A DNA stretch of 64,000 bases from Eledone cirrhosa (lineage: Eukaryota). The translations under genes were made by a program, and so were the position numbers. Positions within the stretch are counted from its first letter, which is position 1. Each line of letters opens with the position of its first letter. The notes under the pieces were generated by a model. The model did no database searches and was not told the DNA's origin. It saw only the letters and a list, made by a program, of their open reading frames with translations. The DNA lies in the NCBI GenBank assembly GCA_964016885.1, contig OZ024741.1, positions 239,940,001 through 240,004,000 on the forward strand. Reading direction: 5' to 3'. Shown piece by piece: positions 1 to 64,000 of this stretch.

Positions 1-80
1 TGTGGATGGGGTGGGGGTGGTGGGACGGGGGTGTATTTTGTTAGAGATGCCTACTAGCTGTAGTAGGTTTTACTATGTAT

Positions 81-3000
81 TTAGGTAAGGCGGGTCTTCT
101 CTATTACTGAGTACCGCCAAAGGTCTCGGTCCAGTGACATTGTCTTGGAGAGGTGTAAGTGCGTGAGGTCGGAGTTTATCAGCTCGTCCCAGGATTTTCT
201 AGGTCTGCCTATTCCGTGGCTACCGTCTATCTTTATTGCCCTGCACTTTGTTATACAGCTATCGACTTTCATGCGCATCACGTGTCCGTACCAACGTAGC
301 CTTCTCTCGAGTAAACAACATCTGATCCCTCTTATTTCTAATTTTTTCCTTAGTTCGTTTATGCTTTTCACGTATATTACTATTACACATCCAGCGGAGC
401 ATGCAAGCTTTGTTCCTCTCTAGTCTGCGTATATCCTCTGCACACAATGCCCAGGTCTCACTGCCATGCAACATTGCTGTTCGTATGCAGGCATCATACA
501 ACCTGCCTTTCATTTTTAGGGAGAACCCTTTAGCGGCTAATAGTGGTATAAGCTCTCTGAACTTTTTCCATCCAGTTCTGACTCTAGCTACTGTACTTTC
601 AGAGCACCCTCCCCCACTGCTGATTTTGTCACCCAGGTAACGGAAGCTGTCCACTATTTCTATAGAGCCCTCTGCGCAGTTGTAAGAGCTAGTATTTTGT
701 GGGCACTCGCTGCTACTTATTGCCCCAGAGCACCGCCCACATGTAAAATCTAAGTTCTTAGTTAGCTTACCTGTGATCCCACTACATCTTTTATGCGCCC
801 ATACTTTGCATTTGGGACATAAAATGGAGTTTCTACCTACGCCTTTCCTACACACTGAGCATGGCCATTTCCCGGAAGGGACCGCCGCCTTATTTTCTTT
901 CCTACAAACTAGAACTTTAGTCTTAACCAGGTTAATTTTAAGGCCTTTTAATTCTAGGCCGTGCTTCCATGTTTGGAATTTCTTCTCTAGCTCGGCCATT
1001 GATTCAGCTATGAGTGTCAGGTCGTCTGCGTATAGGAGTTCCCATGGGCAGCCGGTCTTGAACTCCTCTGTTATAGCCTGAAGGGCAATAATAAATAGTA
1101 GGGGGCTGAGAACAGAGCCCTGATGGACGCCAACTTTTACGCTAAACTCTTCACTATATTCGTTGTTAATTCTAACCTTGCTGACTGTTTCTTTATACAT
1201 GGCTTGTATAGCTCTCACAAGCTATTCGTCGACACCTAGTTTTCTAAGGGCCCACCAGATAATGGAACGGGGGACTCTGTCGAAGGCTTTCTCCAAGTCG
1301 ACAAAAGCTAAGTAGAGGGGTTTACCTTTAGCTAGGTACTTCTCCTGTAGTTGACGTACAATAAAAAGAGCGTCTGTGGTACTTTTGCCTGACACAAACC
1401 CGAACTGCATTTCATCTAGGTCAATTCTCTCTCTGATTAGTTGCGCTATTACTTTTTCCGTGACCTTCATGACCTGGTCGATTAATTTAATGCCTCTATA
1501 GTTACTCCTATCTAGGGCATCTCCTTTACCCTTATAACAGTTAACAATGATGCTGCTATGCCAGTCCTTCGGAACAACCCCATTCTGTACGACTTGGTTA
1601 ACTATCCGGGTAATCATGATGTGTCCCACCGTGCCAGATGCCTTCAGCATCTCAGCAACTATTTCCGAAGGCCCAGCCGCCTTATCCGTCTTCATATCCT
1701 TGATTGCCTTACTTATTATACTACCCTCGACTAACACTGCTGGTCCCTCTATTGGGTCGATGTGGGGGAGACTGTCTTTCTCCCATTTATTCTCCTCATT
1801 TAGTAGCCTTTCATAGTGACACTTCCAAGCTACCTTCTTATCAGCGTCGGTGATGGCAAGTACGCCGTCATCATTAGGTACACACTTCTCCCCGACAATA
1901 TCACGGTTTTCCTTGACACATTGCCTAGCAATCCTGAACACCTCACGTTTTTGGTCCTCGCGTTGAAGAACATGCTTGAACTTTCTTTCCTCTGCTTCCC
2001 TTCTTGCGAAGTACACTTGTCTCCTAGCTTCCCTCCTGGCCACTTGATAGTCTTCTCTACTTCCCCCATCCCGCCATACTTTCCTAGCCTGCTTTTTGGC
2101 CTTAATTGACCCTTCCACCTTACTGTTCCACCACCATGTTACTCTCCTCCTGCCAACAGGCCTGCTCCAGCCACAGACTTCGTCTGTCGCCATCAGCAGG
2201 TTTGCTTTCAGAAATTCCCACTGTCCCTCTATATTGTCCGACTCTAAATGCTCTTCCTTACTGTCGAAAGCATCAAGTAATATGCTTTGAAATTTATTTC
2301 TGGCTGTGGGGTCCTTTAGCTTCCATATTTTTCTCCTGAGGATAGTCCTCTTCTGCTGTCGAGTACGTCTCGTCCTGACTATGAGGTCGCTAATTATCAG
2401 TCTATGTTGGGAGGTGCATTCTTCATGGGGGAGGGATTTAGTGTTTACAACAGACACTCTGTCACGTCTTCTGGTAAGGATATAATCTACCTGGCTTGTG
2501 TGTTCCCCGGATCTATAGCTGATCAGGTGATTGTCACGTTTTTTGAAGTTAGTGTTACAGATAGTTAGGTTATTTGCGTCACAGAATTCCAGGATTCTGG
2601 AGCCTTTCTCATTTCTAGTACCGAACCCATAGCCTCCATGGATTTTGTCGTAGCCGTCACAATGTTGTCCAACGTGACCATTTAGGTCACCTGCGATAAT
2701 TATATAGTCACTGTCGGTTATTTGGGAGGTAGTGAGCATCAGTGTCTCATAGAATCTGTCTTTTATAGTGCCGGGCAGTCCGGATTGGGGTGCGTACGCA
2801 GATATTACTGTCACCGTAGTTCTATTGAGGACAAGTCTTATTTTAATTATTCTGTCGTTCACTCTATTTACGTCTATTATCTTATCTGCCCACTTTTCTG
2901 CTACCATGATTCCTACTCCACCCAGCCCATCGTCGTTTCCTGCCCAGAAAAGCTTATAACATCGTTTTTTACCCTCAATGAATCTAGCAGACCCACCCCT

Positions 3001-3480
3001 CCACCTGGTCTCTTGAATACAACAAACATCGACCTCCTTACGTTCAAGCATTTCTACAACCTCGTTAGCGCGACCCTTTAAGGTGCCTACATTTATGGTA
3101 CCAACTCTGAAGTTTTGGATTGCGTTTGGGGGGTGGGGGCGGTGGGCGATGGGGTTATGTTAGCCGTCCGCGGTCGAAACAAAGAGGAGTGCTCGCATTC
3201 TCGTCCACGAGGTGAATTTGTCTTTATCTTTGGCATTGTCGCTGAGCGTCCAGATTTTTCTCTCTCTTCCACTCTCCAGGATTCCGTAGTCCATCCATCC
3301 ATCATATATCGAAAAGGCAACCAGGCAAGCGATAGTATAGGCCTCTGGCTTATGATTGGTCCGCGTAATAATAATGGTGATGCGTGGGGGCTCTGGCTTA
3401 TGATTGGTCCACGTAATAACAATGGTGGTGCATGGGGGCGGGAGGGAGGGGTGTTGGGTAGGTAGCTAGCTAGAAGGTAA
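81..3480 (-). mobile_element. Near full-length RTE-clade LINE (APE endonuclease, RT, Cys-rich finger); disrupted
   Basis: ORF 1222..3051 has APE motifs (IQETRW, SAYAPQ, GDLNGHVG, QVDYIL, SQHR) and the RT N-terminus. ORF 259..1218 continues in frame after a premature TAG at 1222-1224 (GVHQGSVLSP, LLYADD). ORF 81..371 is a frameshifted C-terminus (RLRWYGHV, GRPRKSW). The 5' boundary is approximate. Confidence 0.93.
3343..3438 (-). repeat. Two ~50-bp tandem repeats in the LINE 5' region, each with a CCAAT box
   Basis: ctctggcttatgattggtcc(g/a)cgtaataa(t/c)aatggtg occurs twice in tandem. Confidence 0.85.
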
Positions 3481-3939
3481 TGGTTGAATGAGGTCCTCGT
3501 TCAAGCGATTACAAAAATACAAGCGATTAACAAAAATACAAGTCAACATAAAATAATGATAATGGTACAATTGATTAAATCAATTATAATATTTGACTAG
3601 CACTTATTTTATCAACCCTTAACTCTTTCACAACCATATTTCTAATGAAAGACACTATCTGGGGGTTTAAAATAATTATAAAAATAACCAATAATTTTAA
3701 GAGATTTAGTAATACTACTAGCTTTTTCATTATTAAAATGGTGTTTGGAACATAACTTAACAAAGGTTTTTATATAAAAATATGTTGGAAGATTTTTAGA
3801 TAAATACTAAACCACTTTGACCCACTGGGTCACATTCACTTCAAAATATTTTAAAAAAATCATGTTCACTTAAAAATAATTTTTAAATAATTAAAATATA
3901 CAGACATGTATATAATGTGAAATGAAACTGGAAGGCCCA

Positions 3940-3993
3940 TATATATACGTATGTGTATATATATATAAATGTGTGTTTGTATACATATATATA

Positions 3994-4024
<31 letters not shown>

Positions 4025-4114
4025 GTGGGTGTCTATGATCTATATACACTGGTCATAGACACACACACACACATATATATACATACATACTCACATATAT
4101 ATATACACACACCA

Positions 4115-4146
<32 letters not shown>

Positions 4147-4252
4147 TCCATTCTCCATCTCTGTCTCCTCTCCCTTTCTCTATGTCTCTCTTTCAATCTA
4201 CTCTCTCACAACCACTATCTCTTTCTCTCTATCCTTCTCTCTCTCTCTCTCT
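3940..4252. repeat. Compound (TA)n/(TG)n/(CA)n/(CT)n microsatellite
   Basis: Directly visible; explains spurious ORFs 3953..4390 and 4182..4427. Confidence 0.95.
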
Positions 4253-5487
4253 GTTTATGAAGGTACCCAGAAAAACCCCATATCTTGGGAACCCGTGCTT
4301 CGATTTACGCGAAACTTGTTTTATTCTATTTGTATTCCCATTTCAAGGGCAACTTCCTTTTCCCATTATGCACCCTTTTGGCTGTATTAAATTACAGACA
4401 AGCAAGCAAGCAATCAAAGACTTTTAGTAATATATAGATAAACGCTTTAAAATAAACAGATTTATATCATAGAATCAGAAGCAGTTTCATTTGGTTTGGT
4501 ATCAAAAAGGTTAAAGGCAAATCTGAGCTTGGAATGTAAAGTGATGTATATGAACAGTATGAGGTATCTTATATAATGTTCTATCAATTGTGGCATCCAC
4601 CACTCTTCATGAGCATAACATAATTACATGTTAATCAATCTATATGTTTGCCTATATTTCAAGTAAAAATTGTGAAGGACATTTAGCAAGAAATGTAAAC
4701 TAATAGCATAGTAGTAGTAACATAAATTGTCCCTTGATTGATAGAATTAAACATAAGAACAAAATAATGCACTTTGCTGTGGCTACAATTTTCTTGACAT
4801 TGGCTGGCCTACCATTTTATTAAATTTTTATTTTTTTATACTCACATTTATACTCTCTCTTTATTTACCTTCTTGGGCATTTTTACTTTCAATAAACAGA
4901 GACAACATAAAGTGGAGAAGACTCTTTTTGTAAGGTGGCCTCTCTAGTGTTGGTGCTATGATAAAATACACCAAGTACTTTGTAACATGGTTAAAGATTC
5001 TAGTCTTGTTGGAGACATGACAAACTCTCTAGTGCTGGTGGCATAATAAAATGCATCCAGTAAAGTTGTAAGCGATGGGTGTTAGGAAGGGATCCAGCTG
5101 TAGAAGCTACATCAAAAATTGGAATGTGTGAATGAGATTTGGTTCACCTCAACCCATCTAGGAGGGTAGTAACTCAAAATAAGAACTGTAACAACCCGTC
5201 CAACTCATGCCAAAATGAAAATTAGAAGCAAAATAATGTCATCTTTATTTCACAGTCCAGCAGCAATAAATATTCTTTCTCCATTATTAAAACTAAACAG
5301 GTAACATAGTTGGAAATATATCTAATTCTGTAATTCGCAAGAAATTAATAATATAAAATTATAATATATTTTTTAAGCATCTCTTTTCAAGTGATTACTA
5401 ATGGAAAACTGTTTTTCAGATTACCCCACATAAACAAATATTTATAGTTATGTTCTAAAATGTTAGCTATCATTATTTAAAAAATAA

Positions 5488-5671
5488 GGCGGTGAATTGG
5501 CAGTATCGGTAGAGGGTTGGACGCCATGTTTTCTAGCATAGTTACGTCCCTTTATGATCTGAGTTCAAATCCCGCCGAGGTTAACTTTGCCTTTCATCCT
5601 TATGGGGTCGATAAAATAAAGTACCAGTAATGTACTGGGTAATTGCTGGCCTTGTGCCAAAAGTAGAAACA
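5488..5671 (+). mobile_element. tRNA-derived SINE, full length, with 16-bp target-site duplication
   Basis: A-box-like TGGCAGTATCGGT, B-box GAGTTCAAATCC, core ctttgcctttcatccttatggggtcgataaaataaagtaccag and tail gtagaaaca. Flanked by attatttaaaaaataa on both sides; several other copies in the window. Confidence 0.9.
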
Positions 5672-6189
5672 ATTATTTAAAAAATAATAATTTTAAAATG
5701 TTTACCAACAGAAAATCATAAAATAGATAAAATGAGACATAATCCAAATGTTTAGTATATATTAAATATATGCTGTAAGGGTAAATACGATGCTTTAGAA
5801 ACAACAACAGGTGTATCAGACTGCTAGACCAAGTTATGAAAGTAACTAAAAGAGTTAAAGCCTGATTGATTCAGATAAGAATTTGCTCTGGTGAGATGTA
5901 GTTGAAGTTTGTGTCAAGGTGTTCCACTAATGCCCACTTTCTATTGAGAAGTTTTTATCTAAGAGCAAGTCAGTACTCCAAGCATTTATTGATCTGGTGC
6001 AGATTATTTATAGGGTACCATGCTCTGTAATTTGGTGGTCAGTAAAACAACTATGTATAAATGAATGGCCTATGAGAGCTGTGCACATCATGTAAAGAGA
6101 TGCAGTTAGTTAAGTAACTGTTGGTAAGTAGTTCAGCGATGAATTTAGCATGCAAGAAGGTGCTCATCAGTGTTCAGTTCTCAGCCTCC

Positions 6190-6930
6190 TCTGTTTATTA
6201 TAGTTCTCTAGGCTATAATAAATGAGTTTATGACTGGCTTCCTGCAAGAAATCTTGTATGCTAAGTACCTAGTTCTTGCAGCTGAATACATCTAAAAATT
6301 GGAGAAGAAATCCAAAAAATAGAAGTAAACCTAGCAGGGACAAAAGTTTTAGTTAAGAGAAAAGAAGATACGACTCAGCTGCAATCTGAGAAGTGAAGGA
6401 GGACATATGTGGTAGATAAATAGGAGTAGTTAGCAGTAGTTACCCATGAAATAAATTATGACCTGATAAGCAGGATATTAATTACTCAGAATACTTCAAA
6501 ACCATACTAACCGGAGTAAGAGTGGGTTGAAAAAAGTTTATGGACCTATTACTTCTGATGTCAACAAAGGAATCCTTCCTTCACGTGAAGAATAAGTTGC
6601 AAGAGGCTTGTATACGAAGTGTAATTAGTAAAACTAGCTATAAGAGGAATAAGATGCAGTTTGCAAGAGAGAAAATTGCACTGGTTCAAAGATATGATGC
6701 ATATGGAGGATGACAGTTGGGTTAAGAAGTATCAAGTGATCCAAGTGGAAGGAACCTGTAGAAGAGGAGAAACAAGGAGGACATGGGAAGAAGTGGTGAA
6801 AACTGATCTCAGATTGTTGAACCTCATGAAGATAACTAAGGATTGCAACATATGATGAGATGCTGTGTTGGAGAAGACCAGTCCAACCCATGCAGTCTTA
6901 GAAAAACTAATGTAAAAATGATGATGACGA
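6190..6930 (+). mobile_element. Degenerate RTE LINE 3' fragment
   Basis: Decayed similarity to the 46.5-49.7 kb RTE (ORF 6661..6855 QERKLHWF...TWEEVVKTDL) and a gatgatga tail. Confidence 0.7.
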
Positions 6931-7074
6931 CATTAAATAGTAATAAAAATGTCAGCAATTTGACAAAACTTTTCAATTTGTAACTTTGAGCATATATTAA
7001 GTAAATATACCTATACAGAAAACATGCAATGTAATAGAAATATACTTTTTATAAGACATTTTAATAAAACTTAC

Positions 7075-7395
7075 ATTTATAATTGTAAAATCCATTGTTG
7101 TACAATCCAATGACTAATAATCCACTGCAGTAAGAGAATCCATTGTAAATGCTGCTGTAGTTGTGTAAAAATTGATGAGTTGTGAATCAATGAGAAAGCT
7201 TGCTGCTATACACTTGATATATTGTATAATATTTCAACTGATTATCCATCAGTATGTGTGTCATAACCTTATTTTTATATGCATGTATGTGTGATTATCC
7301 TACATGGTTTGAATCTGTAATGTTGGACTCATTGCAATAACACTAGACATTACTGTTCAAGCATTCTACTAAGCATTTCATTGGTTGAAACTCAT
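7075..7395 (-). promoter_or_regulatory. Diverged promoter/first exon of a probable sixth protocadherin (F); coding exon off-window
   Basis: GTAAGT donor at 7074-7069, ccattgtaaatgctgctgta matching the exon-1 core of the other units, and cattggttgaa (CCAAT) at ~7379. It sits just downstream of exon 4 of gene A, as in the other units. Confidence 0.6.
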
Positions 7396-8069
7396 TAACA
7401 GAGAATAAGTAGAAAACCTTACTTGTATTGGTAAAAAGAAAATATTTCTTAATAAAAGAGAAGAACTAATATTCAATTGAGCTTTAGTTTCTGAAATAAT
7501 TATGTGAAGAGAGTGATATTTAATAAACAATATTTCAATATGAATTTAGATTCATATAGAATTTTCCTTTAATTTACTCTTATTTATTAGGATATATAAT
7601 AACAGTTGTGGATTATTTTAATTTTAAAGAAGAAAATATAGGCTTTAAATTAGAGAACTTAGGTTAATTGGACTAAGATACAGACTATTTTCTATAGTCT
7701 ATTCCATCAGAAAGACAGTAAGGTTTGAATTGGCAATTATATCAGTAACTGTTGAAATGAGACAATATGCAATTTACAGAAAATATTATAGTGCAAATTA
7801 AGTATAAGAACTATCATAAATCGTAGCTGTTGTAACCATTTAGTTTTCTATTATGAAAGAATGGAAAAAAAGCTAAGGGGAATGTAAACAGCAAGAAATA
7901 TTGTATGTAGCTATATTATTTTCTTATTTATCTTTCAAGAAAAAAAGTCATATTTTGAGTAACACCTTCATTAATATATATAGAATGCATTTCTGTATTG
8001 TGATGTTATATGTAATATAACTTAATATAATGCAGAGTAACTAATTAAAATTGTATTACATATCATATG

Positions 8070-8149
8070 TCACACATGTTTAGGGTAGGTTTCTTGATTT
8101 TCACTTCTGTTTAGTGTTGAAGTTATGCTGTTTTTATATGTATCATTTT
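8070..8149 (-). CDS. PCDH: Protocadherin A exon 4 (terminal): (E)NDTYKNSITSTLNRSENQETYPKHV*
   Basis: Acceptor tgttttcag; phase 1 matches the exon-3 donor; homologous to exon 4 of B-E with the same KHV* end. Confidence 0.8.
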
Positions 8150-8838
8150 CTGAAAACAAACAGAAACATAATATATTACAAAATGAATGTGTTTGGGACA
8201 TTTTTGCATCATTTATATATACAAATATTTACACAGTTGATTCTTTTATTTGTCTAATGGTGTTAGTTATTAGATTGCAGTCATGCTAGGGTTTAGTTGA
8301 GAGTATTGACTCCAGTAATTATTTCAGTCTGGTACTTAATTTATCAATCTATATTTTAGTTATGCTTTTTGAAATGACACAAGTTTCTACATAAGCATAG
8401 ACAAATAAAAAGAAACACACACACATATATGACAGGCTTCTGTACAGTTTCCATCTACCTAATTCCACTCACAAAGTATTGGTCAACATGACATAGTAGG
8501 AATCACTAGTCCAGGGTGATCACGCATAGCGTGATGAAGTCTGGTACCATGTGATTGCTGGTCAAACTTCATAACCATACAGTTATGCTCATATAGTATA
8601 TAATAATATTAAGCACATTACTTTTTACACAAGATGTCAAATAAACAAGTTAGAAGAGAAAGCTTCATTAAAAGTTAAATAAAATATTTCATGTTCTCAT
8701 TTCAAATTAGATAATTTTTATGAAACCCCATGTTAGCATGGAAAATAGACATTTAACAATGATGACGAAATAAGAACAATCATGCTTTATTGTATAATTA
8801 TTTCAAATCAATTAAAAAATTAGAAATGTCTTTCCTAC

Positions 8839-8983
8839 CTGAAATTACTGGTATCTCTTCATAATGCTTGGTACGTCTGTCACTCTGACTAGACAGAGTG
8901 TTAGTGGGATAGTTAGAAACAACAGATGTGCTATCTTCCACTGCATCATCATTTGATGTTACCACAATTGGTTCACTGTATTT
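8839..8983 (-). CDS. PCDH: Protocadherin A exon 3: KYSEPIVVTSNDDAVEDSTSVVSNYPTNTLSSQSDRRTKHYEEIPVIS
   Basis: Acceptor tttgttaacag, donor CAG|gtagga, 145 nt in frame; homologous to exon 3 of B-E. Confidence 0.85.
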
Positions 8984-9030
8984 CTGTTAACAAATAAATA
9001 TAAGTTTAAATGGTGAGACAAAAATTAGAA

Positions 9031-9370
9031 TTAACCCTTTACCATTTAAACTGGCCATATATGATCAGAATTCTGTCACCTCTTTCTGTTCAAACTAGCC
9101 ATTACTGGCTACTCATACTGACGTTAAGGTATTATTCTCAAAATAAATAATATCAAAATCTCATAGATTCAATATAATTGTTTCTACTTTAGGCACAAGG
9201 CCAGCAATTACCCAGTGCATTACTGGTACTTTATTTTATCGGCCCAGTAAGGATGAAAGGCAAAGTCAACCTCGGCGGGATTTGATTCAATATAATGTGA
9301 GATAATTATGTGAGGTTTAACATGTAAATACAATAGAAAATATAGAATAACATAAATGCTAAAGGGTTAA
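9031..9370. mobile_element. piggyBac-type MITE (TTAA-CCC...GGG-TTAA) with a nested SINE fragment
   Basis: ttaaccctttaccattta ... taaatgctaaagggttaa termini. SINE 3' piece at ~9175-9283 is flanked by duplicated gattcaatataat. Relatives at 22155-22406 and ~63549-63776. Confidence 0.75.
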
Positions 9371-9475
9371 TCAAATTTTTATTTATCAGAACTTCTTGGA
9401 GATTCTGATATGTCTTCAAATCAAAACCTGCAACACATGAAATAAAAAGAAAAATTAAAAAAATTTAAGTCTTAC

Positions 9476-11851
9476 CGATGTAGGTTTAGGAAGGGTTCTG
9501 CTTTGAATGGAAGCTTCATATTTATTCTGTAGCTGACCTTCTGAATAACATTCACTCTTTGATCTTTCAGAATATATATTTCTTTTTATCATCTCTTCTG
9601 TATTCCTTGACATAGCAACAGGATTGTTAGACTGATACAACAATTGTTTCATCTCTGTTCTACCTTGGTATGCTGTAGTGTTTGTTGTAGTAGCTGTGTT
9701 ATCTCTGTGTTTAATACATTTCATTATACACAGTGTTATAGAAACAACAATAGCCACTGATACTATTACTGCTGATGATACAATGATAATAACCCATGTC
9801 ATATGGACTCTACCTGAAGATTGTATAGGTACACTTTTCAACATTGGTGATGTCTCATTACTAACAGCCAATACCAAAGTCACACTAGTTGTTGATGACT
9901 GAACTGGACTACCACTGTCTTTTACAACAAACTTTAGTTCATAACTTCCAGCATCATTTAGATAAACTTGTCTGGAGAATGATAAAGCACCACTGTGTGA
10001 GTTCATAGTAAACAACTGTTTATTATTTCCTTGTATGATTCCATATGTGAGGAAAGCATTGTTTCCACTGTCACCATCAGATGCTCTGAAAACTGTGATG
10101 TCACTTTTACTCTGGGGATGGTAGTGGACATTTAGGATGTAAGGGTCAACACTAGGAAAGGTGAAATATGGAACATTGTCATTTTGATCTAAAATCTCAA
10201 CAACAACATTAGCTGTGTCATTTAGAGATGGACTTCCATTATCTTTGACAAAAACCTCAAATTTATACACATCTTGTTTCTCTCTGTCTAATGACATGGT
10301 GGCTGAAATAAAGCCATAACTGGTGATTAGAAATGGTAGATTTGATTTTTCTTTATGTAGCAAAGAATATGTGAGTTGTCCAGCAGATCCAAGGTCAGGG
10401 TCAGTGGCATTGACAAAACCAATAGGGAAGTCTTTATCTTTGTTTTCATAGGTCAGGAATTGGAATGTATCTTTGGTAAACTGTGGTTGTACATCATTGA
10501 TATCAGTCACTTGGATAGAGAGAGTTTTAACACTTTTAAGAGGTGGTAATCCTTTATCTTGACATGAGACAGGAATGTTATAGTGTCCTTGTGTTTCTCT
10601 GTCTACTGGTTTGTTTAGAACTATTTTATATTCTTTAGATCCCATTGACTGTAGTTTGAATGTATCATGTTTGATATCACAGCTGACCTCTCCATTTTGT
10701 CCAACATCATTGTCAGTGACCATCACATAAGCAATGAAACTACCAACTTTAATATCTTCAGAAATGGTAGCTGTGTTGTCATTGATAGCAGAAACATAAT
10801 CTATATCAATAGATGGGGGGTTGTTGTGTTGGTTGATAATATTTATCAGAACTGTTGCTATAGAACTTTGAGGGGGGCTACCACCATCTCTAGCCTCTAT
10901 AAATAATTCATAGGTTTTCTTTTTTCCTAAACTTGAATATTTATTTAGGAAAACATTTCCACTGGTTTCATTTAACTGAAAATAACTTTTTGCCAGATCT
11001 GATGTCTTTGGACTGAAATGGAAAGTAATTTTACCATTTTCTCCAGAATCAGAATCTGTTACAGATAAAACAATGATAGGTTTAGATTTGTGATGTGTAC
11101 TTTGTATGGATATATTATATAGAGGTTTAGAAAATACTGGTGGGTTGTCATTCTCATCTGTTATAGAGATATTTATATTTAAAATGCTTTGTTTTGCAGG
11201 AGATCCTCCATCTTTAGCTATGACCTGTAGTAAATATGTATCTTTGATTTCTCGATCTAATGATTCTTTCAATACTATTTTAAGAGAAGAAATACCATCA
11301 GCTCTTTTAGAAACAGACAGAGAGAATGGTTCACCATTTTTGGATTTTAATTTATATTGTATTAATGAGTTCTGAAAACCTACATCTTTGTCTATGGCAT
11401 TTGGTAGAGTTCTTTTTGTGCCCTTACTATCTGTTTCTGAGAATTTTAGAGAAATTTGTTTTTTGGGAAATTCAGGTAGATGGTCATTGATGTCTTCTAT
11501 TACTATTTTAATTTTTAATATTTTAGTAACACTTCTTCCTTTGTTTACAACAACCTTCACAGTTCTGGAACATTCTTTATTGAATGTACAGAGTTTCTCT
11601 GCATCCAGTGTCTGAGCAGTGTACAGTTTACCTGTTTTCGTGATATTAAATAACTGTGCCACCTTTCGTTTAAACTGACTGAATGTTATCAATTGTTGGT
11701 CAGATGGTTTAACATTGTCTAAAAGTTTAGAATCAGCAGCAATGTCTGCTACATATGTTCCTGGACTTCTCTCTTCTTCCACATGGTAGGTAAGGTCTAT
11801 GGTCAGAACACAGTGTACCATTGATAATACAATAGACAATAAGAGTAACAT
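9476..11851 (-). CDS. PCDH: Protocadherin A exon 2 coding part (792 codons: signal, EC1-EC6, TM, proximal cytoplasmic tail)
   Basis: Cadherin motifs (DINDH, DENDN, DINDV, DQNDN, LDRE, DGGSP), EC1 C-X5-C (CTFNKEC) and TM WVIIIVSSAVIVSVAIVVSITLC. Acceptor ttttag gives exon start 11908; donor TCG|gtaaga, phase 0. Confidence 0.95.
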
Positions 11852-14675
11852 ATTGTTGTTTTTGTGTCAGTACTGGTTAAAGATGTCCAGGTGTATTGAG
11901 GATTGAACCTAAAACAGAAATATAATTTCATGAAATTAGATATCAGGAATCATTATTATTATGAACATAAAATGTTATTATATAACTGTATTGTTCAGAA
12001 ATTTGCCTTCTAAACCATGTAGTTACAAATTCAGTCCAACTGTGTGGCACTTTGGGCAAATGTCTTCAGCTATAGTCTCAGGCCCGCTGATACCTTGAGT
12101 GGATTTAGTAGAGGGGTACTCTGAAAACCCTCCATTTGTATATGTGTGTATGTTTGTGAATGTCTTCACCTGTACAAAACATCATTTAGTTGGTGAATCT
12201 CTTACCATATTGAAAAATATGGTTTGGCATTAGTAAGGGCATCCAGCCATAGATATTTTCCATCGATAAAGCAGGTTGAAGCATAATTTTAATGCTACTA
12301 TCGCGACCTCTGCTCCTCAGGGCTTGTTTTGTAACACTTCACCCAGTTACTCTCAACTTATTTGTACAAATGTATATCAGATGATTTCTCTGCAACATAA
12401 ATTACATCACTAACCAATTTCTGGACATATGACAAGACAAGACAACATAGGCCTAAACATTCACAACTCCCATTAAAAGGCCTTCAAGTGTACAAAAAAG
12501 AAAAAAAAAAGAAAAACACACAACTTAGTAAAGCCACAATGTTCAATTAAAAAAAAATCTATGTACATTGCAATTATCTGACTTATAAGTAAATATCAAA
12601 ACACAAACAAATTAACTATACCAGAGCACCTTTCAAACCATGTACTAATCTAGTCATAGTGTGTGACAGCCCGTCTAATCCATGCAAGCATGGAAAATAG
12701 ATGTTAAACAGTGATGATGGCGATGCATTGTATTTGACATATGCAAATATATCATAATTTTTGCATTTACATTCCATGCAAGCATGAGTTGGCCAAGTAG
12801 TCATGGTCTGAGTTAATTCTTATTAGGAGTTACTGCCCTCCTAGATGGGACAGGCTTGTCATGTATTGTTTGCACATTCCATTTTTGGCATGGTTTCTAC
12901 AGCTGAATACCTTTCCTAACACCAACACCTGTATCAGGCGCATCTTATCATAACATCAATATTAGAAAGGATGTCATGTCTTTGGCAGGATTAAAGGGTC
13001 CTCCCGACCCTATACTGTTTCTGTTTACAGAGAGTAGCAGGTGAATTTTATTGTAGTACCAGCACTTGTAAGGTTGTGTTCAATTCTACAAGACTAAAGA
13101 ATAGATATTTAAAGGCTTCCTATCTAAAATGTAATAAACCTAACCTGTCACATTCAATGCTCCATAACTAAATGACATATGCTAATGCGTGCAGAAGGGT
13201 GATTTCACATCAGATTACATGAAATATCTACTGGGACCAATTTATCAGTTGTTTCTGATTTATTAAATTTTTTTACCTCTCTACTATAACTTTATTTAAA
13301 CATATCTGGCAGAAGCTATTCAACTAATTTCTTAATTTTTAACTAAATTTTATTGATGATTTTGTGAAACTATTTAATTTCAAGGCTAATCATGAAATAC
13401 TATTATATGAGGTTTTCAGTTGCATTTTGCAAAGCCATTATGGTAGAGATGATGATATAAATATTAGATATTTGAACAAACTAGCTATGGCCAGCCATAT
13501 TTGTATCAAACTGTCTAAATATCTCTTGTAAGATTCAATCTAAGGAACTATGGCATCAAACATTCAACCATTTGAAGACAACAAAATGCCTTTGTTTTTC
13601 ATCTCTAATTCATCTGATAGATGTCAATGATGTTGAGAATTATTCTATGGAAAATTGAAAACTTAAGTTTGCTAAAGAGATTTTAAAATTGTCACCTGCA
13701 GTATTAATTTCAGATCTTTTGCTTCGACAATAATTTTACCCTCCAAATTTTCAAAAATTAGTAATAAGTAGTTTCTTTAACATAAGTATTTGGGTAATAT
13801 TTTCATAAACAATGTGTGGTAAACATATAGATTTCAAAATTTGATACATGCGACTTTATGTTAATACTGATGAATGAAATTTCATCTTGAATATAGTGAA
13901 ACCAAACTGTTATTCAAATAATTATACACACTAAATTATATAGATCTAGCTATACAAAATAGATTGTTGTTCAAATTCTGATGAAATTAACTGGCTACAT
14001 AATATAAACTTGAACAATAATGATAAAAAGATATCTTATAAAGCTTATTCAACAGGATTGGCCTTTTACTTAATATAATAATAAAAAAAAAATATCAGCA
14101 TAACTATTTACTTCATATCAATTATTTTAAACATACTAGCGTTACCATTCCCTTCATTACAGCTGTAAAGACCAGTCTGTCCACCATTATACTTAGCCCA
14201 AATTTATAACACACCATTATCTAATAACAATCTACACACTGTAATCAGATTTAAACACACTGTAGCTTATTTATTTATATTTTACATCTAATATCTAAAT
14301 ATATATTTCATATGCTATCTACTGTATAGACAAAACATTATGTCCTCTATACATTAAAAATAAATGCACACTATACCATATCCTTATGTAGACAGTTCTA
14401 TATTGTTATTGATCAATATATGTAACAAATATTAAATAGACACAGATTATATTGTTTTAATGGAATAAAGTTTAAATATTAAACATTTGAATCAACATAA
14501 TCAAATTAATTGTGATATAAAACAATATATACAACATTTCTGAAAAATATGTGCACATTATTGTTCAATCTCTTTGTTCTTATTTTAATATCAAATATGT
14601 TACAACAATATCTTACAGATTCACTGAGATTTATTATATAAAATGAGATTATAAAAGATTAGAATAAAAACTTAC

Positions 14676-15110
14676 CTCTTCAATAATTATATCCTAGGTT
14701 ATTCAGTGAGAATCATCATCATCATCAGAAAGATGTATTGTTGTAGAAAGCTCCATTGTAAGTGCTGCTGTAACGGTGTGTGACAATGGCTGTATGTTGA
14801 TGGAGTAGTGTAGCACGTCAGGCAGATAGTCTGCTGCTAGGATAGGGTTGTGTGTGTTATTGAAGTTGTATGTTTGTGGCAGTACATCCCTCTAATATTG
14901 TGTATGTATTTATCCTTAAATATGATGTTTGTTTACTGTTATCAATAACTACATATATTTAAATAGCTACAATATTCTCTAGTTAAACATAACATAAATG
15001 TTTGGTTTAATAACATCAGTAATGTCAATGTTTCTCTTTGTTAGTGATTTCTGTCTATGTTTAGTGAGAATCTGATTGGTTGAATGACCTAAACGGAAGA
15101 CCACTGATAA
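14676..15110 (-). promoter_or_regulatory. Protocadherin A non-coding exon 1 and promoter cassette
   Basis: Donor GAG|gtaagt at 14675, TGACGTG (CRE-like) ~14814-14820, TATTTAAA 14958-14965 and AACCAATCAG 15072-15081; near-identical in four units. TSS is inferred only. Confidence 0.75.
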
Positions 15111-15601
15111 TGTTCTCTTTAATATTGATTTGTTTCCAGCTTCAGTTCATAACTAGGTATAAGTGTGATGGTGTAATATTCATGCCTTAATCATGAGCCT
15201 TAGTAATATTTGTTTTTAAATGTTGATTTTTTTTTCAACTAAAATCTAAATTTATTTTCAATTCCTAAACATTTAAAAGAGAATATTTACAAAAATTATT
15301 TCAGATTTCCTACTCCCCACCATACCTGTAGTTTGTTGGAGAAATTAATGTAAATGGAATGTACATTGCAAACATTTACATAGTATTTTAAATGCCCCGA
15401 ATTGAATATATCTGTATTATAATGGTTTATTGGTTATCTATAAAATGTAATTTCTAACTATTAAAATAACGTTTTGGGTCAATTTTAGATACCTGTGTTT
15501 AATAGAATATACACTGCTATATAATTGGTTTGATATTATGTGTGCAATCTATTTTTTATATTTATCTAAAGAAAGATAGTTATATCACTTCAGTAATATG
15601 A

Positions 15602-15678
15602 TTATACATGTTTCACTGGTGTTTCTTCACTGGAATCTTTTGATGTAGATGTATCATTGTTTTTATATATATTTTGAT
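15602..15678 (-). CDS. PCDH: Protocadherin B exon 4 (terminal): (D)QNIYKNNDTSTSKDSSEETPVKHV*
   Basis: Acceptor tttcag, phase 1; block conserved in four units with an intact frame. Confidence 0.8.
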
Positions 15679-16188
15679 CTGAAATTTAGAAAATATAGTT
15701 TTACAAAATTATAGAAATACCCATTTTCTTATTTACTGAGTAAACATGAAAAAATGTAAAACATATTTTGGAGTTTGTTAAAAAAAAATGTTTTATTATA
15801 TTTTGTGTAAATTAGTTAAATTTATTTTCACTCATACATATCCTCCCTCTCAAATCAACACCTCATCAATCCGACACATTGAGCATCCTAATGCTGTAAT
15901 GAGGTGGTGTTGATGCCATGAAAAAGAAAACACCCAGTCCACCCTGTATGGTGGTAATGTTAGTGCCACAACAAAAAGCACCCATTCCATCCTGTAAGGT
16001 GGTAGTGTTGGTGCTATAAAAAAGCTCCCACTGTAAGGCATTAATAAGGACATCCAACCATAAAAAACAACAAAACAAAATAAGATTGTATTAGCAAGAC
16101 ATGGTCACCTGATCAGTCTTGCATCATAACATGACAGCCCGTCTAATTTGTGTAAGCATGGAAAATAGATGTTAAACAATGATGATAA

Positions 16189-17042
16189 TCTCTTTATAAT
16201 ATATAACCAGCAATTTCTCTGTTTGTCTGTCTGTCCGACAGTGGAAACACGTGCGCACGTGCGAATGTTTTTTGTGCACGCGTAGAGAGAGAGTGAGAGT
16301 GAAAGAAAGAGACAGACTACGAGAGGGGGATAATGGAAGGGAGAGACGGAGAGAGAGAGAGTGAATAGAAGCTAAAACACGTGCACGCGTGCGAATGTTT
16401 TTTGCGTACGCGTAGAGAGAGAGTGAGAGTGAAAGAAAGAGACAGACTACAAGAGGGGGATAGCGGGAGGGAGAGAGGGGGGAATTGAGGAGTGCTACAG
16501 AAACATATATACATTTCTGTGTGTAATATATATATATATACACACACAGAAATATATATACACACAGAAATATATATACATTTCTGTGTGTGTAATATAT
16601 ATATACAATAATATATTCTATAAAAAATGTCAAAACAACAGATGGGAATCTAATTACTCACTGCCACCAAGAATTCTCACTGCTATCGAAAAACCACTCC
16701 TTCAACTATTCTTCTAACAACTTCACCCCTCCCTCCTAATATTCTCTATAAAAACTAAATAGGTCCTCAGTAATATTATTCTGATGAAATGACAGTAAAT
16801 AATAACATTGAAATATTGAATGTCTGCATAACTAAAAGTTTGTAGATAGCAGCTGTTTTAGGTTATGTAACTGTTATAGAAACACGTGTCAATAAATTCC
16901 TTTCAACTAAACTGTATCCATTCAAATCTTTCTATTTTTCTCCGGATTACTTTTGGAACTACAACTGGAACCGTCGAGCAAACTCTACGTGAGCTGATAA
17001 TCTACTGTGTGTAATATTTATATTACAACACAACGGAAAATA

Positions 17043-17087
<45 letters not shown>

Positions 17088-18877
17088 CAGAAATATATAT
17101 ACATTTCTGTGTGTGTAATATATATATATACTAGCAGAAAACCACCCGTGGGCGGTTTTCTGCTAGTCTATATATATAAAACTGATGATGTCTGTCTGTG
17201 TGTGTGTGTGAGTTTGAATCCCTAAAACTCGAGAACCACCCAACCGACTGTTTTCAAACTTTACACATGTAATACTTATGTTTCAGGTAGTCATCATCAT
17301 CACCGTTTTACGTCCGTTCTTCCACGCTAGCATGGGTTAGACGGGTTGTCCTGTTGTGGGCAGTGTCTGGTCGGCTGACCATGCCTTGCTCATACAGGAA
17401 CTGATTTGGCTTGATTTCTACAGCTGGATGCCCTTCCTAACACCAACCTCATTTACAGTGAGTGCTGGGTGCTTTTTCGTGGCACCTAGACGTCCACTTT
17501 ACAGTGTGGGCTGGGTGCTTTTTTGCCGTGGCACCTCCACGACCACCTTGCGGTGGGGGGTGTGGGGCCATATTGTCTATATGCTTCAGCTTGTACCCAT
17601 GGGAGGTCGGGTACTCTGTATTACTGGGTGACGCCAGTGGTCACGGTCGTGTGTCATCGCCTTTGAGAGGTGTAATTGGGTAAGGTCGGCTTTTATCACC
17701 TCATCCCAGGTCATCTTGGGTCTCCCCACTCCGTGGTTTCCATCGACTTCTAGTGCTCTGCACCTTTTTATGCAGCTGTCATCCTTCATACGCATCACAT
17801 GTCCATACCAGCACAACCTGCTAGTCTATATATATAAAACTGATGATGTCTGTCTGTGTGTGTGTGTGAGTTTGAATCCCTAAAACTCGAGAACCACCCA
17901 ACCGACTGTTTTCAAACTTTACACATGTAATACTTATGTTTCAGGTAGTCATCATCATCACCGTTTTACGTCCGTTCTTCCACGCTAGCATGGTTTCCAT
18001 CGACTTCTAGTGCTCTGCACCTTTTTATGCAGCTGTCATCCTTCATACGCATCACATGTCCATACCAGCACAACCGCCTCTCCTGCACACAGAACACTCC
18101 TGGAGTGTTCTGAGCAAAAAAAATTTCAAATTTTCAATGTCCTAGGGACCGCATTAGGCGATTTATCGATCTCGCTCTATAATTCTTAGTCTTTCTCTTT
18201 TTAGATAGATACATACATATAACATCACACCCTTATAATATCTGTCTGTATTACGTCACTTCTCTGAGGATGTCTGTGTGTATGTGTGTGTGAGTTTGAA
18301 TCCCTAAAATTTGAGAAGTACCCAACCGATGTTTATTAAACTTTACATGTGTATTACTTATGTTTCAGGGAGTGTTATGCACATAAAATTCAACCTTTTT
18401 ATCTCCTAGGGCCCGCATTAGGTGAACAACTGCGTTTTTAAACATTTTTAGGGTTTTTTTGTGGCGTTACGTCAGACCGATTTCCTTGAAACTGTAATTA
18501 TGTATTAGTCAGTCTCTTCTTCATACCGTAAGCAAAGAAAATCCAACTTTCTTATGGCCTAGAGCCCGCATTAGGTTAAAAACTTCATTTTTTCAGCTTT
18601 TTAGGGGCGTTACGTCTAGGCGATTTTCCCGAAATTTCAAGGCATATTATGCACATAAAAAAAATACACTTTCTTGATCCTCTAGGGCCCGCATTAGGTG
18701 AAAACCTGCATTTTTCCTGCTTCGTCGAGGAAAATCTTAAAGATTATCCAGCCATCAGAGTATTCGGTTTATTTTCTTTACATATTGTCCAGGCGTGCAG
18801 TTTTTCCACGATTAGGTCTATTGGCGGCCCGCTTTCCAAAATACCTTATCCCGTGCAATGCCGGGTACCACTGCTAG
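16189..18877 (+). mobile_element. Composite non-autonomous Helitron-type element(s) with a nested RTE fragment
   Basis: Begins A|TC(tctttataatatataacc), with a second TC start at 17167 (tctatatatataaaactgatg) and internal (GA)/(TA)/(TG) tracts. Ends with hairpin cccgtgcaatgccggg then CTAG|T. Confidence 0.7.
17290..18090 (-). mobile_element. RTE LINE 3' end, partly duplicated, inside the Helitron
   Basis: ORF 17586..17816 (CWYGHVMRMKDDSCIKRC...STRPPMGTS) is near-identical to the C-terminus at 23512..23757; tail reads (CAT)n on the plus strand. Confidence 0.85.
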
Positions 18878-18916
18878 TATATGATATAATAAATGATGAC
18901 GATGACGATCATATAT

Positions 18917-20370
18917 ATATTGTTATACTTTGGGAGGGTGATGTTGCCAATAAGAAACACACGCACCAGTTGCTTTCATTCCAATTTATGATAAAAAAAA
19001 AAATTTTTTTAAATATAAAAAAAAATTTTTTTTTTAATTAAAAATTTATAAATTTCCTGTTGGTTGGTTGGTTCCACAACCGGACGGTTGTTCATATATT
19101 GTCAAAGTTCTTTCGTCACACATTCTGTGACCTCTTCAGTGACGGGATTCTTTTCTTTGTTTTGTGCCTCTCCTTTGTTCTGTCCTACGCCATCTTGTTT
19201 TTGTGTTGTGTGTGTTTTTATTTGTTTATTTATTTGTTTATTTACATGTTACTGGTTAGTTGTTTGTTCTATGTGCGTGTGTTTTCATTTTGTCCTTAAT
19301 TGTAAGTTGTGATGTTGCTATTCCATTCATGTTTTCTATTTAATTTTGGTTGGAGTTCATTTATGTTTATTGCTTCTGTGATTTGTCTAAACATTGCGAA
19401 AATTAGAGAACATAGAAATAAAAATAAAATCTACACACAGAAAAGACACAATGTTTAGACAAATCACAGAGGCAATAAACATAAATGAACTCCAACCAAA
19501 ATTAAATAGAAAACATGAATGGAATAGCAACATCACAACTTACAATTAAGGACAAAATGAAAACTCACACACATAGAACAAACAACTAACCAGTAACATG
19601 TAAATAAACAAATAAATAAACAAATAAAAGCACACACAGACACTCGGATGTAACACATGCGCAAACTAAGCACACAACACACACAAAAACAAGATGGCGT
19701 AGGACAGAACAAAGGAGAGGCACAAAACAAAGAAAAGAATCCCCAGTCACAGAAGAGGTCACAGAATGTGTGACGAAAGAACTTTGACAATATATGAACA
19801 ACCGTCCGGTTGTGGAACCAACCAAACAACCAACCGGAAATTTATAAATTTTTAATAAAAAAAATAAAAATTTTTTTTTAAAAATTTATAATAAATTGGA
19901 GTGAAAGCAATTGGTGCGCGTGTTTCTTATTGGCAACATGACAACATGACCCTCCCAAAGTATAACAATATCGGTTTCAACACATGTTTTCAGATAAAGA
20001 ATCTTGCTAAACAAATTTAGAAACGATATATATATGATATATAAATTAATGTATAGAAATTGTTGTGAGCGTGAAGTACTATGGGGGAAGGTGGAGTACA
20101 GCCTATTATGTAATGGGGTTGTAGTCACTACAGATAATAATAGTTTTGGCCATATAATATAGAAACTATGTACTATGACAGCTGCAGCTTCACAGCATCT
20201 GTCTTCTAGGTGGCTGTGTACGCCGATTTTGGGAGAATGGGTGAACCGCGTTTGATTTGCCAAATTAGAGGGTGAGTATGGTTTGTTTGGCAGGAGCCCT
20301 GGGTAGAGGTTGGCGTTTGGTTTAGGGTGTTTGCTGAGGGTTAGTAGACTGATTGGAACAATAACGGTCT
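18917..20370. mobile_element. ~1.05-kb inverted repeat (arms ~18917-19396 and ~19449-19971) plus adjacent decayed sequence; probably a Penelope-like remnant
   Basis: The arms are reverse complements (mirror ORFs 19060..19299 + and 19533..19829 -). Adjacent minus-strand AAAVIVHSFYIIWPKLLLSVV resembles a decayed GIY-YIG tail; a related piece lies at ~58180-58330. The family call is tentative. Confidence 0.55.
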
Positions 20371-22154
20371 TATTTACATATATGTGTCTACACACACACA
20401 CATATATATATATCATCATCATCATTTCCGTTTACTGTCAATTCTTCCATGCTTGCGGGTCATCCAAGCCAGGAGGCAAGAATGACCAAGTCGCATGTTG
20501 CTCCAGTGTGGACTGTAAATTTGCCCAGGTATTTTACATCTGGATGCCCTTCCTAACACCAACCACATATATATATATCACGACCATCTGCGGCCTGATT
20601 GTGTGCCCTGGAACTCCCAATGCCCAACTTAGGATTGAACAAAGCACCATCTTCCTATTACAGACTTGCACCCCCCTCTTCCTTAGCCTTCGCACCCCTC
20701 CTCCCCTTACAACACACACGCACTCACACCCCAAACACACACACACCAGTATATATACACACTCACTCATACATATGTACACACCAAGATATACCCCACT
20801 TACACCAACCTCACCTCTTCACATGTCCACCACACCTTCAGCACACACATACCACTCTCACCCACACACACACCTGCCTGTCAACACAGCTACTACCATC
20901 CCACACAGACAGCAATACTACTGCCTCTCACTCACCAGCCTGTTCTGCCGGCTCCACCTCCTCTCCTCCCGCTCACACATTGCCCTGCCATCTCCACCCT
21001 CTCCTCCCACCCCTTTGACATGACCATCTTGACCACTTCTTGTTGCGCGCGCCCCATAACATTCCACTTCCTCCTCGCCATTTTATACCAACCCTACCAT
21101 AAGGACTCTACCACTCGGATATCTACGCGATCTTACCTTCGCTACTGTACCATCCACATACACATACACCGACATCCATTCAGAAACTTAGATACACACA
21201 CAGACACTTGCACCATTTTCACACAAACCCACATCATCCTCTCTTAACCACACAAAAAACGCGTGCACATTTTCACATACACACACACCACCTCTTGATC
21301 CCACATGATCTCCCCCTTACCCCATCCGACCCTTTTCCATCCACATGCACACACACACCTACACCTATACAAAGACTATACACACACACACGGACATACA
21401 CTCCACTCCAATACACACAATGGTTTTTCAAAACCCAATCACGAACACCACTCTCCCCCAGACTCTCACACTTACATACATGCATACACACACACACACA
21501 CCTCACCTTCCGCCATACCCGCTTGGACTCCATTTTCCTCCCTATATTCAGTGAATGAGGGGGTAGGGTGAGGTGGATGGAAGAAGACTAACAGTAAAGG
21601 GAGAAAGAATGAAAGAAAGATGAGAACGAGAACAGAGATAAAACCTAACATATCTCTCTACTAAAATACACCTATTTAAAAAGAGTACAGTCAGAATTTC
21701 CTTCTTTGCTACTCCAAACCTAGAACAATTGGTTACCTCCTCTAACCATATTAAACTAAATATAATGGACCAAAACCCACCCCTCAAAACAACTGCAGCT
21801 GTACCAATCATACACACTCTCTCTCTTCTTTAAACTCCGTCTATCCAAAGAACTACTGTACCAATGCAAAGTCCTTACAGATAACTCTGAAAAAAGCCAA
21901 CATCAACTTCACCTTCATTGAATTCAAATGACAATCCAAGGAGCAGACTTCGTTCAGACACAAAACAACACCCCTCTCAATACACTGGAACAAAAATATC
22001 CCTCACAGCCTGAAATGAAACATAATCACAACTGCAAAAGTTTACTACGGAGAGCAAAGATATGCAGTTTGTACCTAGCAGAGGCTTTTAAAATCCTAAA
22101 TGAAAAAGAACCTCTAACAGGTGGAAAAACTATTTGCCTGAACCTACAAGATCT

Positions 22155-22406
22155 TTAACCCTTTAGCATTTCCATTGATCTATATTTACTATTGTATTTT
22201 CATGGTAAAGGCTTTACCTCATATAGTTATCTCATATAATATCGAATCTATGAGATTTTGATATTTATTTTGAGAACAATACCTTAACAGTATTATGATA
22301 TTATTTATTTTGAGAACAATACCTTAAAGTATTAGTGGCTGGTTTGTACAGAAAGAGGTAAGAGAATTCTGGCTGGATACAGTCAGTTTAAATGCTAAAG
22401 GGTTAA
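22155..22406. mobile_element. piggyBac-type MITE
   Basis: ttaaccctttagcattt ... aaatgctaaagggttaa terminal inverted repeats with TTAA flanks. Confidence 0.8.
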
Positions 22407-22427
22407 AACCATTAAATATTTTAAATC

Positions 22428-24056
22428 AATACCAGGAAGAGGCACCATGATGCCCTCTTCCTTGTGAAGGAGTTACAGGAAAAGTACCTAGCTAAAAGTA
22501 AGTCACTCTACCTGGCATTCGTCGATCTCGAGAAAACCTTTGACAGAGTTCCACGTGCTGTAATCTGGTGGGCTCTTAGAAAACTAGGAGTAGATGAATG
22601 GCTTTTCAAAGCTGTTCAAGCCATGTATAGGGGAGCAGTCAGCAAAGTTAGGATTAGCAATGAGTATAGCAAGGAATTTAGCGTACAGGTTGGGGTCCAC
22701 CAGGGCTCTGTTCTTAGCCCTCTCCTGTTCATTGTAGTCCTGCAGGCAATAACGAAGGAGTTTAAGACCGGATGCCCATGGGAACTCCTGTATGCTGATG
22801 ACCTCGCACTTATAGCTGAATCTATGGTAGAACTAGAGAAGAAATTCCAAACTTGGAAGCAGGGACTAGAAAGAAAGGGTCTCAAAGTCAACATGACAAA
22901 GACTAAGGTCCTTGTAAGTAGACGAGAAAACAGAACCCATATCCCCTCAGGGAAATGACCTTGCTCAGTATGTAGGAAAGGTGTAGGTAGGAACTCCATT
23001 CTCTGCCCAAATGCAAACAATGGGTACACAAGAGATGTAGCGGGATCTCAGGAAGCTTAATTAAGAATGTAGGCTTCACATGCAGCAGCTGCACTGGGAC
23101 AGCAAGCAGCATACAGTCACAGGAAACAAGTACCACCAATCTCTGGGAGGGCTCTGTAGAGACAGTAGACAGCTTCTACTACCTAGGTGACCGAATTAGC
23201 AGTGAAGGTGGGTGTTCAGAAAGTACAATAACTAGGGTAAGAACGGGATGGAAGAAGTTCAGGGAACTACTGCCACTGCTAGCTGCAAAAGGCTTCTCCC
23301 TCAAAATGAAAGGCAGACTGTATGATGCGTGTATCCGAACAGCAATGTTACATGGTAGTGAGACCTGGGCACTGAAGGTGGAAGACTTACGTAGATAGGA
23401 GAGAAACGAAGCCTGCATGCTCCGATAGATGTGTAATAGTAATATAAGCGAACGACAAAGCATAAATGAATTGAGAGAGAGAGACTGAGCATAAGAGGAA
23501 TCAAATGCGGTGTGCAGGAGAGGCAGCTGCGTTGGTATGGGCATGTGATGCGTATGAAGGATGACAGCTGCATAAAAAGGTGCAGAGCACTAGAAGTCGA
23601 TGGAAACCACGGAGTGGGGAGACCCAAGATGACCTGGGATGAGGTGATAAAAGCCGACCTTACCCAATTACACCTCTCAAAGGCGATGACACACGACCGT
23701 GACCTCTGGCGTCATGCAGTAATACAGAGTACCCGACCTCCCATGGGTACAAGCTGAAGCATATAGACAATATGCCCCCACACCCTCCCACTGCAAGGTG
23801 GCCGTGGAGGTGCCACGGCAAAAAAGCACCCAGCCCACACTGTAAAGTGGGCATGTAGGCGCCACGAAAAAGCACCCAGCACTCACTGTAAATGAGGTTG
23901 GTGTTAGGAAGGGCATCCAGCTGTAGAAATCAAGCCAAATCAGTTCCTGTATGAGCAAAGCATGGTCAGCCGACCAGACACTGCCCACAACAGGACAACC
24001 CGTCTAACCCATGCTAGCGTGGAAGAACAGATGTAAAACGGTGATGATGATGATGA
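22428..24056 (+). mobile_element. 5'-truncated RTE LINE (RT to 3' tail) with stops and frameshifts
   Basis: ORF 22464..22958 (GVHQGSVLSP, LLYADD), ORF 23512..23757 and a (GAT)n tail; highly similar to 48110-49737. Confidence 0.92.
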
Positions 24057-24609
24057 CCCCACCCTGACAACAACTCTCCTAAAGATTTGTACCATCAACT
24101 TATTTCACTTTATCATCTTCCCTTACTTCTCTCTGCCAATAACTTTTACCCTTACAACACTTTCATCTTCTCTATTTTTACTCATCTTTTAATTGTTACT
24201 GTATTTAATTAAATGAACATTATATATTACTTTCTTGATAACCAATTCATCTATTTACATTTTTACAAATAACTTATATATTTTCACCTTTTTACTAGTA
24301 CAACTTTCATTCTTTAAATTTCCATCAAGATTATCTCTGTAGTTTTACAAAATCTCTATCTTAATTCTTAAATTTCTATTATTTCCAAATTTAAACTTTA
24401 TTTGTCCATTCAGTACAACTCTTTATGTTGCCAACAGCCTTCTCCATATCACCACTCCTTCACACTAATTTCAAAATGATATTCCCAACAACCCCACTAA
24501 CATCACTACAATACTATACATTTCTGCTAGAGGTTATTACAGGTCAAGTCAGTAGTTATTTTACATTATTATTGTACATCTGGAATTTCTGTGTTGACTG
24601 ATAAAATGA

Positions 24610-25600
24610 CAAGCTAGTCAATCATATTGATGGCCTCCCCACAGCCCTGAGGGACAGAATGGAGAAGGCGTTTCCCCAGAGGACGGCAAAGAAGACGCGC
24701 TGGAAGAGCCATTCCAATTAGTGAAGCTTACACCTGCGGCTGGCCAGCTCAACACCTATAGTGGTGAGTAGGGAGGTAGTCTCCACTGCCAAGGGTATGA
24801 CCGCAAACCTGTCGGAGAGGGACTGGTATTTGGAGAATTTGGCCCCCTCAGCCCGACGTGCAGCAGGACCTGGGTTAGTCGCAGACTACACCAGGTTGCG
24901 GCTGGAGAAGGTGTCGGTGCAAGTGGCATCCCAGATGAGGGGTTTGCCACCACAGAATGGGAAGATCGTCATGCTGTCTGGCCTTTTGCCGTCCCCTCGG
25001 TCCAGCCCCACTGGCTTGAGCTGGGAAGCCTGCAGCGTCCAAGCCATGCTTTATGACATCGTTGAGGGCAGCATGGAGTGGAAGGCGGCCGGCACTGTGG
25101 CGACAGGAAAGCAGGTGAAGGCCAAACGAGTCCACGGTGGATCCATAGCGATATTGGAGTAGCTCGCAGATCCGGAGGCCAGGCCTCAAGGAAACGACTA
25201 TTGGGAAGGTTATTGTTATCCAGCTGCGTGCCAGTGGAGGAGGGCAAGGCATGGAGCCAGGCACCACTATGAGGTTTGGAGGCTGCACGAAAACAGGCAA
25301 GGCAGTGCTGGTTGAGCTGCCGCGTGAACCTGTCTGAGGCCAGGCTGTACTGGATGGCATCCCAAAGGCTTTGGGGGGACTTGATGTCAGCAGGGGGAGA
25401 AAGAGGAGGGACGTCTACTGGGCTAAGTCCCACGTCTCACAGGCAGCCTCATGTTCCGTAATCACAGAGGGTTCCATTGTGTTTTGGAGAACCCTGCTGA
25501 TGAGGACGCGGCATGAGGTTACGACGAAAGAAACTCCAGCAAAGCCAGGGAGATCGGGGACCGGAGGCCAAGGCCGCCATACCTGACAATACTATTATTG
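24610..25600 (-). mobile_element. GC-rich 3' fragment of an RLE-type (CRE-like) non-LTR retrotransposon
   Basis: Frameshifted peptides RYGGLGLRS, SGAWLHALPSS and HLLSCRHSAGRLPLHAALNDVIK resemble the post-RT, zinc-knuckle and restriction-like endonuclease region; sharp GC contrast with the flanks. Confidence 0.7.
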
Positions 25601-26178
25601 CTAGTCAAACTTGCTTTCACAACCACTTTGACTTTGAACATTTTCCCAAACTTCCATTTTAACCACATTGATCTTATAATGTACACAGCCATTAAATTTA
25701 CATATGACCCTCCCCTCTCTTCCCTCACTTCAGCCTAACCTAATCTATTACTATAGCCATCTTCTTTTACTCCTTTCTCATTTTACTTTTAGTCTTCTTC
25801 CTTCTGCCTCCTGCCACCTCATTTACTAAACCTAATCTCATCCTTTTTTCCTTACTATTCTCTCAAATACTCTTCTCTTTCCTTTCCTTTCACCTCTAAC
25901 TCATTCCTCTTATCCGCCTCACAATCAGCCACTTTCATAATCTCATTCTTCCCCTCTTCCTCTCTACCCCATCTCCTCGGCTCACATGCACACTCTGACC
26001 AGACTATATCCTTAAAAAATATATACAAAACAAATCTCAGCACCTCAATACTTCTCTGATGAAGCTCTATGAACACATTTATTGAAAAATGGTGGTCATA
26101 TTATAAGAGCATGAATAAATTTCATTATGAGTATTGATTTTTTTCCTCATTTACAGACTACAACACTCACAAGATCAG

Positions 26179-26231
<53 letters not shown>

Positions 26232-26236
<5 letters not shown>

Positions 26237-26418
26237 GTTTCTACGTTAGGCACAAGGCCAGCAATTACCCAGTGCATTACTGGTACTTTATTTTATCGAC
26301 CCCGTAAGGATGAAAGGCAAAGTTAAGCTTGGCGGGATTTGAACTCAGAATGGCAAGGACTGTAACCCTATACGTCAAAGCATGGCGTCCGACCCTCTAC
26401 CGATACTGCCAATTCACA
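26232..26418 (-). mobile_element. tRNA-derived SINE followed by (TA)n
   Basis: Reverse complement of the 5488-5671 family. Confidence 0.88.
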
Positions 26419-27294
26419 AGGGAACAAAGAATCAGTGTTGCATCATATACATATTTAATTACATATCACATATGTTTCACTGTCGATCAGCTCAAGGAAT
26501 GATCTATTAATGAACGAACCTGACTCTGAAATCGGAAGGTCCTCAGATATGTTTTAACATGTAGACTCGCGTCTGAGAGTGATTCTTTGTTCCCTTATAT
26601 ATTAATATTATTGATACTCTGGTAAACGAAGCAACCACGCTTTGTTGGATGTGCAATGTAAATGTGAGAGAATGACAGAGTTTGGAGGAACTGGGGTAGA
26701 AACTGGGTTTATGGGGAATCTGAATTGGTGTGCAAGAGAGCATGGATGATGATCGTTGTGTGAAATCCATGTAGAAGGAAGTTGCAGAAGTAAACCAAGG
26801 AAAACTTAGACAGAGGAGGTGAGAGCTGATCAGATAATGAAGGAACACAGTGAGTGGAAGGATGCTGTGCTGAAAAAGACCTGTCCAATGCATGTGAGCA
26901 TGAAAAAAACGGACGTAAAAACTATGGTGATGATGATATGCACATATATATATATATATAAAACTACCATTATAATTGAATGTGTGTATACATATACACA
27001 TACATTTTAATTTATAGGAGAGTAAAAAACAAAGCCCTGACTTCCAGAAATACACGAACTAACACACGTTGATAGACATTTTAGATTAAACAATAATTTT
27101 CAAAAATTATTCAAATGATCATTTTTTCAAAACCTAATACTGCAATATTGAAGTAAGGGTTAAACATTTTTTTTTTTTTTTCAGAATCTAAAAATTGAAT
27201 TTAGACTCATTCTCATTCATTAATAGTAATATAAATAGTTGATAATACATTTCAGAAAATATCAAAAAATAATATAGCCAATATGATTATTAAC

Positions 27295-27460
27295 CTGATA
27301 TTCCTGGTAATTCTTCATAATGTTTCATATCACCTTCATTCAATACACGTCTACTACTTCTCTTAGATGACATTGTATCTGATGTATAGTTACAAACTAT
27401 AGGAGGATTATCTTCCACAGCATCATCACTTGATGTCACCACAACAGGTTGACAATATTT
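27295..27460 (-). CDS. PCDH: Protocadherin B exon 3: KYCQPVVVTSSDDAVEDNPP...KHYEELPGIS
   Basis: Acceptor ttgtcaacag, 166 nt, donor CAG|gttaat; conserved in B-E. Confidence 0.87.
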
Positions 27461-27643
27461 CTGTTGACAAACAAACCAAGAGAAATGTGAGGAGACATCA
27501 AACAATCCTAGTTACAATAAACATGTAGTTTACAATTTAATATTGGACTATATTATTGAAGATAAAACATTGTTAAAATAATCTTATTGTTTATCTTTTA
27601 CATATAAAGTAAAGATAGAAAATATTTTAATCTTTTCACTTAC

Positions 27644-30019
27644 TGGGGTAGGTTTTGGTAAAGTTCTTGACTGAACTGAAGCTTCATATTTATTCTGTAG
27701 CTGACCTTCTGAATAACATTCACTCTTTGATCTCTCAGAATATATATTTCTTTTTATCATCTCTTCTGTATTCCTTGACATAGCAACAGGATTGTTAGAC
27801 TGATACAACAATTGTTTCATCTCTGTTCTACCTTGGTATGCTGTAGTCTTTGTTGTAGTAGCTGTGTTATCTCTGTGTTTAATACATTTCATTATACACA
27901 GTGTTATAGAAACAACAATAGCCACTGATACTATTACTGCTGATGATACAATGATAATAACCCATGTCATATGGACTCTACCTGAAGATTGTAAAGGTAC
28001 ACTTTTCAACATTGGTGATGTCTCATTACTAACAGCCAATACCAAAGTCACACTAGTTGTTGATGACTGAACTGGACTACCACTGTCTTTTACAACAAAC
28101 TTTAGTTCATAACTTCCAGCATCATTTAGATAAACTTGTCTGGAGAATGATAAAGCACCACTGTGTGAGTTCATAGTAAACAACTGTTTATTATTTCCTT
28201 GTATGATTCCATATGTGAGGAAAGCATTGTTTCCACTGTCACCATCAGATGCTCTCAAAACTGTGATGTCACTCTTACTCTGGGGATGGTAGTGGACATT
28301 TAGGGTGTAAGGGTTAACACTAGGAAAGGTGAAGTATGGAACATTGTCATTTTGATCTAAAATCTCAACAACAACATTAGCTGTGTCATTTAGAGATGGA
28401 CTTCCATTATCTTTGACAAAAACCTCAAATTTATACACATCTTGTTTCTCTCTGTCTAATGACATGGTGGCTGAAATAAAGCCATAACTGGTGATCAGAA
28501 ATGGTAGATTTGATTTTTCTTTATGTATCAGAGAATATGTGAGTTGTCCAGCAGATCCAAGGTCAGGGTCAGTGGCATTGACAAAACCAATAGGGAAGTC
28601 TTTATCTTTGTTTTCATAGGTCAGGAATTGGAATGTATCTTTGGTAAACTGTGGTTGTACATCATTGATATCAGTCACTTGGATAGAGAGAGTTTTAACA
28701 CTTTTAAGAGGTGGTAATCCTTTATCTTGACAGGAGACAGGAATGTTATAGTGTCCTTGTGTTTCTCTGTCTACTGGTTTATTTAGAACTATTTTATATT
28801 CTTTAGATCCCATTGACTGTAGTTTGAATGTATCATGTTTGATATCACAGCTGACCTCTCCATTTTGTCCAACATCATTGTCAGTGACCATCACATAAGC
28901 AATGAAACTACCAACTTTGATCTTCTCAGAAATAGTTCCTAAGTTATAATTGGTTGCAGAAACATAATCTATATCAATAGATGGAGGGTTGTTGTGTTGG
29001 TTGAGAACATTTACCAGAACTGTTGCTATGGAACTGAATGGAGGGTTGCCTCCATCTCTAGCCTCAATAAACAGTTCATAGGTTTTCTTTTTTCCCAAAC
29101 TTGAATATTTACTTAAGAAAATATTTCCACTGGTTTCATTTAATTGGAAATAACGTTTTGCTAGATCCGATGTCTTTGGACTGAAATGGAAAGTAATTTT
29201 ACCATTTTCACCTAAGTCAGCATCTGTTACAGATAAAACAATGATAGGTTTAGATTTGTGATGTGTACTTTGTACTGATATATTATATAAAGGTTTAGAA
29301 AATACAGGTGGGTTATCATTTAAATCTGTTACAGAGATATTTATATTTAAAATACCTTGCTTTGATGGTGAACCTCCATCTTTAGCTATGACCTGTAGTA
29401 AATATGTGTCTTTGATTTCTCTGTCTAATGATTCTTTCAAAACTATGTTAAGAGAAGAAATACCATCTGCTCTTTTAGAGACTGAAAGAGAAAATGGTTC
29501 ACCATTCTTGGATTTTAATTTATATTGTATTAATGAATTTTGAAAACCAACATCTTTGTCCATAGCATTTGGTAGTGATCGTTTTGAACTGATACGTGCA
29601 TCTTCTCCAAACAAGATATTTACAGTTTTCCTAGGAAACTCAGGTTGATGGTCATTGATGTCTTCTATTACTATTTTGACTTTCAATATTTTTGTAAAAG
29701 TTTCCACTTTCTTCATTATAATTTTAACAGTTCTAGAACATTCCTTGTTGAATGTACAGAGCTTCTCTGCATCCAGTGTCTGAGCAGTGTACAGTTTACC
29801 TGTTTTGGTGATATTAAATAACTGTGCCACCTTTCGTTTAAATTGACTGAATATTATCAATTGTTGGTCAGATGGTTTAACATTGTCTAAAAGTTTAGAA
29901 TCAGCAGCAATGTCTGCTACATATGTTCCTGGACTTCTCTCTTCTTCCACATGGTAGGTAAGGTCTATGGTCAGAACACAGTGGACCATTGATAATACAA
30001 TAGACAATGACAGTAACAT
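27644..30019 (-). CDS. PCDH: Protocadherin B exon 2 coding part (792 codons)
   Basis: Same domain layout as A; acceptor gives exon start 30067; donor CCA|gtaagt. Confidence 0.95.
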
Positions 30020-33000
30020 GTTGTATTGGTATTGGTTAATGATGTCCAGAAATCTTGAGGATTGAACCTAAAACAGAAATATAATTTCACCAATTATAAT
30101 TATTTTACATAATCCATACATTAAGGAAACAAAATTGTATATTATTTTGTTCACAGCTTTATCTGAAAACAAGTGCCATTTGTAGTCTTTGTAGGTCATT
30201 TATTGTATATGTCATAAGCAGGTTTCAGAGAGATGTAGCTTGTTGTGGCACTATACTGTCTCATTGCATGTCTTTCATTTTGAATATTTTTGCTACTTAA
30301 AATAGATGGTCTGTGTTCAAAGTGAGATATGCATATGTCCCCTCAGAATTGACATAATCTATAATAGATCTAAAATATTGTTAGCATACTATTATTTTTC
30401 CTCTCTATTAGCAATATGGTGAGATTGTGAGTGCTCTAGATATATTTGTGATTTATTTTTCTGTTTTATTACATCTTCTATATGTACTGTAAATGTACGT
30501 AATTCCAAGTATTTTTGTCATTTATCTATGTCAGGTATGTTTATTGAATGTGATTGATTTGTAGTATTTGATGCTACCTGTTATTGCTGTTAAGAAGGGA
30601 GACAGTAGTTTCAGTAGGTGGTACATTTAATTTATGTGATTGAGACCAGGTCTCTTAGCAGTTATGTAGGGTTGAAGTAGTTTTGTAGTTAAAAGTAAAA
30701 GCTGTAGACTCCCTTCCTTCAAGAATTACCATGGGTTTTGCATCTAGAAAGTTCCTTCCGAGGCACAAACCTGGGCTAAGTGTTTCTGTGGAAAGCCAGT
30801 CACACATGGATACCAGTCTCCCCTTGCCTCACCACCAATACAGCTTGACAGCAGAGACATCACAGCTGATTTCTGCAGCTAAGTGAACTGAAACAATGTG
30901 AAATAAAGTGTATTGATCAAAGACACAATGCCTTGTCCTGTCCAGGAATCAAACTCACAACCACATGGTTGTGAAGCCAATTCTCTAATCACTATACCAC
31001 ACACCAAGCAGGGAAAAGCAGACGTAAAATGTTGATGATGATGATGATGATATATACACCTCCTGTGTATATTTTATGAAGTGTGATGAGTAGGACAGAA
31101 TCTGTTAGTATTAATATTTTGAGCTATAGACCAGGGTTTCTTAATGCTCCAAGCCAAGCCAAGCCAAGCCAAACTAAGCAAACATGTATTTCCAATAACA
31201 CTGAATTTCTAATTTCAAGTAATTAAGATTTCATTTTACTTCATTGTTAAAAATATCTCAACATTAAGTACAAGAAAGAACTTGTCAAATTATGTTTATC
31301 ATAAACCCATGCTAGCATGGAAGATAAACGTCAAACAATGATGATGATATATTATAAATAATCTCATAAAAAACTTTTTAGATAAAGTTTATACTCAAAG
31401 CAAAAATTGAAGGATGAGAAAAACTCTAAAAATCCACTCCCACTGCTCACTTATTTTTGGGACTCCAGCTGAACATTTTGTCACTTCATCTTGAGACAAA
31501 TACAATAGGGGGGGGGGGGGGGGGGACTCAGTCCTAAAAGAAAAAAACAAAGCCACTCATTAATGGGCGACGCTTATTATTACCTAATAATAAATTAGCA
31601 ATGTGAGATTACATTACACATCCATATAGATGCAATATGACTGAATGGTTAAGAAATTTGCTTTAAAATCATGAAGTTCTTGGGCATGTGTTTTTTACTA
31701 TAGCCCCTCAGATCAAAATAAAACTTGCCAGTGATATTGGGGAGAGAAAAACTTTGTGGAAGCCCATTGGAAAGATTGTACATGTAATTCAAAGGGCCAA
31801 CCTTGTCACACACTGTGTCATGCTGAATCTGCCTATGAATTATATTAAGGGGACATACATATGTGGAATACTCAGTCACTTACACATTAATTCAATGAGT
31901 AGGTTGTCCCATTGATTGAACAACTGGAACATTCATTATCAAAACTGATGGAGGTTCATTTACTTTCCCTTTTTTATACATGCCTTAAGATTTATAATAA
32001 TGATTTATATTTTAAAACTAAGTATGGCTGTAGATACAAATATAATGTATGGAACAGAATTACAAGTAAATATTGTTGAGGATTACTTTTTGATTTCATG
32101 CACCACAGAATCATTTTCTTTCATTCCAATCACCATACTGTTTAATGTCTTTTTCTAATGATAGCCACTCTCAATTAATTTTGAAAATATTCAAGAATTT
32201 AGAGGAATTAATTAAAATAAATTTATTATTATTATTAAGCTACAAGCGTTACAGAAATGATGATAGAAGGCATTTAGATAAATATAAATACTGTAAAATA
32301 AATAGCTTAATATAGAACCAGGGCAGTTTGGCAATAAAAGGGTTAACTGAAAACAGTTCTTCTTAACATTCAAACATAGGTAATTCTTTGAATAGATTAA
32401 ATAGGCAAAATGAACAATTTAGGGGGTTATTGGCATATGTAGAACTATTGTAATATCTAAATGATACAAATAATACTAATGAACAAAGCACTAAATATGT
32501 TGGTGTACAGTCATAAGCTAAATTTGTACATGTTTTTCTTTTCACAATGAGGTTGGAACAATTACATAAAATATAAACATGCATTATGTATAGGAAGAAG
32601 TAAATTACATTACATTTATTGAATAAAAAACTAGTTACATAAAATTGTAAAACATTCTGAATATGCATTTCATAAGTAATATTCAATATATTTCTCCTGA
32701 TATAAGTAATCCATAAGGAAAATTATTATTATGATATTAAATCATATAATAATGTTAAAATATAACTTCATGAAATAACAGAAAATAATGCAAGAAAAAA
32801 TTAATATCTTGATTGAATTAATTTTAGTATGTAAATTTTGTTAAGTTACATTATAGAATTAATGACTTAAATATTAACACATTTTTGATTAATTTGTAAA
32901 TAAAAGAAAATGTACATCGTGGGAAGAGCATGTATAAAACATATTTCAATAATTTAAAATTCAGCTGGACCTTAAAAATATGTGCCACATTTTCTATGTC

Positions 33001-33483
33001 TGATAGATGTGAAACCTACTATATCTGCCATTAGTCCTAACTGAAATCTATAACACACCGTTACCTCATCACTGCTAACAATCTATACACTATAATCACA
33101 ATGGAACACATTATAAAATATTTATTTATACTTTATATTAACCAGCTTAAAATCATTCATCTACTATAAACAACATTACACGTTCCTTACAACAAATACA
33201 AACACTAATTACAACAATACACTCTATAAACTGTTCTCTATTGTTGCTGATCAATATATTTAACAAATATATACACACAGATAATATGGTTTCGATGGAA
33301 TAAAGTCTAAACATTTTAACCAACATCAGCCAATTCATTGTAATATGATACAATATGAACAATATTACTGAAAAATATATGTAAATGATTGTTCAAGTTC
33401 TTTGTTCTCAAGTTAATATTACAGATTTACTGAGATTTAGTATATTAAATGAGATTATAAAATGAGATTAAATTAAAACTTAC

Positions 33484-33925
33484 CTCTTTAATAATTATAT
33501 CATTGGTTATTCAGTGAGAATAGAAAGATGTATTGTTGTAGAAAGCTCCATTGTAAGTGCTGCTGTAATGGTGTGTGACAATGGCTGTATGTTGATGGAG
33601 TAGTGTAGCACGTCAGGCAGATAGTCTGCTGCTAGGATAGGGTTGTGTGTGTTATTGAAGTTGTATGTTTGTGGCAGTACATCTCTCTAATAATATTGTG
33701 TGTGTATTTATCCTTAACTATGATGTTTGTTTACTGTTATCAATAACTATTTACATATATATAGCTATATATATTTAAATAGCTACAATATTCTATATAG
33801 TTAAACATAACATGTTTGGTTAAATAACATCAGCAATGTCAATGTTTCTCCTTGTTAGTGATTTCTGTCTATGTTTTAGTGAGAATCTGATTGGTTGAAT
33901 GACCTAAACAGAAGACCAATGACAT
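33484..33925 (-). promoter_or_regulatory. Protocadherin B non-coding exon 1 and promoter cassette
   Basis: Donor at 33483, TATTTAAA 33774-33781, AACCAATCAG 33887-33896. Confidence 0.75.
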
Positions 33926-34476
33926 TCTTCTCTTTAATATTGATTTGTTTCCACAAAGTAGACAACTTCAATTCGCAACAGGGTATAAGTGGGATAGTGT
34001 GGCATTCATGCTTTCATCATGGGCCTTAGTAATATTAATAACTAGATACATTTTAAATACATTTCTTCTTAAAAATATGTTAGCGTTAATAGTTTCACTA
34101 AAACTTATATTTATTCACATTTCATTAAAAATCCTTTTAAAAAATTTTACAAAAAATTATTTAGTTTTCTACTCATCCATTTACCTATAACTTTTACCAT
34201 TTACCTATAACTAGTAAAAATTAATGAAACTGGAAGGTATATTACAAACAATTATAAAACATTTGAAATACACTGAATTGAATATATCTACTTTATATCT
34301 ATTTACTGGTCTTCGATACAATATAATATGTAGCTATCAAAATATCATTGCTGCTTATTCTTGTTTTGGTAGAATATATACTGCTATATAGTTGAGGTTA
34401 TTAAAGAAAGTATTTGTTGTTGTTGTGTACTGAACAGACTATATTCAAACATAGCTGAGTGATTTTACTAATGCAA

Positions 34477-34553
34477 TTATACATGTTTCACTGGTGTTTC
34501 TTCACTGGAATCTTTTGATGTAGATGTATCATTGTTTTTATATATATTTTGAT
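34477..34553 (-). CDS. PCDH: Protocadherin C exon 4 (terminal, ...EETPVKHV*)
   Basis: Acceptor ttccag; identical in coding to B exon 4. Confidence 0.8.
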
Positions 34554-34704
34554 CTGGAATTTAGATACAAAATACAGTTTTATGTAGTTAAGAAAATGAC
34601 CATCAAGTAAACAATATGACTAAAGATCTATTTTGGAATTTTATTAGAAGAGAGTGTCTATGAATAATAAGTGAGTAAATTAATTCTTATATATATATAT
34701 ATAT

Positions 34705-34850
34705 GGAGGCACATGGCTTAGTGGTTAGAGCATTGGCCTTGCAATCAAAAGGTTGTGAGTTCAATTCTCAGACTGGGTGATGTGTTGTTTCCTTGAGCAA
34801 GACACTTTATTTCACATTGCTCCAGTTTACTCAGCTGTAGAAATGAGATG
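34705..34850 (+). mobile_element. Second tRNA-derived SINE family, fused to an RTE-like 3' tail running to ~35045
   Basis: TGGCTTAGTGGTTAGAGC A-box, GAGTTCAATTC B-box and ccttgagcaagacactt core; decayed minus copies at ~30870-31000 and ~54970-55050. Confidence 0.7.
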
Positions 34851-35239
34851 ATAGGGACTGGGGTCCATATCATTCCACTGCAAAGTGGTCGTGCAGGTGC
34901 CACGGCAAAAAAGCACCCAGCACTCACTGTAAATGAGGTTGGTGTTAGGAAGGGCATCCAGCTGTAGAAATCAGGCCAGAATCAGTTCCCGTCCCACCCT
35001 TTCAAGCAGGAAAAAAGCGGACGTAAAATGATGATGATGATGATATATATATACATACACACACACCACCCAACCCATGTAAGCATAGAGAAATGGATAT
35101 AAAATGAATATATAAGCATGTATGTATGTATATATATATATATATATATCATCATTTTACGTCCGCTTATATATATATAAGTGAACACACACACGCACAT
35201 ATATATATATATATATATATACATATACATACACACACA

Positions 35240-35508
35240 CATACGTATGGTTTATATCGAAAATTAATAAAAATGTTCGATTCATTTGTAAACAAACGGC
35301 CCAATTTGAAGCTGTGCCGTGCTGGTGACCGATTGTCACCTGTTTGTTCAACACTGGCTTTGAGGAACAATCAACATGTTTCATTACCCTTAATCCGGAC
35401 TGTATACCTCTGCCAGTCTGTTGAACAGTTGAAAATATATTTATAATGTTTGATTCGTTTACAAATGAATCAAACCTTATTAATGTTCGATATAACCCAT
35501 ACATACAT
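35240..35508. mobile_element. MITE with ~55-bp imperfect terminal inverted repeats
   Basis: gtatggtttatatcgaa...gattcatttgtaaac versus gtttacaaatgaatc...ttcgatataacccatac. Confidence 0.65.
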
Positions 35509-35675
35509 ATGTATATATGTGTGTGTATGTGTGCATACTTACATTTATGTATCAGCTGTACTAGGGCGAGAAAAAACATCCTATATATATATATGTATAT
35601 ATATATAAATGAAAAATCAAAAGATTAGAAAATTAACGAATCTATACAAATCATATTATATAAATAATAATATTA

Positions 35676-36032
35676 AAGATTTGAAGATGCACCTAAAGTT
35701 TTCTATATACACGCAAATTTACAGTACGGATTGAAAAGAAATTAGTTCATACAAACATTTTTTTTTTTTTAAATATAGGAAGATTTTCAGAAATAGTTAT
35801 AATTATCTAATTAGTTTTTGTACTAACCGGTTTCACAATCAGTAGCTTTTAAAAGTTTCATGAAATTTTGAAAAGCTACTGATAGTAAAATACTAATTAG
35901 TTAATAATAACTATTTCTGAAATCCCACCTATATTATTTTTTAAAAAGCTATAATTTTTGTTCATGAACTAATTTCTTTTCATTATGTAAATTTGCACAT
36001 ATATAGAAAACCTTAAGTGCATCTTCAAATTT
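35676..36032. repeat. Imperfect fold-back palindrome (~360 bp) centred on tttcatgaaa
   Basis: tttgaagatgcac..ttttctatat pairs with atatagaaaa..gtgcatcttcaaa; cagaaatagttat pairs with ataactatttctg; atcagtagctttt pairs with aaaagctactgat. Confidence 0.8.
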
Positions 36033-36489
36033 TTTTATTTAAAAAAAATTCTTAAAATAATTATTTTCTGTATGTGTATATCTATATATCTATCTATCTA
36101 TCTCTCTCTCTATATATATATATATATTTGTGTGTTCCGAAGAGATTGTTTTGGTAAAAAACAGGAGCAAGCAGGAGAAAGCTCTCAACAGTTTGCAGTT
36201 GCGATGGAGATTCAGCATAATAATAACATTAATAAAGATGCTTGACTCACGAGCAGAAGGACGAGTGTTTTGTTTCCTGCTGGCAGCATATTACAAAATC
36301 AAATTTCATCTGAGGATACCATTCTCATAACAGCAACAAATGCATGGATTACATCTTGATTGCATGGGAGAATCGTTGAAATAATTATAATGAATAAATG
36401 ATTTATGTAACATCAGCATCTTTATTAATGCTATTCATCATCATCATCATCATCATCATCATACGTCCGCTTTCCCCTGCTTGCAAGGC

Positions 36490-37492
36490 TAGGATCTCAG
36501 GAAGCTTAACTAAGAATGTAGGCTTCACATGTAGCAGCTGTGCTGGGAGAGCAAGCAGCAAACAGCCAGAGGAAACAAGTACCACCAATCTCTGGGAGGA
36601 CTCTGTAGAAACAGTAGACAGCTTCTGCTACCTAGGTGACCGAATTAGCAGCGGAGGTGGGTGTTCAGAAAGTACAATAACTAGAGTAAGAACGGGATTG
36701 AAGAAGTTTAGGGAACTACTACCACTGCTAGCTGCAAAAGGCTTCTCCCTCAAAATGAAAGGCAGATTGTATGATGCGTGTATACGAACAGCAATGTTAC
36801 ATGGTAGTGAGACCTGGGCGCTGTCTGTGGAAGACTTGCGTAGATTAGAAATAAATGAAGCATGCTCTGATGGATGTGTAATAGTAATATACGTGAACGG
36901 CAAAGCATAAACGAATTGAGAGAGAGACTGAGCATAAGAGGAATCAAATGTTGTGTGCAGGAGAGGCGGTTGTGCTGGTATGGACATGTGATGCATATGA
37001 AGAATGACAGCTGCATAAAAAGGTGCAGAGCACTAGAAGTCGATAGAAACCGCGGACTGGGGAGACCCAAGAAGACCTGGGATGAGGTGACAAAAGCCGA
37101 CCTTACCCAATTACACCTGTCAAAAGCGATGACACACGACTGTGACCTCTGGCGTCACGCAGTAATACAGAAGACCCGGCCCCCCACGGGTACAAGCCGA
37201 AGCTGAAGCATGCCCCCACACCCTCCCATTGCAAAGTGATTGTGGAGGTGCCACGACAAAAAAGCACCCAGCCCACACTGTAAAGTGACCGTGTAGGCGC
37301 CACAGAAAAAAAGCACCCAGCACTCACTGTAAATGAGGTTGGTGTTAGGAAGGGCATCCAACTGTAGAAATCAAGCCAGAATCAGTTTCCATATGAGCAA
37401 GGCATGGTCAACCGACTGGACACTGCCCACAACAGGACAACCCGTCTAACCCATGCTAGCATGAAAGAACGGACGTAAAACGGTGATGATGA
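36490..37492 (+). mobile_element. 5'-truncated RTE LINE
   Basis: ORFs 36398..36910 and 36874..37206 match the RTE C-terminal region; (GAT)n tail. Confidence 0.9.
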
Positions 37493-38125
37493 TATATATA
37501 TATATATATATATATATGGATGTCATCATCATCATCATTTTACGTCCGCTTTTCCCTGCTTGCAAGGGTGTGTGTATATAAATAGAGAGAGAAACATAAC
37601 ACACACACACACGAGTAAGTATTTATTAATCTTCTAATATTTATAATAGATTTGAATTAACAGATACGATTAAATAAAGAGCACTTCACACATAAGGTGG
37701 ATTTTATATGTGTGTGTATATATATATATATATACACACACATGTACATACAGTGATTTGAAAGTTGGAAAATGAAATTATGAAGGAAGTTACAGGGTGA
37801 GACGAGTGATGGAAATGAATGCAGAGGAAGGCAGAGAAAAGTGAAAATTAAGAAAGAAATAGCTAAAGATGATGGAGGAAGAAATCAGAGGCAGATGTTT
37901 GCTGAGGGCAGATGTTTGCTGAGGGCAGATGTAGACAATAGAGAAAACTGAAGAAGTCTGTCATTGTTGTTTTGTTCTGAAGATATTAAAGAAAACTTAA
38001 ATTATTAAAATGATAATTTCTTCATGAAAATAAACCTGTTTCATGAATTTCAATGAATACAATAGTATTCTATATTTGATATAGCTATTAATACATGTTT
38101 ACATCTCACATTATATCAAAGTAAA

Positions 38126-38311
38126 GGCGGTGGATGGCAGTACCGGTAGAGAGTCGGACGCCATGCTTTGCAGCAAAGAGTTACGGCCCTTTATCGTCTG
38201 AGTTCAAATCCCGCCGAGGTTAACTTTGTCTTTCATCCTTATGGGGTGGATAAAATAAAGTACCAGTATTACACTGGGATAATTGCTGGCCTTGTGCCAA
38301 AAGTAGAAACA
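38126..38311 (+). mobile_element. tRNA-derived SINE with 16-bp target-site duplication
   Basis: Same family as 5488-5671; flanked by attatatcaaagtaaa on both sides. Confidence 0.9.
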
Positions 38312-38344
38312 ATTATATCAAAGTAAAATATTGGCAATATATTT

Positions 38345-38400
38345 ATTAACAAGGTATTCCTGGTAACTGTTTAATAATGTTTCATGTCACCTTCATTCAA
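38345..38400 (-). pseudogene. Decayed partial duplicate of the 3' end of exon 3
   Basis: Minus strand reads TTGAATGAAGGTGACATGAAACATTATTAA (LNEGDMKHY*)...CCAGGAATAC. Confidence 0.7.
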
Positions 38401-38459
38401 AAGAGAAGATCGAATTGTGTTTCACTCACGTACTATGGCACAAACCTTCTAACAGATTT

Positions 38460-39066
38460 TTAAATTGTAGTAACAATAGCAATATATGTGAACTGCTGCA
38501 AAGTATAAATGTACTGCGTGAGAAATTAGGCATGAGAGGGTTCAGTTATTACGCGCAGGTATGGACATGTGATGTGTATGAAGGATGACAGCTGTATAAA
38601 AAGGTGAAGAGCGCTCTCAAAGAAGACTTGGGATGAGGTAATAAAAGCTGACCATGCACAATTACACCTCACCAAGACAATGACATGACCACGACCTCAG
38701 GCGCTATGCCCAACAGAAAACCTGCCCTCACAATTGCTTGAGCTGAGGCATATATCTAATGGGCAACACCTTCCTCTCACCTATCATAAAACTCCCTTTG
38801 CAGTAACCATCCCCAAGCTTCTTCTCCCTCCATCTCTAGTTCCAAGACAAAAGAGCCTAATCCATACTATAACGTGGTCATGTAGGTGACATGACAAAAA
38901 GCACCCAGCACACACTGTAAATGTGGTTGGTGTTAGGGAGCGCATCCAGCTATACAAACCAAGCCAAAATATGTGCCAGGTGAGCTGAACATGGTCCTCT
39001 GACCTGATTTTCTCCCATCCTACCAATGCAAGCGTGGAAGATGGACATAAAACGACGATGATGATG
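38460..39066 (+). mobile_element. Degenerate RTE LINE 3' fragment
   Basis: ggtatggacatgtgatg...aaggatgacagctg, aagaagacttgggatgagg and a (GAT)n tail. Confidence 0.75.
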
Positions 39067-39210
39067 AGTAACTATAACATAGATTCATCTTAGCATCCAT
39101 TTTTGAATGAAATTATACTTGGTAGAAATTCACAAAATATAAACAATTAACACATGTCTACATTTGAGATAAGGTCAAAATAATATAATAAAGTCAATAT
39201 AGTTATTAAC

Positions 39211-39376
39211 CTGATATTCCTGGTAATTCTTCATAATGTTTCATATCACCTTCATTCAATACACGTCTACTACTTCTCTTAGATGACATTGTATCTGATG
39301 TATAGTTACAAACTATAGGAGGATTATCTTCCACAGCATCATCACTGGATGTCACCACAACAGGTTGACAATATTT
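39211..39376 (-). CDS. PCDH: Protocadherin C exon 3
   Basis: 166 nt with the same splice sites as B. Confidence 0.87.
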
Positions 39377-39490
39377 CTGTTGACAAATAAAGCAAGACAA
39401 GGCTTAGGAGACATCAAACAATCCTAGTTACATGTAGTTTACAATTTAATATTGGACTATATTATTGAAGATAAAACATTGTTAAAATAA

Positions 39491-39789
39491 TTGTTTCTAC
39501 TTTAGGTAGATGGTGGTCATATTATAAGAGCATGAATAAATTTCATTATGAGTATTGATTGTTTTCCTCATTTACAGACTACAACATTCACAAGATCAGA
39601 ACTCTCTCTCTCTATATATATATATATATAATTGTTTCTACGTTAGGCACAAGGCCAGCAATTACCCAGTAAGGATGAAAGACAAAGTCAACCTCGTCGA
39701 GATTTTGAACTCAGATCATAAAGGGACGTAACTGTGCTGGAAAGCATGGCGTCCGACCCTCTACCGATAGTGCCAATCCACCGCCCTTT
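39491..39789 (-). mobile_element. Composite SINE insertion in C intron 2
   Basis: Duplicated target aacattgttaaaataat, single-copy at the empty site in B and D. Contains an internally deleted SINE, (TA)n, ~95 bp of extra sequence and a second SINE tail. Confidence 0.85.
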
Positions 39790-39867
39790 AACATTGTTAA
39801 AATAATCTTATTGTTTATCTTTTACATATAAAGTGAAGATAGAAAATATGTTAATCTTTTCACTTAC

Positions 39868-42243
39868 TGGGGTAGGTTTTGGTAAAGTTCTTGACTGAAC
39901 TGAAGCTTCATATTTATTCTGTAGCTGACCTTCTGAATAACATTCACTCTTTGATCTCTCAGAATATATATTTCTTTTTATCATCTCTTCTGTATTCCTT
40001 GACATAGCAACAGGATTATTAGACTGATACAACAATTGTTTCATCTCTGTTCTACCTTGGTATGCTGTAGTGTTTGTTGTAGTAGCTGTGTTATCTCTGT
40101 GTTTAATACATTTCATTATACACAGTGTTATAGAAACAACAATAGCCACTGATACTATTACTGCTGATGATACAATGATAATAACCCATGTCATATGGAC
40201 TCTACCTGAAGATTGTATAGGTACACTTTTCAACATTGGTGATGTCTCATTACTAACAGCCAATACCAAAGTCACACTAGTTGTTGATGACTGAACTGGA
40301 CTACCACTGTCTTTTACAACAAACTTTAGTTCATAACTTCCAGCATCATTTAGATAAACTTGTCTGGAGAATGATAAAGCACCACTGTGTGAGTTCATAG
40401 TAAACAACTGTTTATTATTTCCTTGTATGATTTCATATGTGAGGAAAGCATTGTTTCCACTGTCACCATCAGATGCTCTCAAAACTGTGATGTCACTCTT
40501 ACTCTGGGGATGGTAGTGGACATTTAGGGTGTAAGGGTCAACACTAGGAAAGGTGAAATATGGAACATTGTCATTTTGATCTAAAATCTCAACAACAACA
40601 TTAGCTGTGTCATTCAGAGATGGACTTCCATTATCTTTGACAAAAACTTCAAATTTATACACATCTTGTTTCTCTCTGTCTAATGACATGGTGGCTGAAA
40701 TAAAGCCATAACTGGTGATCAGAAATGGTAGATTTGATTTTTCTTTATGTATCAGAGAATATGTGAGTTCTCCAGCAGATCCAAGGTCAGGGTCAGTGGC
40801 ATTGACAAAACCAATAGGGAAGTCTTTATCTTTGTTTTCATAGGTCAGGAATTGGAATGTATCTTTGGTAAACTGTGGTTGTACATCATTAATATCAGTC
40901 ACTTGGATAGAGAGAGTTTTAACACTTTTAAGAGGTGGTAATCCTTTATCTTGACATGAGACAGGAATGTTATAGTGTCCTTGTGTTTCTCTGTCTACTG
41001 GTTTATTTAGAACTATTTTATATTCTTTAGATCCCATTGACTGTAGTTTGAATGTATCATGTTTGATATCACAGCTGACCTCTCCATTTTGTCCAACATC
41101 ATTGTCAGTGACCATCACATAAGCAATGAAACTACCAACTTTGATCTTCTCAGAAATGGTTCCTGAGTTATAATTGATAGCAGAAACATAATCTATATCA
41201 ATAGATGGAGGGTTGTTGTGTTGGTTGATAATGCTTACTAGAACAGTTGCTATAGAAATGTGAGGAGGACTGCCTCCATCTCTAGCTTCTATAAATAATT
41301 CATAAGTTTTCTTTTTTCCCAAACTTGAATATTTATTTAAGAAAATGTTTCCACTGGTTTCATTTAATTGGAAATAACTTTTTGCTAGATCTGATGTCTT
41401 TGGACTGAAATGAAAAGTAATTTTACCATTTTCACCAGAATCAGAATCTTTTACAGATAAAACAATGATAGGTTTAGATTTGTGATGTGTACTTTGTACT
41501 GATATATTATATAGAGGTTTAGAAAATACTGGTGGGTTGTCATTCTCATCTGTTATAGAGATATTTATATTTAAAATACCTTGTTTTGATGGTGAACCTC
41601 CATCTTTAGCTATGACTTGTAGTAAATATGTATCTTTGATTTCTCTGTCTAATGATTCTTTTAAAACTATTTTAAGAGAAGAAATACCATCTGCTCTTTT
41701 AGAGACTGACAGTGAGAATGGTTCACCATTCTTGGATTTTAATTTATAATGTATTAATGAGTTCTGAAAACCTACATCTTTGTCTATGGCATTTGGTAAT
41801 GTTCGTTTTGTGCCCTTTCCATCTGTTTCTGAGAACATTAGAGAAATTTGTCTTTTTGGAAATTCAGGTTGATGATCATTGATGTCTTCTATGATTATTT
41901 TAACTTTCAATATTTTTGTAAAAGTTTCCACTTTCTTCATTAAAATTTTAACAGTTTTAGAACATTCTTTGTTGAATGTACAAAGCTTCTCTGCATCCAG
42001 TGTCTGAGCAGTGTACAGTTTACCTGTTTTGGTGATATTAAATAACTGTGCCACCTTTCGTTTAAATTGACTGAATATTATCAATTGTTGGTCAGATGGT
42101 TTAACATTGTCTAAAAGTTTAGAATCAGCAGCAATGTCTGCTACATATGTTCCTGGACTTCTCTCTTCTTCCACATGGTAGGTAAGGTCTATGGTCAGAA
42201 CACAGTGAACGATTGATAATACAATAGACAATGACAGTAACAT
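39868..42243 (-). CDS. PCDH: Protocadherin C exon 2 coding part (792 codons)
   Basis: Same layout as A; exon start 42326; donor CCA|gtaagt. Confidence 0.95.
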
Positions 42244-42825
42244 ATTGTTGTTGACGTGTTGGTACTGGTTTAAGCCTAGATGCGTTGGGACTAGTTAAAG
42301 ATGTCCAGATGTCCTGAGGATTGTATCTAAAACAGAAAATCAATTCTCTCATTAATAATAATGAAAACAATGAAGAAAATTAAGATGTGAGACAGATTAC
42401 ACACAACTAAAAAATGCATTATTATTGTCGAAGCAATTACAAAATTTAATCTATATAAAAAAACACTCTAAGAAGACTCTAATTCATCAAAAAGCTTCAA
42501 AGTGTTAACCTCAACACACTTTAGTAGCATATTCCTCTCTGAAATACAAATCTTTTCTTAGATTTAACCCCAAATCTATTTTCTACCAAAAGAATGGATT
42601 TCACAATTATTTGCTCTTTATTACTTGATTGATCTTTTTCCTTTCATTATATGAACAACAAAGACTTTAGGCAACTGATGATGAAACTATTAACTTCTGG
42701 TGGTACAACATAGAGAGAGAGAGAAAGAAAGATAATTAATCCTAGTACTTGTCGGCTATTTCATTTATCTATTTCAGAAAGATGTGAGGCAATTTGATCT
42801 CATATATTGACATTATGATGATGTA

Positions 42826-43492
42826 TACAGGTCATTCCAGAAAAATTCAACAGGGGTCTGTCTTGGAGGTCTTCAGATTATAAAAAAAATTTTCCCATTT
42901 ATTAGTATTCATGAGAGAAGTAATTACTAAAATTTCAGTTCCACAGTATCAATCAAATTTTATGGTCATTTAAAGATTAGTGCAATTAATAAAATTTTAA
43001 AAATATTGAATTTATTTGATTTTTAGGGACCTATTACTCCATGTGGCTTTCATCCTATGCCTTTGGAACATGATTTTGTTAATATTCACCATCTGAAGTC
43101 ACTCAGATACTAAAAGCCAATTGCTTTAAGTTGGCCATTAAAAAAAAAATGTTCACTGAAAGTTTGAAAAATCTGAGTCTTGGGGGCTATTTTTGAAAAA
43201 ATCAATGTTTAGGTGGCTGTTACTGAATAACAACAACTGTTAAGCATCCCATCATGAAGTATGGCTTGGAAACTGGACAGAACACTTGAATTCAGTTACC
43301 AGTGCATCAAGGAGTTTAAAATATGGAAAAAGTGAAAAAAAGGCATTTAAAAAATTTAATTTTTGAACCCATAACTGCTTATTACAGAGTTGAAACCATA
43401 TAAGGTACTACTTCTCTCATGGAAAGTAATAAATAACGAAAATTTGAAGAAAATATGAAGACCTCTGCAGAATTTCAATGGAATGACCCATA
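42826..43492. mobile_element. Non-autonomous DNA transposon with imperfect TIRs (Tc1/mariner-like TA flanks)
   Basis: ta-caggtcattcca...gaggtcttca...atgagagaagta versus tacttctctcat...tgaagacctc...tggaatgaccca-ta. Confidence 0.6.
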
Positions 43493-44655
43493 TGACAAAT
43501 ACACATTTAGCTCTTAATATCTGTAAATTATTTATCAGAAAATATTTTGAAATGTATTCATCAATTCAAATGTTTATAGTATCTTTACTAGTGGACAGAT
43601 TATTATAAAAATGTTCAATATCAGAGTAAATGCCAGAATTCTTAATGTGATCTATGCATTGAGTTGTTTTGTATTTTTTCAATAATGTTTTCCTTATGCA
43701 GTTTTATGTAGTAAATGATTGGAAGAGTAAAAGCACATATGTACACCTCATTTCAAGGAACTATAGTTTTTTCTGATTTATATAGCAAAATAAGTAAGTT
43801 TCAACTATTTTATAAATATCTTTCAATAATTCTTATGATTTATACATAGTACATTACTATTTCAATAAATGATATCGTATATGATATTAATTTAATAAGA
43901 TTTAATATCAATTTAAATAATATACCAAAGAATAGAAAATGATAAAAGTGTGATTAACGTTCATAATTAAATTTTCTCTCAAAGCATATTTAATATATAT
44001 TCTAAACTAAACAAATATTTTTTACAAACATTTATAAATCTTTTTTAATTAGAATCTAAAATATTTTTAGACTGAACCAACTTAAAAGCAAAGGTGATAC
44101 CTAACAATATGTTTATAATCTACGACAACATAGAGCTATTTTCTTTCATGGCCAGACAGCTGTGAATTCTAATATGTCTGCCATTATGCCATGCCCATTT
44201 CTTTAACACATTATTACCTTATCACTTGCTAACAATATATCCACTATAACCAGATTTAAATACATTGTAGAATATTTCTTCATATCTTATACTAAATATG
44301 TTAACATATCTTTTATAAACCATCAACTATACAGATATAATATAACATCTTCATTACAACAAAAACAAACATACACTACAACACTACAGTATATCGACTA
44401 CTCTCTATTGTTACTGATCAATAGCTGTAACAAATATTCTAGAGACACAGAATATTATTTCTATGAAATAAAGTCCTGATGCTTAGAACAAAGTTAAAAT
44501 TGTGATATAAAACAATATAAATAACATTACTGAAAAATATGTTTGAATTATTGTTCAATCTCTTTGTTCTCAAGGTAATATTAAATATGTTAGAACAATA
44601 TCTTACAAATTTACTGAGACTTTAGTATATAAAATGAGATTAAATTGAAACTTAC

Positions 44656-45095
44656 CTCTTTCATAGTTATATCATTGGTTATTCAGTGAGAATAGAAAGA
44701 TGTATTGTTGTAGAAAGCTCCATTGTAAGTGCTGCTGTAATGGTGTGTGACAATGGCTGTATGTTGATGGAGTAGTGTAGCACGTCAGGCAGATAGTCTG
44801 CTGCTAGGATAGGGTTGTGCGTGTTATTGAAGTTGTATGTTTGTGACAGTACATCCCTCTAATAATATTGTGTATGTATTTATCCTTAAATATGATGTTT
44901 GTTTACTGTTATCAATAACTATTTACATATATATAGAAATATATTTAAATAGCTACAATATTCTATATAGTTAAACATAACATAAATGTTTGGTTTAATA
45001 ACACCAGTAACGTTTCTCTTTGTTAGTGATTTCTATCTATGTTTTAGTGAGAATCTGATTGGTTGAATGACCTAAACAGAAGACCAATGGCACAT
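44656..45095 (-). promoter_or_regulatory. Protocadherin C non-coding exon 1 and promoter cassette
   Basis: Donor at 44655, TATTTAAA 44944-44951, AACCAATCAG 45055-45064. Confidence 0.75.
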
Positions 45096-45332
45096 GTTCT
45101 CTTTAATATTGACTTGTTTTGACTAAATAGAAGGCTGCATATTTACAGTAGATAAGAAAGAGATTCAGTGATATTAATGCCTTTCCTATATATATATATT
45201 TGGATTATTGAAAACTATATTATTTTTCTTGAAATTAATATTTTCACTAAAGATTATATTTATTCATACTTAAATAAACATACATTCTATTGTAAGGAAA
45301 TAGAGTCTTTGATCATTTATTTAAATTGTTAT

Positions 45333-45373
<41 letters not shown>

Positions 45374-45375
<2 letters not shown>

Positions 45376-45795
45376 ATGATATTAAATAAACGGAAACTAT
45401 ATTTATTAAACCATATTTATTTTATTATATATATTTCAAGGGTTGACTTTGCCTTTCATCCTTACGGGGTCGATAAAATAAAGTACCAGTAATGCACTGA
45501 GTAATTGCTGGCCTTGTGCCTAAAGTAGGAACAATTATATATATTTCAAGGGTACCAAGACAACATTGGTATGCTTTCATCAGATAAAATACAAAGTTTG
45601 TTTTATAAATAGAGACATACCCAGTGAATTTCCAACCGATAAGGTATGATTTTCATGGGTATGTCTCTATTTATAAAACAAACTTTGTATTTTATCTGAT
45701 GAAAGCGTACCAATGTTGTCTTGGCACCCTTGAAATATATATAATAAAATAAATATGGTTTTATAAATATAGTTTCCATTTATTTAATATCATTG
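45374..45795. mobile_element. Fold-back MITE with a SINE 3' fragment inserted in the left arm
   Basis: Near-perfect arms around a ~30-nt loop at ~45625-45655; SINE piece ~45443-45533 flanked by duplicated tatatatatttcaaggg. Confidence 0.82.
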
Positions 45796-45891
45796 AATAT
45801 TTACTCCAGTAATCTGTTGAGTGCTCTAAATCAGTTATAAACATTTATATTTGTCGGACTTCCAACAAATTAAATACCCCTTCTACTTATA

Positions 45892-45928
<37 letters not shown>

Positions 45929-46032
45929 GTGTGTGTGTCTGTGTATGTGTGTTGGTATGTTTGATTTGTAGTAAACACTATAATTCTTACATTTACACAA
46001 AGAAATGTAGTGATGTGACTTCAATAGCATAA

Positions 46033-46109
46033 TTATACATGTTTTACTGGTGTTTCTTCACTGGAATCTTTTGATGTAGATGTATCCTTGTTTTTGTATA
46101 TATTTTGTT
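46033..46109 (-). CDS. PCDH: Protocadherin D exon 4 (terminal): (E)QNIYKNKDTSTSKDSSEETPVKHV*
   Basis: Acceptor ttccag, phase 1; frame preserved, with synonymous and conservative changes. Confidence 0.8.
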
Positions 46110-46539
46110 CTGGAATTTAGATACAAATTACAGTTTTATATTAAAATGACTCAGATAAATATATTTCAGTATTACAGAAAAGCAAGTAAAAGTTCTTATT
46201 AGTCAAAGATTTTCTAAAATAGTAACCATCATCATCATCATCATTCAACGTCCATCTTCCATGCTAGCATGGGTTTAATTATTTTGGAATTTCAATACAA
46301 CATGCAATTTTAAAAGAAGTTCTTCAAATCAGGTTTGTTATTAATTCTTCAATTTACAAAACAATATGAAAATATAAAACAAATAACATAATGGTATCAT
46401 ATATGTATTCTCAAATTTCTTAGGAGAATAGAATTTCTAGGAAGCTCTTGTACAATTGACCAAATTCATTCACATTAATTACACATTAAAGAAATGGTTG
46501 TTAATTCTAAAATATAATATATATTTGCTAGAGTCCTTG

Positions 46540-49500
46540 TAGGAAAAGTCAGTGCTACAAATTTTTCTGGGTGGGAAATGACAATGGGATGCGGGGTGTA
46601 GGTATTCTCCTAGCTGACAAGTGGGTAGATAAAGTAATCTCAGTGAACAGAGTAAATGCAAGAATCATTAAACTCAGACTAGTCCTAAATAAAACAATTA
46701 CCACAATAATATCAGCTTACGCACCCCAATCGGGGTTGCCAGACGAACTTAAGGATAGGTTTTACGAGTCCCTAATGCACACTACTGCTCTAACAAACGA
46801 CAATGACTTCCTAATCATTGCAGGAGATTTCAACGGACACGTAGGTAAACACTGTGACAGCTTCAATAGAGTCCATGGAGGTCATGGGGTTGGCACAAGA
46901 AATGAAGAAGGATTCAGACTTCTAGAATTCTGCGACGCCAATGACATGTCGATATGTAACACAAACTTCAAAAAACCCGACAACCATCTGATCATCTATA
47001 GATCAGGGGAGCATTCTAGTCAGAAAGATTTTATCCTTATCAGAGGGCGTGATAGATGGACGGTTGTAAACACAAAAGCCTTCCCTGGTGAGGAAAGTAC
47101 CTCCCAACATAGCTTAGTTGTCAGCGACCTCACGGTCAGAACTAGATGAACCTGGAAACAGAGGCCAACCAGGATAAGAAAGATCTGGAAGCTGAAAGAC
47201 CCCTCAGCCAGTAACAGATTTAAAGATAGTTTACTCGACGCCTATGACAGTAAAGAAGAACAGATAGAGACATTCAATGTAGAAGAGCAGTGGGAGTTCC
47301 TAAAGAATAATTTACTAGAGGCGACGGATGAGATCTGTGGTTGGAGTAAGACCACAAGCAGGAGGAGAGTGACTTGGTGGTGGAACAATAAGGTAGATGA
47401 GGCAGTTAAGGCCAAGAGACAGGCATGGAAAGAATGGAAGAACAGGGGAAGCAGGGTACGTTACATAGAGACCAAGAGGGAAGCTAGGCGACAAGTATAC
47501 TTAGCTAGGAGGGAAGCAGAGGATAGAAAATCCAAGCATGTTTTGCAACGTGAGGACCAGAAACAGGAGGTGTTCAATATTGCGAGGCAGTGTGTCAGAG
47601 AGAATTGTGATGTCATTGGAGAGAAGTGTATCCAGAATGATAAAGGTGAGCTTGCCCTCACAAGTGCTGAGAAGAAAGATGGATGGAAGAGCCATTATGA
47701 TAGATTACTAAATGAGGAGAATGCATGGGAAGAAGAGACCCTACTCAAAGTAGATCCTATAGAGGGGCCAGCAGTACAAGTCAGCAGCAACGTAGTAAGT
47801 AAGGCAATCAAAGATATGAAGATGGGGAAGGCAACCAGTCCATCGGGTATAGCTGCCGAGATGCTGAAGGCATCTGGGTCTGTAGGTCACACTATAACCA
47901 CACGTATTGTTAACCAGGTAATACTAGGTGTCATACCAAAAGATTGGTGCAGTAGCATCATTGTCAACTGCTACAAAGGTAAAGGTGATGCACTAGATAG
48001 AGGAAACTATAGAGGTATAAAGCTGATGGACCAGGTCATGAAAGTAACAGAAAGAGTTATAGCACAGTTGATTAGGGACCAGGTGAAACTAGATGAGATG
48101 CAATTTGGGTTTGTACCAGGAAGAGGCACCACTGATGCCCTCTTACTTGTGAGGCAGTTACAGGAAAAGTACCTAGCTAAGAGTAAGCTACTCTACCTGG
48201 CATTCGTCGATCTCGAGAAAGCCTTTGACAGAGTTCCACGTGCTGTAATCTGGTGGGCTCTTAGAAAACTAGGAGTAGATGAATGGCTTGTGAAAGCTGT
48301 ACAAGCCATGTATAGGGGAGCAGTCAGCAAAGTTAGGATTAGCAATGAGTATAGCGAGGAATTTAGCGTACAGGTTGGTGTCCACCAGGGCTCTGTTCTT
48401 AGCCCTCTCCTGTTCATCATAGTCCTGCAGGCAATAACGGAGGAGTTTAAGACCGGATGCCCATGGGAACTCCTGTATGCAGATGATCTTGCACTTATAG
48501 CTGAATCTATGGTAGAACTAGAGAAAAAATTCCAAACTTGGAAGCAGGGACTAGAAAGAAAGGGTCTCAAAGTCAACATGACAAAGACTAAGGTCCTTGT
48601 AAGTAGACGAGAAAACAGAACCCAGATCCCCTCAGAGAAATGGCCTTGCTCAGTATGTAGGAAAGGTGTAGGTAGAAACTCCATTCTCTGCCCCAAATGC
48701 AAACAATGGGTACACAAGAGATGTAGCGGGATCTCAGGAAGCTTAATTAAGAATGTAGGCTTCACATGTAGCAGCTGTGCTGGGACAGCAAGCAGCATAC
48801 AGCCACAGGAAACAAGTACCACCAATCTCTGGGAGGGCTCTGTAGAAACAGTAGACAGCTTCTGCTACCTAGGTGACCGAATTAGCAGCGGAGGTGGGTG
48901 TTCAGAAAGTACAATAACTAGGGTAAGAACGGGATGGAAGAAATTCAGGGAACTACTGTCACTGCTAGCTGCAAAAGGCTTTTCCCTCAAAATGAAAGGC
49001 AGACTGTATGATGCGTGTATCCGAACAGCAATGTTACATGGTAGTGAGACCTGGGCGCTGAAGGTGGAAGACTTATGTAGATTAGAAAGAAACGAAGTCT
49101 GCATGCTCCGATGGATGTGTAATAGTAATATATGCGAACGGCAAAGCATAAATGAATTGAGAGAGAGACTGAGCATAAGAGAAATCAAATGCTGTGTGCA
49201 GGAGAGGCGGTTGCGCTGGTATGGACATGTGATGCATATGAAGGATGACAGCTGCATAAAAAGGTGCAGAGCACTAGAAGTCAATGGAAACCGTGGAGTG
49301 GGGAGACCCAAGAAGACCTGGGATGAGGTGATAAAAGCCGACCTTACCCAATTACACCTCTCAAAGGCGATGACACACGACCGTGACCTCTGGCGTCACG
49401 CAGTAATACAGAGTACCCGACCTCCCATGGGTACAAGCTGAAGCATATAGACAATATGCCCCCACACCCTCCCACTGCAAAGTGGTCGTGGAGGTGCCAT

Positions 49501-49737
49501 GGCAAAAACGCACCCAGCCCACACTGTAAAGTGGACGTGTAGGTGCCATGACAAAAAGCACCCAGCACTCACTGTAAATGAGGTTGGTGTTAAGAAGGCC
49601 ATCCAGCTGTAGAAATCAAGCCAAAATCAGTTCCTGTATGAGCAAGGCATGGTCAGCCGACCAGACGCTGCCCACAACAGGACAACCCGTCTAACCCATG
49701 CTAGCATGGAAGAACGGATGTAAAACGGTGATGATGT
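46540..49737 (+). mobile_element. 5'-truncated RTE LINE (partial APE, RT, Cys finger, 3' UTR, GAT tail) in D intron 3
   Basis: ORF 46571..47149 (APE: SAYAPQ, GDFNGHVG), a stop at 47147-47149, then ORF 47369..49441 (RT, YADD). Ends ~25 bp from the exon-3 donor. Confidence 0.95.
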
Positions 49738-49763
49738 TGAATATAAATAAAGTAATTATTAAC

Positions 49764-49929
49764 CTGATATTCCTGGTATTTCTTCATAATGTTTCATATC
49801 ACCTTCATTCAATACACGTCTACTACTTCTCTTAGATGACATTGTATCTGATGTATAGTTACAAACTATAGGAGGATTATCTTCCACAGCATCATCAGTT
49901 GATGTCACCACAACAGGTTGACAGTATTT
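49764..49929 (-). CDS. PCDH: Protocadherin D exon 3
   Basis: 166 nt with the same splice sites as B. Confidence 0.87.
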
Positions 49930-50112
49930 CTGTTGACAAATAAACCAAGAGAAATGTGAGGAGACATCAAACAATCCTAGTTACAATAAACATCAAGTTT
50001 ACAATTTAATATTGGACTATATTATTGAAGATAAAACATTGTTAAAATAATCTTATTGTTTATCTTTTACATATAAAGTAAAGATAGAAAATATTTTAAT
50101 CTTTTCACTTAC

Positions 50113-52488
50113 TGGAGTAGGTTTTGGTAAAGTTCTTGACTGAACTGAAGCTTCATATTTATTCTGTAGCTGACCTTCTGAATAACATTCACTCTTTGAT
50201 CTCTCAGAATATATATTTCTTTTTATCATCTCTTCTGTATTCCTTGACATAGCAACAGGATTATTAGACTGATACAACAATTGTTTCATCTCTGTTCTAC
50301 CTTGGTATGCTGTAGTCTTTGTTGTAGTAGCTGTGTTATCTCTGTGTTTAATACATTTCATTATACACAGTGTTATAGAAACAACAATAGCCACTGATAC
50401 TATTACTGCTGATGATACAATGATAATAACCCATGTCATATGGACTCTACCTGAAGATTGTAAAGGTACACTTTTCAACATTGGTGATGTCTCATTACTA
50501 ACAGCCAATACCAAAGTCACACTAGTTGTTGATGACTGAACTGGACTACCACTGTCTTTTACAACAAACTTTAGTTCATAACTTCCAGCATCATTTAGAT
50601 AAACTTGTCTGGAGAATGATAAAGCACCACTGTGTGAGTTCATAGTAAACAACTGTTTATTATTTCCTTGTGTGATTCCATATGTGAGGAAAGCATTGTT
50701 TCCACTGTCACCATCAGATGCTCTCAAAACTGTGATGTCACTCTTACTCTGGGGATGGTAGTGGACATTTAGGGTGTAAGGGTTAACACTAGGAAAGGTG
50801 AAGTACGGAACATTGTCATTTTGATCTAAAATCTCAACAACAACATTGGCTGTGTCATTCAGAGATGGACTTCCATTATCTTTGACAAAAACCTCAAATT
50901 TATACACATCTTGTTTCTCTCTGTCTAATGACATGGTGGCTGAAATAAAGCCATAACTGGTGATCAGAAATGGTAGATTTGATTTTTCTTTATGTATCAG
51001 AGAATATGTGAGTTGTCCAGCAGATCTAAGGTCAGGGTCAGTGGCATTGACAAAACCAATAGGGAAGTCTTTATCTTTGTTTTCATAGGTCAGGAATTGG
51101 AATGTATCTTTGGTAAACTGTGGTTGTACATCATTGATATCAGTCACTTGGATAGAGAGAGTTTTAACACTTTTAAGAGGTGGTAATCCTTTATCTTGAC
51201 ATGAGACAGGAATGTTATAGTGTCCTTGTGTTTCTCTGTCTACTGGTTTATTTAGAACTATTTTATATTCTTTAGATCCCATTGAATGTAGTTTGAATGT
51301 ATCATGTTTGATATCACAGCTGACCTCTCCATTCTGTCCAACATCATTGTCAGTGACCATCACATAAGCAATGAAACTACCAACTTTGATCTTCTCAGAA
51401 ATGGTTCCTGAGTTATAATTGGTTGCAGAAACATAATCTATATCAATAGATGGAGGGTTGTTGTGTTGGTTAACAACATTTACTAGAACTGTTGCTATGG
51501 AATTAAGAGGAGGACTGCCCCCATCTCTGGCCTCGATAAATAGCTCATAACTTTTTCGTTTTCCTAAACTTGAATATTTATTTAAGAAAATATTTCCACT
51601 GGTTTCATTTAACTGAAAATAACTTTTGGCTAGATCTGATGTTTTGGGGCTGAAATGAAAAGTAATTTTACCATTTTCACCAGAATCAGAATCTGTTACA
51701 GATAAAACAATGATAGGTTTAGATTTGTGATGTGTACTTTGTATGGATATATTATATAGAGGTTTAGAAAACTCGGGTGGGTTATCATTCACATCTATTA
51801 TAGAAATATTTATATTTAAAATACCTTGTTTTGATGGTGAACCTCCATCCTTAGCTATGACCTGTAGTAAATATTTATCTTTGATTTCTCTGTCTAATGA
51901 ATCTTTCAATACTATTCTAAGAGAAGAAATACCATCAGCTCTTTTAGAGACTGACAGAGAGAATGGTTCTCCATTCTTGGATTTTAATTTATATTGTATT
52001 AAGGAGTTTTGAAACCCTACATCTTTGTCTATGGCATTTGGTATTGATACTTTAGAACCTTTGCTATCATTTTCATCAAAGTGTATGTTGACACTCTTCA
52101 TAGGAAAGTCTGGTTGATGGTCATTGATGTCTTCTATTACTATTTTGACTTTTAATATTTTTGTGAAAGTTTCTACTTTCTTTATAATAATTTTCATAGT
52201 TCTAGAACATTCCTTGTTGAAAAAACACAGTTTCTCTGCATCCAGTGTCTGAGCAGTGTACAGTTTACCTGTTTTGGTGATATTAAATAACTGTGCCACC
52301 TTTCGCTTAAATTGACTAAATGTTATCAATTGTTGGTCAGATGGTTTAACATTGTCTAAAAGTTTAGAATCAGCAGCAATGTCTGCTACATATGTTCCTG
52401 GACTTCTCTCTTCTTCCACATGGTAGGTAAGGTCTATGGTCAGAACACAGTGGACCATTGATAATACAATAGACAATGACAGTAACAT
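50113..52488 (-). CDS. PCDH: Protocadherin D exon 2 coding part (792 codons)
   Basis: Same layout as A; exon start 52548; donor CCA|gtaagt. Confidence 0.95.
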
Positions 52489-55400
52489 ATTGTAGTTGTT
52501 GATGTTTTGGTACCAGTTAAAGATGGCCAGATATCTTGAGTATTGAACCTGAAACAGAGTATTATTACCTTAATTATAATTAATGTACATTACACATAGA
52601 TAATAAAACAAAATGGTATATTATTTTGTTAACAGCCTTACCTGTAAATGAGTGGCAATGTTTGTAGACTTTGTAAGTCATTTGCTGTATTTGAAGTAAC
52701 AGGGTTTGAGAGCGTATGTGGCACCATACTCTGTTATTGCACATCATTCATTTTGAATATTTTTGTTATCTAAGTATAGATGGCCAGTTTTGTGCATGTG
52801 TCCCCTCAGAATTGACATAATCTATAATAGATCTAAAATTTGTAAGCATACTATCATTTCATCTCTTTATGAGATTGTGAGTGCTCTAGATATATATCTA
52901 GTATCATTTCCCTCTTCTTTATTACATATTCTATATGTACTGAAAATTATATAATTCCTAGTATTTTTGTCAATTATTTATGTCTGGTATGTTTATTGAG
53001 TGTGATTGATTTATAGTAAATGATGTTATGAAGGGAGATGTTATTTTAGTAGATGGTGCATTTTGCTTATGTGATTTGGACCAGGTTTCTAGGTTGTTAA
53101 ATAATTATTTCTAACTATATTTCCTCTTCTCCCATCCATCCAACTAACATCTCTTTCATTCAATTGTGATTGATTACCCCCAATAGTAATGTTGTATTTT
53201 ACTTCATTGTTAAAAATGTTTGAACATACATCATCAATTAATGAAAGAGATATCTTCAGTCAACAATACTGGTATGGGGGAGGGGTCTATGAAACTACTC
53301 ATGTCAATGGTGTCATATGCAACCCAATGGTTGCAGATAACCATGATGTTTCCCTTGGGATAAATTATCAATTTGTGACATATTTTCACAAATTATATTC
53401 TTAATGTATAAAGATGAACATCATAGTATATAATGTGAGCTTCTGACAAATAGAATCTTTAGAATTAGTTTGTTTTCAGTTAATTTCATTAGGAAATATG
53501 TTGCATGCATGACCTGATATCTAATTAAACTTAAAATATTATTTGTAGTAAAATTCATTTCTAATTGCTTCTGGTAGGCATGTCAGCATTTAACTGCCTC
53601 ATCCAAAAAGTCAATTTTGAAAATCTAGTTGGTTTGTAAAACTCATCAATTACATGTCATACTATTAATGACAGTTATCACAGTTTTCATATTCATGAGA
53701 ATAATGACTCTTCTCTTCAGACATTAGTAATTGCTGTTGTCTATGATTGTTTATTTATAGACTGGGCATGAGGAAGAAGTTGAGCCTACATCTACAGGCC
53801 ACTCATGTTTCATTATCAAATAGTGTATAATATTTAGTCTAACCCATGCTAGCGTGGAAGATGGACGTTAAATGAAGATGATGATGATAATGATGATGAT
53901 GATTTAGTATAACAACAATCCAGAAGACTTATGTAGAAGTGTATTTGTTCTATTCAGAAATAAACTTATTACTTCTTAATATAACATGTGAAATAATTAA
54001 CACATTGGTTCACGTACACTGAGATTCTCATCATCATCATCTTTAACATCTGTCTCTCTTGCTAACAAGGGTCTTCACACACCAAGTCAGAAGTCAAGCA
54101 GAGCTACTGACCTCTCAGATAGATTGGAGACCTACATTTAGCTTAGTTTATCATTACTAGGAAGGTTCTCATGTCTTTGACATGGCTAAAAAGTCATCCT
54201 GACCCTTTGTTTGGCATGTTTTCTATGGCTAAATATCCTTCCTATTACCAACCAGTTTACAAAGAGTACTGAATACATTTATTGTGGAGATCACCATCAC
54301 TAGGGAAGTTGACTGACATAACTGAGAAGCCCTTCAGACCCTTTGTTTGGCAAGCTTTCTAAGGCTGGATGCCCAACTTATCAACAAACAATTTGCAGAA
54401 AAGAAAAAGAAGCAGTTTCATGATAACGATTTCATTTTAAAAATAAATGTGGCTGTAGATAGAAAGGAAATATATAAAATAGAAAGAAGTAAATATTAGT
54501 GGTGATTACTTTTTGTTCCACCCACAACATACTCATTTGTAATTCTATTTTCAGTAATGTATATCTATATCCACACTAAGTGAAAAAATAAACTTATATT
54601 CTTCTAGTAATCAGGGAAACAACACAGCGTAAACTTGTATTCTTGAATGAAACATTGATTAATCACTAAAATAATACAAATAAGATTCCAAGTTATACAT
54701 AATATCGATCCATATTAAAGGTATTTTAGTGAAACCTACTTCAGTTTAATTGAAAACATGTTATTCCTAGGATGTGCTGTAGCTGGACCACTGTCAGATA
54801 TGACAATGAATGCTCTAGTTGATTCAATCAATGAAACTGTCTGTTCATGAAATTAATGTGTTAGTTGCAGAGTTTTCCATAGACAAGAGCATCCTTAACA
54901 TAATTCTCAGAGAGATTCAATTTGACATACTGTGTAACAAAGCTGGCCCCTTGAATTACAGGTACAAGACGTTTGCCAGCTGAGTTGACTGAAGTGACGA
55001 GAAATAAACTGTACTGTGCAAAGACACAACACACTGCTCTATATCCTAACCACTAAGGCAGCTGCCTTTACATTCACAAACAAAAGAAAATTACATGAAA
55101 TGAAAAAATGTAAATTGCATTAAAAAGTAAACAGATTACTAACATGTTGAAAAACACATTTTGAATTTATATTTCTATATACAATATAGTTAATTCTCCT
55201 TATACAAAATAATCTATGATGAAAATTATATTATTATGATAATATTTAATCATGTAATAATATAAAAATATAAATGAATTATGGAAATATTATTATTCAC
55301 AAAAAAGAAAAATAATGTAAGAAAGATTTAAAATTTTGCTTGAATTTACTTGGGTATGAAATTTTCAAATAAATTTAGATTTATTGACATTGTAAAAGTA

Positions 55401-55999
55401 CAATGACTTATTAAAATGTGGACATATAATTTAAGAAAAAAATACATCATAAGAGAAATGTATAAAATACATATATTTGCAATATCACCTATCTAAAATA
55501 CAGTCAGACCATCACAATATATGCTGCCATTTCCCTTCATGACAGCTGTAAAACCTTAGTCTGTCTGCCATTACCCTAACTAAAGTCTACAACACACCAC
55601 TGCTGCATTACAACTAACAAACTATACATCATAACCAGATTTGAATACATTTAACAAATATATTTACATTATATATCTAATATCTTAATATACCTTGAAT
55701 ATACCATCTACTATACAGGCACAACAGGACATCTTATAGCAAAAACAAATGTACACTATAACACTACATTATATAAACACAAATAATAATGTTTCTATGG
55801 AATAAAGTAGCAATATTAAACATTTTAACCAAAAACATCTCATTAGTTGTGAAATAAAACAATATGGACAATATTAATGAAATATATATATGATATTGTT
55901 CAATCTCTTTGTTCTCTTGTTAATATTAAATAGGTTAGAAAAATATCTTACAAATTCACTGAGATTTAGTATATAAAATGAGATTAAATAGAAACTTAC

Positions 56000-56440
56000 C
56001 TCTTTAATAATTATATCCTTGGTTATTCAGTGAGAATAGAAAGATGTATTGTTGTAGAAAGCTCCATTGTAAGTGCTGCTGTAACGGTGTGTGACAATGG
56101 CTGTATGTTGATGGAGTAGTGTAGCACGTCAGGCAGATAGTCTGCTGCTAGGATAGGGTTGTGTGTGTTATTGGAGTTGTATGTTTGTGGCAGTACATCT
56201 CTCTAATAATATTGTGTATGTATTTATCCTTAAATATGATGTTTGTTTACTGTTATCAATAACTATTTACATATATATAGAAATATATTTAAATAGCTAT
56301 AATATTCTATATAGTTAAACATAACATATTTGGTTTAATAACATCAGTAATGTCAATGTTTCTCTTTGTTAATGAATTCTGTCTATGTTTTATTGAGAAT
56401 CTGATTGGTTGAATGACCTAAACAGAAGACCAATGACAAT
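56000..56440 (-). promoter_or_regulatory. Protocadherin D non-coding exon 1 and promoter cassette
   Basis: Donor at 55999, TATTTAAA 56288-56295, AACCAATCAG 56401-56410. Confidence 0.75.
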
Positions 56441-56767
56441 GTTCTCTTTAGTATTGATTTGTAGGAGGCTGTATATTTATAGCAGGTAAGAATTAGATTA
56501 AGTGATGTTCATGCTTTTCTTAAGAACATTAGTAATGTAGAAAACTAATTTCATCACATTTTCCTTACATATTTGAGTTATTATTTTCATTCAAAATTAT
56601 ATTTATTGCTATGTTAATAAAATTACATTCCATTGCTTAAAGAAATTTGTCTTTAGGTAACTTATTAACATACTTATTCTAATGCACACACACACATCTA
56701 ATTGTGTGTATATGTATGTATGTGTATATATATATATGTGTGTGTGTATGTCACTTCCCTAATATAA

Positions 56768-56844
56768 TTACACATGTTTCACTGGTGTTTCTTCACTGGA
56801 ATCTTTTGATGTAGATGTATCATTGTTTTTATATATGTTTTGAT
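56768..56844 (-). CDS. PCDH: Protocadherin E exon 4 (terminal, ...EETPVKHV*)
   Basis: Acceptor ttttcag; synonymous changes (AAC, GTG) relative to B. Confidence 0.82.
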
Positions 56845-57105
56845 CTGAAAATTAAAAAGAAAAAAGATTTAATAAAATGTTTTTTCAATTACCATACCAT
56901 TATTAATTCTAATTTACAAAAGAAATACACACTACAAAATTATGTTAATTATATCAAAATAAATAACAAACACCTCAATAAGATAAAAGCTTCTCAGAAT
57001 TTCTAGGAACCAAATGAGTAAATGAGAAAATTCATTCATACTAACTACAAATTCAAAATATGCCAAAAATGATTGTTAATAAATATCTATATTTAAGATA
57101 TTAAC

Positions 57106-57271
57106 CTGATATTCCTGGTATTTCTTCATAATGTTTTGTGTCACCTGCATTCAATACACGTCTACTACTTCTCTTAGATGACATTGTATCTGATGTATAG
57201 TTACAAACTATAGGAGGATTATCTTCCACAGCATCATCACTTGATGTCACAACAACAGGTTGACAATATTT
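57106..57271 (-). CDS. PCDH: Protocadherin E exon 3
   Basis: 166 nt with the same splice sites as B. Confidence 0.87.
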
Positions 57272-57408
57272 CTGTTGACAAACAAACCAAGAGAAATGTG
57301 AGGAGACATCAAACAATCCTAGTTACAATAAACATGTAGTTTACAATTTAATATTGGACTATATTATTGAAGATAAAACATTGTTAAAATAATCTTATTG
57401 TTTATCTT

Positions 57409-58148
57409 TGGGTGTTCTGAAAGCACAGTAGCCAAAGAACAGGATGGAAGAAGTTCAGGCAGCTAAGCTGCGAAAGGCTTTTCCCTCAAATTGAAAGGCA
57501 GAATGTATGATGCATGCATACAAACAGCAATGCTGCTTGGTAGTGAGACATGGGCTCTGTGTGCAGAAGACTTGCGTAGATAGGAAAGGAATTAAGCTTG
57601 CATGTGCCGATGCATGTATAATAGTAATATACGAGAACGGCGAAACATCAACGAACTGACAGAGAAACCAGTCATAGGAGGAATCGGATGCAGTGTGCCG
57701 GAGAGGAGACTACATTGGAATGGACCCTCCTATACATCTCTCACAAGAGTAGAAGAAGGTATACATCCAGTGAAGCCCGCAGCCTACACTGTAAAGTGAT
57801 CATGATGGTGACACAGCAAATAGCGCCCAGCCCGCACTGTAAAGTGGTAGTGTAGGTGTCATGACAAAAAGCATCCAATCCACATAGTAAGGTGGTCATG
57901 TTGGTGACACAAAAAAAATCACCCAGTACTTACTGTAAATGAGGTTGGTGTTAGGAAGGGCATCTAACCCATGCTAGCATGGAAGATGGATGTTAAACGA
58001 AGATGATGATGATGATCCAGCTGTAGAAACCAAGCCAAAATCAGTTCTGTATGTGCAAGACATGGTAACCTGACCTAGCATTGCCCACAACATGACAACT
58101 CGTCTAACCCATGCTAGCATGGAAAAATTGACGCAAAACGGTGATGAT
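57409..58148 (+). mobile_element. Degenerate RTE 3' fragment in E intron 2
   Basis: ggatggaagaagttcagg, gaaaggcagaatgtatgatgc and ggtagtgagacatggg match the RTE; GAT tails. Confidence 0.8.
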
Positions 58149-58371
58149 ATATGTGTGTGTGTGTGTGTATATACGAAACACAAATAGGCACCACAAAACA
58201 AACAAAACAAGATGGAGTAGAGGTTTAAGACCAGGAAAAAGAGGAGAGACAAAACAGATAATCATTGAGGAGGTAACAGAATGTGTGACAAAAGAAATTT
58301 GATAAACAAATGAATAACAGACAATAAAGATAGAGAGAGAAGAGAGAAAATATTTTAATCTTTTCACTTAC

Positions 58372-60747
58372 TGGGGTAGGTTTTGGTAAAGTTCTTGACT
58401 GAACTGAAGCTTCATATTTATTCTGTAGCTGACCTTCTGAATAACATTCACTCTTTGATCTCTCAGAATATATATTTCTTTTTATCATCTCTTCTGTATT
58501 CCTTGACATAGCAACAGGATTGTTAGACTGATACAACAATTGTTTCATCTCTGTTCTACCTTGGTATGCTGTAGTCTTTGTTGTAGTAGCTGTGTTATCT
58601 CTGTGTTTAATACATTTCATTATACACAGTGTTATAGAAACAACAATAGCCACTGATACTATTACTGCTGATGATACAATGATAATAACCCATGTCATAT
58701 GGACTCTACCTGAAGATTGTATAGGTACACTTTTCAACATTGGTGATGTCTCATTACTAACAGCCAATACCAAAGTCACACTAGTTGTTGATGACTGAAC
58801 TGGACTACCACTGTCTTTTACAACAAACTTTAGTTCATAACTTCCAGCATCATTTAGATAAACTTGTCTGGAGAAGGATAAAGCACCACTGTGTGAGTTC
58901 ATAGTAAACAACTGTTTATTATTTCCTTGTATGATTCCATATATGAGGAAAGCATTGTTTCCACTGTCACCATCAGATGCTCTCAAAACTGTGATGTCAC
59001 TCTTACTCTGGGGATGGTAGTGGACATTTAGGGTGTAAGGGTTAACACTAGGAAAGGTGAAATATGGAACATTGTCATTTTGATCTAAAATCTCAACAAC
59101 AACATTAGCTGTGTCATTCAGAGATGGACTTCCATTATCTTTGACAAAAACCTCAAATTTATACACATCTTGTTTCTCTCTGTCTAATGACATGGTGGCT
59201 GAAATAAAGCCATAACTGGTGATCAGAAATGGTAGATTTGATTTTTCTTTATGTATCAGAGAATATGTGAGTTGTCCAGCAGATCCAAGGTCAGGGTCAG
59301 TGGCATTGACAAAACCAATAGGGAAGTCTTTATCTTTGTTTTCATAGGTCAGGAATTGGAATGTATCTTTGGTAAATTGTGGTTGTACATCATTGATATC
59401 AGTCACTTGGATAGAGAGAGTTTTAACACTTTTAAGAGGTGGTAATCCTTTATCTTGACATGAAACAGGAATGTTATAGTGTCCTTGTGTTTCTCTGTCT
59501 ACTGGTTTGTTTAGAACTATTTTATATTCTTTAGATCCCATTGACTGTAGTTTGAATGTATCATGTTTGATATCACAGCTGACCTCTCCATTTTGTCCAA
59601 CATCATTGTCAGTGACCATCACATAAGCAATGAAACTACCAACTTTAATATCTTCAGAAATGGTAGCTGTGTGGTCATTGATAGCAGAAACATAATCTAT
59701 ATCAATAGATGGAGGGTTGTTGTGTTGGTTGACAATATTTATCAGAACTGTTGCTATAGAACTGTGAGGGGGGCTACCACCATCTCTGGCCTCTATAAAT
59801 AATTCATAGGTTTTCTTTTTTCCTAAACTTGAATATTTATTTAAGAAAATATTTCCAATGGTTTCATTTAATTGGAAATAACTTTTTGCTAGATCTGATG
59901 TCTTTGGACTGAAATGGAAAGTAATTTTACCATTTTCACCAGAATCAGAATCTGTTACAGATAAAACAATGATAGGTTTAGATTTGTGATGTGTACTTTG
60001 TATGGATATATTATATAGAGGTTTAGAAAATACTGGTGGGTTGTCATTCACATCTATTATAGAGATATTTATATTTAAAATACCTTCTTTTGATGGTGAA
60101 CCTCCATCTTTAGCTATGACCTGTAGTAAATATGTATCTTTGATTTCTCTGTCTAATGATTCTTTTAAAACTATTTTAAGAGAAGAAATACCATCAGCTC
60201 TTTTAGAGACTGACAGAGAGAATGGTTCTCCATTCTTGGATTTTAATTTATATTGTATTAATGAGTTTTGAAAACCTATATCTTTGTCTATGGCATTTGG
60301 TAGTGATTGTTTTGTGCCCTTTCCATCTGTTTCTGAGAACCTTAAAAAAATTTGTTTCTTAGGAAATTCAGGTTTATGATCATTGATATCTTCTATTACT
60401 ATTTTGATTTTTAATATTTTAGTAACACTTCTTCCTTTATTAATAACAACCTTAACTGTTCTAGAACATTCTTTGTTAAATGTACAGAGCCTCTCTGCAT
60501 CCAGTGTCTGAGCAGTGTACAGTTTACCTGTTTTGGTGACATTAAATAACTGTGCCACCTTTCGTTTAAATTGACTGAATGTTATCAATTGTTGGTCAGA
60601 TGGTTTAACATTGTCTAAAAGTTTAGAATCAGCAGCAATGTCTGCTACATATGTTCCTGGACTTCTCTCTTCTTCCACATGGTAGGTAAGATCGATGGTC
60701 AGAACACAGTGTACCATTGATAATACAATGGACAATGACAGTAACAT
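58372..60747 (-). CDS. PCDH: Protocadherin E exon 2 coding part (792 codons); exon 1 lies beyond the window
   Basis: Likely start MLLSLSIV at 60747 by alignment with A-D; acceptor tttcag gives exon start 60810; donor CCA|gtaagt. Confidence 0.94.
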
Positions 60748-60939
60748 ATTGTTGTAGTTGTTGTTGTGTTGGTACTGGTTAATGATGTCCAGATATGCTG
60801 AGGATTGACCCTGAAACAAAAATACAAATTTCTCAATTATAATTTTAGTACATTTCCTGAAGATTAGTAAAAGTATATGGTATATAATTGTGTTTATAGC
60901 CTCATGAAATATATCAGTAATGGTTATATAACATTTCAA

Positions 60940-62330
60940 GGTCTATCTACCCCGTGTGTAGGGACAATAGTGCAAGACCAGAATAACTTGTGTTGAAGTT
61001 CTAGGAAGAGAATGTTACTGAGAGTCGCCAATTTGGAATATATATTGGTTGACCTGCTTAATATGTTCTTCTAAGAGTATAACAAGGTAGAGTTTCACTG
61101 CCATAACAGAACATTAGCTGGAGGTGATACAATTAGAAAATTCAGGAGTCAATATGAGATGGGATTTTGCAGGAATGAAACATAAGGTATGTTGGCAGTA
61201 TGTTGGTAAGTGTATCACTGTCAGTCGGTCAGATGACCTTTTTTTATAGGATGGTGGTTGAAGAGTGGGTGCTGTTGAAGGGCACTGGTTTATCATGTTT
61301 AAATATTGTTTAAATGCCTGTAAATGGAAAGCATGCATATCCACTTCAATGTGTCTAGGTTACCTGTACATGTAACCCATGAAAAATGGTTCAGAGAAAT
61401 GTATATTGTTACAAATAACATTAAATTCATTAACAAAAAAAAAAGGAATAGCTTGTGATACACTAAAGTTGAGATCACTCACACAAAAACTCATATCCAA
61501 AAGGTAAGGAATATTATTATGGAGTTCACATGTGAACAGTTTATATGTTCCCACTGAAGTTGTCAAGGGAAAGAGATCACTGATGTGTGACAAAAGTTTC
61601 TGATAGACCTACCTATATGAAGAAGACAATAGTAAGGATCACTGAGAAAGGTGAAACATTCAAACTGAGGGAGAAGGTGGCTGTATATGACTGCTCCCAC
61701 CCTCTTTGAGATGTTGGATAATAATTAGCAGGATCAGAAAGGTTTCCCTATTTGGGAATATGATGAACTGTATTTAGAACTAAAGGGCTTTTTGATAGTG
61801 CTACTATACTTGTGTGTATGCTTTTGTAGTCAATAGAACTGAATGGAAAGAAAAACAGTATTTCAAAAGTTGGGCTGTGTTAGTGTTCTGGGTTATCATA
61901 GATGTGCTTGAGTGATATAGTTTGTCATGTAGTTGGTGGCTTGTGTGATACCTATTATAATTCAAACTGTGCTATCTTGTGTTCCTAATAGTTCTTTTTT
62001 TAAAGAAACTGTGAAGCTAGGCATGTTTGTTATAACCTTTGATGTATCTAATATATTTTCTATATATAAATGTTGTTTCTTTGTATTGACCAAATATACT
62101 AACTATGAGCACTCTATGTATGTTTATGTCTTGTTTTACTTTAGTGTGTCTTCTACATTTCAGTGAAGGTTGTAAAGCCGTGTGGGTGGTTATGTTGCTA
62201 ATTGTGATGTTTGGTTCTGATGTTCTGCAGTGTTGCTAATAAGAATGGAGAGTATGAGCTATATTCAGTATATTTGTTTAAAGCCAGGTTTCTAGTTCAG
62301 TTGGGGTAGTTGTATAGCTCTGTGATGGGA
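60940..62330 (-). mobile_element. Highly decayed retroelement, possibly Penelope-like RT
   Basis: Broken minus-strand peptides (IIIGITQATNY, DYKSIHTSI, FKQYLN, YKKRSSD) fall in the order expected for Penelope-type RT motifs; weak evidence. Confidence 0.35.
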
Positions 62331-63548
62331 ATGGTAAATGCAACAATACCCATTTTGCATCTCCCAACAAGTCAAGTGTGAGATCAATGCAGAATATGAT
62401 TTGCTACATGGGGAAAAGCACTAAGGAATTTATATGAGAAGGTTTTCTGGTCATGAAATGCACTGTGTAAATCAAATTTGTATTTGTAATGTTACAGATG
62501 CACCTATTGGCTTTTATGTGAACCATTATTTTATCATGAATTTGAGAATTTTAACCCTTCATGGTTTTAATTACCTCACCACTAAATTGATTGGATACTT
62601 TTTAGCAAAAGAACAGAATGTATGACGATGATAGTGTAAAGTTCCACTAAATTAAGACAATAAGAAGTTAGATTACCTACTGATTTGTATTCTGTCAAAA
62701 GTATGGATGGCATCGAATAGACAAAACATCTCATCTCTCATTGAAAGTAAGTCTTTTGAAGAGATAAGTCTAACAAATGTTAAGAATATATCTTATCCAC
62801 ATTGCTATTCTAATAATATAGTAGTTGTTATAATTTCTAGATTAAATTAGGTAATATTATGATGAAAGATTGTTGGGTTACAATAACACAGATGTTTATA
62901 CTGTAGCTTAATGTCTACATAGTTTTGATTTTAATGGGTATTTTACTAACCCTAAATGATGTGTAAAATCATTAATAAAATATAACGCGTCTAATCTTAT
63001 ATATAAAAAAAAAATGTTCATTATACTGAATATTAACTGAGGATCCAATAATTCAAACCATGTCATTGTTAGGTCTTCATTTTTTAATCGTTTTTTTTTT
63101 TTTACTGGCTCAAATTTTCTTCATTCTGATTGAGTTTAGTCATCAATAATAACCCAACATTGAACTTCAGGAAAAGTAAACCAGTAAATAATGTTTTATT
63201 TTACATCATTACTAAAAATGCCTCAATATAATTATTAATTAGTAGTAGAGATGTCTTTATTTAACAGTGTTCATATAGCAGTTTTTAAAACACCTAATAT
63301 CAATAGTTTTAATAGTAACTTCCTTAGGATAAATTATCTATTTATTATTTCAATATACAATTTCACAATAATGATTATATTATAAAATTAAATGTTGCCA
63401 GATGCAAATAACATATATGAAATAGAATCATAAGTGAACATTGGGGTCTTTTTTTAAATTCTCCCACCGCACACTAATGTTTCTCCTTTTCTTTCAAGAT
63501 ATTTGTATGAATTAGCACACTTAACTTAAAAATACAAACGTGTACTCT

Positions 63549-63776
63549 CAACCCTTTAGCATTTACATTACTCTATATTTACTATTATATTTTCGAGGAA
63601 AACACTTTATCTTACTCAATTATCTCACATGATATCGAATCTATGAGAATTTGATATTATTTATTTTGAGAACAATACCCTAACATCAGTATGAGTGGCT
63701 GGTTGCAGCCGGTTTGAACAGAAAGAAGTGAGAGAATTCTGGCCAGATATGGCTGGTTTAAATGCTAACGGTTTAA
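63549..63776. mobile_element. piggyBac-type MITE copy
   Basis: accctttagcattta ... taaatgctaacggtttaa; body matches 22155-22406. Confidence 0.75.
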
Positions 63777-64000
63777 ATCAGTCTATACTGATGTGGGCCT
63801 AATCATCATCAACAACAACAAAAATATAACATGTATTCTTCAATTAACACTAGATTAATCCCACCCAAATGAAAAGTGAAAGTAATTATATATGAAGTTG
63901 CATATTAAAGATTTTTTGGTGAAATTTACTTCAGATAAGATAGTTTTTTTTTTCAATATTCATACATTTGTGATTCCTTGGATATAGGAACATATCAAAT

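Follow-up and report, generated by a model that had tools for sequence, protein, structure and literature searches.

Short-patch mosaicism and long-range residue coupling between cadherin repeats in an octopod protocadherin array

The protocadherin sub-arrays of coleoid cephalopods have been described as tandem whole-gene duplicates that run in one direction, for which gene conversion was suggested and which lack a shared constant exon (available parts of PMC9068888, PMC6339937 and PMC10084454). In their available text, the first two of these papers are silent on function, on the binding interface and on any residue code, and the literature searched, in which subscription journals were thinly covered, yielded no study of a cephalopod protocadherin's binding interface or residue code. 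For vertebrate protocadherins, antiparallel dimers, residue-coupling analyses and charge swaps have already been described, and the antiparallel dimer has been predicted to be ancestral (PMC5001838, in the part available). Whether the large cephalopod protocadherin expansion holds a homophilic code, as in vertebrates, is the question addressed by the residue-level predictions presented here. The locus analysed resembles the coleoid sub-arrays of Albertin 2022 and Styfhals 2019 in being a tandem same-strand array, in which the genes have their own tail exons and are homogenised. What appears to be new is patch-level mosaicism combined with long-range residue coupling in octopod protocadherins, which we did not find in the literature searched.

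The window (the whole stretch of DNA that was analysed, 64,000 nucleotides) contained five protocadherin genes on the minus strand, termed A to E. A search of the same genome placed them at the 3′ end of a 30-gene array, which comprised 30 intact large ORFs over approximately 275 kb, every one on the minus strand. Across EC1-EC4, 22 of the array genes were at least 90% identical to gene C (the main subfamily) while the other eight showed approximately 81% identity (the second subfamily). In each window gene, one large exon encoded six cadherin repeats and the membrane anchor. These exons were located on the minus strand at 9476..11851 (A), 27644..30019 (B), 39868..42243 (C), 50113..52488 (D) and 58372..60747 (E), those of A, B, D and E being defined by their ORFs and that of C by its ORF, Pfam matches and downstream exons. 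The large exon of C comprised the signal peptide, EC1-EC6, the TM segment and the start of the tail, and ended in a GT donor; residues are numbered from its Met. It matched Pfam Cadherin and Cadherin_2 and, with six EC repeats, a TM segment and a tail, belongs to the protocadherins. Among the matches listed, the nearest named proteins were Octopus and Argonauta protocadherins, with 79-89% identity. All five window genes had their own pair of further coding exons downstream of the large exon; those of C were placed by tblastn at 39209..39376 (approximate ends) and, for the last one, near 34480-34560, both on the minus strand. No shared constant exon was present behind A-E (5/5 window genes), and the organisation is therefore not that of the vertebrate alpha and gamma clusters. 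The tail-exon pair of A (8073-8156 and 8840-8983) diverged from those of B-E, and the last coding exon of B (15605-15685) was located approximately 11.6 kb past its preceding exon. Introns and spacers also contained stop-broken, LINE-like endonuclease/reverse-transcriptase remnants, recognised by eye from their motifs (259-3159, 22425-24053, 36398-37500 and 46532-49441), and comparison of the window with itself revealed inverted repeats at 18917-19971 (approximately 1.1 kb), 35675-36034 (360 bp) and 45534-45745 (210 bp).

Several variable patches were present in the large exon, whose positions are given here for gene C on the minus strand. The EC1 F-G hairpin patch (residues 100-109, 41917..41946) occurred in two old haplotype classes, KKVETF and NKGxSV, and carried at the hairpin tip codon 106 (41926..41928), the outer-pair residue, which was E in C and R, T, V or I in other genes. 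EC2 contained a hypervariable A'-B patch (residues 130-149, 41797..41856), A/E-like in C, and the inner-pair codon 191 on strand E (41671..41673), which was K in C. Its partner, codon 328 (41260..41262; H in C), was located in the EC3 F-G loop, within a variable patch that extended to the G strand (residues 325-339, 41227..41271). In EC4, the patch formed by the A-strand hairpin and the A'-B loop (residues 355-366, 41146..41181) included codon 366 (41146-41148), K in C and D in A and E, which comes directly after Glu365 of the calcium-binding xE motif. The motif groupings reported in an earlier note on this DNA were all recovered: residues 100-109 were of the NKGRSVT type in A and E and of the KKVETFT type in B, C and D; residues 357-366 read ND(N/H)TATISED in A and E and NYN(L/S)GTISEK in B, C and D; the EC2 patch separated A, C and E from B and D; and residues 336-338 of EC3 were INI, VSI and INI in A, C and E versus VNV in B and D. 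Over the whole array, the EC2 patch (130-149) presented 29 different sequences among 30 genes and every gene (30/30) had a distinct combination of patches. Since synonymous divergence was high in the patches (pS 0.29-0.61 versus 0.04-0.11 in homogenised parts), they are, judging from the nucleotide comparison, old variants that escape homogenisation. In a simple analysis, pN/pS remained below 1 in every patch, with no sign of positive selection.

Linkage within the array was short-ranged. Among the 22 main-subfamily genes, mean r2 dropped from 0.22 (<15 nt) to a background of 0.05 by 60 nt and rose again only at 700-900 nt, and a PHI-like test gave p=0.0005, consistent with homogenisation by gene conversion. 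EC5-6 were 98-99% identical within species and 92% identical between this genome and Argonauta, and the patch variants were common to both sides of the Argonauta split. Gene C had been singled out as a mosaic with a B/D-type outer pair, an A/E-type EC2 patch and DNA matches to A, and two stretches of it, 41501-41577 and 41750-41798, indeed showed no difference from A. The former stretch found a perfect match in A alone of 29 paralogs (one mismatch in the runner-up), while the latter was matched equally well by three other paralogs and thus does not point to A as the donor. Along the gene, the nearest relative of C shifted segment by segment among the 29 paralogs, and the same applied to A, B, D and E. 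Because the nearest relative changes per segment and linkage is gone within approximately 60 nt, C is one of many short-patch mosaics: it is truly a mosaic, made of short patches like its paralogs and not by a clean module swap. That the junction between its EC1 loop and EC2 patch is an assembly chimera is unlikely, as a 135-nt short-read contig, present in two of four runs from a single sample that may be the assembly's own source, covered 41807-41941 without any difference. A true nested EC2-EC3 block was found in eight interspersed genes, none of them in the window (L023-L030, 240.03-240.20 Mb). The block was defined by 85 fixed nucleotide differences, all within codons 121-314, with EC1 and EC4 of the common type, and shared approximately 66% protein identity with C. 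EC2-EC3 blocks of this type were also present in Octopus and Argonauta proteins, and in other species the block was found on both K-D and D/E-K outer pairs.

We then considered the outer pair, 106/366, that is, the tip of the EC1 F-G hairpin and the A'-B loop of EC4. Its combinations over the 30 array genes were R-D (6), T-D (5), E-K (15), E-N (1), V-K (2) and I-K (1), and neither R-K nor E-D was found in any of the 30. The five window genes (n=5) allow nothing to be called beyond chance; over the array, the charge-swapped EC1/EC4 pair proposed in the earlier note was upheld, ISEK being present in 0/6 GRSV genes and D366 in 0/16 E106 genes. The link also withstood the refutation that had been set for it, because no array paralog mixes GRSV with ISEK. 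The G-type EC1 loop was associated with D366 (Fisher p=7e-6 in the 30 genes) and, inside this loop, D366 accompanied R or T and K366 accompanied V, I or M. When 69,393 distant site pairs were scanned across the main subfamily (22 genes), EC1 103/106 with EC4 358-366 reached family-wise p values of 0.002-0.013, and the only distant links that passed were those between the EC1 F-G hairpin and EC4 and between 191 and 328. A hypergeometric statistic was used here, with a block-permutation null that takes paralogs as independent, since a family-wise test on the maximum r2 was powerless (best p about 0.10), r2=1 being attained by rare alleles even under the null. The whole EC4 patch (YNSG versus DxTA) was a different matter: it tracked the EC1 type in 21/22 main-subfamily genes and failed to do so in 7/8 second-subfamily genes. 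The neighbouring parts of EC1, EC4-EC6, the tail and the intron correlated with the link at r≤0.16 versus 0.70, in a comparison where a misplaced cut in the 3′ intron of L027, a second-subfamily gene, left the 22-gene result unaffected. That the flanks do not follow the 106/366 link argues against plain whole-gene ancestry.

The same pair stood out beyond this array. The coupling set was confined to octopods and built from the best 120 of 957 homologs plus, from the closest cluster, 15 of its 24 members; a search of protein representatives was dominated by very long multi-repeat cadherins. Six of the 185 aligned rows were dropped as gappy or identical in EC1-4, resulting in 179 distinct sequences. 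In them, 106/366 ranked third of 94,395 pairs by MI-APC and first between domains, moved to rank 6 under stricter weighting, and kept its rank once the genes of this genome were removed (149 proteins of other octopods). D366 was present in 71/71 sequences with K/R106 and in 2/60 with D/E106, and neutral states (T, V, A, G, N and S) were common at both sites. When the tree was inferred with the patch columns removed, it offered 10 supported, independent contrasts of K/R with D/E, of which 9.5 on average changed in the predicted direction and none in the opposite one (median p=0.002). Single-domain trees yielded fewer pairs and p values from 0.004 to 0.13, the EC1 tree giving p=0.06-0.13. The charge rule was repeated in divergent subfamilies of various backgrounds (K-D, R-D, E-K, D-K and E-R), and the tree carried approximately 45 and 36 changes of state. 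The caveat that shared ancestry could by itself produce the co-variation was thereby examined: whole-gene ancestry does not explain the EC1/EC4 link, which replicates in phylogenetically independent pairs. A second EC1-EC4 coupling was seen in the wider family, where 111/179 sequences had R62-D351 versus Q/E-N; it was fixed in the 30-gene array (codons 62 and 351 of C, window positions 42058-42060 and 41191-41193). Residue 351 aligns with Ser344 of protocadherin-10, a named variable EC1:EC4 contact.

The inner code suggested by the five genes, in which the EC2 A-B patch would go with the EC3 G strand, did not survive. The EC2 patch (130-149) and the EC3 F-G patch were uncorrelated (Mantel r=0.04, p=0.28), and the single EC3 G-strand residue mixed over EC2 types in the 30-gene array. 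Co-variation was found at 191/328 (family-wise p 0.025; same 22 genes and 69,393 distant site pairs), with F328 in 12/12 N191 genes and 1/18 others of the array. N191 was accompanied by F or I at 328, and K/R191 by H, L or Q; the window genes carried K191/Q328 (A), N191/F328 (B), R191/L328 (D) and K191/H328 (E), their outer pairs being R106/D366 in A and E and E106/K366 in B and D. The 191/328 split was repeated inside the second subfamily, four genes and four, and in close homologs (n=41) N191 went with F/I in 15/17 and K191 with L in 24/24; the homolog counts come from a pooled-species scan which was swamped by species-fixed differences and is kept for per-pair counts only. The outer and inner classes assorted freely. 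No co-varying partner was found for the EC2 patch 130-149, the most variable one, and co-variation was absent at 136/325, the pair homologous to a vertebrate contact pair.

Other sub-arrays of the genome presented both exceptions and variations of these couplings. In 41 further genes, 106/366 was K-D in 36, E-D in four and K-G in one, the last being a gene of a different subfamily from an array 12.5 Mb away. The four E106/D366 genes that break the rule are neighbouring paralogs (L038-L041, 239.29-239.32 Mb), and their clade has K at 107 and accepts G, K or E at 106; a rescue by K107 would be a post hoc explanation. Acid was also paired with acid in 2/149 proteins of other species. In the neighbouring sub-array L042-L071 (239.37-239.66 Mb), K106/D366 was invariant in the 30/30 genes fetched, and an EC2-EC3 coupling appeared at 162/282, which was perfect (S-K in 22, R-T in 8; family-wise p=0.0005), together with weaker links from 183/185 to 280-289. 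Separate sub-arrays thus seem to vary separate parts of one surface.

The AlphaFold2 monomer of the protein (mean pLDDT 86.7) matched vertebrate EC1-4 structures in Foldseek, and the best PDB match by sequence was 6vg1, Xenopus protocadherin 8.1. EC1 strands F and G spanned residues 94-104 and 107-119, so that 106 forms the tip of their hairpin, and its partner 366 lies in the loop past EC4 strand A'. Of the inner pair, 191 is located on strand E of EC2 and 328 in the F-G loop of EC3. In vertebrate dimers, the F-G hairpins of EC1 and EC3 face the A-B and D-E hairpins of EC2 and EC4 (PMC5115871 and PMC7082078, in the parts available); in EC4, the loop that follows the extended first strand contacts the EC1 F-G loop (available part of PMC5001838). 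The elements linked by 106/366, and those linked by 191/328, are thus opposed to one another in the vertebrate dimers. The pair 106/366 itself is absent from the contacts named in the available text of PMC5115871, PMC7082078, PMC5001838 and PMC5106212, and the clustered-protocadherin structures that were aligned have an F-G hairpin three residues shorter than the octopod EC1 one. Alignment places the hypervariable residues 136 and 325 at gammaB 111 and 294, a contact pair described in PMC5106212 (available part). A prediction of the EC1-4 homodimer of C, in which the alignment was not used, scored 0.01, gave no contacts and bears neither way. The EC3-EC4 calcium motifs were degenerate in A-E (approximately 41210-41510 in C), EC3 having neither xE nor DRE, and NQHNN replacing DxNDN; calcium binding may thus be reduced at this linker, which may bend. 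From the coupling and the topology we infer that 106-366 and 191-328 are in contact, in trans and homophilically.

The mosaicism, the decay of linkage within approximately 60 nt, the two couplings with their replication elsewhere and the free assortment of classes are probably explained by old short patches that are moved by conversion, with matched pairs touching across an antiparallel EC1-EC4 self-dimer and selection retaining them. Gene conversion would transfer short patches among copies, and a conversion product would persist if it still formed the antiparallel dimer with its own copy. This requirement for self-binding would tie 106 to 366 and 191 to 328, recombinants unable to self-bind being removed by selection; it would then be selection, rather than a process at the DNA level, that holds the long-range links. 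The earlier version of this idea, that an intact nested EC2-EC3 module is swapped between matched outer pairs with C as an example, is improbable. C does join B and D at the outer patches and A and E across EC2-EC3 among the five window genes, and the separate EC2-EC3 block of eight genes outside the window, found elsewhere on both outer classes, would suit such swaps. Nevertheless, the EC2 and EC3 patches are mutually unlinked in the subfamily of C, its nearest relative varies by segment and the inner pair proposed for the module does not co-vary, which refutes C as one clean, special swap. Slightly less probable still is that the links are an artefact of shared ancestry and conversion, in that the EC1 and EC4 patches of two old lineages persisted, the sequence between and around them was overwritten and the coupling has no function. 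Linkage to 366 is absent at sites 20-60 codons away but present at one 260 codons away, the charge rule is repeated on differing subfamily backgrounds, and within one loop type R/T is found with D but V/I/M with K; all of this speaks against such an artefact, in favour of which are the age of the patches (high pS), the synonymous codon 365 that moves with 366 and a weak association of the 5′ flank with the F-G type (r 0.13-0.16). Finally, it is very unlikely that the coupled residues make an intramolecular contact or come together in a cis complex on the same membrane. A bend at the EC3-EC4 junction, which is without the usual calcium motifs, could favour this, but the EC1-2 and EC2-3 linkers are canonical, so that, from fold and topology, a single chain should be unable to bring its EC1 tip to the distal end of EC4; moreover, the pairs are nested (EC1-EC4 and EC2-EC3), as an antiparallel dimer requires.

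Retaining the trans self-dimer as the preferred reading, it has still to be asked whether the classes exclude each other. When an R/D molecule meets an E/K molecule, R would face K and E would face D; these combinations are absent from the array, and poor mutual binding is thus expected. We are somewhat inclined to think that the R106/D366 and E106/K366 classes discriminate against each other. The alternative, which we regard as rather unlikely, is compatibility without discrimination: the pairs of a trans-homodimer must match, yet A-E would cross-bind broadly and the patches would tune affinity. Indeed, within-gene co-variation can show selection on self-binding only, neutral residues are frequent at both 106 and 366, and L042-L071 is fixed for K106/D366 in the 30/30 genes fetched. 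In the available text of PMC5001838, vertebrate EC1/EC4 is described as an affinity module, with EC1/EC4 chimeras that still aggregated, and delta-protocadherins show weaker heterophilic binding inside subfamilies (PMC7082078, in the part available). However, opposite-charge classes have stood side by side since before the Argonauta split while their flanking domains were homogenised, each of the 30/30 array genes has its own patch combination, and like-charge EC1:EC4 clashes have been proposed to keep vertebrate subfamilies apart. Multiplying the outer class by the inner class and by the nearly gene-unique EC2 patch would result in a combinatorial code. We tentatively suggest, with a little less than even confidence, that octopods independently built such a self-recognition code in single exons, in which ancient patches are shuffled while lock is kept with key over 400-800 nt, and in which the 106/366 swap makes mutually non-binding classes that are combined with an independent EC2:EC3 switch. 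The array can be regarded as a recombination screen run by nature: conversion scrambles the genes, wipes out ancestry and leaves candidate interface contacts as the sole long-range linkage.

When compared to the vertebrate clustered protocadherins (Goodman 2016 PMC5106212 and Nicoludis 2016 PMC5001838, in the parts available), the octopod array shares six EC repeats on one large exon, the EC1-4 fold and the variable faces. In both, charge complementarity is proposed as a specificity rule, and EC5-6 are the most homogenised repeats (available part of PMC4978886). In contrast, the octopod array is an independent expansion with its own tail exons per gene, and its EC2-EC3 are shuffled in short tracts, whereas vertebrate EC2-3 are reported as the least converted (PMC4978886, in the part available). 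The EC1:EC4 charge class differs among octopod neighbours that are more than 90% identical, while in vertebrates it differs mainly between subfamilies, and the 106/366 site is not that of gammaB E41:K338. The delta-2 protocadherins (Harrison 2020 PMC7082078 and Cooper 2016 PMC5115871, in the parts available) form antiparallel EC1-4 dimers whose peripheral salt bridges vary, and the EC4 A-strand hairpin of the octopod protein equals those of 6vg1 and protocadherin-18 in length. Delta-2 genes are few and dispersed, whereas the octopod genes constitute a converting array, and sequence identity between the two is about 30%. In sequence and monomer model, the nested EC1-EC4 and EC2-EC3 couplings lie on the faces expected for the antiparallel EC1-4 arrangement.
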